Shown: in pieces, positions 1 through 64,000 of the stretch | Numbering within the stretch: position 1 is the stretch's first letter | Layout: each line of letters opens with the position of its first letter | Assembly: GCA_000002445.1 (NCBI GenBank) | Contig: CP000071.1 | Span: 128,001-192,000, forward strand | Length of the DNA stretch: 64,000 nt | Direction of reading: 5' to 3' | From: Trypanosoma brucei | Lineage: Eukaryota | Made by a program: the position numbers and the translations under genes | The notes under the pieces: model-generated | Database searches by the model: none | The model's input: the letters and a program-made list of their open reading frames with translations, nothing else | What the model was told of the DNA's origin: nothing

Positions 1-299
1 TGGACTATTCCTGCGTCCGGTGCTTTTCCTGCTAGCTCCACTCTCGGCAATAAGGGGGGAAGTTGCAGAAGGGAGAGTGGGTTGTATGACTGTTACCTTA
101 GGTGAGGACTTCACCTGCGGCCGGCTCCGTTCAACCGCAATGAGAAACTGCGCCAGCCTTTTAGAGAAACATACATCCTGCACACACACTCCTTCTACCG
201 AAAACCTCACACGTAATTCCTTCAAACCTGGACAGCTCATCAGGTGCAGCAACATTTCTTCGCAGTCGCCGCGTTGGCTGGTAACAGCGCGCTCTACCT

Positions 300-2420
300 T
301 CATACCGTGCATCTTCTTTTGATGTAGGGTGAGGCCAGTTTTGCTAGCACACTGCCGTTCGCATGTCGGGCACACCAACATGGATGTGTTTGTATGCGGG
401 GAATCAGTGGCACGCAATTTTGTGCTTTTGCTGCATTTAAGCTCGACTCCCTCACCTTTGTGGAAAGCCTTACAGTGTCGGCTGAGGGAGTCCCTGCAAC
501 TGAGCACTTTTTGGCACACACTACACTGCACCTCCCTTTCCCCGGGATGTCAACGTTTCCCTCACGGGGACGCTTACGAGGGAATTGCACTACCATTACG
601 GTACCGTCCTCAGTCACTATGCTCTTATGTTTGAATTTCTTGTGTAGTGACAGGGAAGAACGTGTACCGAAGCTCGCCTCGCACAGGTCACATTGAAACA
701 GCAGCTTCCGTGTATCCTGAGAGGCTGGCGCTGCTGGGGCTCTACCATCTCCTTGCACTGAGTCTTCGTTCTCTCGTCCCCTTTTCACGCGGCAACTACC
801 GCTACCTATGTCATGTATTGTTCTAAGGTGGTGTAATAGTCGGCCTGGCACTGCGAATTTGGAGGCACAGATGGTACAATAAAGCACCTGTGGTCTCATC
901 GGGACTCGTGTGCTCGATGGTAGAGGAACGATCGCCACCACTGGAGGGGGCTCCGGGGGGATATCCACTGCAGGTGTTGCATCGCCGTATTTGATCTTCA
1001 AGAGGGCATCAGCTCGCACAAAGCCATGTTTGTTTACCATATGCGTTACAGCACTCGAGCGGCATTGGTATGTGGCATCACATTCCGTACATTTGGTCGG
1101 TTCGGAGGTTCTCTGAAGAGTGCGTGCCGCAACAGGTGGGGCTGTTTGTATTGTTGGTCCTATCGCTGCATGTTGCGGGTTACACCATCGGCACTGCGGG
1201 GGCACACTCGGGTTGATCTTTCGCAACATCCATCCATAGTGTCTTGAAGACCCAACCCGAAAGCGTGCCAGTGCCGTTTCTTCTTCCCTCGTCAGTTCTT
1301 CTTTATGTTTTGTTGGAAAGTGGTTGCCCGTGATACCAAACCTATGAGTGTTTTCATGGACTTCTTCCAACCTAAGCACTCGCTTCGCATAAGCAATGAT
1401 GTCGGGGATCCATGTGTCTCGCAATTGTGGTAAATATGCGGCCTTTTTGGCCATTTCATCGCAAACCTCATTCCGTTTCACGCCACAATGGCCAAACACA
1501 AATTGCAGTCGCATACGCAACTTCCTTCTCTGAACTTGAAGCAGAAGCCTCCATAGTCGTCTTAGAATTGGGTCCGTTACGGCTAGGGGGCCTGTCTGCA
1601 GTGCTGTTAACATTGACAGCGAGTCAGAGAAGATGGACAACCTGCTCGGTGTGCTTCTGTATACCGGAAGCCATTTCAGCAGCCGTTGCAGTCCTATCTC
1701 TAATGCTACGCATTCCGCTCTGTAACTGCATGAGAGTTCCCCTGCTCCGGACTCCTCACCGAGGGACACGGATCCATCAGTCCACAATTCGTAGTGCTTA
1801 CGTCGCGGCGGCTCCTTCCCCCTCCGTGCAAAATGCCGTTCAATCCACTTTTCGGAAGCCCCCCTTTTGACATCGTCAGGGTCATCAGCGCACACAGGCT
1901 TTATCTGCGTGTGAAATAGCGGTCGGCAGCTGTGGCGGAGCGTCGATGTCTCTAGTGGGTGCTCGCGTGGCTCAATGTGGAGGTGGGGGTAGGACCGCAT
2001 GATGCGGGAATGTAGGGCTCTGACTGGGTGTTTGCTGTGGTATACTTCTTCAGCACTGCGCCGCAAACATCCGCTTCGTGACTCACACATCAGCATGAAT
2101 TTCATGCTGTGCACAAGAGTGGCCGTCTTGAGTGGCAGGAGGTTTGCTTCCAGCAGAGAGTCCTCTTTGCGCGTCCCATGCGGTATGCCGGCTATGATGC
2201 AACTGGCTTTGTGTTGTGCTGATGCAAGGAGGTCGCGACTTCGTTTCGAAGCGTCCCAGTACCATACCTCAATGCCATACATGGTGTGTGCCTGTACGAG
2301 TGCTAGATAAAAAGCTCTCAGTACTTGTCGTCTTGGCCCCCATGTAGAAGCTGAGATGGCTGCTATCTGCAGTAGTCGGAAGTCCATCTTGCGTCTCGTT
2401 TCGGCCTCATGTGTTGCCAT
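300..2420 (-). CDS. ingi ORF segment: RT C-terminal region, RNase-H-like motif and C2H2 zinc finger; separated from the RT segment by a stop/frameshift.
   Basis: YELWTDGSV (RNase H-like) and the C2H2 finger CTECDATYQCRSSAVTHMVNKHGF. It is contiguous with the upstream RT ORF on the same strand. Confidence 0.6.
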   Translation of the reverse strand: MATHEAETRRKMDFRLLQIAAISASTWGPRRQVLRAFYLALVQAHTMYGIEVWYWDASKRSRDLLASAQHKASCIIAGIPHGTRKEDSLLEANLLPLKTATLVHSMKFMLMCESRSGCLRRSAEEVYHSKHPVRALHSRIMRSYPHLHIEPREHPLETSTLRHSCRPLFHTQIKPVCADDPDDVKRGASEKWIERHFARRGKEPPRRKHYELWTDGSVSLGEESGAGELSCSYRAECVALEIGLQRLLKWLPVYRSTPSRLSIFSDSLSMLTALQTGPLAVTDPILRRLWRLLLQVQRRKLRMRLQFVFGHCGVKRNEVCDEMAKKAAYLPQLRDTWIPDIIAYAKRVLRLEEVHENTHRFGITGNHFPTKHKEELTREEETALARFRVGSSRHYGWMLRKINPSVPPQCRWCNPQHAAIGPTIQTAPPVAARTLQRTSEPTKCTECDATYQCRSSAVTHMVNKHGFVRADALLKIKYGDATPAVDIPPEPPPVVAIVPLPSSTRVPMRPQVLYCTICASKFAVPGRLLHHLRTIHDIGSGSCRVKRGRENEDSVQGDGRAPAAPASQDTRKLLFQCDLCEASFGTRSSLSLHKKFKHKSIVTEDGTVMVVQFPRKRPREGNVDIPGKGRCSVVCAKKCSVAGTPSADTVRLSTKVRESSLNAAKAQNCVPLIPRIQTHPCWCARHANGSVLAKLASPYIKRRCTV

Positions 2421-2446
2421 CCCTTGCAGACACTGGAATGTTACTC

Positions 2447-3661
2447 CTAGAGAAGCTTCGGTGTCCTGTCAGCTCCTATTCTTTCGCCGTCCAGTTGCAA
2501 TGTAAGGGGGTGGCGCTCTATACACCCGAAGAGTGTGCACTTCGTTTTCGCTACGTTGACAGACATGAAGTACTCTTTTGACCACTGTAACACCACGTTT
2601 AGGCCGCATTGTAGTGTGTGGTTGATGACATCCCTCTCTGTGTGCCTGGCAAGTAGCGTCAGGTCGTATGCAAAGAATCCGTGCTGCAGTAACGGCACTT
2701 CTGCAAGGCGTTGGCTCAACGAGTTCATGACAATAATGAACATGATTGGGCCAAGGACAGTTCCTTGTGGCACTCCTCGCTCAAATGTTCTGCTGTTGGA
2801 AAGCTTCTCCCTGAATCTCACTCTGCCAGTTCGGTTACTCAGAAATGATACGCACCACTTCACAATGTGGGGTGATACCTTCATTCTGTGCATTTCCCTC
2901 GCAATTTTGTCGTGGTCTACTGTATCGAATGCCTTCTCGTAGTCGACAAATACAGCACCCGTAAGAGATTGGTGCGTGGGGCGGCAGAGGGCAGCGCGGA
3001 CGTGCAGGAGTTGTTCGAGCGTTGAGCATCCGGGGCGAAAGCCTGATTGCTGCGGCGTCAGCTGGGACTCAACAGTGTCTCTAAGCCTCGTGGCAATTAT
3101 GCGCTCCATGACTTTGCAGAGACAGCTCGTGAGCGTCACTGGCCTGTAAGAATCGAGGTCCTCCGCCTTTTTTCCGGCCTTCAGGATGGGGATGATAACA
3201 CCAGTCTTCCATGCAGGCGGCACGACTCCCGTTCGTAGGCTGTCATTGAATAGCCTCAGAACAACATTCAGCGCTGTTCTACCGAGATGTTGCAGTGCCT
3301 CGTTGTATAAGCAATCAGGTCCGGCTGCGGATCCACTCGGTAGCAGTTTGATCGATCTCCGTAGTTCAGCCATCGTGATGGGACTGAACTCACTCGCTAT
3401 CGTCTTTATGGGTGCAGGTGGGTGTGAGTCGGGGTGCCTTCTTGCGCGGGACGAGTACAGTTTACTGAACCTCTCAGCTTGACGGTAGTCCGTGATGGCC
3501 GCGTTATCAACAAGTACAGCCGGTGTGGTTAGTGGTCGTGGCGCATATACCTTCTTGACAATGTGCCAACTGCAGTGGTCTGACACTTCATGTCTGGAGC
3601 ATAGCGTGCTCCATCTCTTCTTTGTGGTACGGTCCAGGATCTGCTTACGCGTGGCTACCAA
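2447..3661 (-). CDS. ingi ORF segment: reverse-transcriptase domain
   Basis: RT motifs are present: YRPVTLTSCLCKVMERII, QSGFRPGCST, VFVDYEKAFDTVDHD, FAYDLTL (an FADD-box variant). Confidence 0.7.
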   Translation of the reverse strand: MVATRKQILDRTTKKRWSTLCSRHEVSDHCSWHIVKKVYAPRPLTTPAVLVDNAAITDYRQAERFSKLYSSRARRHPDSHPPAPIKTIASEFSPITMAELRRSIKLLPSGSAAGPDCLYNEALQHLGRTALNVVLRLFNDSLRTGVVPPAWKTGVIIPILKAGKKAEDLDSYRPVTLTSCLCKVMERIIATRLRDTVESQLTPQQSGFRPGCSTLEQLLHVRAALCRPTHQSLTGAVFVDYEKAFDTVDHDKIAREMHRMKVSPHIVKWCVSFLSNRTGRVRFREKLSNSRTFERGVPQGTVLGPIMFIIVMNSLSQRLAEVPLLQHGFFAYDLTLLARHTERDVINHTLQCGLNVVLQWSKEYFMSVNVAKTKCTLFGCIERHPLTLQLDGERIGADRTPKLL

Positions 3662-4845
3662 CTTTTCCCTTCGGTGGGAGGGTCCGCATCCAGCGATCTC
3701 TTCATCGAGTTTCGGGAGTGTATGTGTCCAATGCGGATGGCGGAGCTCAATTTCTGTTCCAGGGTGTTGACGTTCTTCTCTCTACCAATTTTCCTGCAGA
3801 GCTCGTCAACCTTGAGACGGAAATTCCTCCAGTTAGCTTTTAGCCATGCGTACATGGGCTTTCGAAGCCGCGGGCAACTCAGTGCATCTGTGTCGTCTCC
3901 AACGATAACGTCGAAAAATATGTGATGGCGATCGCTATCGGGAGAATACAGCGATGTCCACGTGTACACTGTGCAATTCCTTGACAGTGTCACATCAGGG
4001 CTGGACTCCCCGTGGTGGCGCGCGTACCTGGTGCACTCACCAGTGTTGCAGACCAGAAACTGGTTGTCAATGCACCACTGTGTGAGGGTTTCACCCTTGG
4101 TATTTGGTGGGCTCGCGCGATCCCATGCCAACGCGTGTGCGTTAGCGTCTGCACCGATGAGCTGGGCACCGTCAGTCGTTAGAAGCGTATCTAGGTCAGT
4201 TGCCGTGAAGGTGTGTTTTGGTGGGATGTATGCCGACGTGACAGTCAGCGCCGTTCCACGTGCAAGGTGAATTATTGCATGCACTTGTTCAATGCGACCA
4301 ACAACGGCTATACCGGTCTCGACTGGTAGGTCCTCCCTCACTAGTATTGATACACCACCTCCTTTGCAGTTACGAGCTATTCCGTGATGTTGGTAGCCAG
4401 CAACGCTAAAGCAAGCCGCCTCTCCAGGCGTCATCCTTGTCTCGCTCAACAGACAAAAGGCGATCCGCTCATCAACAAGGGTTTTGTGGAGTGCTAATCT
4501 CTTTCCTTGAGATAGCCCGGTGCAGTTCCACTGCATCCCTCGCAACGACGGGCCGGGATTCTCTTCCACATCACCGGACAGCAGCATCTTAGTGCGGATG
4601 ATACTGCTGATAGCACGCTGGCACGTGCCCAGGGACCGACAAATGAAAAACGGTGTCCCGGCAAGACGCCGCTGATCCCTGTTCTGTATGATGCCGTAGC
4701 CGGAGCACAGCAGTGTTCCCCATGAAAGGAACGCTGCTGGCTCTTGGCTTCGCCCGATGATACGGGGTACTGGACCCTGGCACCACGTTGAGGTGGCCGG
4801 CATCGCCAGGGGAAACACAAGCAACCAGATCACACCAAAGAACAA
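3655..4845 (-). CDS. ingi ORF segment: N-terminal 2A-like peptide plus apurinic/apyrimidinic endonuclease (EEP) domain. It is frameshifted relative to the RT segment.
   Basis: The translation contains LLSGDVEENPGP followed by an endonuclease-like domain (LSETRMTPGE..., SPDSDRHHIFFD). The ORF overlaps the next ORF at 3655-3661 in another frame. Confidence 0.65.
   Translation of the reverse strand: MFFGVIWLLVFPLAMPATSTWCQGPVPRIIGRSQEPAAFLSWGTLLCSGYGIIQNRDQRRLAGTPFFICRSLGTCQRAISSIIRTKMLLSGDVEENPGPSLRGMQWNCTGLSQGKRLALHKTLVDERIAFCLLSETRMTPGEAACFSVAGYQHHGIARNCKGGGVSILVREDLPVETGIAVVGRIEQVHAIIHLARGTALTVTSAYIPPKHTFTATDLDTLLTTDGAQLIGADANAHALAWDRASPPNTKGETLTQWCIDNQFLVCNTGECTRYARHHGESSPDVTLSRNCTVYTWTSLYSPDSDRHHIFFDVIVGDDTDALSCPRLRKPMYAWLKANWRNFRLKVDELCRKIGREKNVNTLEQKLSSAIRIGHIHSRNSMKRSLDADPPTEGKSW
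4549..4572 (-). other. 2A-type self-processing peptide motif DVEENPGP near the N-terminus of the ingi ORF
   Basis: The reverse complement of 4549-4572 is gatgtggaagagaatcccggcccg, which translates to D-V-E-E-N-P-G-P. A 2A sequence at the start of trypanosomatid L1Tc/ingi ORFs is established knowledge. Confidence 0.75.
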
Positions 4846-4896
4846 AAGCCGACACAGCTTAACGACATACTCAACGTCAACATGACGATTTCCTGA

Positions 4897-6199
4897 AGCT
4901 CACAGCAGACCCTGGTGGACAAAATAAAAGAAAAATGCGACTTCGCTACATTTAAGCAAGACGCCGGCGCATCTTTCAGAGATATCAACCGGGAGGAAGA
5001 CTCAGCGGACTGGAAAGACGCCAAAAGCTCGTGGAACGTAGCGAATCCCCTCACGGTACACGCTTTGCTGCTACATAGCTTCAGGAGCATCGTCAACAAC
5101 AGGGCCAACGAAGCTCTGAAAAAGTTCAAAGAGACGCAAGCGACCGGACTCGACACAAACCCCAACATAATAGAGCAGATTAACGAAGCTCGAACAAAAG
5201 CGGCGTGCGCGAGCGACGGTATGTACGATCCCGCAGCAAAGACATGCAAAGCATCACAGGGCAATACAATCACAAAAACGGCAGAATGCACACCAGACAA
5301 AGCCGGAACGAGCATCGGCCGCGACCTGATCTGCCTGTGAGCTTCGACTAACGGAGCGGAATGTACCGGCACACACTTCACGCAGGATCAGATCAGCGTC
5401 GGCAACATCGTAGCAACTGCGTGGGAAAAAACGGTTGCGAAGTGCCCAAAAGCAAACACAGATCTCTCTTTAGACGTGGCAATAGACATCGTGCTAGCAG
5501 CTGTCGCAGCGCAAATCGGTGTAAACTAAAACAGCGCAGCAACAGCGCATACGCTCACGGGTGGAACTTATTCAACGAGTTGCGCCAATGCCGGCAGCAA
5601 CTGCATAGACTATTCGTAACACTACACCGGCAGCACAAAAGGTTTCTACAGCATCCCATGGGCCGCTCAACTGACAGAGGCACGCAACCTTTACAAAATG
5701 TACCAGGAATTTGTTGAAAACAACAAGCGGCTGAAAGCAGAGGTAAAGAAACTAAAAGCAACGATATCAATCAGAACTACTCCGACAACCTCAATAATTC
5801 TCCGGCAATACAAACACGCCAACAGGAGAATCCAGCGGAACTAGGGGTGACGACAAGCCGCAGGTAGAATGTGGAAAGATAACAACGCCAGATAATTGCA
5901 AACCAGATATGGGATGTAAATATAACGAAACTCCTAACAAATGCGAAGAAGATCCTAAAAGCCATGTTGTTCAAGCGAACCAAGAAACTGGAAAGACAGA
6001 TGGGGGTGTAAAATACTTAGAATATGAAATGAAGAATAGATGTGAGGCTGTCAACAGGGATGACCAAAAGAATTGTAAATGGAGAAGAGGGAAAAGAGGA
6101 CGAAGATGACAAGGATAGAGAAGTGCCGAAATGGAAGTTTTCTCATCAATAAGAAAATAGCTCTGATGGCTGCTGCTTTTGTGAGTTTGTTGTTATGAC
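4897..6199 (+). pseudogene. VSG: Variant surface glycoprotein (VSG) pseudogene. The N-terminal-domain-like region and the C-terminal domain with GPI-signal tail are spread over at least three frames, with an in-frame TGA at 5338-5340. It is 5'-truncated where it abuts the ingi 5' end.
   Basis: The translation includes the VSG-like ...AECTPDKAGTSIGRDLICL*ASTNGAECTG... (frame 1, 4897-5528). Cys-rich CTD pieces (CGKITTPDNCKPDMGCKYNETPNKCEED, CEAVNRDDQKNCKW) occupy another frame. The terminal ...KCRNGSFLINKKIALMAAAFVSLLL* (ending 6199) is the classic VSG GPI-anchor signal tail. The VSG 3'UTR 16-mer lies 75 bp downstream. Confidence 0.8.
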
Positions 6200-6272
6200 A
6201 ATTTTTAAAAGGATTTTTGCCCGATTTTATAAAATCTGTTATTTGTGATAATTTGACATATTTCTTAATATA

Positions 6273-6288
6273 TGATATATTCTAACAC
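6273..6288 (+). promoter_or_regulatory. Conserved VSG 3'UTR 16-mer (TGATATATTCTAACAC; one mismatch to TGATATATTTTAACAC)
   Basis: Exact string read at 6273-6288, downstream of the VSG stop. The 16-mer is a known VSG mRNA stability element. Confidence 0.75.
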
Positions 6289-6456
6289 TCTTTGATGAAA
6301 ACCTAAAAATCAGTAGAACTCTTTAAAAATACGTATGAAACTTTTTTACGGGTGTAACTTAGTACGGTGATAAGGTAGGTTAATGATTGCTTTTTCAATG
6401 TATATCCATTTTGGTTTTTTATAGCTATTAGTGATAGCCATATTGTAATGGTAAGT

Positions 6457-6535
6457 ATAATAATAATAATGATAATAATGATAGGAGGGTGTATTGAGTG
6501 TGTATATACTAATTCTAATATTATAATAAATTGCT
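6457..6535 (+). repeat. Single 70-bp-repeat-like element (VSG-associated imperfect repeat): (TAA/TGA)n tract followed by a GGAGGGTGTATTGAGTGTGTATATAC...ATATTATAATAA core
   Basis: taataataataatgataataatgataggagggtgtattgagtgtgtatatactaattctaatattataataaa closely resembles my recollection of the T. brucei 70-bp repeat consensus (…TAATAATGATAGGAGAGTGTTGTGAGTGTGTATATACGAATATTATAATAAGAG…). The consensus is recalled, not aligned. Confidence 0.5.
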
Positions 6536-7692
6536 GTATAATATTGTGCATTTGCACGGCTGAGAATGGTATGTCTTGGTAAAGATTTCCTCGTTCACTC
6601 ACCCAGCATACCACCAAATCGTGCTCTTATGTGGTGCACAAACTTGTAATTTCTCTCTCAGAAAGAGACTTGTGAATATCATAAAGTAGTCACATTGTTG
6701 AAACACGGGTAAACACACGTATAAAAAATGCATATATTCATATATTTAACACATTTTGCGGTCTTATATCGTTTTTAATATCATAGATTGCCTATACTAT
6801 CCAGAGAGACAGCAATTCTCTTTCTAAACGGTTATTTACACGATGCATTTGGAACCTTCTTCAGTGTCAGCACACATATTATTTCCTGCGTCTTTGTAGA
6901 ACTCAAGGATGGTCAACTTATTTTATTCATATTTTAATTCACATATCGGAGGAACACACATTCAACTAAGCGCATGTCCATTAATTCTACCTACAGATAA
7001 TATTTTCAAAAGAAATCAGATGGAGGTATATTTCTTTTTACAGAATCATTTAATAACATATGCCGAAAAGCATGTATACAGTTAAAACAATTCTTGCTCA
7101 ATAAGCAACACGATATGGATATTTTGTCCTGAATCGGGAAATAAACCCATAAAATTACATTTTTACTTTTTGTCAGTTTATATGTGCACCAGCACCTCGC
7201 CATTCCCTCTTTTAAAATTAGATTTTCTAAAATTATTTCATAAATTATGAGAGAAAAGAAGAAAAACAATCTAGATTACCACACACACATACTCTGTCTC
7301 TCTCGTTCACACTATTATCAATTGTTTGATTTATTTAGAAGTGAATTATTGTTATTATTGATATTGTTTTTATTACTATAAAACATATATTGGTTCCTTC
7401 TTACACGCAAAGAGTGCGTCCTAAGATTTTTTCTCTGTAAATAGCACCTTCTCAAAAACTAACAACTTTATATCCCTTAAATTTCTCACCATCTTTATCG
7501 TTATCTCACACATTCACACTACTCTAATTTTCCCCTTTTCAGCTTAATTTCAAATATTGGTATTTCCTGTTTCTTTATTTTCTTAACATTTAGACATCAC
7601 CTTTTTTTGCCTGCATTAATGTCAATAAGGGATAGTATAACAAAATTATTATGGGGAAAAGATAAAGTGAGGAAAACAATCATCACGCGTGA

Positions 7693-8691
7693 TCACTCAG
7701 CGACATCAGCGAGAACCCGCCCACCGCGGCTGCGCACGAACTCCATGCGACGGGGCACAAGCACTGCGATCTCTTTACCAAAACGGAAAAAGACAGCAAC
7801 AGCGAGAAGTCCTGTGCCCATACCAATTAAGCTACCAGCAACTATATCAGCGAAGTGATGGCGGTTGTCACGTGTTCGTGAGATGGCGCAAGCACATGCG
7901 AGGTAAATTGGAGAAAGGCCAACGAGTGTTCGCCACACGGATGCTCCACTGAACGCGTGTAAAACCGAGAGGAAGTATAGGGCCATCGGTGTGCAGACGG
8001 AGAAAGCGCAACTACTGTGCCCTGAAGGAAATGAAAGCCTGCCATCCCTTGCTTTTGCAATGTCACAGAGATCTTTTGGATCTGTTCCTTCCGTAACGTT
8101 AGCCTTTTTCAATCTATCAAGAAAATCAGGACGGAGTCGGCCAGCATAAACCTTCAATATTTCCACCAAACAAACGGCCAAAATAATAGAAAATCCGTGC
8201 GCCAGAACCCAGTAATTGGTGGCTTCAAGACATGTCATAAGTCTCTTTGGATCATTCTCTTTGTTCCCTTCTGGCGATTCGTCGGGGTATCTTCCAGCCT
8301 TAGCAGCATTTGCGCCTTCAGACCTCTTCCCTTCTGGCTCCAACATCTCTACCCGCGTAGTGGCTCCGTCTATGAGTTGATCAGTTTCTTTCACATCCAA
8401 GTACCACTCACCCTTCCGAGCCAAACGCGCACGCAAGGCTTCGAACAGCAGATAAAGTCCAATAGGTATAAATTCCATGGAAAACAGTGTTCCTGAGGGG
8501 AATGTGGACTTCCCCTTCTTATGACTTATGTCCGTGTCATTCCATGAGAATGTTCGGCAAGGTGGGCGGACAGTCCTCATTCCATACACAACAGCCAGTG
8601 CAAATGTCACAAGTAGAATGTAGTCCAGCGCATGAAATACCTTTATGTAGTACACAAATTTTGCGAACCCTGTCTTACCATCATCTGCCAT
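7693..8691 (-). CDS. PAP2-family lipid phosphate phosphatase (phosphatidic-acid-phosphatase type 2), multi-pass membrane protein
   Basis: All three PAP2 signature motifs are present: KVYAGRLRPDF (KxxxxxxRP), SFPSGHSS (PSGH), SRTRDNRHHFADIVAG (SRxxxxxHxxxD). ATG verified at 8689-8691. Hydrophobic segments are present. Confidence 0.8.
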   Translation of the reverse strand: MADDGKTGFAKFVYYIKVFHALDYILLVTFALAVVYGMRTVRPPCRTFSWNDTDISHKKGKSTFPSGTLFSMEFIPIGLYLLFEALRARLARKGEWYLDVKETDQLIDGATTRVEMLEPEGKRSEGANAAKAGRYPDESPEGNKENDPKRLMTCLEATNYWVLAHGFSIILAVCLVEILKVYAGRLRPDFLDRLKKANVTEGTDPKDLCDIAKARDGRLSFPSGHSSCAFSVCTPMALYFLSVLHAFSGASVWRTLVGLSPIYLACACAISRTRDNRHHFADIVAGSLIGMGTGLLAVAVFFRFGKEIAVLVPRRMEFVRSRGGRVLADVAE

Positions 8692-10171
8692 CTTTTAACG
8701 CCTTGTTGTGCTCAATTAAGTAACGACGCTGCAAAACAGTTATCAAACAGCGGATAAAATAAAGGAGAACGGTACAAAGAATGCATGAACATATTCAAAT
8801 TCAAAAAAAAAGATTGCAACCCCTGCATGCAATACGCTTTAACTCAATATTCCGAAGCTTTTTATTGCTCTTTGTGGGATTGTCACTGGAAAGGTGTACT
8901 GTACGTATGCAACTTGATGATAATTCTATAAATCACATCATAGAATAAAAAGTCAAGCAGCATATAAATAAAACAGTGTTAAATCTAATTACAAGGCGTT
9001 TTTGGATACCTCCCGTGCATTTTCCATACTTCATAAGATCTGTAATGCATGTGTGTGAAGATATTATATATATATGCACTCCTATGCTCCCGATATGTCC
9101 AGGGACTGTGTAAATGAGGAAGAGGTATTCGCTGTTCCAGACTTCCTCCACAAGCACAGAAACCATATAATTCGCGATCACTTGTCCCTCCTATACAACA
9201 CTATCTCCTTACATCATCATTGTCATGGAGAAGAATGCTGCGCACACGGACATGCGCAACAGTTCTTTTCCACAACTAAAATACTAAAATCCCATAAAAA
9301 CAGCGAGTATACACTCATCGATACTCACACCAGCAGAGTCACACTACTAATTCCAACTGTAAATCTGTATAGTGGAGGAAGGGGCTGTCGTACAATGAAC
9401 CAAGTATCCTTAGCCCTCTTCAGCGGTCTGAACATAAACTCGGTTTTTGTGCAGCTTATCCGCATAGTGGGAAGAAAATGGTTTCCGCTTCACGCGTCCT
9501 CTGAAACACCATCTTTTCAATTATGCCAAGAACGTTACGCCTTTGTTTCAGGGTGTAGTGGGATACTTGCTTTACTATATCACTGATTAGTTTTATATTG
9601 AAAAAGAGTCTCTTGACTACTACCTTCTTTCCTGCAGCCGCCTCTGATCCAGACATTGTGCAGAGGTAATGTTGTCTAACGGAGAAGCATGAACCGTCAA
9701 TTTGAGAGTTGCTAATATCCTTTAATGGAAAAACCTACTATATTTGACCAACCATTTCAATTAAACTGTTGTGCTTAAATGTGGAAACCTGGCGCAGCGG
9801 TACGTACTTCACAGCGAGAAAAGAGTCCACATATTTGTGTTTAAGAGGAGAGAACATAGCATGTGTAGTTCAGATGCTAAACGCAAAGATACTTTAGCTC
9901 GATTTTGTTTAGCAGCAATAACATCAAAAATAAAAACAACGGATGAGCAAAAAGAGAAACGCATCTCCACGTGCAGCCTGTTAAACAGATATTTACAGCC
10001 ATCCAGAGGAAAACATTTCACCACAAATTTCAATTTTCAGCACCGCTAATAATCTGTCTAAAACAACCTCTAAAAATCAAAGATCGTAAACACAAATGAT
10101 TACCTTAATATTGTGTTGAATGACAATAAAAAATTGCTTTTCTAGACAACGATACTTCCACGCACCATCTT

Positions 10172-10845
10172 TTTAAACACTTGTAGTCCCCATAGTAGCT
10201 TCTAGCTTAATGATAGCGTACAACATAAAGAAATTCAATACATCCTTCTCCAAACATATATATATATATGTATGTGTGTGTTAATTTCCTTTAAACTTCA
10301 CTCCCCTCACTTCCTTATATACCAAACTTCCATACCTTATCTAACCCCATATGTTAAGTGTTACATTACTCCTAATTTTCAACGTTCCAGCAGTATTTCT
10401 TTCACGCTGTTCATAATTCTATAAGGCACCGCCCATCATATAGGGTAAACTATTTTTAACCTTTTAATTCTATTTTCTTACTTTGTACTATGTGTACATA
10501 GGTTATTATATGATGTATATGAAAATTGGTAAAAAGAAGCAACAGTTATATTCAATTCCGAGAACACCTCATGGTGTAAATATAAGTTTTTAAAACTAAT
10601 GATACCATTCGTTACGACACAAATATCCTCTCGAATATTACAACAATCTTATTTATACCTTTAAATTCTTAATAAATAAATAATTATATTATCGACAGTA
10701 TTTCGTGATTATTCTTTGACGAATTCTTTTGGTCCACCCATGACGTTACCGTCATACAACAATTTATTAAAAATAACATAAAATGCTTAGTAAAAAAAAG
10801 AAAATATTACCCTTATTTTCGTGTAATTTCCCATTGTTTCGCTTT
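10172..10845. repeat. Duplicated segment X, copy 1 (the 3' flank and last ~18 codons of gene A). The second copy is at 13218-13855.
   Basis: Near-identical strings in both copies: cttgta[g/a]tccccatagtagcttctagcttaatgatagcgtacaacataaagaaattcaatacatcc... through ...aaaatattacccttatttt. Confidence 0.8.
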
Positions 10846-11618
10846 AATGGACTTCGAACAACTTCATCATCATAATTTTCTTCATCATCTTCACCACTAT
10901 TACTTTCGTTTCCTTCCCCTATTGATTTTCTTCTTTGCATTCTTCCACGATATTTTCCTTTTCCCCCCTTACTACTATCCTCTTCATCCTCATCCTCATC
11001 CTCGCCCTCATCTTCTTCCTCGTCCTCCTCTTCATCCTCATCGTCTTCATCGTCTTCATCGTCTTCATCGTCGTCTTCCGTCCATAATCCTCCGTATGGT
11101 CCAACAATTTCTACACCCCGCACTCTTTGAATCTTCTCAGGGGTGAGGTAAGTGACAATACATTTTCCATGCACTGTACCCCAATGATCGTAATCTCCAA
11201 CATTTTTGGCCCATTTTTTTTCAAATTTCAACATATCCTTGGTGCATTTCGCAGCTTTGCTTCTCGTTAGTGGAAAGGTCCCATTTAGTTGACACACGGG
11301 ATTTATCCCCAAAAAATTCCAGCCTTTCATTGTTCTTCCCACAGATTCGAAGCTCGTATGATTCCATCCCTTTTTCGAATAGGCCAAAGCAATGCCACCC
11401 TCCTCACCCCCTCCGCAGTGCATCTTCCCCCACCTTATCCTCTGACCACCTCTTTCGCAATAAAACCGCATATGTCCACCTTTTTCAAATGCGGCGCACA
11501 CCTCGTCCAGTGATAATGAATTCCTATAGAGCGCATACATTTTGAGAAGTTCCCAAAAAGAGGCTTCAGCAGAGGACCCGAGAAAGCCGAGAATGAGCGC
11601 CAGTACTATGGTTTTCAT
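10767..11618 (-). CDS. Cassette gene A, copy 1: a 283-aa predicted secreted/surface acidic protein. Signal peptide MKTIVLALILGFLGSSA, Cys-containing N-domain, long D/E run, basic stretch, hydrophobic C-terminal tail (GPI-signal-like). Family unknown.
   Basis: ATG verified. The 17-aa N-terminus and ~18-aa C-terminus are identical to the ORF at 13813-14628. The internal ~240 aa are only distantly similar, though the Cys/Trp spacing is conserved. Confidence 0.6.
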   Translation of the reverse strand: MKTIVLALILGFLGSSAEASFWELLKMYALYRNSLSLDEVCAAFEKGGHMRFYCERGGQRIRWGKMHCGGGEEGGIALAYSKKGWNHTSFESVGRTMKGWNFLGINPVCQLNGTFPLTRSKAAKCTKDMLKFEKKWAKNVGDYDHWGTVHGKCIVTYLTPEKIQRVRGVEIVGPYGGLWTEDDDEDDEDDEDDEDEEEDEEEDEGEDEDEDEEDSSKGGKGKYRGRMQRRKSIGEGNESNSGEDDEENYDDEVVRSPLKRNNGKLHENKGNIFFFLLSILCYF

Positions 11619-12296
11619 ATTGATCTCCTACTGACAAACACAGAAAAAATGCCCATATATTTTACCCAATACTCACTAACGTATTCGATATACCTTCTCC
11701 CATGGTTGTAAGTAATTTTAGAAGAAAAGAAAAATAACAATTATCAAAAGGTTATATAACGCTCTTTTATTAGTTACTCCCTCTCGGCACTCATAATCCT
11801 CATCATCGGCCTCATCGCTGTTTTCACCTTTACGCCTGCATATTTTGGATTTACTCTTTTCACCTTTAACCTTTGAAACTTTAGTCTCCACAATTACCTC
11901 TTCCTTCTTTCGTTTTTCTTTTTGATATCCAAACTCTTTTACACGATTCTTTTCTTCGCATTGATTTAAATCTTCATCCTCTTCAGTTGCATCATACCTG
12001 GCAAAAGGCACATTTTCACTAGTGTTTGGCATTTGGGATTCCATAATGACGGACTTTATCTGAGTGCTTTCTTTGCTGCAGTTCCCTCCTATTCGTTTGC
12101 ATGTGCTTTCCATAGCACTTCCTGCAAGAGCCGCAAAAATGGTGGAAACAATTTGAGTGCCTACGCTTACACCTTGAGGTGGCGAGTAAACATGGTTCAA
12201 GGCTATGATGCAGTGATTCTGATTTCTTAAACGCCACACCCGCATTGGACCAGTAGCTTCTGTACGCGGGGTTGCCGCGAAATGCGCAGGCGCACA
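11571..12296. repeat. Duplicated segment Y, copy 1 (gene A signal-peptide codons, the A-B intergenic region and the 3' two-thirds of gene B). The second copy is at 14581-15297.
   Basis: agaggacccgagaaagccgagaatgagcgccagtactatggttttcatattgatctcctactgacaaacacag... is identical in both copies. Confidence 0.8.
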
Positions 12297-12662
12297 ATCG
12301 TTTATTGGTTCAACGATTATGGTTCGCCGCCTGCTCACCCGGCAGCATGGGTTGTAACCGCGACCACGAAAGGTGTCATTTACAAACTTGGCCCCGGGGT
12401 CTGAGAGGTGACGCTTCCAGTCTTCTAACGTCCATTGCGTAGGCAAAAGGTACATTCTACCGTCCTCTCCTCTAGAACACAATGTTATGTTCCACCCCTG
12501 CTCTGATTTTCGGATTTTGCTGTCAAAGTTACATGCTACAATAACACTTTCACCATCGATAAACCAAAAGGCGTGGCAATTCCTCACTCTGTTATATTCC
12601 TCACCATTACAGAGTGAGGAAAATAAAAGTATTATTAAAATAGCGCCTATCTGTTTACACAT
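11718..12662 (-). CDS. Cassette gene B, copy 1: a 314-aa predicted secreted/surface protein. Signal peptide MCKQIGAILIILLFSSLCNG, Cys-rich N-domain, E/K-rich acidic-basic region, hydrophobic C-terminal tail LLIIVIFLFF. Family unknown.
   Basis: The ORF-track start at 12671 is TTG; the first ATG is at 12660-12662. The C-terminal ~175 aa are duplicated, nearly identical, at 14728-15255. Confidence 0.55.
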   Translation of the reverse strand: MCKQIGAILIILLFSSLCNGEEYNRVRNCHAFWFIDGESVIVACNFDSKIRKSEQGWNITLCSRGEDGRMYLLPTQWTLEDWKRHLSDPGAKFVNDTFRGRGYNPCCRVSRRRTIIVEPINDCAPAHFAATPRTEATGPMRVWRLRNQNHCIIALNHVYSPPQGVSVGTQIVSTIFAALAGSAMESTCKRIGGNCSKESTQIKSVIMESQMPNTSENVPFARYDATEEDEDLNQCEEKNRVKEFGYQKEKRKKEEVIVETKVSKVKGEKSKSKICRRKGENSDEADDEDYECREGVTNKRALYNLLIIVIFLFF

Positions 12663-13217
12663 CAAGAACAATTCTGAGGGCGTAAATTTTTAGAGGCAGT
12701 GAAGCAACAGATTGTGCACCACAACGTGGTTTAGATCTTTGGTTTCTAAAGGTAGTAGTGATAGTAAAGCAAACCAACATTGTGGAGTAAAGAAAGAATG
12801 AGCTCAGAGCAAAATAGAAAATGATGTGAGGTGTAATTTATATTTTCGTGAGATAGAGGATTTTTAATTTTTTTTTGTTGGAAAAAATTCCAAAGAGAAA
12901 ACTTTTTCAAATTGTAGTTTCCACTTCCAACCCTGATTCTTCTATTTTCAAAATTAAATATATGCAGAGCGGCACAAATCACCACCTACTATTCATTACA
13001 ATCATCTACAAATGTTGTGGTAAGTTATACCAAATGTAATACCGTTTTTATAAAACATAAACACATGATAATTACGCTCCGTTGCTTTCAATTAAAATAT
13101 CGAGTAATTCTATAACAGAATAGTCAACATTAAAAAAGAACTCTATCAAATTACGAAAAATCACACAAAAGGAACAATATAACAGGAAGTACCCATCCTG
13201 AAAACGCGGCACTTTTC

Positions 13218-13855
13218 TAAACACTTGTAATCCCCATAGTAGCTTCTAGCTTAATGATAGCGTACAACATAAAGAAATTCAATACATCCTTCTCCAAACA
13301 TATATATATATATGTATGTGTGTGTTAATTTCCTTTAAACTTCACTCCCCTCACTTCCTTATATACTAAACTTCCATACCTTATCTAACCCACCATATGT
13401 TAAGTGTTACATCACTACGAATTTTCACTGTCCCAACAGTATTTCTTTCACGCTGTTCATAATTCTATAAGGCACCGCCCATCATATAGGGTAAACTATT
13501 TTTAACCTTTTAATTCTATTTTCTTACTTTGTACTATGTGTACATAGGTTATTATATGATGTATATGAAAATTGGTAAAAAGAAGCAACAGTTATATTCA
13601 ATTCCGAGAACACCTCATGTTGTAAATATAAGTTTTTAAAACTAATGATACCATTCGTTACGACACAAATATCCTCTCGAATATTACAACAATCTTATTT
13701 ATACCTTTAAATTCTTAATAAATAAATAATTATATTATCGACAGTATTTCGTGATTATTCTTTGACGAATTCTTTTGGTCCACCCATGACGTTACCGTCA
13801 TACAACAATTTATTAAAAATAACATAAAATGCTTAGTAAAAAAAAGAAAATATTA
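13218..13855. repeat. Duplicated segment X, copy 2
   Basis: See copy 1; roughly 95% identical by eye, with small indels. Confidence 0.8.
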
Positions 13856-14628
13856 CCCTTATTTTTTTGAGGACTTGCGGTACCTTGTTTTACCAGGTTT
13901 TGAAAATCTTCATTATCATTCGCATATTCATCATCGGCATCAGCACCATGTTTGTCATCTATTCCTTCTTCGTGTGCATTCTCACTACTCAATATCGTTT
14001 TTCGTTTTTTTGCGGTTCTTTTTCTCTTTTTGTGTCGCCTTTTTTTTTCAACTTCAAGTTCTCTAGTCATATTCTCTTCTTCATTCCTGCTCTCTTCTGG
14101 CTCGTCGTCCTCGTTAACTTCCACTGCTTCTCCTTCAGTTGAAAGAATGTCAAGAGGACGAGTGGTGATAATGCACTTCCCTTTCGCAGGATCCCAGCTC
14201 TTGTACCTATTACCATTTTTTACCCTTCGCTCCATCTTTTTTAGCGACTCGTTTGTGCATTGGGTGACCGGAACCTTAGGTAATTCAACTTCGTCATCAA
14301 TGGTGCACTCTGGATTCACTCCCAAATAAATCCAGTCATCCATATCTTGTTCCAGCAATATGTGCTTCTCGTAAGACTTCCACTCGTTTGAATAGGAAGC
14401 AAAAACATTCCCCTTTTCGTCGACACCGCAACTCATTACCTTCCAAATCGGCAACTCATTCCCCCTATGGCAAAACATCTGCATACCCCTGTCATCTGCA
14501 AACGCGGAGCACAACCGTTTGGGTGTCCCGAGGTCATCGTAAAACAAGTGCTTAATTTTATCCCATTCCTCTTTATCCGCAGAGGACCCGAGAAAGCCGA
14601 GAATGAGCGCCAGTACTATGGTTTTCAT
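13813..14628 (-). CDS. Cassette gene A, copy 2: a 271-aa paralogue of gene A with the same signal peptide and C-terminal tail but a strongly diverged mature region
   Basis: ATG verified. MKTIVLALILGFLGSSA... and ...KNKGNIFFFLLSILCYF are shared with copy 1. The core aligns only by pattern (C-AF...F-C-RG...W...CG...E-G...YS...W...LG-NP-C). Confidence 0.6.
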   Translation of the reverse strand: MKTIVLALILGFLGSSADKEEWDKIKHLFYDDLGTPKRLCSAFADDRGMQMFCHRGNELPIWKVMSCGVDEKGNVFASYSNEWKSYEKHILLEQDMDDWIYLGVNPECTIDDEVELPKVPVTQCTNESLKKMERRVKNGNRYKSWDPAKGKCIITTRPLDILSTEGEAVEVNEDDEPEESRNEEENMTRELEVEKKRRHKKRKRTAKKRKTILSSENAHEEGIDDKHGADADDEYANDNEDFQNLVKQGTASPQKNKGNIFFFLLSILCYF

Positions 14629-15297
14629 ATTGATCTCCTACTGACAAACACAGAAAAAATGCCCATATATTTTACCCAATACTCACTAACGTATTCGATA
14701 TACCTTCTCCCATGGTTGTAAGTAATTTTAGAAGAAAAGAAAAATAACAATTATCAAAAGGTTATATAACGCTCTTTTATTAGTTACTCCCTCTCGGCAC
14801 TCATAATACTCATCATCGGCCTCATCGCTGTTTTCACCTTTACGCCTGCATATTTTGGATTTACTCTTTTCACCTTTAACCTTTGAAACTTTAGTCTCCA
14901 CAATTACCTCTTCCTTCTTTCGTTTTTCTTTTTGATATCCAAACTCTTTTACACGATTCTTTTCTTCGCATTGATTTAAATCTTCATCCTCTTCAGTTGC
15001 ATCATACCTGGCAAAAGGCACATTTTCACTAGTGTTTGGCATTTGGGATTCCATAATGACGGACTTTATCTGAGTGCTTTCTTTGCTGCAGTTCCCTCCT
15101 ATTCGTTTGCATGTGCTTTCCATAGCACTTCCTGCAAGAGCCGCAAAAATGGTGGAAACAATTTGAGTGCCTACGCTTACACCTTGAGGTGGCGAGTAAA
15201 CATGGTTCAAGGCTATGATGCAGTGATTCTGATTTCTTAAACGCCACACCCGCATTGGACCAGTAGCTTCTGTACGCGGGGTTGCCGCGAAATGCGT
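14581..15297. repeat. Duplicated segment Y, copy 2
   Basis: See copy 1. Confidence 0.8.
14728..15297 (-). pseudogene. Cassette gene B, copy 2: a 5'-truncated copy retaining only the C-terminal ~175 codons
   Basis: It is nearly identical to 11718-12296. Sequence similarity ends at ~15297. The upstream B reading frame hits TGA immediately, and no signal-peptide region is present. Confidence 0.7.
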
Positions 15298-18200
15298 AAT
15301 TGGGCTCCGACGTCAGCCCGGGACTGAACATTCTTGCTGCCACCAGGCAAATGGCATTTGCCTTTTATGTGGAAGCGCCCATACTGTCAGTGCTTTCGCT
15401 TCTCTACCATACGTTCTTTCCTTTGAAATTCCAGTGTTTCGTTTGTGCTTCAACTGTACTCTAAATGAAAATATAGTACCTATAGGGTGTTAGTCATATA
15501 ATTATGTTAAAGTACTATATTATATTTTTTACATGACAACGGTGAAGTGTTCAACATGTTTATGTCCAACGAGAGTCGCCGATGACGACGAGTACGCCAG
15601 ATGGCTGCGAGGCCCATATTGGGTCGAAAACCAAGATCTTGAGGGTGCTGTGGGTCGCATTAGCAGGTTGTTATTATTATCGCTTGCTCTCGTCTGGCAG
15701 TCGGTTACGGAAGATAATTTAGCCCTAACGGTGTCATATAATAATCTTACCAATTCAATGAGCTACGCTACTCCACTCTCTACACTCCTGCGCCTGTGTT
15801 TGGTTTTTGTGTCAACTTTAGATGGAAATGCTTTAGTGAAGCGGTCTATCATCCGCTTCTCAGTTTTAACTGTGGAGAGTTTTCCTTATCAAGCACCACA
15901 CGATCACGACTCCGGTATGTTTACTAACTTTCATCCCCTTTTGTTAATATTTATTTTTTGCAACCACCATGTGGCAAAGTGGATATGAGCTGCTCCTGTC
16001 TCCATCATTTCGCCATTGCGCCCTGTAATCACCCTTTCTAAATGTTGAATCACTTCTCGAGGACTCCTCGAAAAAAAAAAACCCTGACCATCACCATTCC
16101 CTCTCACTAACTCCCCTTCAAACTCTTATACATAGAGCGTGTAGCTGCACAAGACGGTGTTACACGTATTCGTCCGCCACGCGCAAGGAGAGCCTGCATC
16201 TCAACACTTTCAACCGTCAGCATTATCAGCTGTTTGACCACGGGCATCCCATGAAAATGCTTTCAAACTTCATGCAGGACGAACCAATCTCGGTGGAGCT
16301 GTAGTCGCTATGCACTTATGATTATACAAATGCACCCCTCGTTGTATTTCCAGTTGGCTTCCAAAACACACGAAAAAAAGGAGAGTGAATATGAAATATT
16401 CGAATCCATCACCGACGCATGAGCATTTGTAGTTGGAGCAGGCGCCAATGTCAACGATTCCTCCACAAGTATATAAAGATATATTATTTCACTCACCGGA
16501 AGTATTCATAGAAAGCAAGAAAAAGCATTAAGAGACCACACCTCAGGAGTCTTCACGCTGGAAAGGCTACTCCGCACATTCTTTACGGGCGCAATTGGCA
16601 CGTTCATGACCTTTTACCGCCCACCACCGAGAGGGGCATGTGGCTCCCAGGCGGTATTGTAGAAAAAAAATGCGGCGACAGCATCGAGTTAAAAACAAAC
16701 ATAACACACGTCCATACAAAACAGGGACACAGAAAGTAATTGTCCCTGCACCCTTTCTCAAATGAGAGAGATCTTCATTGGCTGTCAGAAAGAAAAAAAA
16801 AACATCACTGCTTAGTAAGAGGCATCATTTTGAAGAAAGCTCATAATTCAACAAATTCGTTCTTACAATAAAAACGACTGAAATAACAGTTTCTACAAGA
16901 TGTAGGCAGCCGTACACTAGCGTGATGATATGAAGCATGGTATTCGCTCAGGCTTCCGATCTATGAGGAAGTAGAAAAATAGCGGCAAACGCTTGATGTA
17001 GATAATTATTCACAAGGTCCGAAAATAGTATAGGATTCTCTCAGGTAATATCGAATGAACTCATACTCCAATTTGAGCCACAGGAAACACTTGTGCCAAA
17101 CACGTTTCTGCAAACCATCAACCTTTATTCAAGAGGCGGTGGGCACATTTATACCAACGGAAAGCGCGCTGCCTGTAGGCGAAAATATGAAATTCCCGCA
17201 ACAAGCCATGAGATGCACCAACAACGTCTTACACAGGAGGCGAATGTGTTATGCAATACGCTATTGAAGAAGGGTTTTCACGGCCGCTAGCGGAGGGAAT
17301 GCCACCGAACGGCTTCAGGATGACAATAATTCTTGGGATCAACCGTGATCATCTACAGGGAGCGTGGGGAGTTAAATTGGGGCTGGCGACTGAGCCAAGT
17401 GGTGACCATCGTTTTATCGGGTCCGGAGCAAACCATATTGGAGTACTTACCGATAAGTCTTCGTGCACACGCTAAAGAAACAGGTGCAAACCTGCCGGTG
17501 CGGCGAGAATTGGGCGAACGAAACCGTGCGATTGTCAGCAACAATAACCCCGTCATAAAGGAGGCAATTCCGAAGAGGATGAATGGGCTGGTGTCAAATT
17601 TTGGAAGCGAAAATTATGGAGTACACGCGGGGAAATAAAGCGGTATGAAAACGGAAAGGGCGCTGATCAAACTGGAGATGGAAAAAAAAACCTGGGTAAC
17701 GCGCAGGTCTCAAATCCTTTGGGCCAACCACTCGGTCCAATAAAGGAGCAGGAGGTACATGCAAAGAACGAGGGTTATAGCTATCAAAAATGAGGGAACA
17801 GGAATGATATCGGCCTCAAGGAACTGAACGGGCAAAGAATGATCATGCGCTCTGCCTGACAGTGGTGAAAGCGCATATTTAGCTTTTTTTTTTTGCAGAG
17901 GGGGATGCAGTTGTCAGACGCGCTGAGTTCGAGCTAGCAAGAGAAGAAAAAATAAGGCAAAGCGCCGTGAGCAACAGCGCGCATCCCAAAGAATGAGAGT
18001 TGTTCCGACGTATTTAATGAGTTGTAGCTTAACCCAGGAAGTGAGAGAGCGGACCGCAAAGCAGACGACCGGCGTACAGGACACATGAAAAAGATTAACG
18101 AGAGGCAGAAGTAGCGGGGGGAGGGAATTTAGAAGGAACACCTGACACGGGGCCGACTGCCAAGTTCAGACGGGTCCATCACGCTGGACGCGCTTTCGTG

Positions 18201-20157
18201 AGGAGTGTCATCGAACCCAAAAGCGGAAGAGGTCATGACAGAGCTGGAAAGATATTCCGCAGCCATGGCAGAGCGCATTGTGATGGAAAACGGAGCTAAT
18301 AAAACGAACTAAAATAACAAACATGAACATAGCAAAAAAAAAAAGAGGAACGATCCGGTTATCCGGTCAGTATCCAGTGCGATACACGCGTGAGTCAGGC
18401 AGCGGTTGTGCACACGATAAAAGCGCACAAACGGAGGAGCAAGTGAGTGCCATCAGCAACAAAGCTTGGGGAATGAAGTAAAGCTACGAGAGGAATCCCG
18501 GTGTGACGACTGTGTGAAAATCTTTGATTGAAGTTAGCCGTTGTGGTGATTAAAAAAAAACACACACACACAAAACATTCCCATAAAGATAACCGAAGGA
18601 GAAAAAAGTCAGAAAAGCACCAAGGAGGAATTACCGAGAAAGGGCTCCGACGCCCGCACTGGTTGAAAAAGTACGAAAAATACGTATAACAAAAAAACAA
18701 AAGGCAACGAAAAAAAAAAAAACCGTCCAAGTATACAGAGCGTCGAAGAAAAGAGTAAAATGGTTTGAAAAAAAAAAAGAAAACAGAAGGTAGAGAATAC
18801 AAACGCCCGAGAGTCAATGGTATAAAAGGGAACCAGAGAGTAAAACATGGGTAACGGAGCACAACTACAAACCGAAAGTTGGTGGAGAAAGAAGGGAAAA
18901 TCAGAAGGTTATGTTAGACACAGAACCATGTCCAACATGTAGCAAAATATGCCACCACAAGTGGATCCCGAACTGCGTATAACAAAGGATACCTGGCACA
19001 CAACGGCACTCCTTTTTTTACCTTAGAAAAAAAAGGAAAGAAAAAGTGGGGATGGACGGAAAAGGAGGTACAGGGGAGACAAGATATTTTTTAAAAAAAG
19101 CAAAAAAAAAAAGAGATCACGGACATAGAAGATGTACCCGCGCCTCAAGACGGTAGCTGCTGGAGTTCCACTTCCAGGGAGCATCACGAAAACACAAATG
19201 TTTCCCAAGGCAAAAAAAACGAAGAGTGACACAAATTAGCAGGATTTACTTCTCTAACCTCAAAGGCTCATCTCAATGTTCCCCTTTCTTCGCTCAACAA
19301 AACACGCCACTAAGCAATACCTGGCAATTCACCTTTAGGTAAGATAGAGGCGACAGCCCCATAAGGTAGTCAAAAAAAAGGGTTGGGGATGTTGTCTCGG
19401 AAGTGAGTTCCGCACTTGTTTGAGAGACTTACTATTAAGGATGCGAAGGCAAGAGTACAAAGCAGACAAGTTCAAGGAAAAAGAGAAGCAATGTAAATGT
19501 GTGGTTGGCATCTTTTCTCAGGGAGTTGTCCAAAGTGCAATACTCCACGACCCCGATACAAAAAAAAAAAAGCAAAGTTGAAACCTACAAAATCGAAGGA
19601 AGAAGACCACACCCACCTTAAAGAATCCGCAAAACTCTACCGCAAAACAAGGCAAATGAAGTGTACAAAAGCAAAGGTTGATGCAACGGCAAGGTGCAAA
19701 CTCTCAAAACACCAGACGCTTATTCAGCATTTGGCGTATCTAAATGGAAAGCGGTAGGGAACCCCGATCGGCTTCCCATCGTGATCAGCAGTCCATTTAG
19801 GAGTCGGTGCCGCGGGAATGGAGTACCATAAGCTTACTGTCACATTCCCCTCCCTTTCCCCCCCAAAAAAAAATAATAATCCGGTACCATAACTTAATTC
19901 CCATCTGTTGTCCCCGCCTTTTGTGCGCATGCGCAGTTCAACACCAATACACGCAGCAACCACCTCTTCGACTTAGGGGTCCAACATCAGGGAACCTCAC
20001 TTACCATTTGCACTAAAAAAGGAGAAAAAATGAGCGAAATAAACATAGCCACTCCTCCAGGGCCGTGAGCGGGTAGTGACAACCAATGGGTAGCACTGCT
20101 TTACGCACTTAAATCGAGTCAAATCATGCCGACCCAAAATATGGAACTGCCAACGTT

Positions 20158-20185
20158 AAAATAATAATAATAATAATAATAATAG
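20158..20185. repeat. (AAT)9 microsatellite
   Basis: Read directly; a second (AAT)7 tract is at ~61790-61811. Confidence 0.85.
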
Positions 20186-20506
20186 GACAAGCCCATAGAT
20201 AAACAGTCAATGAGTAACTGTAGATGGAAGAAAACAAAAGTAAAAAAAACAGCACATCTGTGAATGGGCTAAACCCAATGTATGCTGGTGTAAAGTGGCT
20301 CTTACAATGTTATGGGGTCAGGGGTGGGGGTCCTAGTAGTATAAATTCATGTTCATCTTCGTCCGCTGTTACGAAACAAATGCGGACATCCATCACACAA
20401 TTATACAGCCTTGCTCTTTTTTTTTACCTAATGTTTTGGGAGACTTTCGCATTCTGGTGCCTACAACTTTCATAATATCGTATAGTAAAATGGCGTTTTA
20501 CACTAT

Positions 20507-21635
20507 TCAGTTATGCTTCCGCATTGGGAAACGCAGATCCTCCAACTTCAGTAGATTTTGTAATCCGTTCAAATTATTTAGGTTCATACAGTCAAATATG
20601 TCCAATTTTTTTTTGAAATTACAAAGAATCTTTATGGCATCGATATTTTTAAGACCTACACATCCCGAGAGATCCGGTCTTTCTAAACTCCTTAAATAAC
20701 GTAGTTCACTAATATTGTTCAATTTGGTACATCCGGATAGGTAAAGCGTTTTCAACCCAACAACTTTTTGAAGCCCATCCAGATCCTTTAGATCCGTACA
20801 ATGGTTTAGGTAAAGCTCTTTCCAATTTCGGACATCCCCGCAGAAACTTCGCGCCACCCACCGACGCACAACCGTTGAGATTTGTTGCTTTTACTTCATT
20901 TTTTTTTTTTCGATGCACAACTCACTTACGTTCCTCAGATTGTCACGATCTGATAAACTCAACGCATCCAAATTACGCGCATCCGCGAGACCACGCACTT
21001 CGCGACGACTTGGGCACCCTTTGACTACGAAGGACTTCAATCCGACGCAGTCACTCACATTGATCTCCGTTAAAGTTTCGCACCGCTCCACATGGAGAGC
21101 AACAAAATTATCTGCACGGCACAAATTCGCGTTTTTTTTAAAGGTCGCGTACACTTTTAGTTTGAGAACTCCATCCGTTTCAGAACCGATGAAGAACTCT
21201 ATATTTTGTGTTGTATCGTGAAACCCACGAATTGAGTACATGTCCACACCATCCCCAACTATTTGGTGTCATGCCGCGGCCGCAACCTGCTCTGTGGCTG
21301 CATTTCCCCGCGAGCGGAAGAATTGTTTGATTAGGCGTCGTCGCCTCATGGTTGGGACGTTTCGTCATCTCCCTTTCGGTTCTGGCACCATTCTCAGTTT
21401 GCTTCCGCCTGACCGGCAGTTCCACTTCACCAGGTTCAGTTTTGTTCTTATTCTGTGGCGCATCTGCTGCTTCCATCCGCGGATCCCTCTGGTTTTCCCC
21501 CACCTCCGTTGTTTTGATTGTGAGTCTCCTTTTTTTCCCCCTTGAAAATGAGATGATCTTGCCGTTCACAAATGCAGAGTAGCCCACCAGCATTATCATT
21601 AACAGACATTCTCCTACTACTGATGATGTTTCCAT
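20507..21635 (-). pseudogene. Leucine-rich-repeat protein (ESAG8/LRRP-like) pseudogene, broken into three overlapping reading frames
   Basis: LRR units of the ESAG8 type (LxxLxLSGCxxLxNIxxL, e.g. LKTLYLSGCTKLNNISELRYLRSLERPDLSGCVGLKNIDAI; LTEINVSDCVGLKSFVVKGC) appear in ORFs 20507-20869 and 20891-21247. A third frame covers 21180-21635. Confidence 0.6.
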
Positions 21636-23119
21636 GGCCCTCTCAACACTTCCGTGGTAAAATTTATTTATTTATTTCCTGCATAATGAGCAACCCTGAA
21701 ATGAGAATAACTGGTCATGCGAGAATAAGTATTTACAGTCCTCTTACTCCAAACCGACCTGCGACTGCGGCAAATACCCCTCTTACGCGTTCATCTCGAA
21801 GCAGCTGCCAGCCGCTAACCGGCAACCATCAAACTTTCAATCATTTCTCAACTACTCTAACTATACACACACGCAAAAAAAAAAAGAACTCAGAAAAAGT
21901 GGGACACAAGTAAACACAGAGGGTCACATACGTTTATTACCATTCCACTTCTTATTTTTCTCCACACCTGCACGACTACTACTAACCCGTAACCTTAAAC
22001 AAAGGATAGACATATACTTTACTGCCAACGCGAAAAAAAAAAATGTTCGTGGGGAAGACACCAGTTTACACATTACCTCTTAAGGATTTGCACCGTGTTA
22101 TTGCAGCAAAATCTGGGCTTCCACGACGAGCGTGGCTTGAAAAGGTGAAGAAGCGAAAATTCGTAAGCACCCCCCCCGCAGCACAACATAAAAACATCAC
22201 AACATAAACGAAATCCCTGGAACGCACTCGTTGAACGTGTGCCCACACGCAACTCTTTTCGCCAAACTTCATCACAACAGCAAGTGGAACATCAAGAAAA
22301 GGTACCCAAAAACTTTCCCCCGCCTGCTGCATAATCGGGTCGAAAAGTTCAGCAGCACAAATGAAGCCGGTGCAGCTTTTTTTTCTTCCACCGGAATCCT
22401 GAACCATGCCATCTCAAGGATGCAATAACGCCGGTGGCAACCTTTCGGCACCGTGCATTACCTCGCCGGATCACCGCCGCAGCGCGGCCCCGTAACCCTA
22501 AATGAAACAAAAAAATGAAATCCACCGTAGGCGACACCGTAGGCACTGGCATTACTGCATTAAAGAAAACGTTCTACCTGAGTCGTTCTGGGATGGAAAA
22601 CAAATCGGCGCTCTCTTCAAAATAGCTTCGTGACTGTTAGCATAGGCAAATTATTCCAAGATCCCTTCAATATTCTAGTTTCTTCAACGAGTGCATTACA
22701 GCAAGGAAACAAAAGCAAACACGTGCTCGCAAAAAATGTGTGAAAAACAAAATTACAGAACCACACGAACTTTATTTTTTCATTCACCTCATCGATGTTT
22801 TTTCTTCACTTAAAACTCCTGAAACGATCGTCAATGTAATGAGGCACTTGCAACACGATCCAAAGTGGATGAATTCCCAACCAACAGGTTCATTCCCCCC
22901 ACGCCTCGTCACAGACTATGAAATACCTCACACACGCAGCGATTATCGTTATATTCCATTTCTTTCCCTTAACCCAACTAAAGCGGATGTTGACCACAGC
23001 AGAATGCGCAAGTGGAGCTACGGGCCAGACGAACGATCTACAGAAATTTGATAGTGCGTTCCCTTCCTGATGTTTTTACGGACCCTCACAGGTAGTTTCC
23101 ATAGCATAATAACGTGTGC

Positions 23120-23147
23120 GGGGTTAGGGTTAGGGTTAGGGTTAGGC
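23120..23147 (+). repeat. Interstitial telomere-type repeat (TTAGGG)4.5
   Basis: ggggttagggttagggttagggttagg read directly; the G-rich strand is the plus strand. Confidence 0.9.
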
Positions 23148-23634
23148 CAGCACCACAGCATTCGATAAGACAAAACAACAAGTCACAAAAATAGGATCAC
23201 ACCGGACATACGTGCCTGTCGCTGCTTTAAAATAAGGATGCAAAAAGCAACGAGCGCATTTGACATTGGCAATAAAAGGGAAAATGAGTGGGCAACAACA
23301 CCAAAGGATTTACCCTCCGCTCCTCCATCACCCACTGCAAGTGAAAATAACCATAGAAACAATAGTTTCGACCTTCACGCAGTGCGGGGAGCAAGTTGGC
23401 TCCCTTCAGATGCAAGAGATGAGAATTGTGTGATCCTTCCAAACCTTGCCTTTTCTATCTGCGGTATATTTGTCAAAGCGCCTAACCTTCAATGTCACTC
23501 AGAGAAAAGAAAAAAATAAGACAACATGTCATCTCACATCACCTTTGTCCTCCAAGTGAAGATGAAACATTGCCACTCACGAACTAGTGTGCGGGGTAGA
23601 ACAATTTTGAGACGCGACTGTCTCTGGCGCACCT

Positions 23635-26600
23635 TTATAGCAGTAAAGTATCTGATGCGTCGATATTCTTACTGTTGGAAGAAAATATGACGGCCCCAAT
23701 GCGGTTCAACACGCTTCGAATGGACGAAAAGGACGGAAAAACTACTGCACCTGAGACCAACTGAGGCACCTGCCGCAACAATTCCATCATAACAGCTTCA
23801 CAGCACGCGCTCCATACGTTGGCCAGTGAAGCGCCATGGAAGTCCTTGCGGTGCGTACCGGGAAGAGTTATTTCAGCACGGTGAATGGAAGGGAAAATGT
23901 TACCGACGTGAGATCCTTTAAAAATAATGTCCTCAGGCGGCCGGTCACTCCTATCGTACGTGAAGAGCACAAATATATCGGATATTTTTATAAAGTGGAG
24001 CTGCACACTCATGAATTTAAGTAGCTTCCAACAACTAAGCATGCCGCGCTGCACACGTACCACATTCTCCAAATCCTTGTTAGTTTCTGAGGATTTGTAG
24101 CGTCTTCCTAGCCTCCGCATTTGATACACAAAGGTGTCCGATAGTTCCAATTCAAGAGTCGTGACGTGACTGTACACGGAAGAGGCAAGAATAGCGTTGC
24201 CGACGATTCGTGCGTCGCGAACAGTGAGATCAATACTGAAGGGTTTTATTTCATGGCTCATCTTCCCGTTGTAGGTACCATTGCTGCGCATATTGGACAC
24301 TGTGCATTGAACTGTCACCCTCTTGTGTTCGTAAACCAACCACGACTCACATCGGCCCACCACGCAGTTAATTGGAATGTTATCCCCATCCTCCACAAGC
24401 AAACCAATACCACATGCTTTCACACCAGCACGCAACATCATCTCCTCTACAGGCGTCTCAACTATCACAGCGCTACCAACCAATGTTCCTAAGCCACTTC
24501 GCAGCGAAGAAATAGCGTATGTTGTCACAAGGGTGATAACCCATCCGACCGTGTCCTTCCTTTGGTGAATGAAGGCTGCTACATCGTTTCCAATTTCTAC
24601 CTCTGTTCCGTGGGACAGAAGGACCCGGAATCTCCGTGAAGAGTTAACACCTTCACGAAGAACCAATACCACTTCGCCACTAGTTAAGGAATGAGGAGTG
24701 TACGATGAGACACTCATACGGGGTACCTTCTCATAGTTGTGCGATGTTAAGTTGACGACAGTCACGTATGGGGGGCGTGGTTCACTGACTGACACCACAG
24801 TTGGTTCGAAGCGGTCCTCCTTGAACACGCGAATCTCATGGTGTGTGTCTCCGCACTCGATGAAAGCAGATGAGCATGTCTGTGGTAAGAGGCTCACCGC
24901 CACAGGCGCGCTAAATTCGATGTTTACAGTTGTGTCGCTACCCTTTGCGCTCCATGCGAATGCAAAATTTACAACTTCATCATTCGCTAGAGCAGTGTAA
25001 GATACCGTCCCCCCCGCGGGAACTGTGAAACAGTGTGGCAACTCATCGGTAAACAACCCACCCCTTCTCGTTACGTGTCTTACTTGGAGGTCCCGTAAAT
25101 CATCCATGTTGGTAAAAAGTAGAGGTGGTATTAGCTCCATGAAGTAACCGAAGCGATCGACTCGAGACCGCATGAGAAAAAGATGAGGCTGTCCGAGATG
25201 TGTGCCTTTGACGCTCATCGGTGCGCAGAAGAGCGGGCGTTCCTCAAAATCTTCGGTAACTTCAAAAGAAACGGAACTCAGTTCTCCCGCATGTAATACC
25301 AGGCGAGTGTGAAGGGGTAGATATGCAAAGTTTCGGCCTGTTGCGTGACTCAATGCGCCATCCCGGATCAAACCAGTTGGTTTCCCTACCTCGGTGGTAA
25401 ACCTCACATCCGTACCAGAGTTATTTTTAAGCCCAAAGACGCCATAGGGGCGAACGGTGCAGACACTAGGCGCAGTGCAGCTGCCAACATCCTGCTGTCC
25501 AATATCCAGTTCAAAGAAGCGCTTGTAGGGAAATTCCCTGTGCCTCATCAGAACCCTCTGTCTTAACGATCCTTCGTTGAAACACGCTTCAACACGATCA
25601 GTACTGAAATAGATGTCTGAGTAAACTATACTTTCAAAAACATAATCCACCCTTGGACCAAAGGGATCGTGCTGCAGCGTAAAAAAAGTGCCGCTCGGTT
25701 CGATAATGCATTCCTCAACAACAAGATCACTGATTAGTAGTAACACTTTCATATTAAAACGGGTTCCATTATGAATGCCAAGTCGTGCGGGAGATAGAAA
25801 CATCGTGAGAACGCCGCCACTCAGAAGATAAGTGACATCAATATATACTGGCACGTCTCCCAGCACAAACTTCCTGAGACGCCCAATAGAATCATCCCCA
25901 CGCTCTTCGGCCAACTTAAATAAAATTCTCAATGAGCCTTCGCTAAGCAATTGCTGCTCAGATGTGCAGGCACTATTGGAGGACATCAAGCAAAGAGATA
26001 TGTCGTCCCTAGAAATAAGGTGAATGGGGACAGGTAAGGTTTCGCCTGGAGGAACTTCCAGCTTACCGACCGAGGAATCGATAGCCCCAAGCACCACACC
26101 ACATGGTAACCTGTTGCTAATTTGAAAACTGGTGCGGAAGCTCACACGTTGAGAGAGGGTGTGGTCGAGTACCTGCCTAACAATTCGAACCTTCTCTCCA
26201 GATGTTAATGTAACGACACACGCCCTGCGTAGCACATCCGTGAGTTCTTTCTCTGGGTTGGGGTCTCGGTAACTCTCAAAATGCGATATTCGGCAGTTGT
26301 CAACGGAGTGAATGCAACGTGGAAAGACAAGATGGTTACCATAAAATGTTTGGCGCTCCTTAACCACAACGCGCTCCCCGTCATCGACGTCCAAAACCAG
26401 TGATACCCCAAGCTGGTTAATTACTTCCACCGTGGGGGGTACCGTAAGTCCCCTTCCAAAATTTCCCGGAAGGAAGGAGGATGCAATGAATTTCATTTGC
26501 TCTATCGAAACAGACAGATCGAGTGAAGAGAGTAAAGTTTCACATGCAACGTGTTTCGAATCTAACAAACGAGCAACTGCTGCGACTGACAGAGGGCGCT

Positions 26601-29600
26601 GCAACGCGCGTTTGTAGGACTGTGAGCAGAAGTCCCACAATGTTAATTCCTGTACACCAAATCGGAAATCCACATGCGCTTCTCCTCCATCAGCTTCAAC
26701 TTTCGATCGGAGTAGGGACTTGTTAACGGCCATATGCGCAACCGATGCACCACCGCGAAGGAGGATATCGATGGGGAAGGCAGACACAGCAATAGACCAC
26801 TTCCCCTCCCCGAAAAGATATTTCAAGCGTTTATAACACAGCAGAGGCGATGTCCTTGACCTTCCGTTGAAACCTTTGCGACAACTCGTCCCGCCAATGA
26901 GCTGCTGCATTGTTTCAACCAAACCCATGGGGACCCCAACACGATCAACTTGAAGTGTGGCGTTCACGGTACCAATATGCTCTTTACACCTTGTTGCGAC
27001 GTTTACAGCGGAAGTGGTGCTAGAAAAAACGCGCGAGCAAACGCTGCCATCAATGTAGTCGACCCAACTGTTTTGTAAGCAGAGTTGAAGCCCCAATCCG
27101 TAAGAGGTGGAACACAAACAGTCACCCACGAGGGTAAACGCAAATGTAAGTTGACAACCCGTAGGAAAAAGAAGTTCCCCTCTACTATGGTGAATCATCA
27201 GATGAAGTCCATGAGGCACTATGCAACGTAAAATGTCTCTCACATTAGGAGCATCAAGTTGCGTTGCTTCATGGGTTTCAAGTTTTTTGATTGTGTCATC
27301 ACAGTCCAAAAGAAGAAAAGATCCACTTTCATCCTCAACTGCAATAGAACTCCGAATCAACGTGGAGATGCGACAACGTTGAAAAAGGACATGAGTTCCC
27401 CGACATACTACTAAGCGAGCACTTCCACGAACAGCTAAAAACTCGCACTCCACAACGTTAACAACTTTGCCCGGGCAATTAAAGAAACACGAGCCGATCA
27501 TATCGAGGTTATATGACACGTCATGCAGGTAATCTGCTGTGATAACGTGCTTTCTTGATAGTGAAGTAGCCATGCGGCGTATATCCAATAGTGCATCAAA
27601 CAGTTGCCGAACCGGGTACGGTGTGTCGCACAAGTTTGTCTTGAGTTCAATGCATTCCAACTCAACAAGCGCCTGTTTTTCAAAGGTTGATAAAACGGAT
27701 GTTGCCTCCGCACCGTATTTACGGGCGTCCTGCGTGGAAGCTGTTGAGGCGAGAACAAATTTCAACGCCTCCAATTTCAATGAAATAACATCCCCACCAT
27801 ACATTGTTATTGACTGCACATTCAGTTTCAAAGGGGTCAAACCACCCTCCGCATGCACTCCAAGCACACACATCGCCTCTTTTCTGAAGAGAAATGAGGC
27901 AGAAAGATCACGGACTTCCACCTTCAAACAAGAGGAAGGTAAAAGAGGGTGAAGCACATCAGCGTCCACAGCGGGTATGTACAGTTCCTTTGTGTATGCA
28001 CCGCAGCTGTTAATCAATAGCGCGGGTGGTGAATCACGTAGTTCATGAAAAAACTCACTGAAACGATTGAAAAAGGAAAGAGCGCTTTCACTGCCCGCAT
28101 TTGGGATCCTGCATCGACATTGCAGGACCCCAGATTCGCCAAATGACAAGACGCAAGTTGTGTTGCAGAGTGCTATTGCAATTTCGCAACTGTTATGCGG
28201 AAACGCGCAGCACCATTCCCTCCACGCATGTGGACTTACGAAAAGTGCGCCGCACGATTCCATCGTTGAAGTAATTTGCTTAAATTCCCCAGCAGTCAGC
28301 CGATCAACCCGCACGCAAACGGAACCCACACTGATTAGGACACAAGCCACTGGTGGAAGAAAGTTATGTGTTAAAGCAGAGTGCAACCGGGAACAAAAAG
28401 AAACACGAAGGGGTGCAACCTCCACTGCGTCTAAAACTTGAACTGTCTCGACCGAAAAATGAGACATTGGGTGGCTCAATCCCAACTGTAAATTTGATGC
28501 AGAGAGCAATTTCTGCGTCGAGAACACTCCCAGCGTAACTTCCACGACGCTCGACGACGCCAGTGCGCAAAACAAACGACCCTTCGATAGCGAAGCCACC
28601 CGGCACTTGGCGCCGCGAGGAAAATCAATGATGAAAAAGGGTTTGCTAGCATCCTCTGTTGTAAGCATAAATGATCGCAGATGAATGCAAAGAACATCCT
28701 CGTCACTCACATTCTTAGAGGAAAAAATACGCGTTTCTCCAATAGTTATGACGCTTTCCGTTGGTACAAACCAACACTGAATGCACTTTATGCAAATACA
28801 CTGGCTTTTTTTCTTCCTCCTCGATACCTGATGAATATCTGCAGCGGTAAAAATTTCTTCCCAGCTCGAAATAGAAACGTTGGCGTTGCTCGATCTCTGT
28901 GTGCGCTTGGTGGCCCCTTTATACGACTCATAGCCGACCCAAGCAACTTCTGACCATTCGCTACAAATATGCTTAAGGTACTCCCAAAATGCAGGGCAAA
29001 TATTAAACTTTAACTCAGAAACAATGATGTTACCCTCATCTCCCATTCGCACATTGATGGGCGCAACTAATTCGTGGGCCCCCTCACCAAAGTGTGCGGA
29101 CAGGGCGTGTAGCGAAACTCCAATTTGTGAGCCCCTCGGAGCATCTCCTTTAATGATTATTAGCGAGAGTTTCTCACATTCGACATTGATATCGTCGATA
29201 ATTAGCCGGAGGAAGGGTAGAACAAAACTCATCTTCTCCATGGTTCCACGAGATGATGGTGCTGGTGCGGTTCTTGATGTTGCAACCATCTCCACAAAGA
29301 GAAGTGGTAGAATGGAGGCTACCGGTTTGATTGTTTCGAGTAGTCGCGGTGTCGATAATGCAATGCGAGTAGGTTCTACATTTACCTTTAGGGAACACGC
29401 TCCCTTCGTCTTGCGTTTCTGAAAGCTAAAAAACGGCACGTCAGAAGCACCCGGTAGACGCAGAGTTTCCCACATGCTGTCATCTTTTAGTGATACGTCC
29501 CCAATGTGAACATTAGTCTCGTCCACTCGGCTAACAAGGGTAATCTCACCCAGAAGCATAACAGTTCCCGTTGGAAAGTAAATGTACACTTCACCAATGT

Positions 29601-30966
29601 CCACATGAATGGAAAGCATTATTGCATCTACAAGCTGCCTCCCTTTACCTCCATCACTTGCTATATCAGAGGTGACTGATGTCCTGGCATATGTTTCCAT
29701 CACCGTGCGTCTAAGGAATAAAATGACATCCCTGTAGCGAACTTTCTGCTCGATTTCAACCATTGCGTCTAGTTTTGCTGAAATGTCGCCCACTTGGTGG
29801 CAGTAATTCAGTAGTTGAATATATGCACGCCGCGCTTCTGCAAAAGAGCGGATATGAGATAAAGTAAAGTTGTACCTCCTCCTTCGATCTCGAAGGAGCT
29901 CCATCACGCAACAATGCGCATAATTCCACAAGGATGCGGAGCCACGGAGATGTATATGGGGGTGGCAGTACACAGGAAGCTCCAAAAACGAGCGACTCGC
30001 TGCTAAATAAGCGTGCAAGGCGAGGAGGACGTCGTGGTTAACTAGCAGAGACACCTGTTGCTCCAATGATATGGTGACGTTTTGCCTACACAAAACTCCA
30101 CGCAGGAATACAGATGTAACACAAACCGCTGCAACATCAGTGGTCACGAACGTGGCGCACAACTCTCCAGCAAACGCCTTAGCAGTCACGTCACTGACGG
30201 TTGCCTTCACAACTTTTATCTCTTCAGTTCCGTTACAAGCACATGGCTCCACATGTACTGCAAGATCCCGGAAGACTATTTCAAGTCTTGTGTTCGAGTT
30301 GGGTCCAACCGATAACATAAGAGTGAGGACATCTACATTAACAAGAATCTTTCTGTCCACCAAACCGGACATAGTACTCTTGACCACGCCGTATAGGTAT
30401 GATATTATACCTTCCTCCCCCTCTACGGCCTCATTGCCCCCCGGGTCTACATAAGTTGAGGATGAACTAACTTCGCTACAACAAGACATGCACTCATCCT
30501 CGTCATCATGTGCGTCCGCATGCTCCTTCGCGTGATCAATAGGTTTGGGGCTTGCAGTCGACGAACTAACACGTGAGTGACTTCTACTTGAGTTACATGG
30601 TGATGTAGCACAGTTCCTATTCCCAAGGATGCTTTGTTCTGTTATACCGCTTCGTATGATGTCTGAACTCAGTTCCGTTTCAGTATCAGAAGTGGCCAAA
30701 TGAGAGCATGTGTTCAAATGTAGCCTCGCTTCTTTGGCATGAACAACAAGAGCATCTTTGGATGATGGCCACGGTATGTCGAAGTGAATTTCCGTTACGT
30801 GACCTGATTCGACAGGGAGTTGAGTGATATCTCTCAGTGCATCCTTCTTGAGCTTGACGTTGCGAATTCGAAGTGACCTTTTGGTTAAAGAACTCTCCAC
30901 ATCGAAAGGGTTCACATCCGCCACTTTCGCGACGCGGGCCAACAAAAACGAAATAATATGTTGCAT
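23635..30966 (-). CDS. Giant (2443 aa) Chorein-N-domain protein, VPS13/ATG2-family bridge-like lipid-transfer-type protein
   Basis: The N-terminus MQHIISFLLARVAKVADVNPFDVESSLTKRSLRIRNVKLKKDALRDITQLPVESGHVTEIHFDIPWPS matches the Chorein_N pattern (…LLNRYLGEYVENL…GDVVLENLxLKxxALDxLxLPxxVKxGHIGxLxLxIPW). It is one uninterrupted 7.3-kb ORF. The ORF-track start at 30990 is GTG; the first ATG is at 30964-30966. Confidence 0.65.
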   Translation of the reverse strand: MQHIISFLLARVAKVADVNPFDVESSLTKRSLRIRNVKLKKDALRDITQLPVESGHVTEIHFDIPWPSSKDALVVHAKEARLHLNTCSHLATSDTETELSSDIIRSGITEQSILGNRNCATSPCNSSRSHSRVSSSTASPKPIDHAKEHADAHDDEDECMSCCSEVSSSSTYVDPGGNEAVEGEEGIISYLYGVVKSTMSGLVDRKILVNVDVLTLMLSVGPNSNTRLEIVFRDLAVHVEPCACNGTEEIKVVKATVSDVTAKAFAGELCATFVTTDVAAVCVTSVFLRGVLCRQNVTISLEQQVSLLVNHDVLLALHAYLAASRSFLELPVYCHPHIHLRGSASLWNYAHCCVMELLRDRRRRYNFTLSHIRSFAEARRAYIQLLNYCHQVGDISAKLDAMVEIEQKVRYRDVILFLRRTVMETYARTSVTSDIASDGGKGRQLVDAIMLSIHVDIGEVYIYFPTGTVMLLGEITLVSRVDETNVHIGDVSLKDDSMWETLRLPGASDVPFFSFQKRKTKGACSLKVNVEPTRIALSTPRLLETIKPVASILPLLFVEMVATSRTAPAPSSRGTMEKMSFVLPFLRLIIDDINVECEKLSLIIIKGDAPRGSQIGVSLHALSAHFGEGAHELVAPINVRMGDEGNIIVSELKFNICPAFWEYLKHICSEWSEVAWVGYESYKGATKRTQRSSNANVSISSWEEIFTAADIHQVSRRKKKSQCICIKCIQCWFVPTESVITIGETRIFSSKNVSDEDVLCIHLRSFMLTTEDASKPFFIIDFPRGAKCRVASLSKGRLFCALASSSVVEVTLGVFSTQKLLSASNLQLGLSHPMSHFSVETVQVLDAVEVAPLRVSFCSRLHSALTHNFLPPVACVLISVGSVCVRVDRLTAGEFKQITSTMESCGALFVSPHAWREWCCAFPHNSCEIAIALCNTTCVLSFGESGVLQCRCRIPNAGSESALSFFNRFSEFFHELRDSPPALLINSCGAYTKELYIPAVDADVLHPLLPSSCLKVEVRDLSASFLFRKEAMCVLGVHAEGGLTPLKLNVQSITMYGGDVISLKLEALKFVLASTASTQDARKYGAEATSVLSTFEKQALVELECIELKTNLCDTPYPVRQLFDALLDIRRMATSLSRKHVITADYLHDVSYNLDMIGSCFFNCPGKVVNVVECEFLAVRGSARLVVCRGTHVLFQRCRISTLIRSSIAVEDESGSFLLLDCDDTIKKLETHEATQLDAPNVRDILRCIVPHGLHLMIHHSRGELLFPTGCQLTFAFTLVGDCLCSTSYGLGLQLCLQNSWVDYIDGSVCSRVFSSTTSAVNVATRCKEHIGTVNATLQVDRVGVPMGLVETMQQLIGGTSCRKGFNGRSRTSPLLCYKRLKYLFGEGKWSIAVSAFPIDILLRGGASVAHMAVNKSLLRSKVEADGGEAHVDFRFGVQELTLWDFCSQSYKRALQRPLSVAAVARLLDSKHVACETLLSSLDLSVSIEQMKFIASSFLPGNFGRGLTVPPTVEVINQLGVSLVLDVDDGERVVVKERQTFYGNHLVFPRCIHSVDNCRISHFESYRDPNPEKELTDVLRRACVVTLTSGEKVRIVRQVLDHTLSQRVSFRTSFQISNRLPCGVVLGAIDSSVGKLEVPPGETLPVPIHLISRDDISLCLMSSNSACTSEQQLLSEGSLRILFKLAEERGDDSIGRLRKFVLGDVPVYIDVTYLLSGGVLTMFLSPARLGIHNGTRFNMKVLLLISDLVVEECIIEPSGTFFTLQHDPFGPRVDYVFESIVYSDIYFSTDRVEACFNEGSLRQRVLMRHREFPYKRFFELDIGQQDVGSCTAPSVCTVRPYGVFGLKNNSGTDVRFTTEVGKPTGLIRDGALSHATGRNFAYLPLHTRLVLHAGELSSVSFEVTEDFEERPLFCAPMSVKGTHLGQPHLFLMRSRVDRFGYFMELIPPLLFTNMDDLRDLQVRHVTRRGGLFTDELPHCFTVPAGGTVSYTALANDEVVNFAFAWSAKGSDTTVNIEFSAPVAVSLLPQTCSSAFIECGDTHHEIRVFKEDRFEPTVVSVSEPRPPYVTVVNLTSHNYEKVPRMSVSSYTPHSLTSGEVVLVLREGVNSSRRFRVLLSHGTEVEIGNDVAAFIHQRKDTVGWVITLVTTYAISSLRSGLGTLVGSAVIVETPVEEMMLRAGVKACGIGLLVEDGDNIPINCVVGRCESWLVYEHKRVTVQCTVSNMRSNGTYNGKMSHEIKPFSIDLTVRDARIVGNAILASSVYSHVTTLELELSDTFVYQMRRLGRRYKSSETNKDLENVVRVQRGMLSCWKLLKFMSVQLHFIKISDIFVLFTYDRSDRPPEDIIFKGSHVGNIFPSIHRAEITLPGTHRKDFHGASLANVWSACCEAVMMELLRQVPQLVSGAVVFPSFSSIRSVLNRIGAVIFSSNSKNIDASDTLLL

Positions 30967-31729
30967 CTTTTTTGGGCCGTAGTGGCCCACTGCCCTGATA
31001 CCTGTGCACGTTCGTAGAGAAAAGGAAGTACAGATTAGATGATAGGGGCAAGAATTTCCCGTGCAAATGTAAGTTTCTCACAACCAACGACCCGGTTGCA
31101 AGTGTTAGATGCTGATGATCCCACTCGCCACCAGTCGTCAGTTATTATACGAAATATGCTTCTTCAGCACGATGTTTTCCCAACTGCGCCACGCGCCGAC
31201 AAATTAGAAAAGAAAAAATATATATATATATTATTCACGACAGCCGCGACGAAAACACCATCTTCTCTTTATTCAAACCATGAGGTTCATTTTTCTTTTC
31301 TCTTTCTTGGCTGTCCCCTCCTTTGCAGTTGGAAAAAAAAAAATTACAACAAATACATAAGTTAGGGACAGTTACCGCTCGCTAACTTACTTTACCCAAG
31401 TTCACTTACTCCTCTCGTTTCCTTTGAGTCGTGAAATACAATTAAACAAAGAGATTAAACACTTTTTTTTTAAATGAGAGAGAGATGAAGCACAGAAGGG
31501 AGAAAAAGGATCCAAAACAGCCCCTCCCCCCTCACCTGGAAAGTTACCACCAGCATGAAGTGTTCGCTACGCGGTAGGATGTGCTTTAATTCTTTTGTTT
31601 TAAATGTTGGAATCCAACCGAATACCTGACAGCAACGTAGTTGCTGTCGTACAAACCGGTTTATCAAAAAAAAAATGAAAGGAGTTGAGGGAGATTTGAG
31701 AGTTCTCTAGGGGAGAAAAATTGTGCCAT

Positions 31730-32263
31730 TCACCAGTAGAGACGGTGTGCACAATACCCATTGGGGTTTTCCTCAAGGTAATTTTGATGATAATCTTCAG
31801 CAGGATAAAAGCGAGACGCCCTTTCCAACGTTGTTACAACCTTAGCACTACTACCAAATGCTTTAACAATATTCTCACGTAGTTTTTCGTCGCCGCCATT
31901 CAACTTTTCGATGAAACTTTCCGCCTCGTTCCGCTGCTCCTCATTGTGATAAAATATGGTGCTTCGATATTGTGTACCGACATCGCCTTCTTGTCGATTT
32001 AGCGTGGTGGGGTTATGCATGCGGAAAAAAAAATTGAGTAGCGCGTCGTACGTTAGTTCATTAGTGTTGTAAGTCACTTGAAGAACTTCTGCATGACCGG
32101 TGTCCCCTTTCTTCACCAATTGATAGTTCATCTCAGGAAGCTCTTTTCCTCCCATAAAACCAACCTTGTGGGAAATGAGAGCAGCGCCAAATTGTCGCAC
32201 GAAGAAATGTTCGGTTCCCCAAAAGCAACCTGCAGCAAAAGTAGCAACAGCATTTGGGTTCAT
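31730..32263 (-). CDS. MSRA: Peptide methionine sulfoxide reductase MsrA
   Basis: Active-site motif AGCFWGTEHFF, plus GHAEVLQVTY and YHQNYL. Starts at the internal ATG (32261-32263) so that MNPNAVATFAAGCFWG is the N-terminus; the 31 upstream codons of the ORF are probably not coding. Confidence 0.85.
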   Translation of the reverse strand: MNPNAVATFAAGCFWGTEHFFVRQFGAALISHKVGFMGGKELPEMNYQLVKKGDTGHAEVLQVTYNTNELTYDALLNFFFRMHNPTTLNRQEGDVGTQYRSTIFYHNEEQRNEAESFIEKLNGGDEKLRENIVKAFGSSAKVVTTLERASRFYPAEDYHQNYLEENPNGYCAHRLYW

Positions 32264-32843
32264 TTTGTTCGACACAAATAGTGCGTATATGCTGAAAATG
32301 AAGAAGTATTCCCTCCCCCACTGCACACGACCGCAAACAGTAACAAGTAAATACAAAATTGATAAATCAACCGCTTACAGTAGCGTGGATAAAGCGTGCA
32401 GTTGTAGGAACAGTAGACACTTTGTCGGAGGCTATAAATACTTGAGAGGCAGAAACGATCGGGGTGGGTGAATTATTCGAAAATTTACGAGGACCGTAAG
32501 CAATGCCGACTAAAAGGGGTCGAACAAACCGCAACTACCTTCTACGGAAATGACTAGCGGTACCGGAGGGGGGAAAGAGAATCACATAAGTTTGGTGGCC
32601 TCGTTACCATTATCTGCTTAAGCGTCTACATGGAAATACAAACTAATACTAGTTGGAGAGGGATGCGAAACGTAAGTAGGATTGGAGAATGGGTAGGGAT
32701 ACCCCCTCCACCCTATAGTCACAGTAAAAATAAAGCGGTAAAACAATCCGCACATCGATATGAAGGTTTCCACCGTATTCATTTTCCTTTTTTTCTTCTT
32801 CTTCTTCACGACATCGACAACAACATATATTCCTTCTAACACC

Positions 32844-34577
32844 CTACCGGCCTTTCTTCCGTGAGGTACCCAGGACCTTTCTAATGAGGAAGCGGGTTAT
32901 GCCCCCAACAACAAAAGCTGCAAATGACACAATAGCGACTCGCCTCAGTATGCGTATTGTTGTGATGGGTGGACTGGCAACGGCAATCTCCGGCTGTTTG
33001 GCAACAGCATACACATACTCGTTAAGAGTGGCAATCTCTGTTTCCTCAGGGTTTTCCACACTTGTCGCAACCGGTGGCCACAACAATTGGTTTTCACGAC
33101 AAAAGGATTCCATAGCAAGCTGCGCCTCCGCAACGTTTTCCTCAATTTCGTGGGAAACTTCAGCCTTAGTGGCAACAACTATGAAAGGCAAATTGTGGCA
33201 TTTCTGCTGCGAACCAGTGGCTCTCACGTAAGCATCCATGATTGGAGGTGTCGTCTTCGCCACGCGGCTTCCATCATAGCAGAGAAGAACCACGTCCACT
33301 TGTTTTTCCTGCACGACATTTTCTAGTAGCTCACCAGCTGAATCGATAGGAAGAGTAACGTACGCCACTGTTTGAGGCGCTTCTTCCATACCCTTGCGAA
33401 CGAAAAATGTCGTCGTCCGGACATACGTGACCTGCTGTATTGTCTGGTCATCGTAGAGTTCATCATCATTAGCCGTTAAAGTGAAAATAAGACTCCTTCT
33501 ACCGCACCCGGGAGCACCAAGGACCAAGACAGTAATAATATTTGGCACCGTTTCCCCCGGCTCCCGATACGGGCGAGCTCTGCGAAGCTGGAAGAGGATG
33601 CTTGTGTCACCTTTGTAACCCCAGTAAAGAGCATACTGAATAACCACCTCACGCTTCACTAACGCCATGTACTTCCAATATTCGATAAATTTATCCAGTG
33701 GTATCCGAGACTTAATGAAGCCGCTGATGTGCGCCCATGGGCAGCCGGGAGTGACGCTCCACATGTCGTCAATATCGTGGAACCGCTTAAGTTTGTACAA
33801 GTTTCTAAAAAACTGAATGGCATGATGTGATAAATAGGTATTACATTCCTTGCTGACGCGAACAGCGTTTATATCCCGCCAAGAGTATGGCAGCCCGGTG
33901 GGATGTAGACCCGTGATGTGCAGCGTCGCCCATACCTTCCGTGCATCGTTCTTTAACAAATAGGATACTTGGACAGCTTTGAACAAATCGAAATTCATTG
34001 GAATGCTAGCGTTCGGAATTGACACTTCAGCCAGCATATCGGCGATATCACCTTTCGAGAATGAGACTGACGCAGCGGAACGCTGCCATGCCAGAATTTC
34101 TTCCTCATTAAGCACTCCGTCACCATCCTTGTCAAAAAGCCAAAAGGCACGACGTAAGGACAATTCCCCAGTTTCTGTTATGCAGCGGGTACTACTGTTC
34201 CATATGATGTGTAACGGTGAGAGTCCAATGTCAACCACCGCTACCCGTAGATCATTTAAATTATATTGACCATAGTAAAAGTCACAACCCTGTAATAACG
34301 TCAATGCGTCACTCGATGTTCCCGGAATGGAGATGGTGGGTTTATTGTCGTAACTTGCTTTTGAAGAAGGTGTGATGGCACCATGCGTAAGAACAACAAG
34401 ATGACAAGTGGACAAAAGGCGGCTGTCAGCACGCTCGACACCCGAAACAGAGGTACATGTCACTTCATACCGTCGGTTCCAGGCGTGATGTTTATTTTCC
34501 ACCATGCCACCGAGTGCCGCCTCAACTGAACTAAAATCGGTGCCGCACACCAGCACACGAATGGATGCCAGTACCAT
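32844..34577 (-). CDS. Miro/GEM1-like mitochondrial Rho GTPase: degenerate N-terminal GTPase-like domain, EF-hand region, C-terminal P-loop GTPase and a C-terminal transmembrane anchor
   Basis: EF-hand LFDKDGDGVLNEEEI; second GTPase P-loop VLVLGAPGCGRRSLIF; C-terminal hydrophobic anchor IVSFAAFVVGGITRFLI. Start placed at ATG 34575-34577 (MVLASIRVLVCG…), because the longer ORF crosses a poly(T) tract. Confidence 0.75.
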   Translation of the reverse strand: MVLASIRVLVCGTDFSSVEAALGGMVENKHHAWNRRYEVTCTSVSGVERADSRLLSTCHLVVLTHGAITPSSKASYDNKPTISIPGTSSDALTLLQGCDFYYGQYNLNDLRVAVVDIGLSPLHIIWNSSTRCITETGELSLRRAFWLFDKDGDGVLNEEEILAWQRSAASVSFSKGDIADMLAEVSIPNASIPMNFDLFKAVQVSYLLKNDARKVWATLHITGLHPTGLPYSWRDINAVRVSKECNTYLSHHAIQFFRNLYKLKRFHDIDDMWSVTPGCPWAHISGFIKSRIPLDKFIEYWKYMALVKREVVIQYALYWGYKGDTSILFQLRRARPYREPGETVPNIITVLVLGAPGCGRRSLIFTLTANDDELYDDQTIQQVTYVRTTTFFVRKGMEEAPQTVAYVTLPIDSAGELLENVVQEKQVDVVLLCYDGSRVAKTTPPIMDAYVRATGSQQKCHNLPFIVVATKAEVSHEIEENVAEAQLAMESFCRENQLLWPPVATSVENPEETEIATLNEYVYAVAKQPEIAVASPPITTIRILRRVAIVSFAAFVVGGITRFLIRKVLGTSRKKGR

Positions 34578-35208
34578 TGTCGATGTTAAAAGAACACTTA
34601 TTGGTAATAACTTAACAGCAGCTGTTTTTTTTTTAAATGAAAAGGGTCGAAAATTAGAAGGGAAATATACAACGAAATGGTGGTAACGCACTCAACAAAG
34701 AACAAAAAAAAATCTACCCATCCGAAAGGGTGACGAAGAGGGGAATGAGCGAATACAAACTTGCACATTCGGTAGCCAATAGGGAAAAGGGACAAAGGAG
34801 AAAGAACGCCTATAACCATATGCCTCAGAAAAGAAAAAGGAATTTTAGAAACACTCAACTTCCAATCGGTGGAAGAAAAGGTCGCGCGAGTGGAACACGG
34901 AAAATCATCGGATTCGTGCAGTGCATATCCTGTTGCTAGTTTCCCTCCGCCTGCTTCGTGTCTTTGGTTTTGTCTTCATTCTTCCCTTTCCATCTGTTCG
35001 CCTCGTCTCTTCTGTGGATATGCATCGCAGCAAGGAAGCATGGAGATGAGTTGATCACCTTCACGGACCTTCAAGGATGGGGAAAGCACAGGGTTAAATG
35101 ACAAAACATATTTTTGCTTGGGAGATTAACGTACGTGAAAACACGTCTTTCCTTGCGGCTTTTGGAGGAACATGTGGGCACACCTCTCCTTTTCAACACC
35201 ACACCCCA

Positions 35209-36204
35209 TTAGTCCTCCTTCTCTTCGTTCTGATCGTCGTGCTTACCCTGTAGAGTTTCTTCCTTGCTCTGTCGCTCTAACTCTTTCTCCAACTCATTTG
35301 CAAAAGCCTCGTCATCGGCAGTATTTGTTGCGTTTGACCCCGCCGCAGCCTGTCCTTTATTAGCCTCCTGAAGAGACAAAAGCAACGCCCGACGTAACAT
35401 CTCCTCTTCGGTCATATTTTCCAGGCTTAGTGCCTCCTCATCCATGTTTATATCCGTTCTCTCCACCGTTTCACTTTCAGCAGCATTAGAATTTAAAGCC
35501 GCCGCCGCCGCCTGACGTCGCTCCTCCTCTTCAAGCGACATTTGAATGGCGAGCACCATTTCCGGGTCCATGGTCGGATCCACGGAGAAACCTGCAGAAG
35601 AACCATTGAAGCCTCCTCCACTTACACTGCTGTCCTCCCCCATAAATATGGCGCTCGACATCAAACTGTCAATGAGAGGAACTTTAGCTGGTACGCTTAA
35701 GAACCGTGAATTTCCATTATTACTGAGCCTCTCAACGAATGCAGTCAGGCGCGGAACGTTCGAAGGTACACCTACACTTACAACATCGACTGCTACGCTT
35801 TCTTTACGAAGTTTCTTCGCCAACTTCTCCAACTCACCGTCTGTTTCTCCTAGCGGAGTACCAATAAAGGCGACGATACGTTTTTCTGCACGCGGGTTAG
35901 TTCGGTGGCTTAAGGCAAGGCACGCAATTTGCAGCCCTTTGGAAAAGTGGCATTGTTTTCCACTGATTGAAATCTTCGACATGGTGGACATAACGCGATC
36001 CACATCTGAGGTGAGGGTTTCAAAGACTGTACAGGCATTGCCTCCGAGTGTCAAGAAACCCACAGTGTTCTCAGCGTTGGCTGATGTTTTCGCATTGGCC
36101 AACAAAGTTGCCGCCTCCTGTACAACAAAGAAACGATTGGGATGTTGATCTCCATTTCTCATAAACTCCGAGGAATCTAGACAGAGAAAGCAAGCCTCAG
36201 GCAT
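35209..36204 (-). CDS. RPN10: 26S proteasome regulatory subunit Rpn10 (S5a/PSMD4): vWA domain plus ubiquitin-interacting motifs
   Basis: The N-terminus MPEACFLCLDSSEFMRNGDQHPNRF matches the Rpn10 N-terminus (…CxDNSEYMRNGDxxPxR). UIM-like EEEMLRRALLLSLQE and MVLAIQMSLEEEE. ATG verified. Confidence 0.85.
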   Translation of the reverse strand: MPEACFLCLDSSEFMRNGDQHPNRFFVVQEAATLLANAKTSANAENTVGFLTLGGNACTVFETLTSDVDRVMSTMSKISISGKQCHFSKGLQIACLALSHRTNPRAEKRIVAFIGTPLGETDGELEKLAKKLRKESVAVDVVSVGVPSNVPRLTAFVERLSNNGNSRFLSVPAKVPLIDSLMSSAIFMGEDSSVSGGGFNGSSAGFSVDPTMDPEMVLAIQMSLEEEERRQAAAAALNSNAAESETVERTDINMDEEALSLENMTEEEMLRRALLLSLQEANKGQAAAGSNATNTADDEAFANELEKELERQSKEETLQGKHDDQNEEKED

Positions 36205-36620
36205 TGTTAGGACGTACCTCGCGATGCAAATTGAAGTAGATCCGTATACTTCAACAGGTGATTATTACCTCTTTTTACTGCTACTTTTTTACTCCTTTTT
36301 CCCCTTCAACTAATTGGTTTCTTCCTTTTGTTTCTTTTTTCTCACCTTTCTGGGGCCAGTAGAGGGAAAGCAAAACGGAAAGAGAGGAAGAAGATAAAAT
36401 GGCACTGTACATAGAACACTGGAGCGTGCTACCATCAACAGATGCAGCTACTTATTTTTGTGTTGGTATTGTTAAAGCGGATTTCCTTTCCCCCTAAACT
36501 CTCTTCCCTTTCACATAAATAAATACTAATAACCTTGCCCCACCAGCCGCCATCTGGCTTCCCTGCTACCTCACACATACACGACACGCAGGATCTGCTT
36601 CACCCTACATCTTAGCGGTA

Positions 36621-37688
36621 CTATGACGGATGCCTCGTTTTTGTTAACGTTTCGGCCAACAAAAGGTGATAAGAATTTAATGCTTCCTTCGCTTGTTGGC
36701 GTACCAAAAAAATAGCTGCTGCACGCCGCCACAACAAAAGCTGTTCCCGCGCCAAAAGCACCTCAGGATCAGATAAAACAGACATGTTGACGCTTGCGGG
36801 ATTCTTGGCGCTGTCCTGAAAGTGGCGAGAGAGTTCCTCCACGTAGCGCATTGCTCCAACCAAATCATGCATTGTGTGCAGCTGTCGGCGGTCGCGAAGG
36901 AGGTGGTTGCGAAGTGCCTGACGCTCCTCCTTCATAATGATATCGCATCTGCTTAACATATTAGCCTCTAATGCGGTGGTAATCTTCCGCAACACACGGC
37001 AAAACACATTTGGTGGGCTTTCCCCCATGCTAGGTTTCTGCAATTCGATATAACGCGCAGCAGCGGCATCCACTGCACGATCAAGTCCTTCCATACAGAA
37101 GACAAAACTATCACTAGACTCACTAATTGAGGTAGGGCAGCTGAAGTTTGTAGCTTCATCCAACAGACTGTCGCACACGACGCGAACAAGAGGCTCAGCG
37201 ACAAGCAGCTGCCGAATTGTCTCGGACACTCTCTGTATTCCTACCTTCTCACCGTGGTTAAGCAGAAGCGCAAAATTGTGAACCTTACTACAAGCCACAT
37301 CGAAACCAATAAACTTCCGCATTTCCCTAGCCATATATTGGTAGTGATTTGTAACCCCCTTGAGAACTCCCAGAGCTTCTGGTAGGGCTCTCAAGTATGA
37401 ATGTGTTTCTTTATTAGTTTGTTTGTACCGCTCGAACCGATCCTTCCAAATTGAATCCATTGCCTCGTGAAGAAGCACTGATTCCTTCCGCTTCTGTCGC
37501 AGCAGCTCAGCTCCAGCTAAACGGGCTTCATCAAGTGCACTCGTTTCCGCAAGAGAATCGGCGTACTGCCTGTCAAGGTCAGCACGGCGGGAGCGTAATT
37601 TGCCCCACCGCGCCCCCCACACTAACGCTCCAGCGAGCGACACGCCACCCGTCACAACGGCGACGCCAAGAGAAGAGTGTGAACTCAT
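36621..37688 (-). CDS. Hypothetical protein, 355 aa, with an N-terminal hydrophobic segment (signal/anchor); no recognisable domain
   Basis: Long ORF in the polycistronic run, ATG verified. N-terminus LGVAVVTGGVSLAGALVWGA. Confidence 0.5.
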   Translation of the reverse strand: MSSHSSLGVAVVTGGVSLAGALVWGARWGKLRSRRADLDRQYADSLAETSALDEARLAGAELLRQKRKESVLLHEAMDSIWKDRFERYKQTNKETHSYLRALPEALGVLKGVTNHYQYMAREMRKFIGFDVACSKVHNFALLLNHGEKVGIQRVSETIRQLLVAEPLVRVVCDSLLDEATNFSCPTSISESSDSFVFCMEGLDRAVDAAAARYIELQKPSMGESPPNVFCRVLRKITTALEANMLSRCDIIMKEERQALRNHLLRDRRQLHTMHDLVGAMRYVEELSRHFQDSAKNPASVNMSVLSDPEVLLAREQLLLWRRAAAIFLVRQQAKEALNSYHLLLAETLTKTRHPS

Positions 37689-38538
37689 TGCACTTTTTTT
37701 CTCTGCATAAGTGTGACGAAATTTTAAAAAATGGAAAGAAGTATGGGAGCACGAATGTTTGAAGGTTCACAAGCCGAGTGTACGGGCATCAGAAAATGTA
37801 ACTGGTGCGGTTCCCTTTGTTTGGATAGGGAAAGCAGGCTGGTGGCGGCAGCTCTAAACATATATGCAGTGATTGTTAATTTTCAAAATAGCCCCCTCCA
37901 AAACATAAATGAAAACCTTGACACCAATGTTTGCATGCACACAGGCATGTAGACCTCGCAAAGACAGTTACACAAGATTCATGTTCTGTCGAACGGTAGC
38001 GTATGGTGGAGATGTGATTAAAAACCCCCTCGACAGTTAGGTTAATAACGATAGTGCGGTCCCAGCTATGGCGTCTGCAGTCACAAGCATACCAACAAAT
38101 AAACTTCGCCACAATGAATAAAGAAGAAAAAATTCGGCAACCGGTCCCCACAGCACTCATACACAACGTTGCTTCACCGAAAGTAGCCACACATTTCGGT
38201 AGTCCTCAGGGAACTCTCCGTTCTTATCACCGATACCATTCTTCACACTCTTATCGTTGGTTCTGGCGGCGCCGGCAAAGCCAACCGCGCGCACGCAATG
38301 AACCCGCAGCGCCCTGATGATAGTATAACCACGGTAGAGTCGCACCCCACTTTAATCCCGTGAAAAGTAAAAAAAAGCCCACAGTAATGATTAGCCGGCT
38401 CGCGAAGAAAGAGAAAGTTAAACATCTGGGTGCCATGATTTCAGAAACAAGTTGTGAGGTTCGTGACAGCGACAACAGTGACTTCTTCGCCTACTTTGGC
38501 TATCCGCATCTCTACGGCACATCGCCAAGGGAAAGTTC

Positions 38539-40575
38539 CTAAAGCTTCGACTGGAGTGGAAGTGCCGTGCGATCATAGAGGTCTTTCACTGCATCTTCGA
38601 TAGCATTCGCAAATGCAATAGCAACATTTGTTTCCTCGCACGCTTGATCTCCAGCCAGGGGGCGCTTACACTCCGTGAACGCAGAAACAGTAAATGAAAG
38701 TTGTTTCGGAGAGAGTGAGTATCCAATGCCAACACCATCAGGATGAGTGGCTGCGAATGAAAAGGAGAGTATTCCCGGGGCCGACATGTTAGACGTCGAC
38801 AAATAATCGGAACAGAGCTCTCGAAGGGCCTGCGAAGCGAAGAACATTTTCTCCACGTGGGTCACACCTTTGTTAACATCCCAAGGCACATCGGTCGAAG
38901 GGTTGTGGTGAAGCCGTTCTTGTACTTCCTTATGGAAACGAGAAAGCAGGGTTACCGCACGATGAAATCCCTTTCCGCTTCGGCAGAGAATAATGCGCTC
39001 ACGGTGCTCCTCACTAACATTATGAAGGGCCGTTCGTATATTTGGAGAAAAACTCCGTTCTCCTTTCGCGGATTCTACCAATTTAGCAAGGGTCTGCGTG
39101 CTATGTGTAACTGTCCTGAGGGTTTCTGTCCGACCGTGATGATACTTTTTCATCAGAAGAGCGCAATAGGTCGAGCGTTGATCCCCAAAAAGTCGCTTCT
39201 GTGCAATGTGAAACGCTGCATGCATGAAAGCATCGGGACTCGATCCACAACGTTGTTTAATTTCGTTGGTCCCAAAGTCGTTTACCCGTCGCAGGGCCAA
39301 TGTCATTTGTTTTACCCTTAGGTTATGATCCCGGTGAAATTTTTGAATATCTTGGAGTACGTGAGTGCAAATGGCATTTCCCCAATGCACCATATGCATA
39401 TGTGCCTCCATTACCGTGAGGCATGTCTTAGGAGGGTCGATTGCACCGGTAAAACATCTGGAAAACGAAACATTGTAGTAATTGACGAAGGCGCATACGG
39501 CAGCGAGAGTGCTTCCGTCGCCCCACGAGTGCTCCATGTTACAGCTGCTTTCGCCATTTGGGCCGATAGCGTATGTAACGTTCATATCGGGGTAACGATT
39601 CTCCGGACAAGCGCCTCCATGTAAACAGCGTGAAAGATCGGTGTTTTCGTCCAAGGCAATACCAAAACTACAGGACGTAATTTCGTCCAGTGCTTCACGT
39701 GAGGACTGTTCTAACCACAGCTTACCAAACGCTCGTGCCCATTTTTTGCGGCAACCGTTGGCCAGAACCAACGGAGTGCTTCTATTTCGCGGTAACGATA
39801 ACGCCTTGCTCTTTAGAGCTTCTATCAGATGTGCATTGGCAATAATTTCCTCCACGCAAATCCTTTCTAAACTGCCATTTCCGTTTATCCCACCGAAACG
39901 AATCCAATCAACAACGAACGCATTACCTCTGTGGAGCACAAGGACTTTGTTTGTGAGAGACCAACGCAATCCGTCTACACCTTCATGAGGAATACGGACG
40001 GTACGAAACAAGCGGGTAAACTGATCGCCACATAAACTGAGATCCAAACGGCACATCTTGGGCACACGACCCTGAAATTCAGGGGTAAAAAACTTTGGAT
40101 TTCCCAGCAAACTGCGGAAATGTAAAGAAGCCGTGCCAATAATGGAAGCGCGTAGGGCCTGCATTGAAACACCAACACCCTTTGCAAGATTGTCAAGAGG
40201 CGGACTATCCAGCTGAAGAGTGTAATTCCAGCCGAAGGGAAGTGGATCTCTGGTGCTGAGGTACATGGCGTTCCACAGAGGTGTCATGTGTGATGTGTGC
40301 AGAGACTCGTTGCAAAATTGCTTGTAGGCCTTTGCGATGGATTCCAACAAACGGAAATAGGCCACTGCATCTCTCAATTGGTCCGGCGCGCATCCTTTGC
40401 TCGCCTGAAGTGACAGCAAAACGCCTCTGATGAATGATAAACTTTCCTCCTTGTTTTCTACATTACCCAGAGGTTCCAGAAACCTTACGTAGCACTCAAG
40501 TATTTCTCGTAGCGATGGAAGCGGTAGCGGCGACTCTTTCGCCACCCGACGTTTCGACGTGGACACCCGTGTCAT
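38539..40575 (-). CDS. Choline/carnitine O-acyltransferase family protein (carnitine acetyltransferase-like)
   Basis: Catalytic-His motif NMEHSWGDGS (EHSxxDG), YLSTSN (STS motif), N-terminal PLPLPSLREILECYVRFLEPL (LPxLPxPxLxxTLxxYLxxxxPL pattern). 678 aa, ATG verified. Confidence 0.8.
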   Translation of the reverse strand: MTRVSTSKRRVAKESPLPLPSLREILECYVRFLEPLGNVENKEESLSFIRGVLLSLQASKGCAPDQLRDAVAYFRLLESIAKAYKQFCNESLHTSHMTPLWNAMYLSTRDPLPFGWNYTLQLDSPPLDNLAKGVGVSMQALRASIIGTASLHFRSLLGNPKFFTPEFQGRVPKMCRLDLSLCGDQFTRLFRTVRIPHEGVDGLRWSLTNKVLVLHRGNAFVVDWIRFGGINGNGSLERICVEEIIANAHLIEALKSKALSLPRNRSTPLVLANGCRKKWARAFGKLWLEQSSREALDEITSCSFGIALDENTDLSRCLHGGACPENRYPDMNVTYAIGPNGESSCNMEHSWGDGSTLAAVCAFVNYYNVSFSRCFTGAIDPPKTCLTVMEAHMHMVHWGNAICTHVLQDIQKFHRDHNLRVKQMTLALRRVNDFGTNEIKQRCGSSPDAFMHAAFHIAQKRLFGDQRSTYCALLMKKYHHGRTETLRTVTHSTQTLAKLVESAKGERSFSPNIRTALHNVSEEHRERIILCRSGKGFHRAVTLLSRFHKEVQERLHHNPSTDVPWDVNKGVTHVEKMFFASQALRELCSDYLSTSNMSAPGILSFSFAATHPDGVGIGYSLSPKQLSFTVSAFTECKRPLAGDQACEETNVAIAFANAIEDAVKDLYDRTALPLQSKL

Positions 40576-41488
40576 TTGCTTAACGCACCTTTATCCCGGA
40601 TCACGATAGAGGATGGAAATACGAGTATATATACACATATCTTCTCATCACTGGAGTTGTTAAGGGCATATGATGGAATAGTGGAAAAATACATAAATAC
40701 GGTTCGGTTTTCAGTGTAAAATCACGGACAAACAAACACGGGTTGTAACAACCGTTTTCCCGTTGTGCTGACAAGAAGGATCAGCAGGGAGTGAGCCAAG
40801 AAAAGCTGATGCAAAGAACACAAACGATCCATGACTTAAACTCTCGCAAGAAACCCAGTTGTTTTCAAACCTTCATTAAAATTTCGTTGTGTTCACTTTG
40901 GGTGTGATATTTTCGTCTCATCGTACACGATTTGCTTAACTAATAATAACAACAAATCATCGACGAAAAAAAGGCGAAGCCGTGACAAATGTTAGGATGC
41001 CACCTGATGGTATGAACATGTGTTTCCGATGTAAACACAAACCTTATGCCAAGAACACGGCGTGCAACAATACATCGGTGCACTTCTCTTTAAACCAATC
41101 CTTGAACAAACAATCCGACATTGTAACATACATATATATGTATTTAGTGCATCCTCGAAAGCTTTCCCCGAACACCACCCACCTGAAAAAAAAAGAGTAT
41201 TAAAAGAATAAGAATGCATTTGTATACGGTAACGAAGTGCAGGAACAGGTACGAACGGTGTCATTGCCGACTGGCAATTAATCCGTGGCAAATATACAGT
41301 GGTAGCATCGTCAAAATTGTAAAAGGGAAAAGTTACGTCAAAAAAAAAAAGAATATTTGGCACCAAGCATACTCTTGCATCCCCTTACAACCACGTCCAC
41401 AGTGGCATTCCCACTGCTCAGTCTTTCCCACCCATTGTTTGACATCAACTTATTGCAAGTGGCCCTCATTTTTACCGCGCCGATGGCT

Positions 41489-41734
41489 CTACGCCTCTGG
41501 TCCCTTTACCTTAGGTGCCATGGTCACAATCGCATGACTTTGCGCTTTTGACTTTGCACGCAGTTCCATCGCTATGGCCTGGGTGTTTTTCTTATGTGCG
41601 CGCTTTATTTCGATTGATTCCTTGGCTGAAACTGTGTGGTGCTTTGCTCCTTGGGCGCGCATTTTAGCCTCGCGTCGACCCTGGTTGACACGATTCTTGT
41701 CGCCACCTCTAGTAATTTTTGCTGAATGTCCCAT
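41489..41734 (-). CDS. Small (81 aa) lysine/arginine-rich protein; possibly 4F5/SERF-like
   Basis: MGHSAKITRGGDKNRVNQGRREAKMRAQGAK… loosely resembles the MTRGNQRELARxKNxKK 4F5 motif. The ORF-track first codon is GTG; ATG is at 41732-41734. It lies between two solid genes on the same strand. Confidence 0.3.
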   Translation of the reverse strand: MGHSAKITRGGDKNRVNQGRREAKMRAQGAKHHTVSAKESIEIKRAHKKNTQAIAMELRAKSKAQSHAIVTMAPKVKGPEA

Positions 41735-41983
41735 CACAGCAATGATACGCCCCTAGGTATGTGCTTACGGGTAGTGGTGAGGTAAACCCTTGGAGACACA
41801 AAATACAGGCGTTTGGTGAGAGAGAAATAGCCCTGGAGTACTGTTATGTTTTGTTCGGAATACACAAGGTTTCGCGCACAAAATGGGAAGTACTGCCCAG
41901 AAAAACGGACAACTTACACGAACTTCCAGGGGAAGATGTGGGAGAGGTGCGTTTACAAATCTTAAGTGATGAACACAAAGCAA

Positions 41984-42895
41984 TTAGTTCATCTCACTTT
42001 CGCCACGGCGAATAGCACGGCTTGCCTTCAGCTCCCTTCGTCGTGCATCCACCTGTAGTTCATGTTGGTATTCAGCCCACTGGGAGCGCTCCAGAAATCT
42101 CTGCTTCTCCAAGTAACTATCGTCCTGGCGCTGTTGCCTGAAGCTCTGGAGGGAAACACCTTCCTCTTGCAACTCCTTCGTAAGGTACCGTTCCCACTGC
42201 GCATGTGACTTTTGGATGAGACCTGAAGAGGTTGACATCGTGCGCACGCCAGAAGAATCTCCCATTGCGGACTTCTTTTCCCCTGCCGCAACCCAGTGAC
42301 CGTGTCGCTCACGCTTACGACGGTGTACCACTATGCCACTGCGGTCGAGTTGTGCACATTCACTATGCACTACAGGTCTGAAGTGTTGCGGTTGCGATGC
42401 TTCGGTCGAGCCTTCACCTAAAGGAGCTTTGAGTTTGCGGAAGAAGATTGGGTTCGCTACAGCCAACACTTCATCGAAGCTCTGCGAACGCGCTAGGGCA
42501 TCTGAACTCGACAGAACTGAGAGAAGCCGCTGGAACAGGAGAGCGTTGGAGAAAGTGGACAGAATTACACCGTCATCCGGGTCCAATGTACCTTTCCGCA
42601 TAGAGAAAGGCTCTGCAATTTTTCCGTCATGCAAAGGCACCGTATTTCCGACCTTGCGCTGTGAAAGTAACCTCCGGAGTCGCTGTTCCCGTTCCAAGCG
42701 TTCCGTTGCTACCGCATCACCACAACCCCCTCCTGTTTCCCTTATGCGGTCAGTGATGGAACAAGTAGAGGAGATGAGGGACACGGAGTCTGAAGAGGAA
42801 CTGCGGTTGGATTGTGTAGAAACCGAATCATCACCATTGTCACTACCGGAACTGTTTGCAACATCGGTTGAAGTTGAAGAAGAGCTGGAACTCAT
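41984..42895 (-). CDS. Hypothetical protein, 303 aa, Ser-rich N-terminus and R/E/Q-rich (coiled-coil-like) C-terminus
   Basis: ORF with verified ATG inside the unidirectional gene run; no recognisable domain. Confidence 0.45.
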   Translation of the reverse strand: MSSSSSSTSTDVANSSGSDNGDDSVSTQSNRSSSSDSVSLISSTCSITDRIRETGGGCGDAVATERLEREQRLRRLLSQRKVGNTVPLHDGKIAEPFSMRKGTLDPDDGVILSTFSNALLFQRLLSVLSSSDALARSQSFDEVLAVANPIFFRKLKAPLGEGSTEASQPQHFRPVVHSECAQLDRSGIVVHRRKRERHGHWVAAGEKKSAMGDSSGVRTMSTSSGLIQKSHAQWERYLTKELQEEGVSLQSFRQQRQDDSYLEKQRFLERSQWAEYQHELQVDARRRELKASRAIRRGESEMN

Positions 42896-43213
42896 AATCT
42901 GCTAACAAAGTAATGGGTATTCAATAAGGAGTTGACTAAATTTATTCCCAGATGCAAGTTCTCCCCTGCCTTTTTTTCGCCTCCGCCTCGGCCTTCCTGT
43001 CCACTAAGTTTAATAACAGCTATAGAAGCTTTGCACGGTTCCAGAAGTTGATATTCGGTATTGTTCCTTCCTTGTGAGTGCTACATCAAAAGGGAGCGGA
43101 AGCAAATGTGAATTCAACAAACAGTACAAGGGTGGATGTTTTTTCCCCTTCATTTGTATAAAAAAAGTAACGCTATTACTGCGATTGAAAAGGGACACAG
43201 TGTGTTCGGACAA

Positions 43214-43216
<3 letters not shown>

Positions 43217-43244
<28 letters not shown>
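43217..43244. repeat. (TA)14 microsatellite
   Basis: Read directly in the intergenic region. Confidence 0.9.
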
Positions 43245-44337
43245 ACAACGTAACCATCCGCCTGAACGAAAATAAAAGAAACCGGATAACTTGCCGATAC
43301 CCAGTCGCCCAACAGAAGTGTCACATGCAATTCGTATGGGGATGTTTGCCCGTTATTTTCGATTAGTCCATTGAGCATAATGTCCCTCAGCGATTACAAG
43401 GTGAAGAACATCACGAAGACTCTAACAGGTTGCCACAAACTCCAACACAATCATTTCATGTATTTGCCGCATCCTCGTACGTGAAAACTCCCAGCATACG
43501 GCCTTTTTTCTTTTTGCCCACCCGGTTATTGCGAATGAAACCCTCAACAATCGAATTTTTTTACCTCCCAGGCACACCTACCCTTAACTTCAGGGTGCTG
43601 TGAGGTTAGCGACGAATAAAGAAAATGCTTTGAAAGCGTCAGTAACTTGTAATACGTAGTATAACGCACATTACGTTTTCATTTTTCTTTTTAACATTCT
43701 TAGGATATGCTGCAGAAGTAAAGTAATAAAGAAAGGGAAGAGTTCAAATTCTAAACGTGGTTGAACTACCACATGCATGTAGAGGAAAGTCGAAAACCAA
43801 AGGAAATGAAAGTGTCAAAACTATCAATACGTCTATAGCAGAAAGAGAAAAGGGAGTAATTTTAGCACAATGTTTACTTCCTCCTCACCCTACGTTCTCC
43901 ACTCGACGGCTTCACGAATACAAAATCGGTAATATCTGAGGATGGAGTCAGCTCGCTGAAGCTACTTAAATAACCGTTTTCTTTCTTTCGATCGAAGTTC
44001 TGTATGTCTTCCGACTACTTACGTCGAATAATCACTAAAGTAGTGCATCTGTTACTCAGACACGCGCTCATTTTTAGATCAATGTTTTATCCGAACCATC
44101 TCTAACTTGCCAAAAAATGACAAAAAACACGCACATACGGAAAAAAAAACTAAAGTACACAATAAATGTATGCATATGTTTTCATTGCTCTATTATTACT
44201 ATTTGTTTATTAACCCAAACTCCGTGAGTTTCTTCCTTCCACAAATGACCTCTCTATAAGCAATCTCTTCTTTTTTTTTGTATCGCCAGTTAGACCGTTT
44301 TCATAATCTATAAGAATCCCCACGTATGTGAGTGTTC

Positions 44338-46983
44338 TCAAAACTGTGTGCCAACCCCCACACGCTGCTTTTCATTGAGTGTGAGGAACGATGACACAAT
44401 AACTGTTACCACACTATTTAACTCTTCCAAAATACCAACTGCAACGGCGCCCAAACTATTTCCTCTACTGCTCGTACCGCCGCTGGCATTAAAAGAAACC
44501 GGCCTCCCCCCTTGTGTTATGCCATCCCTTGTGTTCTTACTGGCAAGCGCTGTAACTACTTGAAGTCCTTTAGCCACACGTTTTGAAAGGAGTGCCAACT
44601 GTTTAACAAGACTACTTCGTGTTTGTAGAATAAATTCAAACGTATTGCGTACTTGTTTTAGGTAGGCTTCGTCGTTAGCGGAAGGATTCGTTTGCCCAGT
44701 GAGAATGTTTATGTCGCCGAACAGTTGGAGATTCTTGAGCACACCGAAGAGTGGATCCTCAACAGAAGGTTTGTTTTCTGAAGAATTTCTCGTAGTTGCA
44801 TCCACAATGGAACCAACAACGGTGTTAAGGGCATTTCCAGGGGTTTCATCCATTTGCTTCGCTGTAATGGTGCCACTTGGTGTGGGGTGGAAATCACCAG
44901 TCTCAACACCACTGGCGGCATTCATAAAGTTCACAGATGACAGGAGAATAGGCAAGGTTTTCTTCAGGAAGGAGAAATTTTCGGCAGTTTCACCCTCATC
45001 TCGCGCAAGCAGCATAAGTTTGTCATATATAGGATCATTTGTTGATCCTGCCAACGGGTGCTGCAGGTACGCGAGTAACTGCTCATACACATCCGGATCG
45101 CAATCACGCAGGGACTGCAAGTAACGTGAAAGAGGCCCATTGCGCTCAAGAAGTGCAGACTTGGTGCCTTCATCATCGCTAATGTAGAACTTGTCGGGAT
45201 TGTTCAACATTGTCGCGTTTAAAAGGGCAATCAAATGAGGATCAACAACTTTGTCTGCTAGCTTGCGACGGAAGCCATTTAGCAGTACTGCCATATCTCG
45301 TTCTTCCTCTTCTTTGCGTCGAAGTGTGTACTCCATGGAACTCAGTAGTGTCCCTAACAGCTCATTCTTCTTTCGTAGTTCTTCCAGTTCGTTGCTTAAT
45401 GCGACACCACCGTCACGGGACGAACAAAACTTATAAGCGTCCGTGACGCCTTTAGTTTGCAATCCCTGTGCTGTCGCTCTGTGTAAGCGATCATATTCCC
45501 CGCGGACATGCTCTAATTCCAACGATTTGTCCCTCAGTTGCCTCTCCAAGTGCAATTTCTCTGTGTTCCTGGCCGCCAACTGTTGTTCCACATCTGCCTT
45601 CTCTTTAATCTTCTCAGAGACGTCCGCACGCGCTTTTGAGGCTTCCGTTGCCGCGTTGTTCAGGTCATTTCGGGTCATGTTAAACTGTCTTTCAGCGCCA
45701 TCGGCACGGGCGTTCGCGTCGGCCAATTCCTTGTTGAGTCGTTTCACTTCGCTCTCCAGCTCCTTTATGCGAGTGCTTGATGACACGATTTCAACCTCCT
45801 TTTCTTTTTCTAAATCATCTACACTTACTAGCCTTAAACGCAACTCCTGCGCTTCGTTACGCGCGGCTTGAAGCTCTTCTTGTAACTTTGTAACGGTCAC
45901 TCCAGCGGCAGCCACGCGGGTTGCGAGTTTGCTGTTTTCAAAACTCAGTAAACATTTGGCATCCTCCACAATTTTTTCTTGTTCATGCGGACCCATCGCC
46001 GGTGTCGACTGCGATGGCACGTAGTAACCAGCAACATCCCATATGTGAGCCACACTATCATTTCCAATCGTCCATGCGCGGACTGTTTCCGCAACATAAA
46101 CCCGCGCCGCCCCGTAGATAAAGGCGTCGTGGGCGCCATTCACGCGGATTAGCACTTCGTATGTATGAGCATTAACTACGGCAACCACTCTGCAGTGTGT
46201 TGTTACCAGCACTTTCCCAGTGATTGCCTGCAACGACGTGACAGCTTCCTTTCCAATCAATACCCGGCTCTTCAGAGTAAACAATACAGGTTCCAATGAC
46301 CTCCTTTCCTCGGATTCCGCATCCAATGAATACACACTAATGCAACCACTCCTACGTCCCACCCAAAGGGTTGAGGTTGTAGGTTCGACGAGGAGGCGTG
46401 TAACGTCAGAGTTGTCCTTCAAGTGTTCGACCACCATCTCGCCACTATAAGGATCCCACACTCGAAGCGACCCATCGCCATGTCCGCTAATAATCAAACC
46501 AGCAAAAACTGTCACATCTGCAGCAGGGCTTGAGGAGGTGTAAGCCATCATCTGAGCTTTACTACTTGGATTCCATTGGACTATTCTACCTGTTTCAGAG
46601 GCACCGATGACCGAGTGCCCATCAAAGATTAATGCTGTTATGGGCGCTGCAGTGCCTGTACCCATAATTGCAATTTGACGTTTCCACCGTCTCCTGGTGG
46701 CCTCAAATATGTGAACGACACCTTCAGAACTTCCTGCCCACAATTCATGGTTTACCAATACCATACACTTGAAGTGCACGCGATTGTTACCTTCGGCAAC
46801 GGCAATGCGCTCCAACAGTTGGCCGTCTTGTGCATTGTGCACAGCGACACCACCTTTAAGTTCGGCCACCCAAACAACTTTACCGACAACACAACAGCAA
46901 CGAGCATTGCATTCGAACGTCCCTACGGGTGCAAGAGGGAACGTTGCCGTGGAATCACCTCCACCAGCCTTTTTGGGACCCAT
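44338..46983 (-). CDS. WD40 beta-propeller plus long coiled-coil protein, 881 aa
   Basis: N-terminal WD-like repeats (…GSSEGVVHIF, GHGDGSLRVWD, WVGRRSGCISVYSL) followed by ~300 aa heptad-rich sequence (LEKEKEVEIVSSSTRIKELESEVKRLNKELADANARADGAERQ…). ATG verified. Confidence 0.65.
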   Translation of the reverse strand: MGPKKAGGGDSTATFPLAPVGTFECNARCCCVVGKVVWVAELKGGVAVHNAQDGQLLERIAVAEGNNRVHFKCMVLVNHELWAGSSEGVVHIFEATRRRWKRQIAIMGTGTAAPITALIFDGHSVIGASETGRIVQWNPSSKAQMMAYTSSSPAADVTVFAGLIISGHGDGSLRVWDPYSGEMVVEHLKDNSDVTRLLVEPTTSTLWVGRRSGCISVYSLDAESEERRSLEPVLFTLKSRVLIGKEAVTSLQAITGKVLVTTHCRVVAVVNAHTYEVLIRVNGAHDAFIYGAARVYVAETVRAWTIGNDSVAHIWDVAGYYVPSQSTPAMGPHEQEKIVEDAKCLLSFENSKLATRVAAAGVTVTKLQEELQAARNEAQELRLRLVSVDDLEKEKEVEIVSSSTRIKELESEVKRLNKELADANARADGAERQFNMTRNDLNNAATEASKARADVSEKIKEKADVEQQLAARNTEKLHLERQLRDKSLELEHVRGEYDRLHRATAQGLQTKGVTDAYKFCSSRDGGVALSNELEELRKKNELLGTLLSSMEYTLRRKEEEERDMAVLLNGFRRKLADKVVDPHLIALLNATMLNNPDKFYISDDEGTKSALLERNGPLSRYLQSLRDCDPDVYEQLLAYLQHPLAGSTNDPIYDKLMLLARDEGETAENFSFLKKTLPILLSSVNFMNAASGVETGDFHPTPSGTITAKQMDETPGNALNTVVGSIVDATTRNSSENKPSVEDPLFGVLKNLQLFGDINILTGQTNPSANDEAYLKQVRNTFEFILQTRSSLVKQLALLSKRVAKGLQVVTALASKNTRDGITQGGRPVSFNASGGTSSRGNSLGAVAVGILEELNSVVTVIVSSFLTLNEKQRVGVGTQF

Positions 46984-47387
46984 CGCTATTTGATTGCACG
47001 CCTTTAGAACCCTCCACCGACCCTCGGTTTAAACAACTTTTTTACCGTCGCCGCAACGCTCTTCCCTTTCTCGCTTGGTCACTTATGAACATACGAAAAT
47101 AAAAAGCGATGTGGTTCAAGGGAGGAGACTAGTACATACGACAGTGTGTTGCAAAGAAACATGATACGACGATGCCCAAGGGCAGAACAACAACAAGAAA
47201 GGCAAATAAACAACAGTGCAGCGTGATGGCGTGTAAGTTCACACTCTTCAAACTGTAGAGTTCTGTCCTCAGTTTTCTGACCCCATTGTTAAGTGACCGG
47301 TTTTGTCAAATCTTTCACAGCCTCCTTTTAGAAGTTAATGGTTCATATAGTGCTTAAGAACTGCAAAGATTAACACCATGTTGCTTC

Positions 47388-48575
<1,188 letters not shown>

Positions 48576-48865
48576 CTAGAAGAATAGAGTTCTTCACCAG
48601 TCGTTTACTATTTTTGTATTCCTTGCCCTACTAATTCTACCAATTGCCTTTTCCCTTCTGTAGCCTTGTAGTTTCAGTTTCCCTCGCACCGCTAAGTTCC
48701 GCACAATAGAAAAAGAGAACTACGGGACATAGATAAGACATCAAGTAAAAAAGTGTGAACGTGAAGTATATCAAACCACAAAGGAAATTTATTATTTTTT
48801 TTTCGCTCTTTCTGCTGGGACAGCAGTTCGACAATCTCCAGGTAACGATAAAATGTAGTAATGAT

Positions 48866-50404
48866 TTAATAACTTATGGGGTAGAAGACGTTTTTACGGC
48901 GCCAGACATCCAACACAGCTTGTAGAAAACGTTGGATGACATCGTGACTGCGTTCTCTTTCTTCCGCCAAAGAGATTACAGAGCCCACAGCCTCACCATT
49001 TCTGGAACCACCAGCAGAAAGCTGGGAAATAATAGCGGGCAAACCACTAATAATTTGTGAGCACTCCAAATCAATTGCCGCCGCCAAAACCGAACATTTC
49101 CCCCCCATATCAGCAAATACGTTATCAACGTACCTGCCCTCAACTAAGTACCGAAGCAGGCAAGAGAACCATGGCTGCTCCGGCGCCGGCTCCCCTTGTT
49201 TTATCCAATAAGCCGTTATGGATGTCACACGGCGATTTTCAATGAGTGTGATAATGTCCACACGTGTGCACGACTGTAATAACCACGCTATTAATGAAGG
49301 GGGAAGAGCTGCATGTTTAGAGAAGGTCTCCTCCGATGCAAGGATGTCCGCTAATGTGATCGCAACGCGCGTTTCAAACTTAGGCATGTTAAAAAGCCAA
49401 CCAAGAGATTGCAGACGCACACATTCCTCGCGCACTGTTTTGGATGCCCCGGCGCAGGGACGTCTGTTTTCACCATCGATCATCACCGTTCCGTCCGCTA
49501 TGGCTTTGGTAGTGTCCAGCGTAAAAACAGCAGCAGTTTCCCTGCATTCGCGAGTTCGCTTTGACTCCACCGTGTCCACGTTATCGCCAAAGTTCAGAGG
49601 GTTAGTCTCCCATGGAGCCTTATGCGCCAAAATATCCCACGAGTGCTCAACAAAGAATCCCGCCATGGATCTTAAGATGAAATTAACGGGGTCTGCGCTT
49701 GCCGAATCGGTCAGAACACCGGCTTCCTTTAGTGTTGTCGTGCGCGAGCAGACAGATCCCACAGCCGCCGTGGTGAAGGATATGTAATCCCCCTCGCGCT
49801 TCAAGTATTTACCCAACCGACTACCTGACGAGGAAACCAATAATGTAAAGTGATGGCAAGCAATATCCCTCTGAACGCGCATTGCTGAACCCGTGATCTT
49901 CATTTCGTCGAGAAATAAATCGTGTCTCTTCGTCGTTGTTATTCGCTCGGGGCCGATCCCGAATTCTCGGCAAAGGTGCCAGCGTAACAGCTGAATAGAT
50001 CGCTTCGGTTCATAAGTGTCACGATGAGTGAACACAGAAAAACTGACATTTCCCAAATCATGGTAAACTGCACCACCACCGGAGTTGCGGCGCGCAATGC
50101 TCACGCCATCGTGATGTGCTGCTCGCAGAGCAACTTCAGAGAATATGTTTTGGTTGCGCCCGACAACCACACAAGGTTTGTTAACGTACATGAGGAGAAG
50201 GGCCTCCTGCCGCCGTAGAACGACACCACGAAGAAGTGCCTCCTCAGTGGCGAGATTGTCATAAATGACATCCGAGTTCGATATGAGTGCCACGCTTCGC
50301 TGTTTGTCCGATAGCAGCCGGTCAGAACGAATTGAAGCGCCGTGGCGGTTCACAAAATCCAATAGAGATATCGTGGGGCGCAGAGACAGTCTGGCAGCGC
50401 GCAT
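48866..50404 (-). CDS. Lipoate-protein ligase (LplA family), mitochondrial-type, with a long C-terminal extension
   Basis: Signature RRNSGGGAVYHDLGN (RRxxGGGxVxHD of the lipoate/biotin ligase catalytic domain). N-terminal presequence-like MRAARLSLRP. ATG verified. Confidence 0.8.
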   Translation of the reverse strand: MRAARLSLRPTISLLDFVNRHGASIRSDRLLSDKQRSVALISNSDVIYDNLATEEALLRGVVLRRQEALLLMYVNKPCVVVGRNQNIFSEVALRAAHHDGVSIARRNSGGGAVYHDLGNVSFSVFTHRDTYEPKRSIQLLRWHLCREFGIGPERITTTKRHDLFLDEMKITGSAMRVQRDIACHHFTLLVSSSGSRLGKYLKREGDYISFTTAAVGSVCSRTTTLKEAGVLTDSASADPVNFILRSMAGFFVEHSWDILAHKAPWETNPLNFGDNVDTVESKRTRECRETAAVFTLDTTKAIADGTVMIDGENRRPCAGASKTVREECVRLQSLGWLFNMPKFETRVAITLADILASEETFSKHAALPPSLIAWLLQSCTRVDIITLIENRRVTSITAYWIKQGEPAPEQPWFSCLLRYLVEGRYVDNVFADMGGKCSVLAAAIDLECSQIISGLPAIISQLSAGGSRNGEAVGSVISLAEERERSHDVIQRFLQAVLDVWRRKNVFYPISY

Positions 50405-50807
50405 TGCATCTGTATGCGCACCTCACCTCCTTCCTTCTACACACAACAAAAACAATGGGAACGTTAAACACACGAAGACAGACACATAAGCAAGATTGCT
50501 GGTACTCACAACCGATTAAATAATAGTAAGCAACATTTTTACTGTGAGGGGATCAAGTCAAACCGCGCAGCACACCACGTTCAAAAGATGGGCGAGTGTT
50601 TTCCTCATCGCTGGTTCATGCCGACGTGGAACAACAACAACGCATAAGTGGTTTTTTTTTTGCGTCATTGGATTTGACAGATCAAACAAGGAAGAGGGAG
50701 AGAGAAAAAACTGTCTGCAGGCAACGAAGAGTACAGGCACATCAATGAAAAAAAAGGAGGGAAGAAAAGTGTAAGACTGGGCACAACACAGCAGCCACGG
50801 CAATTTA

Positions 50808-51149
50808 TCACATATCGGATTTCGGTGCCTCCACCGGTGTTACATTTCTAGGATCAACTTCTGTTGCGGTGTTACTCTGAGAGTGACGAAGAAGGAAGAG
50901 TGCCAAGTGATCTATTGGATTAGCGGGCCGAAGGCGGCAGAGATCCTCTAAACCTTCCGTCAATACGGCCATTACATGAGTCTCCAGATACTCCGGTACA
51001 CTGAGTGGTTTTGGTAAATCATCAGAGGGGCCGGAACACATACCTTCCCTGTTTGGTGTGGGACCCCGCGTTTGATTCTGCACGTCCGTAGCGGGTGAGC
51101 CGGGTTCACCAAAAGATGCATGAACAGTGGCTTCACTCTTCCCCTCCAT
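50808..51149 (-). CDS. Small Dpy-30 / RIIa-type dimerisation-docking domain protein (113 aa)
   Basis: PEYLETHVMAVLTEGLEDLCRLRPANPIDHLALFLLRH matches the Dpy-30 motif pattern (…YLxxxVxPxLxxGLxxLxxxRPxxPIxxLAxxLLxx). ATG verified. Confidence 0.7.
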   Translation of the reverse strand: MEGKSEATVHASFGEPGSPATDVQNQTRGPTPNREGMCSGPSDDLPKPLSVPEYLETHVMAVLTEGLEDLCRLRPANPIDHLALFLLRHSQSNTATEVDPRNVTPVEAPKSDM

Positions 51150-51691
51150 GTCTGTGGTACTATTCTCTTTTTAATTCTTCCTTTACCAGCACTACTCCAG
51201 TAGTTCAAATTTTTTTTTTTGTAAAAAAAAAAAAGATGACACAAGGAAAAAAACGGGTAGCTGTTGATTGACACACGGTTGGACTGTTTTAACACAGGTA
51301 CCACATCAAACGTAAAGTAGAGAACGAGAGGGTAGTTAAGGGTTAAGAGAATCAGTTAATCCGTTACACAAACAGCACACGGTTCCACTTTCATCATCGA
51401 TGCGATGTGCGTTAGGACGTCTTTTCTTTCCTTCTTTCCTGTTTTTTTTAATCTCTCATTCAAATAATGCGAATGCCAACACAAATGTGTCAACCATACT
51501 TACTCCTTTGATGTGTATTTCATCATTTGGGCGCGTGGGTACAACACACAAACACACACATGCACACAAACATTGCCAATGCATTCTTCTCTCCCCGCCG
51601 TGTTTGCGATACCCTACGGTACTAGCATCAACCCTGCGTGAGAGTACCTGCCAAACAAATGCCAAGAAAAAATTACCGCACCATAATAACC

Positions 51692-54600
51692 TCAATCATA
51701 CTCCGTCAGAAGTTTCAGACTCAATCCTTCGATAACAAAGCAGCCGAGAGCATCCATCAGAAGGATTTGAAGAAAGCGTTCGCGAAATTCCTTAGAGGGG
51801 AAAGCTACAATCTCGAACGATTGATTTAAGGTAGGATCCATTTCTGAGGCGAAGTAAAAGACAGCAAGAGCCAATACGACCAACGAGTAGAACATTGGTC
51901 TATTCTTTCTGATACTCTGCATGAAAGGCTCGCCCCTGTAATTAACAGCAAATGTGACACCACCAATAAGTGTGGTGAGTAAGAACATTGCCGAATTCAG
52001 TAAAGTTGGCTTGAACTCCCCTTCAGCACCCGCTTGCCTCATCGTTGCCACGCCCTCCGCATCTGCCTCCTCCACCAACCGCACGGTTTCCACCATGCTA
52101 TATAAGTGCAAGCCAAACTGCATAAAAATGGTGCACATCATGTAAGGGTGGAACACCTTCGTGATCGGTCTCTGAGGACAGAGTGTGGGCATTGGTTGAC
52201 TTTTCGACATGCACAGGAAGCAAACTGTGAGAATAATACCTGACAGAATCATTTGACTTTCACCGTGCTTCACACCATCCATTTGCAGCACGGACATCGA
52301 ATACGCAGAAGTGAGACAGTTAAGAGCGAGAATCTTGTACATTTGCAGCGTTGTTACGAGTGTGCTACGACCGAGGCGGACAATATCGCAAACGGATGTC
52401 AGCGCCCTGGAGCGACACGTGAAGGGAGCGGCTATGGAAGCATCACCCAACTTAACTTGCGGTGCTCCACCCATATCCGCATCGTCAGCGTTAAAAATGG
52501 ACTCCATAAGAAAGTCAGAAGCGGGAGCATTCATCTCAGGTTGGGAAGCAACCTTTCCTGCCTCTGCCGTTTTCCTCGACTTTTTGCTCTCCTCCAGTTG
52601 TTTGTTCCAGCGAGCGATCTGAACAATTTCCGCCCTGCGACGGGCTTGGGCCATTTTATGCCTTACCTGCTCCATGAACGGTGCATCAGCCGATGGAGCC
52701 GGAGGAACGACCGTCAACTTAAAACCTGGGGGAATTTTATGATCTTTGGGGACATCAGGTTCATTGTGTGGCTCGTTAGAGTTATGCTCTCCGCTGCCTC
52801 CAACGTTTTGGGACGCGTCCATCGACGTGGCGTTGAGAACGGCTATGCCCGCATGCGCCTGCTTGAGGGCGCCAACATCATTTGTACCATCACCCGCCAT
52901 AAGCACCATGTGTTCCTTTTGCTTAAGATCAGTAACAATATCTTCCTTATGCGTGGGTGCGCAACGGGCCCACACTGCTATGTGTTCGCTGTATTGTGCA
53001 ATGAGGGTAGCCAAAGTCGTAGTCGGTATTGACTCCGCATTTACGCAGAGATCCCACTCATCATCCGAAGGAACTTTGTGCCGCCTTGTTTGTACAAATG
53101 TTTTCGCAAGGATGCTGCGACGATCAAGGTTTACCTCTTTCCCTGTAGCCGCATCGGTCCATACAATACAATCATCGACTTCGTCCTCTCCATTGCCCTT
53201 TTTTTTCATACTGCTGGCAACAAGTTGTTGGCGACACTTTAGTATTGTTACGTCCCGTCCCACCGATATAGCCGTTTGTACGCTGTCGCCCGTAATAATA
53301 ACACAACGGTGACTTCCACTCTGAAGCATTTCAATAGTGTCTTTGGCATCTTTCTTGAGTGGACACTGAAAAACAGCAAGTCCAGCAAATATCAAATTCT
53401 TCTCACAATCCTCTCGGTCCATGTTGTGAATGGCTTCCTTTGACCGCTCTTCCTCCTTAAGGGGACGATACGCAAGTGCGATAACGCGATAGCCCTTAAT
53501 GGCGTGTGCATTAGCTACAGAATGAAAGTCCGGAGGTATACTTTCACACAGTTGAGCAATGGCTTCCGGCGAACCCTTAGCCACAACATACTTTCCGTCC
53601 GGAGCACTTACAATACATGGCATACGCCTCAGGTTAGCCAGGAACGGAAACCTTACAAGTATTTTGTATTGTTTTTCGAAACCGCTGTTATTTTTTCGAT
53701 TTTGGGACTTGCTTGAGCCAGAGGTTTCATTCTTACTACTACCGGTGGTACTTTTCCCTTTGACGTCCTCCTTTTGAGCCGGTGGGTCGTACACCACAGT
53801 GTCATCAATGTTTACCCTGTAGCCAAGGGCTCCGAGGGACGCCTTTTCCATAGCATCACCAGCGACTGTGTCCGTGCCCTCAAGTTGAAGTAGAGAGTGG
53901 CATGTGACTAGTACTAATTCGGCTTTGGGTGGAACTGTTTTGAGTGTATTCAAAAGACCTTTGCCATCTGCCATGTCAACACCACTAAAGAGCATTTCAT
54001 CTGTGGTGAGAGTCCCAGTCTTGTCAAAGCAACATGTGTCCACTTTGCCAGCATATGGAATGCGGAATGGTTCAGTACAGAATACGTTTTGTTTGACAAG
54101 ACCAAGTAGGGCAGTGTTGACAGCCAGTGTAAGTTCCATAGGAAGCTCAGGTGGTACGACAGCGGTGATAATTTGAATGCACGCAAGAAAAAGCTTCCAC
54201 CGATCGCGATTGGGGTCTTCGAGTCCACGCTTGAGGAGGTAGCCAGAAGCCATCAACGCAAAGACAAGAAGCAGTCCGATGAAACCAAAAGCCTCCCCAT
54301 TGTTTTCACTGGCCCGTTCCTGGCTGTGAAGTATGGTGCGCAGAAGCTTTCCCTGTTTAGTTTCGAATCCCGTCTTGAGTACAACAGCCAAAGCTCTTCC
54401 GCGTTCTGTGTCGCTCTGGCCGTGCGGACCGTTACTGAGCAGTAGCTGTGTGCCTGAGTAAAGAAGATGACGCGCATGCTTCTTCATCTCCAGTGGAAGA
54501 TTCGCAGCGTCAATTGCCTCTTTCAACTGCGGTGTCGACTCACCCGTAAGCATTGCCTCATTCACAATGCATGTGCCGCGGACCAAAATAACATCAGCAG

Positions 54601-55477
54601 GACAAGGTGCGTTATTATCAACTACCATCAAATCCATTGGTAGAAGCTCTGTTGTTTTTACACTCACTTCCCTCCCTGCACGCAGTACCGTCACCTGGCG
54701 AACAGGCACTTCGGCCATGCTGCGCAATGTTTTCATATTTCTGATCCGTTGCATGACAATGGTGCATTCCATAGCCACCAGCATCACAGCGGTGAAGAGG
54801 GAATAGTACCAGTACTGATCCAGACACCAAAGAAGAACACAAAACATTTGAAACACAAAAAACGGTGCCAGCGCGTGGTCCACCAAAAGTGTTTGGAAGT
54901 CAGGTATTACCACCTCTGTCTCGTTTCGCCCAAACATGTCAAGTTGCTTACTGCGGTCAGCGGTTGTAGCAAGTCCCTCCCATGCGAAATACATGGAGAG
55001 ATTGTCCTTTGTTGGAAACCGAGGCTTCACAAATTGCTCCGTTACCGCATCCAATTTCCATTTGCGTTGCTGAAACACAAAGCAACACGGGTGATCACTC
55101 GATGCATGAACCAAAGGCACAATCTCTGACTCACCCTTGAATTCCTTTGTACAAACGTAAACATGCGTGGCAGTATCGACCTCCTTTGGGGGTACACAGT
55201 GGAACTGAACAAGTGATCGGAACCGCACAGACCATATCGTAAATAGTGAGAGCAGCCCGTGAAAAAATATTACGATAGGTATACAAACAGCATGAAAGAA
55301 GTTGATGTACGTCCCGTGCACAAGGTATGTCGTACGGTCCCACGCAATCTCCGGGTTGAGATGCAACGTGAATATCACGGCATAGAGAGGTACGAATGGC
55401 CAGATAATTGGCCACGCCGACCAGTGCCGGTGGCGCAACAGCTTGATCTCTTTGATTATGGAATTTTTTGTTATCAT
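51692..55477 (-). CDS. P5A-type P-type cation-transporting ATPase (Spf1/ATP13A1-like)
   Basis: P-type motifs TGES (MLTGESTPQ), DKTGTLT (CFDKTGTLTTDEM), GDGTNDVGALKQAHAGIAV. The P5A signature PPELP occurs in VPPELPMELT. 1261 aa with multiple transmembrane segments. ATG verified. Confidence 0.85.
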   Translation of the reverse strand: MITKNSIIKEIKLLRHRHWSAWPIIWPFVPLYAVIFTLHLNPEIAWDRTTYLVHGTYINFFHAVCIPIVIFFHGLLSLFTIWSVRFRSLVQFHCVPPKEVDTATHVYVCTKEFKGESEIVPLVHASSDHPCCFVFQQRKWKLDAVTEQFVKPRFPTKDNLSMYFAWEGLATTADRSKQLDMFGRNETEVVIPDFQTLLVDHALAPFFVFQMFCVLLWCLDQYWYYSLFTAVMLVAMECTIVMQRIRNMKTLRSMAEVPVRQVTVLRAGREVSVKTTELLPMDLMVVDNNAPCPADVILVRGTCIVNEAMLTGESTPQLKEAIDAANLPLEMKKHARHLLYSGTQLLLSNGPHGQSDTERGRALAVVLKTGFETKQGKLLRTILHSQERASENNGEAFGFIGLLLVFALMASGYLLKRGLEDPNRDRWKLFLACIQIITAVVPPELPMELTLAVNTALLGLVKQNVFCTEPFRIPYAGKVDTCCFDKTGTLTTDEMLFSGVDMADGKGLLNTLKTVPPKAELVLVTCHSLLQLEGTDTVAGDAMEKASLGALGYRVNIDDTVVYDPPAQKEDVKGKSTTGSSKNETSGSSKSQNRKNNSGFEKQYKILVRFPFLANLRRMPCIVSAPDGKYVVAKGSPEAIAQLCESIPPDFHSVANAHAIKGYRVIALAYRPLKEEERSKEAIHNMDREDCEKNLIFAGLAVFQCPLKKDAKDTIEMLQSGSHRCVIITGDSVQTAISVGRDVTILKCRQQLVASSMKKKGNGEDEVDDCIVWTDAATGKEVNLDRRSILAKTFVQTRRHKVPSDDEWDLCVNAESIPTTTLATLIAQYSEHIAVWARCAPTHKEDIVTDLKQKEHMVLMAGDGTNDVGALKQAHAGIAVLNATSMDASQNVGGSGEHNSNEPHNEPDVPKDHKIPPGFKLTVVPPAPSADAPFMEQVRHKMAQARRRAEIVQIARWNKQLEESKKSRKTAEAGKVASQPEMNAPASDFLMESIFNADDADMGGAPQVKLGDASIAAPFTCRSRALTSVCDIVRLGRSTLVTTLQMYKILALNCLTSAYSMSVLQMDGVKHGESQMILSGIILTVCFLCMSKSQPMPTLCPQRPITKVFHPYMMCTIFMQFGLHLYSMVETVRLVEEADAEGVATMRQAGAEGEFKPTLLNSAMFLLTTLIGGVTFAVNYRGEPFMQSIRKNRPMFYSLVVLALAVFYFASEMDPTLNQSFEIVAFPSKEFRERFLQILLMDALGCFVIEGLSLKLLTEYD

Positions 55478-56410
55478 TTCCGCTGATTCACACTCCAGTT
55501 TTCAAATCAAAAGGTTTGGAAACCAGCTTATTTTCCCTCCGTTGTGATGGTATCCAAACAATCCCAAGTCACCCGTTTCAACAAACAGTGAATCAAGGTA
55601 AGAAGTGGGATAACACCTCCTTAGTGGGGTTCGCTTAAAGCAACTCCCTTTCACACCCCTCACTTCTTATTAAAAAATACCGTTAAAACTGTTCGCCCCT
55701 TTTCTGTTTCCTAATGATCTCTTTATTGGATGCGATAAGCTCACGCGACCTAAGAAAGAAATATAGCTCCTTCAGTTTGGAAAAAAAAATGTGTAGAGGC
55801 AGCGGTAAGCATTGCGGGAAAGGGTAGGAAGATAACGGCAGTGCTCAGTCGGGAGTAATAAAAGTTAACGGCACAAGTAGAAGTGTGTATGAGTAGAGCG
55901 GCCTCACCAAAAATTAGGAAGACGAAGAACACAAACACACACGCATATTATATATATATATATTATCTTTGTGATACATCGATAGTGACAAGTCAATCAA
56001 ATTGCACGGTCAGTGTGTCACGTAAGGAGAAAAAGAAAAGGAGAAACTTGCTTAACTTCCTCAAAACTCGTTTGTGATGCAGTTCCAAAGCACTAAACAA
56101 ATACACGAAAACATTCTCATTTTGCGGACAAAGACGAGGTTGTTGGAACTGCTTCCACAACTTTCGGCTTCAGTGCACAAATGCGAACCAAGAAAGGATA
56201 TCATCGTCTTTATCCTGCAAGAAATGACAACCGCTGCACATTAAAACAAAGAAAAACAGAGAGGAAATTGCGTACAGACCTCTTACCTCCGGCTCTTGCG
56301 ACCGGTAATTAGAAAAAGTAAAAGGAAGGTGGGCGAGCGACTGAAAAAAAAAAAAAAGTAATTTCTCTCCTCATCGCCTCAACCGCTAGTGAGCAGCATC
56401 GCAAGTCTCT

Positions 56411-57391
56411 TTACTTACAGCGGAGAAGCCGTGTGGCCTCTTCACTACCCGATGCAGCGGCTGCTTCCAACCATTCACGCGACTTTCCTCGCAGTTCAGC
56501 CACTGTATTATCATCACACACACCCACTGCCCTAGAAGCCGCCGCTTCTGCCGCCCGCCAAAGTAATTTCCCCACGTTCAACTGCGCCATCGTGTGTCCC
56601 AACTCTGCAGCACCACGGTACAACCTCAGTGCTTCACCCCAATCTGATGGTAGACATTTACCACCTATTTCTACACCATCTTCATACATCACCCCGAGTT
56701 CGTACATCGCGGGAGCATAACCCGAATCCGCAGCACGTTCAACCCATGTGAGAGCTGCAGTTAAATCAATTGGGACACCTACACCATCGCGCAGACAGAG
56801 ACCCACTTGTAGCATCGCCCCGGCGTGTCGTGATGCTATGGCGCTGTCAAGAAGTTTCAAAGCATCATCTATGTCCCCGGGGGCGTTCTTCTGTTTCAGA
56901 AGAAACTCTGCCAGTGGCACCGTTACTAAAGAGAGTCCTGAGTCTTTTCCAGTGGGAGTGCAGTTGTTCATACAAAAGGACTTGAGGATTGACGCCGCGG
57001 CGGCTTCAGTGGAGGCTTCACAGGCCTGCACCAGCGCCAACACGTGCGGCCGCGGGGCAGCGGCAGCCGACAACGCCGATGAGGCGCGACTTGGCGGGGC
57101 AGCGGCTTTTCGCATCCGCCGGCGTCGTTGCAGCTCTGCCAGAACTTGTTGCACGTCGTTTTCAATAACAGATCTATCAGTTTGGTCCTTTGCATGCAGT
57201 AAATATCGAAGTTGCTCTTCCAGGCTTCCATGTTGTTGCGTTGGTACCGAAAAAGTTGTGGTGGAACTGTACAAATCTTTTGGTCTGGGCGCTCGAAGGC
57301 CTTCGGTTGGAGGTGAAGGTTTCAACACACGTGTTTGCAGCGTGGAAATGGATCTAATGTCCGTTTGCATTGAGGCACGATGTCCGGACAT
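56411..57391 (-). CDS. Sel1-like (TPR-family) repeat protein, 326 aa
   Basis: Sel1 repeat pattern AxxGxxxGxG: AGAMLQVGLCLRDGVGVPIDLTAALTWVERAADSGYAPAMYELGVMYEDGVEI, then GHTMAQLNVGKLL. ATG verified. Confidence 0.65.
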   Translation of the reverse strand: MSGHRASMQTDIRSISTLQTRVLKPSPPTEGLRAPRPKDLYSSTTTFSVPTQQHGSLEEQLRYLLHAKDQTDRSVIENDVQQVLAELQRRRRMRKAAAPPSRASSALSAAAAPRPHVLALVQACEASTEAAAASILKSFCMNNCTPTGKDSGLSLVTVPLAEFLLKQKNAPGDIDDALKLLDSAIASRHAGAMLQVGLCLRDGVGVPIDLTAALTWVERAADSGYAPAMYELGVMYEDGVEIGGKCLPSDWGEALRLYRGAAELGHTMAQLNVGKLLWRAAEAAASRAVGVCDDNTVAELRGKSREWLEAAAASGSEEATRLLRCK

Positions 57392-57681
57392 CTCTACAAC
57401 TAGCTTTCATACATTGTTTTTTTTAAAAAAAAAGAAATTGAAAGCAGATTCATCTCGAGACTGATTACTTAAACGCACACGCAAGTAACAGTTGCAATAG
57501 ATGATTGTTGAATTGAATAGCACCCTTAATAAATAGTACCCCATCCCAGTAATATGAACAGATGCCATACAAATGCGTTAAGTTGTCCCCCTACTTTTTT
57601 GCGTATTAAAAGTGAAGAATAAATTAAAGAATAAAGCGTGAGGGCAATCGAAAATATTAAATGAAACATAGTGATCAGAGG

Positions 57682-57701
57682 CACACACACACACACACAC
57701 A
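57682..57701. repeat. (AC)10 microsatellite
   Basis: Read directly in the 2-kb intergenic gap. Confidence 0.9.
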
Positions 57702-58976
57702 AAAAGGTAGTATATCCCTGCCGAGGTTGCACAAGTGTCTTCATAATATTAGTAATGTAGATGCACAGGACATTTGTGATTATTTACGCCAGATTCACTT
57801 GCCTTTAAGTAGCCACAACCGTTTCAACCTAAGAAGGGTGTTATGGAGAGGGACAATTATACGTACCGACATGTGCTTTACACCATTACAATGCGAAAGC
57901 ACCGCCATACACGCACATTGTTCACTTTTTCCTCTTCAATTTTTCAAAATAATAAAACGCAACAGAATTTTTAAAAAAAAAATCATAACGTCAAAAGAGA
58001 AGGAAGTTTACGACAAGTTCAAGGTGGCAGTTGCGTACTGGTGTCAGCGACAAAATTTCCAGCACCAACACACCGTTACTTTCATATATGAAGTCATGAA
58101 GAATCAATTCTGATTGGAACCACCGCGTCACTGCATTTACCTCGCACTTTCGAGTACTACATAGGGGAGACAACCTCTAACAAAAAAAAAAAAGCAAATG
58201 CTTCCGCGTAAAAATTATAAAAAAACAACATCTCGTCACAACACTCTGCAGAGGAGTGTATCTTCCAGAACACACAACAGCGTCACTGCCATTACGAAAA
58301 GTAGAAAAGTGTCTGTGGTTAATCCTATGCAGTGAAGGTGATTAAAAAAAGAAAAAACATCCTCACACTCAGCAACAGAACGTTTAAAATGTCATCAGTG
58401 AAAGATTCGGTGGAGAGTCCATAAATTTCATTTACTCAAACAACTGTGGATAATAAGAATTTTTATCTTCTGACACAACATATGCCACAAGAAATTGACC
58501 CTCACACTTTACAAGTACCGTTACACACACAAAAGAAAATTATCCCAGAGAGTCACCTCAATCGCAATAGCAACTGCGGTACCAAAAGATAAAACAAACG
58601 GCACACATTTGTTTGGATGCTAGGAAACGTTCACGAATCACTACCATTCAAAATTTAGTGAAAGGGAGTACGGCAAAAAGGATCCTCCGCAAGCTTTACG
58701 GTATTAAGAAAAAAAAAAGTACCGAAGTTTAATTTCAAGCTGCGGTGGAATAAAAGGACGAATGAGCCACATAGAAATTAGGTACCGTCAATTCATCCGG
58801 AAGCAACGATATGCACTACGCATCGTCTTCACTCTCAGTTCTCAGTTGTATTTCGCGCAAATGGAGAGCGGAACCTTGTTGCTGCTACTACATTTTTGTT
58901 TAAATAAAAAAAAACGTGGCACAAAACCAAAATGGACAATGTCGTAGCACCAGATATGTAAAGGAGCTTTACAAAA

Positions 58977-58978
<2 letters not shown>

Positions 58979-59010
<32 letters not shown>
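58979..59010. repeat. (TA)16 microsatellite
   Basis: Read directly in the intergenic region. Confidence 0.9.
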
Positions 59011-59012
<2 letters not shown>

Positions 59013-59366
59013 CAAAGCATCTCCCAACAAACGAGGGAAGGAAACACACTATTGCATTTCAAAGCAGGTTAGAAATAATAAAATATGGTGTCACAGGGCG
59101 TTTGAGAAGGTATATGTCCATATTCACCTGTGAGTAAACAACCTGTTAAGCCGTAAGTTAATGCTGGCTATGTCAATAAAAAGGCAAGTCGCAGCGACTA
59201 CCCGACACACCCACCAAGTTGCTACTCCCGTCGCAGCAAATATAAATAAATAACAATAAGGGGTAATAAAGTTACTACAAACGAATGTGAACGACTAAAG
59301 AATTACATGATGTTTCATAACCTCCATAACAACGCACAACTTCGACTAAGTGACGCGAACACTAGC

Positions 59367-60239
59367 TTACGGGGTGGAGAGAGCAGAAGCTTCCTTGATA
59401 ATTTCATTGTTTCCGAAATAGCAAACTACACCGGAGCGTTGTGATAACTCCTGTTTCTTTCCAGCGCAGTGCACAGAAGAGGTGCTTGTCTCCGCCTCAG
59501 TAGCAACCACATCACTGCAATGCAGGAAATCTATTACAATCGCCTTACCGCACGTCTCCACCGGCAATCCTCTAACGAACCATTTCGCAATCTTCTCAAC
59601 TGCTCGTGTTTTCTCCGCCCTGTCTAATAAACCTGGCCGGTAGATGGACAACCGCGATAGTTGAAGTTCCTCTACTGAAGCATCTGCTCGACCTTTCGTT
59701 TGTGGATAAAGAAAGCAAGAGTTCTTGTTAGCCAGTTGTGCGCTCACCTGCGCATAGTTAAGGAGGGTTGAACCACTAAATCTTTTTACTGCCTCTGCAA
59801 AGGCAACAACATAGTCATAATCACAGCGTTTGAATTTGGTGGCACTCCCTGCATCACGGCGAGTGGTCCCAAGGCACATGGCAACGTACGTGTGGCCGCT
59901 GAATATATCGCGGTAACGCACCTCCGCGGAGCTCTGCGTCTTCCTATGAGTTTTGTCAGCATTCTCTCGTTGTTCCTCCCAGAAACGGCAGAAATCCTCC
60001 CAATCGAACGTTACGGTGTGCAGACGGGCTATTTGCTCTCTAGTTAATAATGAAGAAGCTTCCTTTTCAGTCTTGTTACCATTTATGCCCTCCAGCGAAA
60101 AACCGAAAAGTGCCGCAACATCTTCCGATGGGCAACTCCTTGTGAGGGCCGCGACGCGAATAAACTCCTCACGCCGCAGAGCCTCAAACACCACACGGCG
60201 GCCAATCGCACCTGTTGCACCCGCCACTAGTAGAGACAT
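59367..60239 (-). CDS. NAD(P)-binding Rossmann-fold protein (NmrA/atypical SDR-like)
   Basis: N-terminal MSLLVAGATGAIGRRVVFEAL matches the GxxGxxG dinucleotide-binding motif. 290 aa, ATG verified. Confidence 0.6.
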   Translation of the reverse strand: MSLLVAGATGAIGRRVVFEALRREEFIRVAALTRSCPSEDVAALFGFSLEGINGNKTEKEASSLLTREQIARLHTVTFDWEDFCRFWEEQRENADKTHRKTQSSAEVRYRDIFSGHTYVAMCLGTTRRDAGSATKFKRCDYDYVVAFAEAVKRFSGSTLLNYAQVSAQLANKNSCFLYPQTKGRADASVEELQLSRLSIYRPGLLDRAEKTRAVEKIAKWFVRGLPVETCGKAIVIDFLHCSDVVATEAETSTSSVHCAGKKQELSQRSGVVCYFGNNEIIKEASALSTP

Positions 60240-60553
60240 CCACCAAAAAACGTGCGCTAAAAGTTAATCAAATTTAACAATAAGGAATTCAACACGTGAG
60301 TGGTCGGCAGCAGTTGCCCTCTGTCTGAGATAATGTACCTGTGACCTCCTTTGTCGCTGTGGAACCACCTAACAGTGAATTAAAAAAAAACAAAACGGAA
60401 AGATCGCTGTAAAAATCTGCGAACTAGGCAAACATATAAAACCAACTGACGTCGTCAGATTGCCGTAACGTAGGAATGGCTGCCACAAAGTGGCGAAGTT
60501 AACAATGGCAACAACACGACTAAAAACATTACACGTCTTATGAATTACACCCT

Positions 60554-61114
<561 letters not shown>

Positions 61115-62378
61115 TTAGTGTAATTGACAGAAGAGAGTGATTCATAAAAATAAAAAAAAAGAAATCCAGTGGCCCACAAAAACTAATTATCTACACAGCT
61201 AATGTGGAGCAGGGCAAGTGAGTGCAGTGTGTGGACTAGTGTTCGCATTTTTTTTTCCTCAAAAGGTAGCTCACGCCACGTGTATGACGCTGATACTAGC
61301 AAACAGTAACTGCAAACAAAGAGCCGTTACGCATTTATGTAGACATAACAGTTTTTTCCTTTAGATTCATACACACGCAGTAACCGATGTTTATCTGCAT
61401 CAAAGCTCCGTGATTCGTCGAATCTTCATGATTTAGTTTTCCACACACTCTTTTATTAAAAAAGAGTGTGTGCAAAAACGCACTTGCAATACATCGAACG
61501 CAGCAGTACCCTATTTACCACACACACACAAAAGGAGGAAAAAAAAAGGAAAACAATTTTCACCTTTCCTGCTTCCCCCCCCCTCGTAAAAACCCTCGAA
61601 CGCACGCACTGGCAACAAATTTTCCGAAAAGATTACGGACAAGGATAGTCGCTGCAACCACTACTCTGCACCAAACATCAGATGTTGTTATCACTCACCC
61701 ACTTTTCCTACGCGCCACTTCCATGTGGTGTTGCAGGTGCTATTACACGCGGGTTCATTTCTTCAATAGAACTGATCCTTTAGGGGGGGAAATAATAATA
61801 ATAATAATAATACAGGAGGCAGATAAGGGCATGGATGATGATTTAGGAGAGGAAGAAGATATAATGTTAACCAGGCATAGTCGTAACTGGAACCCTGCAA
61901 ACACGCACGCACATTTAGAGTAAGAAACTTACCAAAAAGAAAACCAAAAATCGGGGAAAGGGAACTTCAGCGACATTAACAACAAAGGCCTGACTAACGC
62001 TCCCCTCCATAAAGATACATCCGCACAATAATTAACAATTCAGGAGAATAACGGCAGATAACCACGTCAGCGTGAGGCTAACAGAGAATGCTGTTGATGT
62101 ACCTTTGTGATTACATGTCTGATGGCAGCATCAGTTTGTCTCCTGGCACTTCTTACTTCTTTGTTCCTCTTTTCTGCTACCATACACAAATTGAACTTCA
62201 CCTTCCCTCACTTCTGAACAATATCTTCAACCACCGACATAATCAATCTGCCCCTACACATCCATCTTCCCGACGGTTAGTCTTGTCTATTATCTATCGT
62301 TCAATGATATCATTTCAAGCAAAATAATAAAAAAAAATAAATAAATGTGCACTGGCTATAATTTTAATGGACATCACC

Positions 62379-62726
62379 TCACGCGAGCCTCTTGATAATG
62401 TGCAACCCACTGTCAGTTTGAACAATAGGGCTTATATCGCCAATCTTGAGGGCCCGAACGGCATCTTCAAACGGCTTCATCATCTCCCCACTAGAAAAGA
62501 AACCCAAATCCCCTCCAGAAGCGTAACTTCCACAGTCACTGCGTTGTGAAGCCGCCTCTTCAAAACTCACCTCTCCAGAGGCAATGCGTTGCGACCACTT
62601 CTGCAGTTCCTTGATGGCGTCCTCGTATGTCACATCTGCAGTAGAATCTCCAGTACGACGCGAAACCGGATTGCGGCTGCCACTGAATTTCACCAGCAGG
62701 TGAGCTGCTCTCAGCTTTTCGGACAT
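62379..62726 (-). CDS. PIN1: Pin1-type parvulin peptidyl-prolyl cis/trans isomerase lacking a WW domain (115 aa)
   Basis: LRAAHLLVKFSGSRNPVSRR…SDCGSYASGGDLGFFSSGEMMKPFEDAVRALKIGDISPIVQTDSGLHIIKRL matches the Pin1/Ess1 PPIase domain, including the basic phospho-binding loop and the catalytic Cys region. ATG verified. Confidence 0.8.
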   Translation of the reverse strand: MSEKLRAAHLLVKFSGSRNPVSRRTGDSTADVTYEDAIKELQKWSQRIASGEVSFEEAASQRSDCGSYASGGDLGFFSSGEMMKPFEDAVRALKIGDISPIVQTDSGLHIIKRLA

Positions 62727-63054
62727 GAAGCGCTGATGTCGAAACCCTTAATTATTTGACCTCGGAAACGGCTCTCACGTAATTAAATGTAATGTTAGAA
62801 GAAGATAGAAATTTTTGTAAACGGGGCCACCTTAACCGCATTGCTTCCACATTCTCCTCATGGCACAGATTATTAAATCCAGGGATGCACCACAACCTTT
62901 CACTACCATCAGCGTCATCACAATAAAGAGGTGTGTGAACGCTGGGAAAGGTGTGGGAAAATAATCACTCAACAAATGATTGTTAACCAGAAAATATAAA
63001 ATAGCTGTTAGAGTGTGTACACCAAGAGCATGACGTACCGTAGATGAAGTAATG

Positions 63055-63092
63055 TATATATATATATATATATATATATAGGTAGGTAGGTA
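63055..63092. repeat. (TA)13 followed by (GGTA)3 compound microsatellite
   Basis: Read directly. Confidence 0.9.
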
Positions 63093-63286
63093 GATAGATA
63101 ACTCCTCCACGCCACCATTCAAGAAGGAACGGAGGTAATATGCTAACGAAAAAAGTGGAAAAAAAACTTATCATTTGCGTATCAACAACTAGACATGAAT
63201 ACGCACACTGAATATCTATGAACACCTGGTTTCAAAGGACCCGCAAACACACAATAGGTAGTCCCACCTGAGTGCCATGCATAGAG

Positions 63287-63994
63287 TCAGTTCACCCTTC
63301 GGGCGCGATTGCATAAATACGCGATCGAACAGACGCGCAACCCAATGGCTAATGCCCGCGCCGCGAGCTCAACGGTTTCCGTGCAAACGTATACCGCGCC
63401 GTTTCCGCTATACCTGCTTACAAGGAAAGAAGCAAACATTAATGTGGAGTGATGCTGCTCTCGAGAGCGCTCGCCGAATCCGATCACACTCGGAGCATCC
63501 TTTTCACCCGTATCAGGGGACGAGTTTAGCATTAGTAGTGGAGACAGCGACCTCCATTCTTGGATCACCGGCGGAAGCGAATTAGCCTCGCCCTCACGCT
63601 GTTCATCCAAAAGAAAGTCACATTTTGCATTTTCCATAATGCTAAGAGCACAGCTCACTACTTCAACAAAATCATAGCTAAAACCAGTCGAACATGGAGT
63701 GCTAGAGCAAGTGCTGCAGAAACTATGAAGTGTTGGCGTCGTAACGCTGCTCACTTCCTTAACATCCGTCGACGCCAAGAACAGTAGTTCTTCCTTCACC
63801 ACTCGCGGAACTCTCATCATGTTCCCGCGTTCAGTAAATATTGTTTGATACAATGATGTGGGACCCGTCATGTTAGTTAACGCTAGTAGCGACGTCGTGT
63901 CCATTACTAACAACGCACCCTTTACGCGTGCCGCATCTTCCGTGTTGGACAGGACTCGTCGGCGCAGAGTTGAAAACATAATGTATTGCGGCAT
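63287..63994 (-). CDS. Hypothetical protein (at least 235 aa); the reading frame stays open to the window edge, so the true start may lie beyond 64000
   Basis: ATG at 63992-63994, but the two upstream codons (to 64000) are also open. LLVMDTTSLLALTN is weakly PIN-domain-like. No confident assignment. Confidence 0.4.
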   Translation of the reverse strand: MPQYIMFSTLRRRVLSNTEDAARVKGALLVMDTTSLLALTNMTGPTSLYQTIFTERGNMMRVPRVVKEELLFLASTDVKEVSSVTTPTLHSFCSTCSSTPCSTGFSYDFVEVVSCALSIMENAKCDFLLDEQREGEANSLPPVIQEWRSLSPLLMLNSSPDTGEKDAPSVIGFGERSREQHHSTLMFASFLVSRYSGNGAVYVCTETVELAARALAIGLRVCSIAYLCNRARRVN

Positions 63995-64000
63995 GTATCT

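What the first reader, a model, noticed from the sequence alone, without database searches (positions are those of the whole stretch)
4897..6540. Orphan VSG pseudogene cassette (in-frame TGA, frameshifts) with 16-mer and a 70-bp-type repeat, only ~17 kb from housekeeping genes
The VSG reading frame carries TGA at 5338-5340 inside an otherwise conserved ICL-CASTNG stretch, consistent with a Cys codon mutated to stop. The C-terminal domain is spread over two further frames, yet the GPI-signal tail and the 3'UTR 16-mer (one mismatch) are intact. A 70-bp-repeat-like element follows the gene at 6457-6535, whereas 70-bp repeats normally precede a VSG. No further VSG follows, so it may be the orphaned upstream repeat of a deleted cassette. 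The result is a convergent VSG(+)/PAP2(-) arrangement around an AT-rich tract at 6200-7690. A pseudogene of this kind would be usable only as a donor for mosaic VSG formation.
Basis: partly seen in the sequence, partly recalled or inferred. Interest (0 to 1): 0.5.

Follow-up and report, generated by a model that had tools for sequence, protein, structure and literature searches.

The report
Decayed VSG pseudogene at array edge
This is an ordinary, badly decayed and 5'-truncated surface-antigen (VSG) pseudogene that forms the innermost unit of the silent VSG array on Trypanosoma brucei chromosome 8, and the "misplaced" 70-bp repeat behind it is the normal junction found after array VSGs.

Summary
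The window is T. brucei TREU927 chromosome 8, left end; PAP2 at 7693-8691(-) is Tb927.8.480. A type-B VSG pseudogene is there, with TGA at 5338 replacing the second Cys of the CLC motif. Its C-terminal domain is spread over three frames. The GPI-signal tail is readable, a 16-mer with one mismatch lies at 6273-6288, and one 70-bp repeat lies at 6460-6543.

The gene is cut at 4813/4814 by the 5' end of an ingi retrotransposon, which removes about 50 codons and its own upstream repeat. There are four further in-frame stops (4894, 5527, 5617, 5795).

The lesions are not sequencing errors. T. equiperdum shares all of them. T. b. gambiense shares three: both TGAs and one frameshift. pN/pS is 0.82 for the VSG against 0.09 for PAP2, which indicates neutral decay.

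"Orphan" is not supported. The window starts inside the ingi. Gambiense has another VSG 5.9 kb upstream, and Tb927.8.170 and Tb927.8.420 are published array VSGs.

A 70-bp repeat about 250 bp after a VSG stop is the standard arrangement (3 of 3 comparator junctions, and the spacers align). Whether a further cassette was deleted cannot be decided. This is ordinary and of low interest.

The parts
1..4813 (-). ingi non-LTR retrotransposon. The window starts about 350 bp inside its 3' end. Its ORF is broken into at least three pieces (300-2420, 2447-3661, 3655-4845). Its 5' terminus is at 4813.
   Evidence: Pfam gives RVT_1 at 5e-42 and Exo_endo_phos_2 at 2e-11. An independent copy in T. b. equiperdum (L004 17460->17147) begins its homology at exactly window 4813, at 93% identity. 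The gambiense ortholog is about 5.17 kb long, with a short A-tail and no 12-bp target-site duplication.
4814..5768 (+). Type-B VSG N-terminal domain remnant, lacking about 50 codons at its 5' end (signal peptide and start of the domain). It has in-frame stops at TGA 4894-4896, TGA 5338-5340, TAA 5527-5529 and TAA 5617-5619.
   Evidence: VSG_B matches profile positions 76-351. On the gambiense-based reconstruction starting at the ingi junction, it matches profile 40-351 of 352, E=1.9e-24; intact VSGs start at profile 2-5.
5769..5797 (+). Junction lesions between the N and C domains: a 1-bp insertion at 5769, and TAA at 5795-5797 in the continuing frame. Both are absent from gambiense, whose copy reads straight through here.
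   Evidence: Three-way alignment, difference list and gambiense translation.
5798..6198 (+). VSG C-terminal domain (two four-cysteine subdomains), acidic linker and GPI-signal tail. The frame order is second (5798-6094), third (6096-6116), first (6118-6198). There is a +1 shift at about 6095 shared by all three genomes, and a 2-bp deletion at 6117/6118 in TREU927 and T. equiperdum only. Cys->Tyr at 6015 is found in TREU927 only. The stop is TGA at 6196-6198.
   Evidence: tblastn shows 62-68% identity to the C-domains of VSG 1125.4069 and 1125.4013. Trypan_glycop_C matches 1-104 of 104, E=5.7e-20, on the reconstruction. Alignment.
6273..6288 (+). VSG 3'UTR 16-mer with one mismatch (TGATATATTcTAACAC). 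The gambiense copy has two mismatches.
6199..6459 (+). VSG 3' flank and spacer leading to the 70-bp repeat. It is alignable with the same interval behind three other array VSGs.
   Evidence: MAFFT alignment of the window against L004 (two sites) and L001.
6460..6543 (+). A single 70-bp repeat unit: a TAA/TGA run, GGAGGGTGTATTGAGTGTGTATATAC, then ATATTATAATAA. It has the same orientation as the VSG. It is identical in TREU927, T. equiperdum and gambiense.
   Evidence: Alignment to the 77-bp consensus. 0 of 84 positions differ, against 3-4% in the flanks.
6544..7692 (.). AT-rich spacer between the array edge and the PAP2 stop codon. It presumably contains the PAP2 3'UTR and the termination zone of the minus-strand transcription unit. 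It holds no VSG remnant, tRNA gene or Rfam family match.
   Evidence: Composition. tblastn gives nothing significant. Rfam and ARAGORN find nothing. It is conserved at 97% in gambiense, with several indels.
7693..8691 (-). PAP2 / phosphatidic acid phosphatase, Tb927.8.480. It is the last gene of the minus-strand core transcription unit.
   Evidence: Exact match to XP_846886. Pfam PAP2 at 4e-28. Gene ID. pN/pS is 0.09 against gambiense.

Best explanation
Region 4814-6543 is the core-proximal end of the silent subtelomeric VSG array on the left arm of T. brucei TREU927 chromosome 8. It holds one type-B VSG cassette that died long ago.

Shown:
- The 5' end of the gene (about 50 codons), and with it its own upstream 70-bp repeat, is replaced by the 5' terminus of an ingi retrotransposon.
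- The body carried two stops and one frameshift before T. b. brucei and T. b. gambiense separated.
- It has since gained three more stops and two more indels on the TREU927/T. equiperdum side.
- It evolves at a near-neutral rate.
- The 70-bp repeat 262 bp behind the stop codon is not misplaced. Array cassettes are joined head to tail through a conserved module of stop, 16-mer, roughly 170-nt spacer and 70-bp repeat. This is that module at the last position of the array.

Inferred:
- Beyond the repeat the sequence runs into the AT-rich terminus of the convergent housekeeping transcription unit that ends with PAP2.
- The pseudogene cannot be activated as a whole gene. It has no 5' end, no upstream 70-bp repeat and an interrupted frame.
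- At most it can donate short segments by segmental gene conversion, and that needs an expressed VSG with enough DNA similarity. The C-terminal domain (62-68% amino-acid identity to known VSGs) is a more plausible donor than the N-terminal domain (at most 35% identity to any VSG protein found).
For: - Location: exact protein matches place the window in TREU927 chromosome 8. Tb927.8.510 is at 13813-14628 and PAP2 = Tb927.8.480.
- VSG identity and truncation.
- ingi terminus at 4813.
- Synteny: T. equiperdum OVI is collinear over 4786-10558 at 98.8% identity. T. b. gambiense DAL972 has the same order of upstream VSG, RIME-like piece, ingi, truncated VSG, 16-mer, 70-bp repeat, AT-rich spacer and PAP2.
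- Shared versus lineage-specific lesions.
- Neutral evolution: pN/pS is 0.82 for the N domain and 0.53 for the C domain (13 changes), against 0.09 for PAP2.
- Stereotyped junction: the distance from VSG stop to 70-bp repeat is 262 bp here, about 175 bp in L001, and 250 and 255 bp in L004. The spacers align.
- Array membership: Tb927.8.170 and Tb927.8.420 are array VSG donors in Hall et al. 2013, Table S1. The upstream gambiense VSG is 99% identical to VSG 1125.5787.
- Mosaic use of array pseudogenes, and its dependence on homology: PMC3708902 and PMC12137147.
Against: - The TREU927 sequence to the left of the window was not available. That the array continues there rests on gambiense synteny and on published gene IDs, not on direct inspection.
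- Only three comparator junctions from two other Trypanozoon assemblies support 'stereotyped'.
- No expression or recombination data were examined, so the donor role is inference.
- Protein databases do not hold pseudogenes, so close pseudogene relatives of the N domain would have been missed.
Confidence: 0.88

Rival explanations
1. This is an isolated ('orphan') chromosome-internal VSG cassette, and the 70-bp repeat behind it is the surviving upstream repeat of a neighbouring cassette whose VSG was deleted. The deletion left the 70-bp repeat next to the PAP2 terminus.
For: - The repeat has the same orientation as the VSG. It is followed by 1.15 kb without a VSG before PAP2, which is about the usual distance from a 70-bp repeat to a VSG start: 0.7-2.3 kb in L001 and L004.
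- No further + strand VSG exists in the window.
Against: - 'Orphan' is contradicted by the upstream VSG in gambiense and by the chromosome 8 array VSG IDs.
- A terminal 70-bp repeat needs no deletion to explain it, because it is part of the conserved 3' junction module of every array cassette examined.
- There is no VSG remnant in 6544-7692.
- The arrangement is identical in three taxa, so any deletion would be old.
- The comparison of the post-repeat flank is uninformative, because such flanks rarely resemble each other (3 of 10 control pairs).
Confidence: 0.2
2. The stops and frameshifts are sequencing or assembly errors, and the gene is really intact.
For: None found. Subtelomeric regions are generally harder to assemble.
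Against: - TGA 4894, TGA 5338 and the +1 shift near 6095 are present in TREU927, T. equiperdum OVI and T. b. gambiense DAL972.
- The remaining lesions are shared by TREU927 and T. equiperdum.
- The 5' end is replaced by an ingi in all three.
- pN/pS is about 0.8.
Confidence: 0.01
3. The lone 70-bp repeat, or the whole stop/16-mer/repeat module, at the array-core junction is kept by selection. It would act as a boundary or as a recombination anchor, marking where archive rearrangements stop before the housekeeping unit.
For: The 84-bp repeat is identical between TREU927 and gambiense, while the flanks differ by 3-4%. The arrangement is conserved in three taxa.
Against: - Zero differences in 84 bp at about 3% divergence has a Poisson probability of about 0.08. 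This is my own calculation from the counts, and it is not significant.
- The adjacent 16-mer is decaying (one mismatch in TREU927, two in gambiense).
- No functional data exist.
Confidence: 0.06

Closest known systems
Silent array VSG pseudogenes and gene fragments of T. brucei TREU927 (the 'silent archive')
   Same: - Type-B N-domain, cysteine-rich C-domain and GPI-signal tail.
- 3'UTR 16-mer and a flanking 70-bp repeat.
- Interspersed ingi elements.
- In-frame stops and frameshifts.
- Only about 5% of array VSGs are predicted to be fully functional (PMC3708902).
   Different: Nothing categorical. It is more damaged than a typical full-length pseudogene: it is 5'-truncated and carries five stops and three indels. 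It happens to occupy the last array position, next to the core.
70-bp repeats of bloodstream expression sites and array cassettes (consensus from Hovel-Miner et al. 2016, PMC4858185)
   Same: The order of parts is the same: a TAA/TGA triplet run, then GGAG(A/G)GTGT..TGAGTGTGTATATAC, then ATATTATAATAA. The whole 77-bp consensus aligns.
   Different: It is a single unit, not a tandem tract. There is a 3-bp insertion ('TTC') and a few substitutions relative to the expression-site consensus. No VSG lies downstream of it.
ingi/RIME non-LTR retrotransposons
   Same: Reverse transcriptase and AP-endonuclease domains are present. The 5' end is shared with an independent copy. The length is about 5.2 kb in gambiense.
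   Different: The ORF is interrupted. There is no target-site duplication around the gambiense ortholog. This suggests the flanks were joined by recombination or deletion after insertion, not by a simple insertion into this VSG.

Membership tests
VSG (type B) gene | VSG_B N-terminal domain | tested here: met
   PF13206 at E=1.7e-16 on the TREU927 translation and E=1.9e-24 on the gambiense-based reconstruction. Only profile positions 40-351 of 352 are covered.
VSG (type B) gene | N-terminal signal peptide and the start of the N domain | tested here: not met
   Homology begins at the ingi junction (4814) at profile position 40, whereas intact VSGs begin at profile 2-5. No N-terminal piece lies on the far side of the ingi in gambiense.
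VSG (type B) gene | Cysteine-rich C-terminal domain plus a hydrophobic GPI-signal tail | tested here: met
   PF10659 matches 1-104 of 104 at E=5.7e-20 after frame repair. The tail reads ...CRNGSFLINKKIALMAAAFVSLLL*. One conserved Cys is lost in TREU927 (position 6015).
VSG (type B) gene | Uninterrupted open reading frame (functional gene) | tested here: not met
   Five in-frame stops and three frame-shifting indels. It is therefore a pseudogene or gene fragment.
VSG cassette | Conserved 16-mer TGATATATTTTAACAC in the 3'UTR | tested here: met
   Found at 6273-6288 with one mismatch. It is unique in the window, where 0.04 matches are expected by chance.
VSG cassette | A 70-bp repeat upstream of the VSG | tested here: not met
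   The sequence upstream of the VSG is an ingi. The only 70-bp repeat in the window lies downstream of the gene.
70-bp repeat | Alignment to the 77-bp consensus over its whole length, well above chance | tested here: met
   Score 80 over all 77 consensus positions. The core scores 58, against a shuffle maximum of 34.
70-bp repeat | Tandem repetition | tested here: not met
   There is a single unit and no other copy in the 64 kb window. Single units also occur in arrays, at L004 18916 and L001.
ingi retrotransposon | Reverse transcriptase and endonuclease domains, and the canonical 5' terminus | tested here: met
ingi retrotransposon | Target-site duplication flanking the element | tested here: not met
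   In the gambiense ortholog the flank beyond the A-tail (..ACACTAGTAATC) does not match the flank at the 5' end (AAACACAAGCAA). This could not be tested in TREU927, because the 3' end lies outside the window.

The most novel reading that the evidence does not exclude
The terminal stop/16-mer/70-bp module at the array-core junction is maintained as a functional element. It would act as a recombination anchor or chromatin boundary that limits archive rearrangement next to the housekeeping unit. The perfect conservation of the 84-bp repeat between T. b. brucei and T. b. gambiense, against 3-4% divergence in the flanks, would hint at this.
Probability: 0.05. Interest if true: 0.4.

Novelty: already known. 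Interest (0 to 1): 0.1.

Why it matters
It matters little. Decayed VSG pseudogenes, interspersed ingi elements and flanking 70-bp repeats are the well-described content of T. brucei subtelomeric arrays. This locus lies in the reference genome, whose archive has been catalogued.

Its modest uses are these:
- It is a clean three-taxon example of stepwise pseudogene decay. Three lesions are ancestral, and five more are on the TREU927/T. equiperdum side or were removed in gambiense; no outgroup polarises this.
- It is a concrete example of what an array-core junction looks like.
- It corrects the impression that a 70-bp repeat behind a VSG is unusual.

Tried and rejected
- I tried to fetch the TREU927 sequence left of the window through PAP2 and through a TREU927 VSG. 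That assembly is not indexed, so the upstream TREU927 array could not be read directly.
- I looked for the missing VSG 5' end on the far side of the ingi in gambiense. All three frames show only a RIME-like piece and unrelated sequence.
- I tested whether 6544-7692 resembles other post-70-bp (VSG 5') flanks. No similarity was found. The control showed that such flanks seldom resemble each other (3 of 10 pairs), so the test is uninformative.
- I looked for a close intact relative. The best N-domain match is only 35% identical (VSG 1125.4069). The C-domain reaches 62-68%.
- I looked for this gene among the published mosaic donors of TREU927 infections. Tb927.8.170 and Tb927.8.420 are listed, but they have N-types C and A, so neither is this type-B copy. 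Its own gene ID is not known to me.
- Rfam and tRNA scans of 1-24000 found nothing.
- Marcello & Barry 2007 is not held in the library.
- I considered programmed readthrough or frameshifting and rejected it, because of the 5' truncation, the number of lesions and a pN/pS of about 0.8.
Full report
**Where the window comes from.**
Six predicted proteins of the window were looked up by exact sequence, and five were found. Four of them are identical to Trypanosoma brucei brucei TREU927 proteins on a 2.48-Mb record. One of these is the ORF at 13813-14628(-), which is Tb927.8.510. The ORF at 7693-8691(-) is identical to the PAP2 phosphatidic acid phosphatase XP_846886. A paper on iron homeostasis gives that gene as Tb927.8.480. 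The window is therefore the left part of chromosome 8. Every ORF of at least 180 aa from 7693 to the right end that corresponds to a real gene lies on the minus strand. PAP2 is thus the last gene of a leftward transcription unit.

**Checking the observation.**
- VSG identity. The three-frame translation of 4800-6300 and Pfam confirm a VSG. VSG_B (PF13206) scores E=1.7e-16 and the VSG C-terminal domain (PF10659) scores E=7.7e-7.
- The TGA at 5338-5340 is in frame in '...DLICL*ASTNG'. Intact type-B VSGs retrieved have a Cys at that position (FCLCAV, TCLCLN, TCVCFR).
- The C-terminal domain is in a second frame, the acidic linker in a third, and the GPI-signal tail 'KCRNGSFLINKKIALMAAAFVSLLL*' is back in the first.
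- The 16-mer with one mismatch is at 6273-6288. It is unique in the window, with 0.04 matches expected by chance.
- The 70-bp element. I took the 77-bp consensus from the expression-site repeat set in the S1 Dataset of Hovel-Miner et al. 2016 (PMC4858185). It aligns over its whole length to 6460-6543 on the + strand. The score is 80. The core scores 58, against a maximum of 34 in 300 shuffles of the AT-rich tract. There is no second copy in the window.

- The window begins inside an ingi. Positions 1-4813 hold an ingi non-LTR retrotransposon on the minus strand, with reverse transcriptase and endonuclease domains. An independent ingi/RIME copy in T. b. equiperdum begins its homology at exactly window position 4813, which fixes the element's 5' terminus.
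- VSG homology runs right up to that junction. When the less damaged gambiense copy is translated from the junction, VSG_B matches from residue 6, at profile position 40 of 352. Intact VSGs start at profile 2-5, after a signal peptide. About 50 codons, and whatever lay upstream including the cassette's own 70-bp repeat, are therefore gone.
- There are five in-frame stops, not one: TGA 4894, TGA 5338, TAA 5527, TAA 5617 and TAA 5795.
- There are three frame-shifting indels: +1 at 5769, +1 near 6095, and -2 at 6117/6118.

**Synteny and the sequencing-error question.**
- The PAP2 orthologues gave two syntenic loci.
  - A 5.76-kb T. equiperdum OVI contig is collinear with window 4786-10558 at 98.8% identity.
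  - The second locus is 21 kb of T. b. gambiense DAL972 chromosome 8.
- In both loci the order is the same: ingi 5' end, truncated VSG, 16-mer, 70-bp repeat, AT-rich spacer, PAP2.
- The three-way alignment shows which lesions are shared.
  - TGA 4894, TGA 5338 and the +1 shift near 6095 are present in all three genomes.
  - TAA 5527, TAA 5617, the insertion at 5769, TAA 5795 and the 2-bp deletion are shared by TREU927 and T. equiperdum only.
- The gambiense copy reads in one frame from the ingi junction to '...NCKWRRGKRGRR*', interrupted only by the two TGAs.
- Three independent assemblies therefore exclude a sequencing artefact.
- Between TREU927 and gambiense, pN/pS is 0.82 for the N-domain frame and 0.53 for the C-domain (13 changes), against 0.09 for PAP2. 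The VSG evolves close to neutrally, while its neighbour is under strong purifying selection.

**Is it an orphan?**
No.
- In gambiense another type-B VSG lies 5.9 kb upstream, separated only by a RIME-like fragment and the ingi. It is 99% identical to VSG 1125.5787 of strain EATRO 1125.
- Table S1 of Hall et al. 2013, which used TREU927, lists Tb927.8.170 and Tb927.8.420 as array VSG donors. Gene numbers rise rightward in the window (.480.490.510), so those VSGs lie to the left of it.
- The pseudogene is therefore the innermost member of the left-arm array.
- I could not read the TREU927 sequence left of the window directly, because that assembly is not indexed.

**Is the 70-bp repeat misplaced?**
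No.
- I collected other array VSG loci: a T. equiperdum contig (L001) and 21 kb of a T. b. equiperdum array (L004).
- Wherever a VSG 3' end is followed by more array sequence, a 70-bp repeat in the same orientation lies shortly after the stop. The distance is about 175 bp in L001, and 250 and 255 bp in L004, against 262 bp here.
- The interval from the stop through the 16-mer to the repeat is alignable among all four sites.
- The repeat behind this VSG is therefore the normal head-to-tail junction module of the array, sitting at its last position.
- Whether a further VSG once followed and was lost cannot be decided. No VSG remnant is detectable in 6544-7692. That segment resembles no other post-repeat flank, but such flanks seldom resemble each other (3 of 10 control pairs), so the test carries no weight.

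**How the ingi and the VSG came to be joined.**
The gambiense ingi is full length (about 5.17 kb) with a short A-tail, but its two flanks share no 12-bp duplication. The far flank holds no VSG N-terminus. The junction is therefore more likely the product of recombination or deletion involving an ingi than of a simple insertion into this gene. This is an inference.

**Function.**
- The locus has no 5' end, no upstream 70-bp repeat and a heavily interrupted frame. It therefore cannot be activated by whole-gene duplicative transposition.
- Array pseudogenes do contribute to mosaic VSGs by segmental gene conversion (PMC3708902). Recent work shows this depends on sequence similarity to the expressed VSG (PMC12137147).
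- The N domain here is at most 35% identical to any VSG protein found. The C domain reaches 62-68%.
- Any donor role is therefore more plausible for the C-terminal part. Pseudogene relatives are invisible to protein searches, so this remains open.

**Verdict.**
This is a correct and careful observation of an ordinary object. It belongs to a fully described class (silent-archive VSG pseudogene or fragment with an ingi and a 70-bp repeat) in a reference genome. The 'orphan' and 'misplaced repeat' readings are not supported, and interest is low.

The only slightly unusual points are two, and neither is statistically compelling. The 84-bp repeat is perfectly conserved between subspecies; by my own Poisson estimate from the counts, that has a probability of about 0.08. 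There is also a TREU927-specific cluster of five substitutions in 131 bp of the C domain, which could be a micro-conversion tract.

Noticed in passing
window 5905-6035: Five of the eight TREU927-specific substitutions in the VSG fall within 131 bp of the C-terminal domain (5905, 5932, 6015, 6034, 6035). At these sites T. equiperdum agrees with gambiense. My own rough scan-statistic estimate gives P of about 0.015. The cluster could be a short gene-conversion tract into a silent pseudogene. One of the changes destroys a conserved Cys (TGC->TAC at 6015).
   Followed up: partly
window 7693-14628 (PAP2, Tb927.8.490, Tb927.8.510): The first core genes next to the array are reported in a bioRxiv paper to be up-regulated on iron starvation in bloodstream forms (PAP2), or were assayed as iron-responsive candidates (Tb927.8.490, Tb927.8.510). 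Tb927.8.510 is annotated as specific to T. brucei species.
   Followed up: no
window 7693-8691 vs L003 10001-10999: PAP2 shows synonymous divergence pS = 0.088 between TREU927 and T. b. gambiense (27 differences in 999 bp). That is as high as or higher than in the neighbouring pseudogene. It seems high for these subspecies, and it may reflect old haplotypes or a raised mutation rate near the subtelomere. The expectation of lower genome-wide divergence is from my memory only.
   Followed up: no
L003 19047-19760 (gambiense, window orientation) and L004 11450-11707: RIME-like 5' sequences sit directly behind the 3' end of array VSGs, in the same orientation as the VSG. The same read-through is visible as a C-terminal extension of the database protein VSG 1125.4013 ('...MWCQGLFPRPEGSQALALNPIQQDWGRKQAF'). 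In L004 another minus-oriented ingi/RIME 5' end lies about 740 bp upstream of a VSG C-terminal fragment, which resembles the arrangement in the window.
   Followed up: partly
window 20507-21247 (-): Two adjacent ORF fragments carry leucine-rich-repeat-like motifs (for example 'LKTLYLSGCTKLNNISELRYLRSLERPDLSGCVGLKNI'). They may be a degenerate LRRP/ESAG8-like gene between the T. brucei-specific genes and the first large conserved gene at 23635-30990.
   Followed up: no
window 17001-19000: There is strong strand asymmetry here (AT skew 0.23-0.45) and no long ORF in the direction of the transcription unit. It was not examined.
   Followed up: no

What the first reader, a model, noticed from the sequence alone, without database searches (positions are those of the whole stretch)
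10172..15297. Tandemly duplicated two-gene cassette with near-identical flanks and a hypervariable core (possible contingency/surface-protein locus)
Two ~3-kb units each carry gene B then gene A on the minus strand. Segments X (10172-10845 vs 13218-13855) and Y (11571-12296 vs 14581-15297) are nearly identical between the units. Those shared parts include the 17-codon signal peptide of gene A, its last ~18 codons plus 3' flank, the A-B intergenic region and the 3' two-thirds of gene B. Yet the ~725-bp segment between X and Y, which encodes the mature core of protein A, has diverged so far that the two A proteins align only by Cys/Trp spacing, while keeping the same length. Identical flanks around a divergent core are what homogenising gene conversion of the flanks and/or diversifying selection on an exposed domain would produce; it is not what simple duplication followed by drift would give. 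Both A and B have signal peptides, acidic low-complexity regions and hydrophobic C-termini, so they would be secreted or GPI-anchored if genuine. The second B copy is 5'-truncated exactly at the repeat boundary, which points to unequal crossing-over.
Basis: seen in the sequence. Interest (0 to 1): 0.75.

Follow-up and report, generated by a model that had tools for sequence, protein, structure and literature searches.

The report
Trypanosome gene pair: identical flanks, old core
This is the annotated Trypanosoma brucei chromosome 8 locus Tb927.8.490-.520, where two ancient copies of a small secretory-protein gene have had their targeting signals, untranslated regions and neighbouring gene recently made identical, most likely by gene conversion, while the mature-protein part stayed very different; it is a tidy but ordinary case of concerted evolution.

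Summary
Segment X (10169-10819 vs 13212-13865) is 98.0% identical. Segment Y (11566-12286 vs 14576-15296) is 99.7% identical. They flank a 746/710-bp core with 46% nucleotide identity, and the edges are razor-sharp. The genes are Tb927.8.490 (A1), .500 (B1), .510 (A2) and .520 (B2 fragment), which are Trypanozoon-only orphans. Carnes et al. 2015 already called them a segmental duplication followed by diversification.

Synonymous sites in the core are saturated (dS about 1.4, dN/dS about 0.5), against 0.3-2% divergence in the flanks. Fast diversifying selection after a recent duplication is therefore rejected. The cores are old paralogues that keep six Cys. The flanks share recent ancestry. X1 and X2 resemble each other more than either resembles X of a single-unit strain (Fisher p = 7e-4). 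Some variants are shared by paralogues within a haplotype.

Best reading: gene conversion homogenises the flanks, so both A isoforms share targeting signals and UTRs. The same repeats plausibly account for the copy-number polymorphism. B2's truncation is a non-homologous junction with a fragment of an unrelated conserved gene, not simple unequal crossing-over. A contingency-locus reading is not supported. A GPI anchor remains untested. Interest is modest.

The parts
10169..10819 (.). Repeat segment X, copy 1. It holds the last 16-17 codons of A1 (10767-10819) plus about 600 bp of its 3' flank or UTR.
   Evidence: 98.0% identical to 13212-13865, with sharp edges.
13212..13865 (.). Repeat segment X, copy 2. 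It holds the last 16-17 codons of A2 plus about 600 bp of its 3' flank or UTR.
   Evidence: X1 = X2 at 39 columns (25 substitutions and one 14-bp indel) where the single-unit strain contig L001 differs.
10820..11565 (-). Divergent core of A1: the mature-protein coding part, codons 18 to about 267.
   Evidence: 46% nucleotide identity and 26% amino-acid identity to the A2 core; dS about 1.4, dN about 0.71.
13866..14575 (-). Divergent core of A2: the mature-protein coding part.
   Evidence: It is 2.3% diverged from the orthologous core in L001.
11566..12286 (.). Repeat segment Y, copy 1. It holds the A1 signal-peptide codons 1-17, the 99-bp B-A intergenic region with a polypyrimidine tract and AG, and the 3' 569 nt of B1.
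   Evidence: 99.7% identical to 14576-15296 (2 differences).
14576..15296 (.). Repeat segment Y, copy 2. It holds the A2 signal-peptide codons, the intergenic region and the B2 fragment.
   Evidence: It is 0.6% diverged from strain contig L002.
10767..11618 (-). Gene A1 = Tb927.8.490, 283 aa. Signal peptide, six-Cys domain, acidic then basic low-complexity linker, hydrophobic C-terminus.
   Evidence: It is 95% identical to the BAC allele Q57WN2 (P0001). PMC4288722 and PMC8259959 refer to this gene by its ID.
13813..14628 (-). Gene A2 = Tb927.8.510, 271 aa.
   Evidence: identical to P0002 (XP_846889, Tb927.8.510).
11718..12662 (-). Gene B1 = Tb927.8.500, 314 aa, full length. It is a remote paralogue of A with the same architecture.
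   Evidence: 100% to P0003; five Cys, a Trp and the GxNPxC motif align with A; hhalign E = 8e-5.
14728..15255 (-). B2 fragment = Tb927.8.520, 175 aa from an internal Met. It lacks the signal peptide and four of the five family Cys.
   Evidence: there is an in-frame stop 20 codons upstream of the Met. The protein (P0007) is identical in T. b. gambiense DAL972 and T. equiperdum.
12287..13211 (.). Unique spacer U: the 5' third of B1 (12287-12662) plus its upstream region. It has no counterpart after Y2 or before X1.
   Evidence: no residual homology to the left flank of X1 or to the sequence right of Y2.
15297..15308 (+). A 12-nt remnant (TAATTGGGCTCC) of an unrelated conserved kinetoplastid gene, at the non-homologous junction that truncates B2.
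   Evidence: In strain contig L002 the same junction continues into codons about 42-110 (VSWAPHTTEKKQGAFAKL...) of a 110-aa protein that is 89% identical to the T. cruzi one.
10966..11082 (-). In-frame acidic (Asp/Glu) codon repeat inside the A1 core. Its length differs between alleles.
   Evidence: family D3, 9/12-nt spacing; the BAC allele has a 2-aa deletion and several D/E swaps here.

Best explanation
The region is the Trypanosoma brucei chromosome 8 cluster Tb927.8.490/.500/.510/.520. It consists of two 'B-then-A' cassettes of a Trypanozoon-restricted orphan family. The proteins are small and built the same way: signal peptide, a roughly 150-aa six-Cys domain, a highly charged low-complexity linker and a hydrophobic C-terminal tail.

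A1 and A2 are old paralogues, because synonymous sites in the core are saturated. Everything around the mature-protein coding core has recently been made identical between the two units by inter-unit gene conversion or unequal exchange, that is, concerted evolution. The homogenised parts are the signal-peptide codons, the last 16 codons (a candidate GPI signal), the B-A intergenic splice region, about 600 bp of 3'UTR and the adjoining 3' part of B. The conversion tracts stop where the cores are too divergent to pair, or where conversion is selected against.

Inferred consequence: two different mature proteins are delivered by the same targeting signals and controlled by the same UTRs. This fits the reported co-induction of .490 and .510.

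The 0.65-0.72-kb direct repeats are also substrates for non-allelic homologous recombination. That is the most economical explanation for the single-unit haplotypes (A2 plus the B2 fragment) in T. b. gambiense, T. evansi and contig L001.

Shown: the repeat anatomy, the old core, the young flanks, the within-genome versus between-strain similarity, and the copy-number polymorphism. Inferred: gene conversion as the process, deletion rather than gain as the polarity, and the regulatory consequence.
For: (1) Sharp mosaic: X is 98.0% and Y 99.7% identical, the core 46%.

(2) Core dS is 1.41 (Nei-Gojobori with Jukes-Cantor correction) and dN is 0.71. Only 38 of the 67 conserved residues use the same codon. 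Flank divergence is 0.003-0.02, a gap of 70-fold or more in apparent age.

(3) The cores are true homologues under structural constraint: E = 7e-23, with six Cys, several Trp and the GxNPxC motif aligned.

(4) Concerted-evolution signature in X. X1 and X2 agree with each other and differ from the X of single-unit contig L001 at 25 substitutions and a 14-bp indel. X1 vs X2 shows 10 substitutions in 651 bp; X1 vs L001 shows 31 in 637 (p = 7e-4).

(5) X is not conserved by constraint. Between strains it is the most diverged segment: 4.5-4.9%, against 1.9% in the unique left flank (p = 0.004) and 2.3% in the A2 core. A 3'UTR that has mixed two formerly different copies would look like this.

(6) Variants shared by paralogues within a haplotype. 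B1 and B2 both read DEADDE in the window and both read DEVDDE in BAC Tb08.27P2. A1 and A2 share signal-peptide residues L8 and F12 in both two-unit haplotypes, whereas gambiense A2 has I8 and L12.

(7) Y2 is 99.7% identical to Y1 although B2 is a signal-less fragment, so coding constraint cannot explain the identity.

(8) Single-unit haplotype: in L001 the A2 core and X run straight into the left flank of X1. Tb927.8.490 and .500 are absent from T. evansi STIB805 and not annotated in DAL972 (PMC4288722).

(9) No third A-like sequence exists among 5.8 billion clustered proteins or 1.84 billion representatives.

(10) Co-regulation.490 and .510 rise about 3- and 6-fold on TfR knock-down (PMC8259959). 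.480 and .510 rise on CTR9 or ZC3H20 RNAi. .480 and .520 rise during bloodstream-to-procyclic differentiation.
Against: Only two to three haplotypes could be compared, and one of them only as proteins.

The within-haplotype shared variants are few: one site in B and two in the signal peptide.

Without an outgroup, deletion versus gain of unit 1 cannot be polarised.

At the 13 sites that distinguish X1 from X2, L001 alternates between the two states with at least five switches. A single non-allelic recombination event would give one switch. Either the differences arose after homogenisation or the history is more complex.

A duplication younger than the strain split would also give X1 = X2 differing from L001. 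That alternative is disfavoured only by the lack of any donor for the A1 core and by the excess between-strain divergence of X.

The exact coincidence of the tract ends with the predicted signal-peptide cleavage site and the candidate GPI omega site is not predicted by neutral conversion. It hints at selection or at cassette-like exchange.
Confidence: 0.62

Rival explanations
1. Captured allelic dimorphism. A1 and A2 cores were two very old alternative alleles of one locus, kept by balancing selection while recombination kept their flanks alike. One allele carried full-length B and the other the truncated B. An unequal exchange between homologues then placed them in tandem.
For: Single-unit haplotypes carrying A2 plus the truncated B exist (DAL972 proteins). 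They have exactly the structure of the right-hand unit. An exchange between an 'A1 + full B' chromosome and an 'A2 + truncated B' chromosome would give the observed 1.68-copy layout in one step. Flank divergence between units (0.3-2%) lies within the range of allelic divergence at this locus (0.6-4.9%).
Against: No 'A1-only' haplotype is known. A dS of about 1.4 between alleles would need an extraordinarily old trans-specific polymorphism in a family found only in Trypanozoon. The within-haplotype shared variants still require conversion after the capture.
Confidence: 0.12
2. Recent tandem duplication followed by cassette replacement. The unit duplicated recently, which made the flanks identical. 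The core of one copy was then overwritten by gene conversion from a third, divergent family member, using the conserved signal-peptide and C-terminal codons as homology anchors, as in VSG 3'-end conversion.
For: The flanks are younger than the strain split. The tract ends fall exactly at the signal-peptide and C-terminal signal codons. These codons are the only sequences that distant family members might share.
Against: No third A-type gene or fragment was found in any searched database, which included TREU927, DAL972, T. equiperdum and Logan assemblies, or in the window itself. X diverges more between strains than its neighbours do, and a simple young duplicate does not predict that. The homology anchors would be only about 50 bp long.
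Confidence: 0.1
3. Recent duplication followed by very rapid diversifying (positive) selection on the exposed mature domain.
For: The mature domain is the only part that differs. Alleles of A1 and A2 differ by 1.5-5% at the protein level, which looks high; no genome-wide figure was measured here for comparison.
Against: Synonymous sites in the core are saturated (dS about 1.4) while the flanks differ by 0.3-2%. Selection on amino acids cannot saturate silent sites. Core dN/dS is about 0.5. A2 between strains has dN/dS 0.56, with 14 non-synonymous and 6 synonymous changes, not significantly different from 1.
Confidence: 0.03
4. Assembly artefact: collapse or chimeric joining of two alleles or loci.
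For: Near-identical 0.7-kb repeats are hard to assemble from short reads.
Against: The same four genes occur in the same order on an independent BAC (Tb08.27P2.60-.90) with allelic differences. Published read-depth and contig mapping support the duplication, and orthologues are annotated in Lister 427 (PMC4288722). Unique sequence (U and both cores) links the repeats unambiguously.
Confidence: 0.01

Closest known systems
Tb927.8.490/.500/.510/.520 of T. brucei TREU927 (annotated 'T. brucei spp.-specific' hypothetical proteins)
   Same: It is this locus. B1, A2 and B2 are 100% identical to Tb927.8.500.510 and .520. The neighbouring PAP2 gene is Tb927.8.480. Carnes et al. [quoted passage not shown] They also report that the pair is absent from T. 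evansi STIB805.
   Different: In the papers I could search, nobody describes the sharp mosaic, the saturated core next to young flanks, the concerted-evolution signature, the remote A-B homology, or the non-homologous junction that truncates .520.
T. cruzi MASP and TcMUC surface gene families (conserved signal-peptide and GPI-signal ends with a hypervariable mature centre)
   Same: The layout is the same: the N-terminal signal and C-terminal signal coding regions are highly conserved, and the mature central domain is strikingly different (PMC2691823, PMC5636173). Recombination or conversion among flanks is invoked there too.
   Different: There is no sequence homology. This family has two A members and one and a half B members, not hundreds. 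The cores here are folded Cys domains that still align, not mosaics of short motifs. There is no evidence of mammalian-stage surface display or immune selection.
Concerted evolution of tandem surface-gene duplicates in African trypanosomes (for example Fam50/BARP, cysteine peptidase B, ESAG families)
   Same: Recombination among tandem duplicates overwrites orthology, so that copies cluster by genome. This is described as a general feature in the cell-surface phylome paper (PMC3605285).
   Different: In those families whole genes are homogenised. Here homogenisation is restricted to the flanks and spares the mature-protein core. Tb927.8.490-.520 did not appear in the one supplementary file of that paper that could be searched.

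Membership tests
Tb927.8.490/.510 'A' and Tb927.8.500/.520 'B' orphan genes of T. brucei | Near-identity of the encoded proteins to the annotated TREU927 genes, and the same gene order next to PAP2 (Tb927.8.480) | tested here: met
   A2 = XP_846889 (100%), B1 = XP_846888 (100%), B2 = AAZ12824 (100%). A1 is 95% identical to BAC allele AAX69987. PAP2 domain at 7693-8691.
Concerted evolution by inter-paralogue gene conversion | Paralogous segments within a genome are more similar to each other than to their orthologue in another strain | tested here: met
   X1-X2 10 substitutions in 651 bp, against X1-L001 31 in 637 (p = 7e-4). There are 25 substitutions plus a 14-bp indel where X1 = X2 and L001 differs.
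Concerted evolution by inter-paralogue gene conversion | Abrupt tract boundaries between homogenised and non-homogenised sequence | tested here: met
   identity switches from 100% to about 50% within 1-3 nt at both core edges.
Concerted evolution by inter-paralogue gene conversion | Polymorphisms shared by paralogues within a haplotype but differing between haplotypes | tested here: met
   the Ala/Val site in B1 and B2, and signal-peptide residues L8/F12 against I8/L12. Only three sites, at protein level.
Concerted evolution by inter-paralogue gene conversion | Copies cluster by genome rather than by position across many strains | not testable with these tools
   No Trypanozoon genome collection is searchable here. 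Only two short Logan contigs and one set of BAC proteins were available.
GPI-anchored or secreted surface protein | Cleavable N-terminal signal peptide | tested here: inconclusive
   a hydrophobic h-region (mean Kyte-Doolittle 1.7-1.8) and small residues at -3 and -1 (S-S-A) in A1 and A2, with B1 similar. This is a heuristic only; no SignalP was available. PMC8259959 reports predicted signal sequences.
GPI-anchored or secreted surface protein | C-terminal GPI signal: omega site, spacer and hydrophobic tail | tested here: inconclusive
   N-K-G-N followed by 12 hydrophobic residues at the extreme C-terminus. The omega/omega+2 rule is satisfiable (N..G), but the spacer is very short. No predictor was available.
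GPI-anchored or secreted surface protein | Experimental localisation at the cell surface | not testable with these tools
   PMC8259959 cites TrypTag for 'secretory pathway compartments', which is not a surface location.
Contingency (phase-variable) locus | A hypermutable simple-sequence repeat that switches the reading frame or the promoter on and off | tested here: not met
   the only repeat is an in-frame 9/12-nt acidic codon repeat, and the allelic length change is 2 codons. A single A7/A8 homopolymer frameshift in L001 may be a sequencing error.
Variant surface glycoprotein (UniProt's name for Q57WN2) | VSG N- or C-terminal domain detectable by profile | tested here: not met
   no Pfam family reaches its threshold for A1, A2, B1 or B2. 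At 283 aa the protein is far shorter than a VSG.
T. cruzi MASP/TcMUC-type families | Sequence homology of the conserved N- and C-terminal regions, and a large multicopy family | tested here: not met
   the only true homologues are the T. brucei A and B genes themselves. The resemblance is one of layout only.

The most novel reading that the evidence does not exclude
The identical signal-peptide codons, C-terminal signal codons and UTRs may form a fixed 'chassis' that is actively maintained. The two alternative mature domains could then be exchanged or recombined between units, and lost or regained between strains. That would make this a miniature two-cassette isoform-switching system for a stage-induced or stress-induced secretory protein (bloodstream-to-procyclic differentiation, iron starvation). 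On this reading the exact match between the tract ends and the processing sites reflects selection, not chance.
Probability: 0.06. Interest if true: 0.6.

Novelty: new member of a known kind. Interest (0 to 1): 0.3.

Why it matters
The locus shows cleanly how conversion can keep regulatory and targeting sequences of paralogues identical while their functional domains stay far apart.

In trypanosomes, mRNA levels are set largely by UTRs. That predicts strict co-regulation of two different proteins, and it explains why RNA-seq reads on .500/.520 and on the .490/.510 UTRs cannot be assigned to one copy.

It also gives a concrete mechanism, repeat-mediated deletion, for a known presence/absence polymorphism among T. 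brucei subspecies.

It corrects two tempting readings: positive selection on the core, and unequal crossing-over as the cause of the truncated gene. It does not reveal a new kind of system.

Tried and rejected
(1) Structure prediction. AlphaFold2 on full-length A1 with a 5-sequence alignment gave pLDDT 34. On the mature N-domain with A1, A2 and B1 it gave pLDDT 37. Both models are unusable, so no fold search was run.

(2) Remote homologues. A profile of the A1, A2 and B1 N-domains was searched against 1.84 billion representatives. It returned only the three T. brucei clusters and three bacterial tandem-Ig adhesins (P0011-13). The adhesins have no Cys, and their scores come from several repeated weak matches per protein (5-6 matched stretches listed). 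I judged them spurious.

(3) Pfam scan of A1, A2, B1 and B2: nothing above threshold.

(4) The look-up of encoding contigs with A1, P0001, P0002 and P0003: nothing on record. Only the two Logan fragments gave DNA.

(5) Residual homology outside the repeat. Left flank of X1 vs the sequence left of X2: z = -0.3. B1 5' part vs the sequence right of Y2: z = 2.9, but the alignment is a 44-bp low-quality match and tblastn found nothing. Rejected.

(6) L002's 621-bp non-matching part as a RIME/ingi insertion. Rejected: it has no similarity to the window's ingi-like element, and it encodes part of a conserved kinetoplastid protein.

(7) Cell-surface phylome membership. The gene IDs were not found in the one supplementary file held.

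(8) tRNA and Rfam scans of the window: nothing.

Full report
**1. What is there**

All long ORFs in the window lie on the minus strand. In the region of the finding the ORFs are:
- 7693-8691: a PAP2-domain phosphatase (Pfam E = 4e-28).
- 10767-11618: A1, 283 aa.
- 11718-12662: B1, 314 aa from its ATG.
- 13813-14628: A2, 271 aa.
- 14728-15255: B2, 175 aa.

Database searches identify these as Trypanosoma brucei TREU927 chromosome 8 genes. B1 is 100% identical to Tb927.8.500, A2 to Tb927.8.510 and B2 to Tb927.8.520. A1 is 95% identical to the allele on BAC Tb08.27P2 (Q57WN2), and the literature calls it Tb927.8.490.

The only homologues among 5.8 billion clustered proteins are these T. brucei group sequences.

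**2. Checking the observation**

Self-BLAST finds two long direct repeats and nothing else of note in the 64 kb.
- X: 10169-10819 vs 13212-13865, 98.0% identical.
- Y: 11566-12286 vs 14576-15296, 99.7% identical.

Between them, the cores (746 and 710 bp) are 46% identical, against 34 +/- 3.6% for shuffled sequence. Identity switches within 1-3 nt at each edge.

X holds the last 16 codons of A (NKGNIFFFLLSILCYF) and about 600 bp downstream. Y holds A's first 17 codons (MKTIVLALILGFLGSSA), the 99-bp B-A spacer and the 3' 569 nt of B.

The arrangement is not an assembly artefact. An independent BAC carries the four genes as distinct alleles. Carnes et al. 2015 confirmed the region by read mapping.

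**3. Age of the core against age of the flanks**

A codon alignment gives Nei-Gojobori dS = 1.41 and dN = 0.71 for the core. Only 38 of the 67 conserved residues keep the same codon.

The flanks differ by 0.3% (Y) and 1.5-2% (X). Silent sites cannot be saturated by selection on amino acids. The core is therefore much older than the flanks, and 'rapid diversifying selection after a recent duplication' is rejected.

The cores remain homologous. BLASTP on the cores alone gives E = 7e-23, with six Cys, several Trp and a GxNPxC motif aligned. This indicates a shared fold under constraint.

Between strains, A2 has 14 non-synonymous and 6 synonymous changes (dN/dS 0.56, not significantly different from 1). 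That indicates relaxed constraint at most, not demonstrable positive selection.

**4. Evidence that the flanks are being homogenised**

Two Logan contigs from other isolates gave DNA.

L001 carries a gambiense-like A2, then X, then runs directly into the unique sequence left of X1. It is a single-unit haplotype.

Within X there are 25 substitutions and one 14-bp indel where X1 = X2 but L001 differs. X1 and X2 differ from each other at only 13 columns. X1-X2 divergence is significantly lower than X1-L001 divergence (p = 7e-4).

X is not conserved by constraint. Between strains it is the most diverged segment: 4.5-4.9%, against 1.9% for the unique left flank (p = 0.004) and 2.3% for the A2 core. 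This excess is expected if today's X copies are a blend of two formerly different 3'UTRs.

At the protein level some variants follow the haplotype rather than the gene copy.
- B1 and B2 both read DEADDE in the window and both read DEVDDE on the BAC haplotype.
- A1 and A2 share L8 and F12 in both two-unit haplotypes, while gambiense A2 has I8 and L12.

Y2 stays 99.7% identical to Y1 although B2 is a fragment. It has an in-frame stop 20 codons upstream of its Met, no signal peptide, and only one of the five family Cys.

Together these are the classical marks of concerted evolution by gene conversion or unequal exchange.

**5. Copy-number polymorphism**

Tb927.8.490 and .500 are absent from T. 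evansi STIB805 and not annotated in T. b. gambiense DAL972, but are present in Lister 427 (PMC4288722). L001 shows the single-unit junction directly.

Recombination between X1 and X2 would delete exactly the A1 core, Y1 and U. This is the most economical origin.

One caveat remains. L001 alternates between X1-like and X2-like states at the 13 diagnostic sites. A single clean crossover is therefore not visible, and the polarity (loss versus gain) is not proven.

**6. The truncated B2**

There is no homology beyond Y2 to the 5' part of B1.

Contig L002 matches Y2 and 12 nt beyond it (to 15308). It then continues into sequence absent from the window. That sequence encodes residues about 42-110 (VSWAPHTTEKKQGAFAKLARSNFGDP...) of a 110-aa protein conserved across kinetoplastids. 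It is 89% identical to T. cruzi, with matches as distant as Neobodo.

The window retains only TAATTGGGCTCC of that gene at 15297-15308.

The Y2 edge is therefore a non-homologous junction with a fragment of an unrelated gene. In TREU927 a further rearrangement followed. A simple unequal crossover between identical chromatids would have left a second copy of U, and that copy is not there.

**7. What the proteins look like**

A1, A2 and B1 share an architecture:
- a hydrophobic N-terminus with S-S-A or L-C-N-G before the mature part;
- a Cys domain of about 150 aa;
- a charged low-complexity linker (46 Asp/Glu in A1);
- 12-13 hydrophobic residues at the very C-terminus, preceded by N-K.

A and B are probably remote paralogues. 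BLASTP of A2 against B1 gives E = 0.004. hhalign gives E = 8e-5 with probability 61%. Five Cys, a Trp, E-x-G and GxNPxC align.

A GPI anchor is plausible, but the spacer is very short and I could not run a predictor. Tiengwe et al. cite TrypTag for a secretory-pathway location.

There is no Pfam family and no VSG domain, despite UniProt's name for Q57WN2. Both AlphaFold attempts failed.

**8. Expression context, from the literature**

- Tb927.8.480 is the last ORF of a polymerase II transcription unit, and .510 lies 6 kb from the stop region. Both rise on CTR9 RNAi (PMC3332058) and on ZC3H20 RNAi (PMC3121479).
- .480.490 and .510 rise 3-7-fold when iron uptake is blocked, together with procyclins and PAGs (PMC8259959).
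- .480 and .520 are among the genes strongly induced during bloodstream-to-procyclic differentiation (PMC10269879).

The shared X (3'UTR) and the shared splice region give a simple reason for the parallel behaviour of the two A genes. This last step is inference.

**9. Comparison with what is known, and verdict**

The locus and its duplication are annotated and briefly noted in the literature.

The layout, with identical signal and anchor-signal ends and UTRs around a very different mature domain, is the one known from T. cruzi MASP and TcMUC families (PMC2691823, PMC5636173). Concerted evolution of tandem surface genes is described as common in African trypanosomes (PMC3605285). There is no homology to those families.

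What is added here:
- the sharp mosaic, quantified;
- the demonstration that the core is old and the flanks are young;
- the within-genome versus between-strain test;
- the A-B relationship;
- the nature of the B2 junction.

This is a well-behaved example of a known evolutionary process in a small orphan family, and its interest is modest.

Noticed in passing
L002:1-621 and window 15297-15308: In another isolate (Logan ERR7929162) the right edge of Y2 is fused to the 3' two-thirds of a 110-aa protein gene conserved across kinetoplastids (89% identical to T. cruzi C3747_2g774c). No T. brucei, T. congolense or Leishmania protein was among the hits, so the gene may be unannotated there. The window keeps only 12 nt of it.
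   Followed up: partly
window 300-4845 (-): Three consecutive minus-strand ORFs encode an endonuclease (Exo_endo_phos), a reverse transcriptase (RVT_1, E = 5e-42), and RNase H with a C2H2 finger. This is an ingi-like non-LTR retroelement with a broken frame, just downstream of the PAP2 gene at the end of the transcription unit.
   Followed up: partly
window 15300-23600: About 8 kb with no ORF of 200 aa or more, between the B2 fragment and a 2451-aa ORF at 23635-30990. It contains leucine-rich-repeat ORF fragments at 20507-21247 (-) (LRR_4, E = 6e-7) that look like a decayed LRR-protein pseudogene.
   Followed up: partly
window 11619-11717 and 14629-14727: Only 99 bp separate the B stop codon from the A start codon. 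The polypyrimidine tract and AG that would serve A lie in this spacer and in B's last, T-rich codons. B therefore has almost no room for its own 3'UTR and poly(A) site. It may be expressed only as a longer or bicistronic RNA, or poorly.
   Followed up: no
window 10367-10390 vs 13413-13436: Seven of the 13 X1/X2 differences fall in one 24-bp patch. The outside strain L001 matches X1 for the first three and X2 for the next four, which is a small mosaic.
   Followed up: partly
L001:620-640 (A2 codon ~206): The A2 gene of isolate ERR7929157 has an A8 run where the window has A7. This shifts the frame and gives a 214-aa product. It is either a real inactivation or a homopolymer error.
   Followed up: no
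window 7693-8691 (-): In four independent published perturbations (CTR9 RNAi, ZC3H20 RNAi, TfR RNAi, bromodomain inhibition) the PAP2 phosphatase gene Tb927.8.480 is reported as up-regulated alongside at least one A/B gene (.510, .490 + .510, or .520). It shares no repeat with them. The co-regulation may come from its position at the end of the transcription unit rather than from shared UTRs.
   Followed up: no
window 9586-15308 vs L001/L002: Between-strain divergence is very uneven across the locus: 1.9% in the left flank, 4.5-4.9% in X, 2.3% in the A2 core and 0.6% in Y. The B2 fragment protein is identical in TREU927, DAL972 and T. equiperdum, while A2 differs at 12 of 271 residues between TREU927 and DAL972.
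   Followed up: partly
window 43212-43244 and 58975-59007: The only other repeat found in the whole-window self-comparison is a pair of (AT)n microsatellites.
   Followed up: yes

What the first reader, a model, noticed from the sequence alone, without database searches (positions are those of the whole stretch)
10767..12662. Genes A and B define uncharacterised predicted surface/secreted acidic proteins
Neither protein contains a domain I can recognise. Their architecture (signal peptide, Cys-containing N-domain, long D/E runs next to K/R clusters, hydrophobic tail) and their position next to VSG, ingi and LRRP remnants both look like a lineage-specific parasite surface family. The shared C-terminal tail of the A proteins (…KGNIFFFLLSILCYF) is encoded by an A/T-rich segment that also resembles 3'-UTR sequence, so whether the tail is truly translated is itself uncertain.
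Basis: inference. Interest (0 to 1): 0.55.

Follow-up and report, generated by a model that had tools for sequence, protein, structure and literature searches.

The report
Orphan trypanosome secretory protein gene pairs
The two genes are real and already catalogued (Trypanosoma brucei Tb927.8.490 and Tb927.8.500); they encode small proteins found only in the T. brucei group, with an export signal, a six-cysteine domain, a highly charged stretch and a probable lipid-anchor signal, and their function is still unknown.

Summary
The window is T. brucei TREU927 chromosome 8. Gene A1 (10767-11618, minus strand) is Tb927.8.490 and gene B1 (11718-12662, minus strand) is Tb927.8.500. A second unit holds A2 (Tb927.8.510) and a 5'-truncated B2 (Tb927.8.520).

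No Pfam, PDB or HMMER relative exists outside the T. brucei group, and AlphaFold2 could not fold either N-domain (pLDDT about 30).

All copies share one plan:
- a signal peptide;
- an N-domain of about 140 residues with six aligned cysteines and a G-x-N-P-x-C motif;
- acidic, basic, then acidic clusters;
- a hydrophobic end of 12-13 residues, too short for a membrane span and typical of a GPI-addition signal.

A and B are probably distant paralogues (p about 0.01).

Published data place the cluster at the end of a Pol II transcription unit. mRNA is barely present in bloodstream forms and 4-8 fold higher in procyclic forms. It rises together with procyclin and PAG mRNAs and under iron starvation.

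New here: the A1 and A2 mature cores are saturated in divergence (dS about 1.8, 28% amino-acid identity), whereas the signal peptide, tail and UTRs are 98-100% identical through gene conversion.

The best reading is a stage-regulated secretory family, probably GPI-anchored. Surface location is unproven. Interest is low to moderate.

The parts
10767..11618 (-). Gene A1 (Tb927.8.490), 283 aa plus stop codon
   Evidence: ORF. 95% identical to the BAC-allele protein Q57WN2. Queiroz 2009 lists Tb927.8.490 as 283 aa.
11568..11618 (-). A1 signal peptide (aa 1-17, MKTIVLALILGFLGSSA), identical in A2
   Evidence: Hydropathy and the -3/-1 rule (by inspection). It lies inside the 99.7% identity block.
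11139..11567 (-). A1 six-cysteine N-domain (aa 18-160; Cys 41, 54, 68, 109, 125, 153)
   Evidence: All six Cys are conserved in A2, and they align with Cys in B in 5 of 6 (MAFFT) or 6 of 6 (hhalign) positions.
10977..11078 (-). A1 poly-Asp/Glu run (aa 181-214, 33 of 34 D/E), encoded by imperfect 9- or 12-nt repeats
   Evidence: Its length differs in the BAC allele.
10926..10970 (-). A1 basic cluster (aa 217-231, KGGKGKYRGRMQRRK)
10770..10817 (-). A1 C-terminal tail (aa 268-283, NKGNIFFFLLSILCYF), a putative GPI-addition signal, identical in A2
   Evidence: The hydrophobic part is only 12 aa and nothing follows it.
11619..11717 (-). 99-nt B-to-A spacer with a short polypyrimidine tract and AG dinucleotides 8-15 nt before the A start codon
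   Evidence: Sequence read. The copy-2 spacer (14629-14727) lies inside the 99.7% identity block, with 2 mismatches in 721 nt overall.
11718..12662 (-). Gene B1 (Tb927.8.500), 314 aa plus stop codon: signal peptide aa 1-20, Cys-rich domain, charged region aa 224-298, hydrophobic tail aa 301-314
   Evidence: 100% identical to Tb927.8.500. Features.
10169..10819 (-). Conserved 3' block, copy 1 (A tail plus about 600 nt of 3'UTR/intergenic sequence), 98% identical to 13212-13865
11566..12286 (-). Conserved 5' block, copy 1 (B from about aa 127 to its stop, the spacer, and the A signal peptide), 99.7% identical to 14576-15296
13813..14628 (-). Gene A2 (Tb927.8.510), 271 aa; its mature core is 28-31% identical to that of A1
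14728..15255 (-). B2 (Tb927.8.520): a 175-aa ORF that is a 5'-truncated copy of B, lacking the signal peptide and most of the Cys domain
   Evidence: homology to B1 starts at 15296 and the upstream frame has stop codons. Listed as producing no detectable transcript in procyclic cells.
10671..10683 (-). AU-rich-element-like UUAUUUAUUUAUU in the conserved A 3'UTR (second copy at 13717-13729)
   Evidence: 3 matches in the window against 0 expected. Its function is inferred only.
7693..8691 (-). PAP2 phosphatase gene (Tb927.8.480), the last gene of the transcription unit and co-regulated with A1 and A2
   Evidence: Pfam PF01569, E=4e-28. Literature.

Best explanation
A1/B1 (Tb927.8.490/.500) and A2/B2 (Tb927.8.510/.520) form a small orphan gene family restricted to the T. 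brucei group (Trypanozoon). A and B are distant paralogues.

Each protein enters the ER through a cleaved signal peptide. It folds a disulphide-bonded, N-glycosylatable domain of about 140 residues. It then carries a disordered acidic-basic-acidic stalk. It ends in a hydrophobic stretch of 12-13 residues, which is most likely exchanged for a GPI anchor. The mature protein would be an A or B ectodomain of about 27-31 kDa, tethered to or shed from the membrane.

[quoted passage not shown] Their mRNAs are nearly silent in bloodstream forms and rise 4-8 fold within 12-24 h of differentiation to procyclic (insect midgut) forms. The product is therefore most likely a minor insect-stage or differentiation-stage component of the surface or secretory pathway.

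The locus evolves by unequal crossing-over, which removed one unit in T. b. gambiense and T. evansi. It also evolves by gene conversion, which keeps the targeting signals and UTRs of the two A genes identical while their mature cores stay anciently diverged.

Shown here or in the cited papers: ORFs, architecture, orphan status, duplication and conversion pattern, transcript regulation. Inferred: signal-peptide cleavage, GPI anchoring, surface location, biological role.
For: Real coding genes:
- The ORFs are far longer than the null.
- Across the A1/A2 N-domain dN is 0.72 against a saturated dS of about 1.8, so omega is at most about 0.4, and all six Cys are retained.

Secretory architecture:
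- N-terminal hydrophobic segments have Kyte-Doolittle values of 2.9-3.0.
- The predicted mature parts hold even numbers of Cys (6 in A, 12 in B).
- There are 2-4 N-x-S/T sequons per protein.
- The extreme C-terminal hydrophobic stretches of 12-13 aa are preceded about 6-10 residues upstream by small-residue triplets (A1 N-N-G, A2 G-T-A, B G-V-T) (by inspection).

A and B related:
- The alignment is collinear, with F, W, E-x-G, G-x-N-P-x-C and C-I-[IV] invariant.
- BLASTP gives E=0.004 and hhalign E=0.0013.
- The Smith-Waterman score is 42 against 28 +/- 4.6 for shuffles; 26 of 2000 shuffles reach it.
- The B tail is of the same kind as the A tail but has a different sequence.

Orphan status:
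- Only T. brucei-group hits were found.
- Pfam and PDB searches were negative.

Expression:
- Queiroz 2009 cluster 33 gives log2(sample/procyclic) of about -2 to -3 in bloodstream forms, reaching 0 by 24 h.
- Tb927.8.510 has rpkm 1.1 against a median of 30.6 in bloodstream forms and lies 6 kb from a convergent stop; Tb927.8.480 is the last ORF of the unit.
- The genes rise together with procyclins and PAGs after CTR9 RNAi, ZC3H20 RNAi and I-BET151 treatment, and on iron starvation or TfR RNAi.
- Only .520 is on the no-transcript list for procyclic cells.

Locus dynamics:
- The conserved blocks are 98% and 99.7% identical, against 49% nucleotide identity in the core.
- The TREU927 paralogues are closer to each other than copy 2 is to its gambiense orthologue. 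In the 3' block 16 sites in all, 12 of them in its first ~405 nt, have both 927 copies identical and gambiense different.
- T. b. gambiense carries only B2-A2-PAP2, and .490/.500 are absent from T. evansi.
Against: - No peptide or localisation evidence for the surface exists. The proteins are absent from the text-held supplements of the bloodstream-form surface proteome and the spatial proteome. That is expected if expression is low or confined to the insect stage.
- TrypTag, as quoted in PMC8259959, reports 'secretory pathway compartments' rather than surface. Terminal tags would, however, mask either targeting signal.
- GPI anchoring rests on inspection only; no predictor was available.
- AlphaFold2 gave pLDDT of about 30 for both N-domains, so a fold is not established.
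- A1 and B1 are dispensable in T. b. gambiense and T. evansi.
- The A2 N-domain shows 10 non-synonymous against 3 synonymous changes between 927 and gambiense (omega about 0.8). This could reflect relaxed constraint.
- The homology between A and B is only weakly significant.
Confidence: 0.6

Rival explanations
1. The proteins are soluble or membrane-associated residents of the ER, Golgi or endosomal system, not surface GPI proteins. Their poly-acidic stretches would bind cations (Ca2+, or iron as suggested by Tiengwe et al.), and they would form part of a stress or iron-starvation response together with the neighbouring PAP2 phosphatase.
For: Tb927.8.480.490 and .510 mRNAs rise about 3-7 fold after TfR RNAi, and PMC8259959 reports 'predicted ion binding motifs' and location 'within the secretory pathway compartments' from TrypTag. 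A1 has a run of 34 residues that is almost pure D/E. They are absent from the bloodstream-form surface proteome supplements.
Against: There is no ER-retention motif at the C-terminus; the proteins end in a hydrophobic stretch with nothing after it. The acidic run is poorly conserved: 34 residues in A1 but short mixed clusters in A2 and B. In the DFO RNA-seq table the changes are small (log2 0.35-0.74, several with FDR above 0.05). The same genes also rise with procyclins and PAGs in unrelated perturbations, which points to general de-repression of a transcription-unit-end or differentiation regulon, not to iron sensing. TrypTag terminal tags disrupt signal peptides or GPI signals and commonly trap such proteins in the ER (general knowledge).
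Confidence: 0.2
2. The ORFs are decaying or functionless lineage-specific sequences. [quoted passage not shown]
For: A1 and B1 are missing in T. b. gambiense and T. evansi. B2 is plainly a 5'-truncated remnant. mRNA levels in bloodstream forms are very low: rpkm 1.1, and RT-PCR failed to detect the mRNA in PMC3332058. Omega is about 0.8 in the A2 N-domain between subspecies. No peptides were found. The region is unusually divergent between subspecies.
Against: Three intact ORFs of 271-314 codons persist in DNA of 36% GC, where the null maximum is 208 codons. A1 and A2 are saturated at synonymous sites yet keep frame, length, all six Cys and the same domain order, with dN below dS. The A2 C-terminal half has 1 non-synonymous against 3 synonymous changes. 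Transcripts are developmentally regulated rather than constitutive noise.
Confidence: 0.15
3. The A protein is VSG-related, as implied by the UniRef name 'Variant surface glycoprotein' attached to the allele Q57WN2.
For: Only the database name supports this, together with the proximity of a VSG pseudogene remnant at 5909-6109.
Against: There is no match to the VSG N- or C-terminal domain models, even at E<=1. The protein is about half the length of a VSG. NCBI nr calls the same sequence hypothetical. The profile search recovered no VSGs.
Confidence: 0.02

Closest known systems
Procyclins (EP/GPEET, T. brucei procyclic-form coat proteins)
   Same: Restricted to the T. brucei lineage. Share a signal peptide, a poly-anionic low-complexity stretch and a C-terminal GPI-type hydrophobic signal. 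mRNA is low in bloodstream forms and induced on differentiation. They go up together in the CTR9-RNAi, ZC3H20-RNAi, I-BET151 and iron-starvation data sets. Paralogues share conserved signals and UTRs around a variable middle.
   Different: A and B have no EP or GPEET repeats and no Pfam match. They carry a six-Cys globular domain of about 140 residues and a poly-basic cluster. They lie at the end of a Pol II unit, not in a Pol I procyclin unit. Their mRNA abundance is very low.
Procyclin-associated genes (PAGs) and other T. brucei-specific stage-regulated orphan genes
   Same: Function unknown, species-group specific, predicted secretory or membrane proteins. They are co-regulated with A and B in the same experiments.
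   Different: No sequence similarity: searches with A and B returned only A and B. The chromosomal context differs.
Small T. brucei signal-peptide/GPI-signal cysteine-rich families such as ESAG9 (from own knowledge of the literature, not tested directly)
   Same: About 300 aa, with a signal peptide, a Cys-containing ectodomain, some members with GPI signals, stage-regulated, next to VSG-associated repeats, and with variable copy number among strains.
   Different: No detectable homology: the profile search of 1.84 billion proteins, whose source collection includes NCBI and UniRef T. brucei entries, found none. A and B peak in procyclic rather than stumpy forms.
Cassette-like evolution with conserved ends, as in the VSG 3' ends (own knowledge, analogy only)
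   Same: Near-identical targeting signals and UTRs flank a mature-protein core that is extremely diverged, and the boundaries fall at the signal-peptide cleavage site and the start of the C-terminal signal.
   Different: There are only two A cores and no evidence of switching or of a donor archive. The conversion here homogenises the flanks rather than replacing the core, and expression is not monoallelic as far as known.

Membership tests
GPI-anchored secretory proteins (class, not a homology family) | Cleavable N-terminal signal peptide | tested here: met
   The first 17 (A) or 20 (B) residues have a K/basic n-region, a hydrophobic core of 10-12 residues (KD 2.9-3.0) and small residues at -3/-1. 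This was judged by inspection; no trained predictor was available.
GPI-anchored secretory proteins (class, not a homology family) | C-terminal hydrophobic stretch of about 8-20 residues at the very end, preceded by a short polar spacer and a small-residue omega site | tested here: met
   A ends in IFFFLLSILCYF (12 aa) after NGKLHENKGN (A1) or TASPQKNKGN (A2), with candidate omega sites N-N-G and G-T-A. B ends in LYNLLIIVIFLFF (13 aa) after G-V-T-N-K-R-A. The stretch is too short for a bilayer span. This rests on inspection only.
GPI-anchored secretory proteins (class, not a homology family) | Biochemical proof of the anchor (PI-PLC release, lipid or ethanolamine labelling, loss of the C-terminal peptide) | not testable with these tools
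   Requires experiment.
Procyclins (Pfam Trypan_PARP) | EP dipeptide or GPEET pentapeptide repeats, or a match to the family model | tested here: not met
   No Pfam hit at E<=1. The acidic run is D/E-only, without proline.
Procyclins (Pfam Trypan_PARP) | Location in a Pol I-transcribed procyclin unit | tested here: not met
   The genes lie on chromosome 8 at the 3' end of a Pol II unit (PMC3332058 Table 3). Every ORF of 150 aa or more between 7.7 kb and 64 kb whose identity was checked lies on the minus strand, and most plus-strand ORFs of that size overlap longer minus-strand ORFs.
Variant surface glycoprotein | VSG N-terminal domain and/or C-terminal domain (PF00913, PF10659) | tested here: not met
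   No match for A1, A2, B1 or B2 at E<=1. The same library does detect the VSG remnant at 5909-6109.
A/B family itself (Tb927.8.490-.520) | A and B share a common origin: collinear N-domain, cysteine register and G-x-N-P-x-C motif | tested here: inconclusive
   BLASTP E=0.004; hhalign E=0.0013 with probability 18%; shuffle test z about 3, 26 of 2000; 5 of 6 (MAFFT) or 6 of 6 (hhalign) Cys aligned. Suggestive but not decisive; the structure comparison failed.
Acidic luminal cation-buffering proteins (calreticulin/calsequestrin type) | Homology to those families, or an ER-retention signal | tested here: not met
   No Pfam or PDB match, and no KDEL-like C-terminus.

The most novel reading that the evidence does not exclude
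The two A genes may carry two ancient, selectively maintained versions of one ectodomain (dS saturated, 28% identity). These would be mounted on gene-converted, interchangeable signal, anchor and UTR modules. Together with B they would form a so far unrecognised insect-stage or differentiation-stage GPI-anchored surface family of the T. brucei group. Its presence or absence polymorphism (lost in T. b. gambiense and T. evansi) could affect behaviour in the tsetse fly or the response to nutrient or iron stress.
Probability: 0.2. Interest if true: 0.5.

Novelty: new member of a known kind. Interest (0 to 1): 0.3.

Why it matters
Practical value is modest. The genes are already annotated, and their regulation is already published.

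If the proteins do reach the procyclic or differentiating cell surface, they would add a minor family to the short list of T. brucei-specific insect-stage surface molecules. They would also give a locus that varies between subspecies: it is present in T. b. brucei TREU927, pieces of it appear in a T. equiperdum scaffold, and it is reduced in T. b. gambiense and T. evansi.

The sharp contrast between gene-converted targeting signals and UTRs and a saturated mature core is a tidy small example of concerted evolution stopping at the boundaries of the mature protein. That may interest people who study surface-gene evolution in trypanosomes.

The cluster is also a convenient reporter of de-repression at the ends of transcription units.

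Tried and rejected
- **Pfam** scans of A1, B1, A2 and B2 gave only compositional sub-threshold hits.
- **PDB** sequence search with an N-domain profile gave nothing below E=0.07.
- **HMMER profile search** of the A1+A2+B N-domain against 1.84 billion representatives returned the family itself plus three bacterial proteins of 736-1230 aa made of Ig-like tandem repeats. I reject these as spurious. Their scores sum over 5-6 repeats of a 'YSxDxKxWKxY...G' motif, they contain none of the conserved cysteines, and they cover only profile positions 58-117.
- **AlphaFold2** on the A1 N-domain (3-sequence alignment) and the B N-domain (6-sequence alignment) gave mean pLDDT 30.7 and 30.5. I therefore ran no fold search, because matches to such models are meaningless.
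- **Synteny through PAP2.** The nearest non-Trypanozoon PAP2 genes are chromosome-10-type loci (T. congolense TCIL3000_10_11530; T. vivax next to NMT). They have no A/B-like neighbours, so this route says nothing about the origin of A and B.
- **The T. equiperdum contig L002** at first seemed to show an insertion inside B. Its junctions are runs of N (scaffold gaps), so I did not use it for structure. It shows only that pieces of B1, the region upstream of B2, and A1 exist there.
- **A1 versus T. equiperdum dN/dS** is unreliable, because the D/E repeat shifts the ungapped comparison.
- **The bacterial promoter/terminator scan** is irrelevant to a trypanosome and showed no enrichment.
- **Supplement searches** found no mention of the genes in the cell-surface phylome, the spatial proteome (prefix matches only), the bloodstream-form surface proteome or Naguleswaran 2018. 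The supplements of Siegel 2010 are not held, so splice and poly(A) sites could not be checked.
Full report
**Identity of the locus**

The ORF scan finds four related minus-strand ORFs: A1 10767-11618 (283 aa), B1 11718-12662 (314 aa from its ATG), A2 13813-14628 (271 aa) and B2 14728-15255 (175 aa). B1, A2 and B2 are exact matches to Tb927.8.500, Tb927.8.510 and Tb927.8.520 of Trypanosoma brucei brucei TREU927.

A1 corresponds by position and length to Tb927.8.490, which Queiroz 2009 lists as 283 aa. It is 95% identical to the allele on BAC 27P2, Q57WN2.

Kolev 2010 Table S2 places Tb927.8.520 at chr8 142728-143255. The window is therefore Tb927_08_v4 128001-192000. The next gene downstream is the PAP2 phosphatase Tb927.8.480 at 7693-8691.

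**Check of the observation**

All the described features are present:
- N-terminal hydrophobic segments with small residues at -3/-1.
- Six cysteines in the mature A N-domain, and twelve in mature B.
- A run of 34 residues in A1 that is almost pure Asp/Glu, followed by a Lys/Arg cluster and a second acidic patch.
- The same acidic-basic-acidic order, in shorter form, in A2 and B.
- A hydrophobic stretch of 12-13 residues at the very C-terminus.

The ORFs are much longer than expected in this AT-rich DNA. The null longest open stretch was 121 +/- 21 codons with a maximum of 208, against 283-323 observed.

The stated neighbourhood is also real:
- an ingi-type non-LTR element at 300-4845;
- a VSG C-terminal-domain remnant at 5909-6109;
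- an LRR remnant at 20507-20869.

One correction: only A is acidic overall (mature pI 4.6 and 5.0). Mature B is near neutral, at pI 7.7.

**Homology searches**

- Pfam gives nothing meaningful.
- Word-indexed searches of 5.8 billion proteins return only T. brucei-group sequences. Cluster listings add T. b. gambiense and T. equiperdum copies and the BAC alleles.
- A full HMMER profile search of 1.84 billion representatives, using the aligned N-domains, recovers the family plus three bacterial tandem-repeat proteins. I reject those as repeat-summed chance matches without the cysteines.
- The PDB sequence search is negative.
- AlphaFold2 gave unusable models for both the A and B N-domains, with pLDDT about 30. 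No fold comparison was attempted for that reason.

The family is a genuine orphan of the T. brucei group.

**Relationship of A to B**

The N-domains align collinearly. Invariant positions are F, W, E-x-G, G-x-N-P-x-C and C-I-[IV], and five (MAFFT) or six (hhalign) cysteines fall in register.

The statistics are weak but consistent:
- BLASTP E=0.004;
- hhalign E=0.0013;
- Smith-Waterman z about 3, with 26 of 2000 shuffles reaching the score, for both A1 and A2 against B.

A and B also share the same domain order and are adjacent. I consider them probable distant paralogues, but this is not proven.

**The C-terminal tail**

The A1 and A2 tails are identical, but that says little, because they sit inside a 98%-identical block that continues into the UTR.

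Two other points carry more weight. B has a tail of the same kind but unrelated sequence (LYNLLIIVIFLFF against IFFFLLSILCYF). And in all copies the hydrophobic stretch is terminal, only 12-13 residues long, and preceded by a polar spacer and a small-residue triplet.

This is the usual form of a GPI-addition signal, and it is too short for a transmembrane helix (inference from general knowledge of GPI signals). If it is a GPI signal, the tail is translated and then removed. Peptides from it would never be seen in the mature protein.

**Locus structure and evolution**

Two blocks are duplicated:
- 10169-10819 matches 13212-13865 at 98%. This block holds the last 16 codons of A plus about 600 nt downstream.
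- 11566-12286 matches 14576-15296 at 99.7%. This block holds B from about residue 127 to its stop, the 99-nt spacer, and exactly the 17 signal-peptide codons of A.

Between these blocks, the part of A that encodes the mature protein shows no nucleotide similarity by BLAST. In a codon alignment it is 49% identical at the nucleotide level and 28% at the amino-acid level. dS is about 1.8 (saturated) and dN is 0.72.

In both conserved blocks the two TREU927 copies are closer to each other than copy 2 is to its T. b. gambiense orthologue. In the 3' block 16 sites in all, 12 of them in its first ~405 nt, have the two TREU927 copies agreeing and gambiense differing. This indicates concerted evolution of the flanks around an anciently diverged core.

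B2 begins abruptly at 15296, and the upstream frame has stop codons. It is therefore a 5'-truncated remnant without a signal peptide.

T. b. gambiense has only B2-A2-PAP2, with the join inside the A 3' block. This is as expected from unequal crossing-over. PMC4288722 reports that .490 and .500 are absent from T. evansi and had already called the pairs a segmental duplication.

Between TREU927 and gambiense the counts are as follows:

| Region | Non-synonymous | Synonymous |
|---|---|---|
| A2 N-domain | 10 | 3 |
| A2 C-terminal half | 1 | 3 |
| PAP2 | 6 | 21 |

The A2 N-domain differs from PAP2 with Fisher p=0.0017. The ectodomain is evolving fast at the protein level. Over the long term, however, dN is below dS, and the cysteines are fixed.

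**Expression, from the literature**

- *PMC3332058.* Tb927.8.480 is the last ORF of a Pol II unit and Tb927.8.510 lies 6 kb from the convergent stop. The rpkm is 1.1 against a median of 30.6 in bloodstream forms. Both genes rise after CTR9 RNAi, together with procyclins and PAGs.
- *PMC3121479.* .480 and .510 rise with PAGs after ZC3H20 RNAi in procyclic forms.
- *PMC10269879.* .520 and .480 rise after bromodomain inhibition. The authors class them as genes induced during the bloodstream-to-procyclic transition.
- *Queiroz 2009, supplementary table.* .490.510 and .520 have log2(sample/procyclic) of about -2 to -3 in bloodstream forms and up to 1 h, -1.3 to -1.8 at 12 h, and about 0 from 24 h.
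- *PMC8259959.* .480.490 and .510 rise about 3-7 fold after transferrin-receptor RNAi by qRT-PCR. The RNA-seq changes with deferoxamine are small and abundance is very low. The authors mention signal sequences and a TrypTag location in the secretory pathway.
- *Kolev 2010.* Only .520 is listed among ORFs without a detectable transcript in procyclic cells.

No peptide evidence was found in the supplements I could search.

**Interpretation**

The best-supported reading is a stage-regulated secretory family, probably GPI-anchored. It is expressed mainly once parasites differentiate toward the insect midgut form. It lies in a recombination-prone transcription-unit end, where expression is repressed in bloodstream forms.

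What the proteins do is unknown. By analogy with procyclins, the poly-anionic stalk may hold a small disulphide-bonded head away from the membrane. That is inference only.

The rivals are:
- a luminal cation-binding or iron-response role;
- functionless, decaying ORFs;
- a relationship to VSG, which is effectively excluded.

**Novelty and score**

The genes are annotated, their duplication is published, and their regulation is documented. The finding is therefore correct but largely re-discovers a known pair of hypothetical genes.

What this analysis adds:
- the probable paralogy of A and B;
- the argument for a GPI signal;
- the truncated nature of B2;
- the sharp contrast between converted flanks and a saturated core.

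A specialist would not find any of this very surprising. Interest: 0.3.

Noticed in passing
window 11619-11717 and 14629-14727: The spacer between the stop codon of B and the start codon of A is only 99 nt. It has a short polypyrimidine tract and AG dinucleotides 8-15 nt before the ATG. B's 3'UTR must therefore be tiny, or B's polyadenylation must fall inside its own coding end or beyond A. This is unusually compact for T. brucei.
   Followed up: partly
window 5002-22493 versus L001 (T. b. gambiense chr8): Identity between TREU927 and T. b. gambiense drops from 98.9% (22522-25315) to 96.6% (13218-22493) and 95.9% (5002-10819). PAP2 has dS 0.094 with omega 0.08. The end of this transcription unit carries much older haplotypes than the adjacent core.
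   Followed up: partly
window 10671-10683(-) and 13717-13729(-): A class-II AU-rich-element-like motif, UUAUUUAUUUAUU, sits in the conserved 3'UTR of both A genes (3 matches in the window, 0 expected). It could contribute to low mRNA levels in bloodstream forms.
   Followed up: no
window 7693-8691(-): The closest relatives of PAP2 gene Tb927.8.480 outside the T. brucei group are chromosome-10-type genes (T. congolense TCIL3000_10_11530 at 48%; T. vivax tandem PAP2 genes near NMT at 45%). A second T. brucei-group paralogue is 57% identical. Tb927.8.480 therefore looks like a dispersed duplicate that landed at this transcription-unit end.
   Followed up: partly
window 4915-6109(+) and 300-4845(-): A VSG pseudogene remnant on the plus strand (C-terminal domain, PF10659, E=1.7e-5) abuts a degenerate ingi element whose RT, endonuclease and RNase H ORFs are broken by stops. 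Together they mark the convergent end of the minus-strand transcription unit.
   Followed up: partly
window 15297-23600: About 8 kb between B2 and the next long gene (23635-30990, 2451 aa) holds only short ORFs. It includes an ESAG8/LRRP-like LRR fragment (20507-20869), a strongly A-rich plus strand at 16-20 kb (AT skew up to 0.36) and a trinucleotide run near 20170-20199. It is apparently degenerate filler.
   Followed up: no
A1 residues 181-214 (window 10977-11078) versus P0001: The TREU927 chromosome copy and the BAC 27P2 allele of A1 differ by about 5% at the protein level, including length and composition changes in the D/E repeat. The A2 BAC allele shares four substitutions with T. b. 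gambiense. TREU927 therefore appears heterozygous for diverged haplotypes at this locus.
   Followed up: partly
L002 (T. equiperdum CZPT02001948.1): This 2.8-kb scaffold joins B1 N-terminal sequence, the B2-upstream sequence and A1 across runs of N. It shows that A1 and B1 sequences exist in T. equiperdum, but its order cannot be trusted.
   Followed up: partly

What the first reader, a model, noticed from the sequence alone, without database searches (positions are those of the whole stretch)
23120..23147. Interstitial (TTAGGG)4.5 tract exactly at the junction between the accessory region and the housekeeping polycistron
The telomere-type repeat lies ~500 bp beyond the 3' end of the first core gene, the Chorein-N gene ending at 23635. 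Everything on its other side is accessory (LRRP pseudogene, duplicated surface cassette, VSG, ingi). A short interstitial telomeric tract here could be a scar of an old chromosome-healing or fusion event, or of subtelomere capture. The G-rich strand is the plus strand, which would correspond to a telomere whose end pointed toward higher coordinates, that is, toward the core, which is unexpected. Telomere-like repeats in trypanosomes are also enriched with base J/H3.V at transcription termination sites, so this may mark the end of the minus-strand transcription unit.
Basis: partly seen in the sequence, partly recalled or inferred. Interest (0 to 1): 0.55.

Follow-up and report, generated by a model that had tools for sequence, protein, structure and literature searches.

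The report
Short interstitial telomere repeat, probably a scar
A real 26-base stretch of telomere repeat lies inside Trypanosoma brucei chromosome 8, just past the last gene whose position is conserved across species; it looks like an old DNA-repair scar and does not mark where transcription stops.

Summary
Window 23121-23146 (+) is a perfect GGGTTA x4.3 tract, 488 nt past the stop codon of the Chorein-like gene (23635-30966, minus strand). It is the only perfect hexamer repeat of at least 4 copies in the 64 kb.

The window is the left arm of T. brucei chromosome 8 (Tb927.8.480-.680). T. b. gambiense DAL972 and T. equiperdum carry the tract at the same site. Both flanks are collinear and about 98-99% identical, but the tract is one hexamer shorter (3.3 copies). 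It is therefore real, predates the split of these genomes, and changes length by slippage.

In T. theileri and Leptomonas the synteny Rpn10-Miro-MsrA-Chorein is kept. The next gene differs (aldolase; amino-acid transporter) and there is no tract. So the tract does lie in a lineage-specific breakpoint interval.

The termination idea is not supported. Same-strand genes downstream (Tb927.8.480-.520) are expressed. Tb927.8.480, 15.4 kb further on, is reported as the last ORF of the unit. These genes go down, not up, in an H3.V knockout.

Best reading: a short interstitial telomeric sequence left by telomerase during break repair or rearrangement, now neutral. This is ordinary, and interest is low to moderate.

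The parts
23120..23146 (+). Interstitial telomeric tract: GGGG(TTAGGG)3TTAGG, with a perfect GGGTTA x4.3 at 23121-23146. The G-rich strand is the + strand, which is the template strand of the minus-strand transcription unit, so the primary transcript would carry (CCCUAA)4.
   Evidence: Orthologous 3.3-copy alleles at L001:19125-19148 and L002:19118-19141.
23147..23634 (-). 488-nt non-coding spacer between the stop codon of the Chorein-like gene and the tract (3' UTR and/or intergenic). In the RNA sense it contains pyrimidine-rich runs.
   Evidence: About 98.6% identical to DAL972 and T. equiperdum. Unique within the window. No Rfam match.
23635..30966 (-). Chorein/VPS13-like gene, 2443 aa. Tb927.8.540 is inferred from the numbering: .530 is the LRRP pseudogene and .550 is MsrA. 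It is the last gene of the synteny block conserved across trypanosomatids.
   Evidence: the source names it 'N-terminal region of Chorein'. Searches show the same gene order in Leptomonas, T. theileri and T. grayi. Only 30% identical to the T. theileri orthologue.
21636..23119 (.). Unique non-coding left flank of the tract. The 113-aa ORF at 22066-22407 is broken in other strains by homopolymer-length changes, so it is probably not coding.
22494..22541 (.). About 47 nt (boundaries approximate) present in the window but absent from DAL972 and T. equiperdum. One edge of it creates the weak second telomere-like hit (TTAGGGTTACGG, minus strand, 22490-22501). It is not an independent telomeric relic.
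   Evidence: hit; alignment columns 1164-1210.
20507..21635 (-). Leucine-rich-repeat protein pseudogene fragments (Tb927.8.530), the first recognisable feature beyond the tract.
   Evidence: LRR_4 and LRR_EndoS hits. (PMC2837033 names Tb927.8.530 as an LRRP).
7693..15343 (-). Same-strand genes downstream of the tract. PAP2 phosphatase Tb927.8.480 is at 7693-8691. The segmentally duplicated cassette is Tb927.8.490/.500 (10767-12671) and .510/.520 (13813-15343). All are expressed, and Tb927.8.480 is the last ORF of the transcription unit.
   Evidence: sequence. (identities and expression from PMC4288722, bioRxiv 10.1101/2021.05.27.445749, PMC3332058, PMC4721609 S1 Table).
6289..7692 (.). Convergent region between a +-strand VSG fragment (4915 to about 6290, with a VSG 3' motif at 6274-6288) and the minus-strand PAP2 gene. 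This is where the minus-strand unit is reported to end, not at the tract.
   Evidence: DAL972 has a VSG_B gene on the opposite strand beyond PAP2.

Best explanation
The tract is a short interstitial telomeric sequence (short ITS) that was already present before the sampled T. brucei-group genomes diverged. It lies in the non-coding spacer downstream of the last gene of a synteny block conserved across trypanosomatids, inside (not at the end of) a Pol II polycistronic unit.

Likely origin (inferred). A double-strand break in this spacer accompanied the joining of a lineage-specific gene block (LRRP, duplicated cassette, a dispersed PAP2 paralogue). The 3' end of the left-hand DNA ended in ...GTGCGGGG. 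Telomerase extended it by a few TTAGGG units, since the G-strand can only be made in that direction. The end was then joined to the Chorein-side DNA.

Since then the tract has behaved as a neutral hexamer microsatellite, gaining or losing one unit by replication slippage (4.3 versus 3.3 copies).

Shown: presence, uniqueness, orthology in three genomes, the one-unit polymorphism, the position at a synteny breakpoint, and continued transcription beyond it.
Inferred: telomerase involvement, the break, and neutrality.
For: - Exact telomere unit; the only perfect hexamer repeat of at least 4 copies in 64 kb.
- Same site in T. b. gambiense DAL972 and T. equiperdum, with both flanks collinear and 98-99% identical and exactly one hexamer fewer.
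- Flanks are unique sequence, with no degenerate telomere repeats or subtelomeric repeats next to the tract.
- The conserved order Rpn10-Miro-MsrA-Chorein continues into a different gene in T. theileri (aldolase) and Leptomonas (amino-acid transporter), with no tract.
- The PAP2 gene beyond the tract has its closest T. congolense and T. vivax relatives in a chromosome-10-type core context.
- Substitution divergence from DAL972 in the 500-bp bins covering and flanking the tract is 1.0-1.7%, comparable to another intergenic bin (1.0%), with no discontinuity at the tract.
- The canonical G-quadruplex motif exists only in the 4.3-copy allele, which argues against a conserved structure-dependent role.
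- Short ITSs inserted at break-repair sites are an established class in vertebrates (PMC7215372, PMC8537989, listed).
Against: - No 'empty' orthologous site could be examined. The nearest outgroup obtained (T. theileri) is too diverged to align in non-coding DNA.
- T. theileri and Leptomonas differ from each other as well, so the ancestral neighbour is unknown.
- No flanking telomerase-RNA-derived sequence was detected, but the T. brucei telomerase RNA was not available for comparison (one search is only an Rfam scan).
- Across a genome of about 35 Mb, one or a few telomere-unit microsatellites could arise without telomerase. That is my own estimate, and this tract was picked because it is telomeric.
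- Neutrality is inferred, not shown. Ten GGGTTA units are enough to seed base J on a Leishmania plasmid (PMC4344527), so a chromatin effect of 4 units is not excluded.
Confidence: 0.58

Rival explanations
1. Relic of a true telomere. The lineage-specific block to the left once ended in a telomere pointing right. That end fused to, or was captured by, a broken end next to the Chorein gene, and the array eroded to four units.
For: - The orientation fits only a telomere belonging to the left-hand block.
- The position is a synteny breakpoint.
- The left-hand block contains typically subtelomeric gene types: LRRP pseudogene, VSG, ingi.
Against: - There are no degenerate repeats, no head-to-head arrays and no subtelomeric repeat families beside the tract. 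Both flanks are unique.
- The genes next to it on the left are transcribed away from the supposed end, unlike telomeric expression sites.
- The +-strand VSG is 17 kb away.
- The tract is perfect, whereas old fusion ITSs are usually degenerate (general knowledge of ITS classes).
Confidence: 0.15
2. Functional chromatin element. The tract recruits TRF and/or seeds base J and H3.V. It then acts as a partial Pol II attenuator or boundary between the housekeeping genes and the co-regulated tail cluster Tb927.8.480-.530.
For: - GGGTTA repeats are a de novo entry site for J in Leishmania.
- Tb427.08.480-.520 are all flagged as within 10 kb of J and H3.V, and they respond together to H3.V loss.
- The same cluster also moves together in CTR9 RNAi, bromodomain inhibition and iron starvation.
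Against: - Downstream genes are well expressed in wild type (RPKM 82 and 91 for .480 and .490). They go down, not up, when H3.V or J are removed.
- They are not in the PNUTS-RNAi up-regulated list.
- Tb927.8.480 is listed as the last ORF of the unit.
- The 10-kb J/H3.V flag is equally explained by the convergent VSG/ingi region at about 6-7.6 kb.
- The tract has only 3.3-4.3 units, and copy number and G-quadruplex potential are not conserved.
- The co-regulation could be post-transcriptional.
Confidence: 0.1
3. Incidental microsatellite. A chance GGGTTAGGGTTA seed expanded by slippage, with no involvement of telomerase or of a rearrangement.
For: - Ongoing slippage is demonstrated by the one-unit polymorphism.
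- Synteny runs straight through the site within the T. brucei group.
- Genome-wide, about 25 chance 12-mers of telomeric sequence are expected in 35 Mb (my arithmetic).
Against: - Perfect hexamer repeats are very rare here, with one other of at least 3 copies in 64 kb, and that one is coding. The coincidence of the unit being the telomere unit is roughly 1 in 350 hexamer classes.
- It also falls in one of the few synteny-break intervals.
Confidence: 0.15

Closest known systems
Short interstitial telomeric sequences (short ITSs) of vertebrates, inserted by telomerase during double-strand-break repair (Nergadze/Giulotto model; PMC7215372, PMC8537989)
   Same: A few perfect TTAGGG units at an internal site, unique sequence on both sides, arbitrary orientation, and copy number polymorphic by whole units.
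   Different: The defining proof is missing here: an orthologous locus without the repeat whose flanks are contiguous. No telomerase-RNA-derived flank was seen. The organism is a kinetoplastid, which lacks classical NHEJ (general knowledge), so the joining step would have to be microhomology-mediated.
Fusion-type or subtelomeric ITSs marking ancestral chromosome fusions or healed ends
   Same: Lies at an evolutionary synteny breakpoint, next to gene families that are usually subtelomeric in T. brucei.
   Different: Only 26 bp, perfect, single orientation, and no adjoining degenerate or subtelomeric repeats.
Base J / H3.V-marked Pol II termination sites of T. brucei, including PTU-internal terminators (PMC2896530, PMC4721609)
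   Same: Telomeric repeats are the main J- and H3.V-bearing sequence in the genome. The tract lies upstream of a gene cluster near a PTU end that responds as a block to H3.V loss.
   Different: Downstream genes are expressed and are not derepressed by loss of H3.V, J or PNUTS. The annotated end of the unit is 15.4 kb further on.

Membership tests
Short ITS (break-repair insertion class) | Tandem exact telomeric hexamers at a non-terminal site | tested here: met
   26 nt perfect, with 40 kb of genes on one side and 23 kb on the other.
Short ITS (break-repair insertion class) | Few units, essentially perfect, flanked directly by unique non-telomeric sequence | tested here: met
   4.3 or 3.3 units. 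Flanks are unique in the window and conserved in three genomes.
Short ITS (break-repair insertion class) | Orthologous 'empty' locus in a related species with contiguous flanks | not testable with these tools
   All three T. brucei-group genomes carry it. The T. theileri spacer is not alignable. No T. congolense or T. vivax locus could be fetched.
Short ITS (TERC-ITS subclass) | Flank retro-transcribed from telomerase RNA next to the template | tested here: inconclusive
   No Rfam family matches 21500-24000, but the T. brucei telomerase RNA sequence itself was not available.
Fusion-type or healed-telomere ITS | Long and/or degenerate arrays, or head-to-head arrays, with subtelomeric repeats adjoining | tested here: not met
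   The only other telomere-like 12-mer (22490-22501) is created by a strain-specific 47-nt insertion.
Fusion-type or healed-telomere ITS | Coincides with a synteny breakpoint | tested here: met
   The next gene after the Chorein orthologue is aldolase in T. theileri, an amino-acid transporter in Leptomonas, and an LRRP pseudogene in T. brucei.
J/H3.V Pol II terminator (PTU end or PTU-internal) | Located at the end of the unit, or followed by silenced genes | tested here: not met
   Literature data. Tb927.8.480 is the last ORF, at near-median mRNA level. Tb427.08.480 and .490 have RPKM 82 and 91 in wild type.
J/H3.V Pol II terminator (PTU end or PTU-internal) | Downstream genes derepressed on loss of J, H3.V or the PNUTS complex | tested here: not met
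   The five downstream genes fall 2.3-3.2-fold in the H3.V knockout. None appears in the PNUTS-RNAi up-regulated list, where only Tb927.8.5920 and .5930 appear for the chromosome 8 core; that file was truncated when stored.
J/H3.V Pol II terminator (PTU end or PTU-internal) | Peak of base J and H3.V on the element itself | not testable with these tools
   Only a 'within 10 kb' flag is available for the neighbouring genes. No track data are held.

The most novel reading that the evidence does not exclude
The four telomere units act as a seed for TRF or base J. This creates a weak, condition-dependent boundary inside a Pol II unit. Everything downstream (Tb927.8.530-.480) would then form a separately tunable tail module. 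That module responds as a block to H3.V loss, CTR9 depletion, bromodomain inhibition, iron starvation and differentiation, and it tracks the procyclin/PAG loci in several of these perturbations.
Probability: 0.06. Interest if true: 0.65.

Novelty: new member of a known kind. Interest (0 to 1): 0.25.

Why it matters
If the scar reading is right, the tract is a small physical record of how a lineage-specific, strain-variable gene block was attached to the end of an ancient synteny block in African trypanosomes. It would also hint that telomerase takes part in internal break repair in an organism without classical end-joining. It gives a convenient polymorphic marker (3.3 versus 4.3 units) at the left arm of chromosome 8. 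It does not change current views on transcription termination, because published expression data argue that Pol II reads through it.

Tried and rejected
- **Assembly artefact.** Rejected: the same junction, with a different copy number, is in two other assemblies.
- **Second inverted telomere-like motif at 22490-22501, as the other end of an inserted element.** Rejected: it is created by a 47-nt insertion present only in the window strain.
- **Tract as part of a repeated element.** Rejected for the window: BLAST of 21500-23700 against the window found only itself.
- **VSG 3' motif near the tract, which would suggest a telomeric VSG relic.** The only match is at 6274-6288, 17 kb away.
- **Non-coding RNA or telomerase-RNA remnant.** No Rfam match in 21500-24000.
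- **Salivarian outgroups.** The Chorein protein search returned only 5 hits. The MsrA search returned no T. congolense or T. vivax locus on a useful contig. Loci L004 and L009 proved to be distant trypanosomatids, 21-22% identical. L008 has a different gene after MsrA. The T. grayi contig ends inside the gene.
- **Window source.** An exact-protein look-up of the window's own Chorein gene found nothing, so the source assembly is not in that collection.
- **Literature.** Searches for interstitial telomeric repeats in T. brucei found no paper describing this or any similar site.
- **Step in sequence divergence at the tract.** No step at the tract itself; substitution divergence rises unevenly to its left, with a peak of 8-11% at 16-17 kb.

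Full report
**1. Observation**

The + strand at 23120-23146 reads GGGG TTAGGG TTAGGG TTAGGG TTAGG, bounded by ...gtgtgc on the left and ccagcacc... on the right. Tandem Repeats Finder reports 23121-23146 as period 6, 4.3 copies, 100% matches.

A telomeric 12-mer with at most 1 mismatch gives 4 matches against 0.27 expected, and no shuffle reaches 4. A 10-mer search finds only this site. It is the only perfect period-6 repeat of at least 4 copies in the 64 kb, and the only canonical G-quadruplex motif on the + strand.

'4.5 copies' is a small overcount.

**2. Where this is**

All large ORFs from 7.7 kb to 64 kb are on the minus strand. Published gene identifiers fit the ORFs:
- PAP2 phosphatase 7693-8691 is Tb927.8.480.
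- The duplicated cassette is Tb927.8.490/.500 and .510/.520.
- The LRR pseudogene fragments 20507-21635 are Tb927.8.530.
- MsrA 31733-32263 is Tb927.8.550, and the OB-fold protein 60554-61063 is KREPA5, Tb927.8.680.
- The 2443-aa Chorein-like gene 23635-30966 is therefore Tb927.8.540. This is inferred from the numbering only.

The window is the left arm of T. brucei chromosome 8, in chromosome orientation. Its minus-strand unit is transcribed towards the left end. The G-rich strand of the tract is the template strand of that unit, so the primary transcript would carry (CCCUAA)4, not a TERRA-like sequence.

A relic of the nearby left telomere would read CCCTAA on the + strand.

**3. Related genomes**

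An exact look-up of the MsrA protein fetched T. b. gambiense DAL972 chromosome 8 (L001) and T. equiperdum (L002). Both carry the tract at the orthologous position, but as ggCCTAACCCTAACCCTAACCCCgcac, one hexamer fewer.

A three-way alignment over about 2 kb shows both flanks collinear. It has about 1.2-1.4% substitutions on either side, and the hexamer is the only difference at the tract. DAL972 is collinear with the window from position 1 to 33000, apart from lacking one copy of the cassette.

The tract is therefore genuine, predates the divergence of these three genomes, and changes length by whole units. The 3.3-copy allele has only three G3 runs, so the G-quadruplex motif is not conserved.

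The weak second telomere-like hit at 22490-22501 is produced by a 47-nt insertion private to the window strain.

**4. Synteny further out**

- In Leptomonas pyrrhocoris the order (363 aa)-Rpn10-Miro-like-MsrA-Chorein is kept. The next gene is an amino-acid transporter, and no telomere repeat is present.
- In T. theileri the same order is kept and the next gene is aldolase. The 1.8-kb spacer is AT-rich and has no tract.
- The T. grayi contig ends inside the gene.
- Two further loci (L004, L009) keep MsrA-Chorein, but their contigs end just after the gene, and they are distant species at 21-22% identity.

The tract thus lies in an interval after which gene order differs in every lineage sampled.

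The closest T. congolense relatives of Tb927.8.480 are named TCIL3000_10_.... The closest T. vivax relative lies in a tandem pair of PAP2 genes among housekeeping genes such as N-myristoyltransferase and a SNARE protein. This fits Tb927.8.480 being a dispersed paralogue.

Tb927.8.490/.500 are absent from T. evansi STIB805 and from DAL972. 'Accessory on the far side' is therefore fair. T. congolense and T. vivax loci for the Chorein gene could not be obtained, so the age of the junction is not bracketed.

**5. Is it a transcription stop?**

Published data argue against it.
[quoted passage not shown] Its wild-type level is 26.6 rpkm against a median of 30.6. Tb927.8.510 is given as 6 kb from the convergent stop. 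That places the end of the unit at about 7 kb in the window, 15.4 kb beyond the tract.
- In PMC4721609 S1 Table (Lister 427 bloodstream forms), Tb427.08.480/.490/.500/.510/.520 have wild-type RPKM 82/91/21/5/20. They are in the down-regulated list, at 3.2, 2.4, 2.6, 3.0 and 2.3-fold in the H3.V knockout. All are flagged as within 10 kb of H3.V and J. A J/H3.V-dependent terminator upstream would predict derepression instead.
- In the PNUTS-RNAi up-regulated list of PMC7055916, the only chromosome 8 core entries are Tb927.8.5920 and .5930. That file was truncated when stored.
- The 10-kb flag cannot separate the tract from the convergent VSG/ingi region at 6-7.6 kb.

Whether J, H3.V or TRF occupy the 26 bp is unknown. 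Ten GGGTTA units are enough as a de novo J entry site on a Leishmania plasmid, so some modification is possible.

**6. What it most likely is**

It is a short interstitial telomeric sequence. Telomerase makes only the G-strand, so the DNA end that was extended is the left-hand one, ending ...GTGCGGGG, which is a G-rich primer. The few added units were then joined to the Chorein-side DNA. This step is inferred.

Supporting points:
- The exact telomere unit, the short perfect array, and unique flanks without degenerate or subtelomeric repeats.
- The location in a lineage-specific breakpoint interval.
- The one-unit polymorphism.
- Ordinary non-coding divergence in the 500-bp bins around it, 1.0-1.7% against DAL972.

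I put about 0.58 on this reading.

Rivals:
- A relic of a true telomere of the left-hand block, 0.15. The orientation fits, but no repeat debris is present and the adjacent genes point the wrong way.
- A functional J/TRF boundary or attenuator, 0.10. It is contradicted in its strong form and untested in a weak form.
- A chance microsatellite, 0.15. Slippage is demonstrated, but two coincidences are needed: the unit being the telomere unit, and the site being a breakpoint interval.

**7. Comparison with what is known**

The nearest described class is the vertebrate short ITS inserted at break-repair sites (PMC7215372, PMC8537989). The descriptive features are met. The defining 'empty orthologous site' could not be tested.

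Literature searches returned no paper describing interstitial telomeric tracts in T. brucei. That only covers the held library.

I rate it as a new member of a known kind, with low to moderate interest.

**8. Caveats**

- The expression data come from Lister 427 and other laboratory strains, not necessarily the window's strain.
- The identifier Tb927.8.540 is inferred.
- The neutrality and telomerase steps are inferences.
- The genome-wide frequency of such tracts was not measurable with the sequence available.

Noticed in passing
window 7693-15343 (Tb927.8.480-.520): These five same-strand genes at the tail of the unit behave as a co-regulated block in several published perturbations, often together with the procyclin/PAG loci. 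They go down 2.3-3.2-fold in the H3.V knockout. Tb927.8.480 and .510 go up 9.8- and 21-fold after CTR9 RNAi. Tb927.8.480 and .520 go up with a bromodomain inhibitor. Tb927.8.480.490 and .510 go up in iron starvation. Whether this is transcriptional or due to shared UTR elements is open.
   Followed up: partly
window 10170-12286 versus 13214-15296: A segmental duplication, 98-99.7% identical at its ends with a diverged middle, makes the two cassettes. DAL972 has only one copy. T. evansi STIB805 lacks Tb927.8.490/.500.
   Followed up: partly
window 16000-17000: Divergence from T. b. gambiense DAL972 jumps to 8-11% here, against 0.4-3.8% in the other bins between 15.5 and 23.5 kb and about 0.2% in the core genes. 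This suggests a different haplotype or a gene-conversion patch in a region without a recognisable gene.
   Followed up: no
window 23635-30966: The Chorein/VPS13-like protein evolves very fast. It is 30% identical to T. theileri and 21-24% to other trypanosomatids, although its position is conserved. Pfam gives no hit at E<=0.01 for the T. brucei protein.
   Followed up: partly
window 22066-22407: The 113-aa minus-strand ORF contains poly-A and poly-G runs whose lengths differ among the three T. brucei-group genomes (for example G8, G12 and G10). These differences shift the frame, so it is unlikely to be a real gene.
   Followed up: yes
window 300-6290: A degenerate ingi-type retroelement lies on the minus strand (reverse-transcriptase hit, several frame breaks). 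It abuts a +-strand VSG fragment whose conserved 3' motif variant GATATATTCTAACAC is at 6274-6288. The same arrangement is present at 95-97% identity in DAL972.
   Followed up: partly
window 16000-20000: There is strong strand asymmetry (AT skew up to +0.36, GC skew changing sign) in a stretch with no convincing ORF, between the cassette and the LRR pseudogene.
   Followed up: no
L002/L007 (T. equiperdum CM010679.1): The chromosome 8 scaffold of this assembly starts only about 3.4 kb to the left of the tract, so the accessory block is missing from the scaffold. This is probably an assembly limit, not biology.
   Followed up: no
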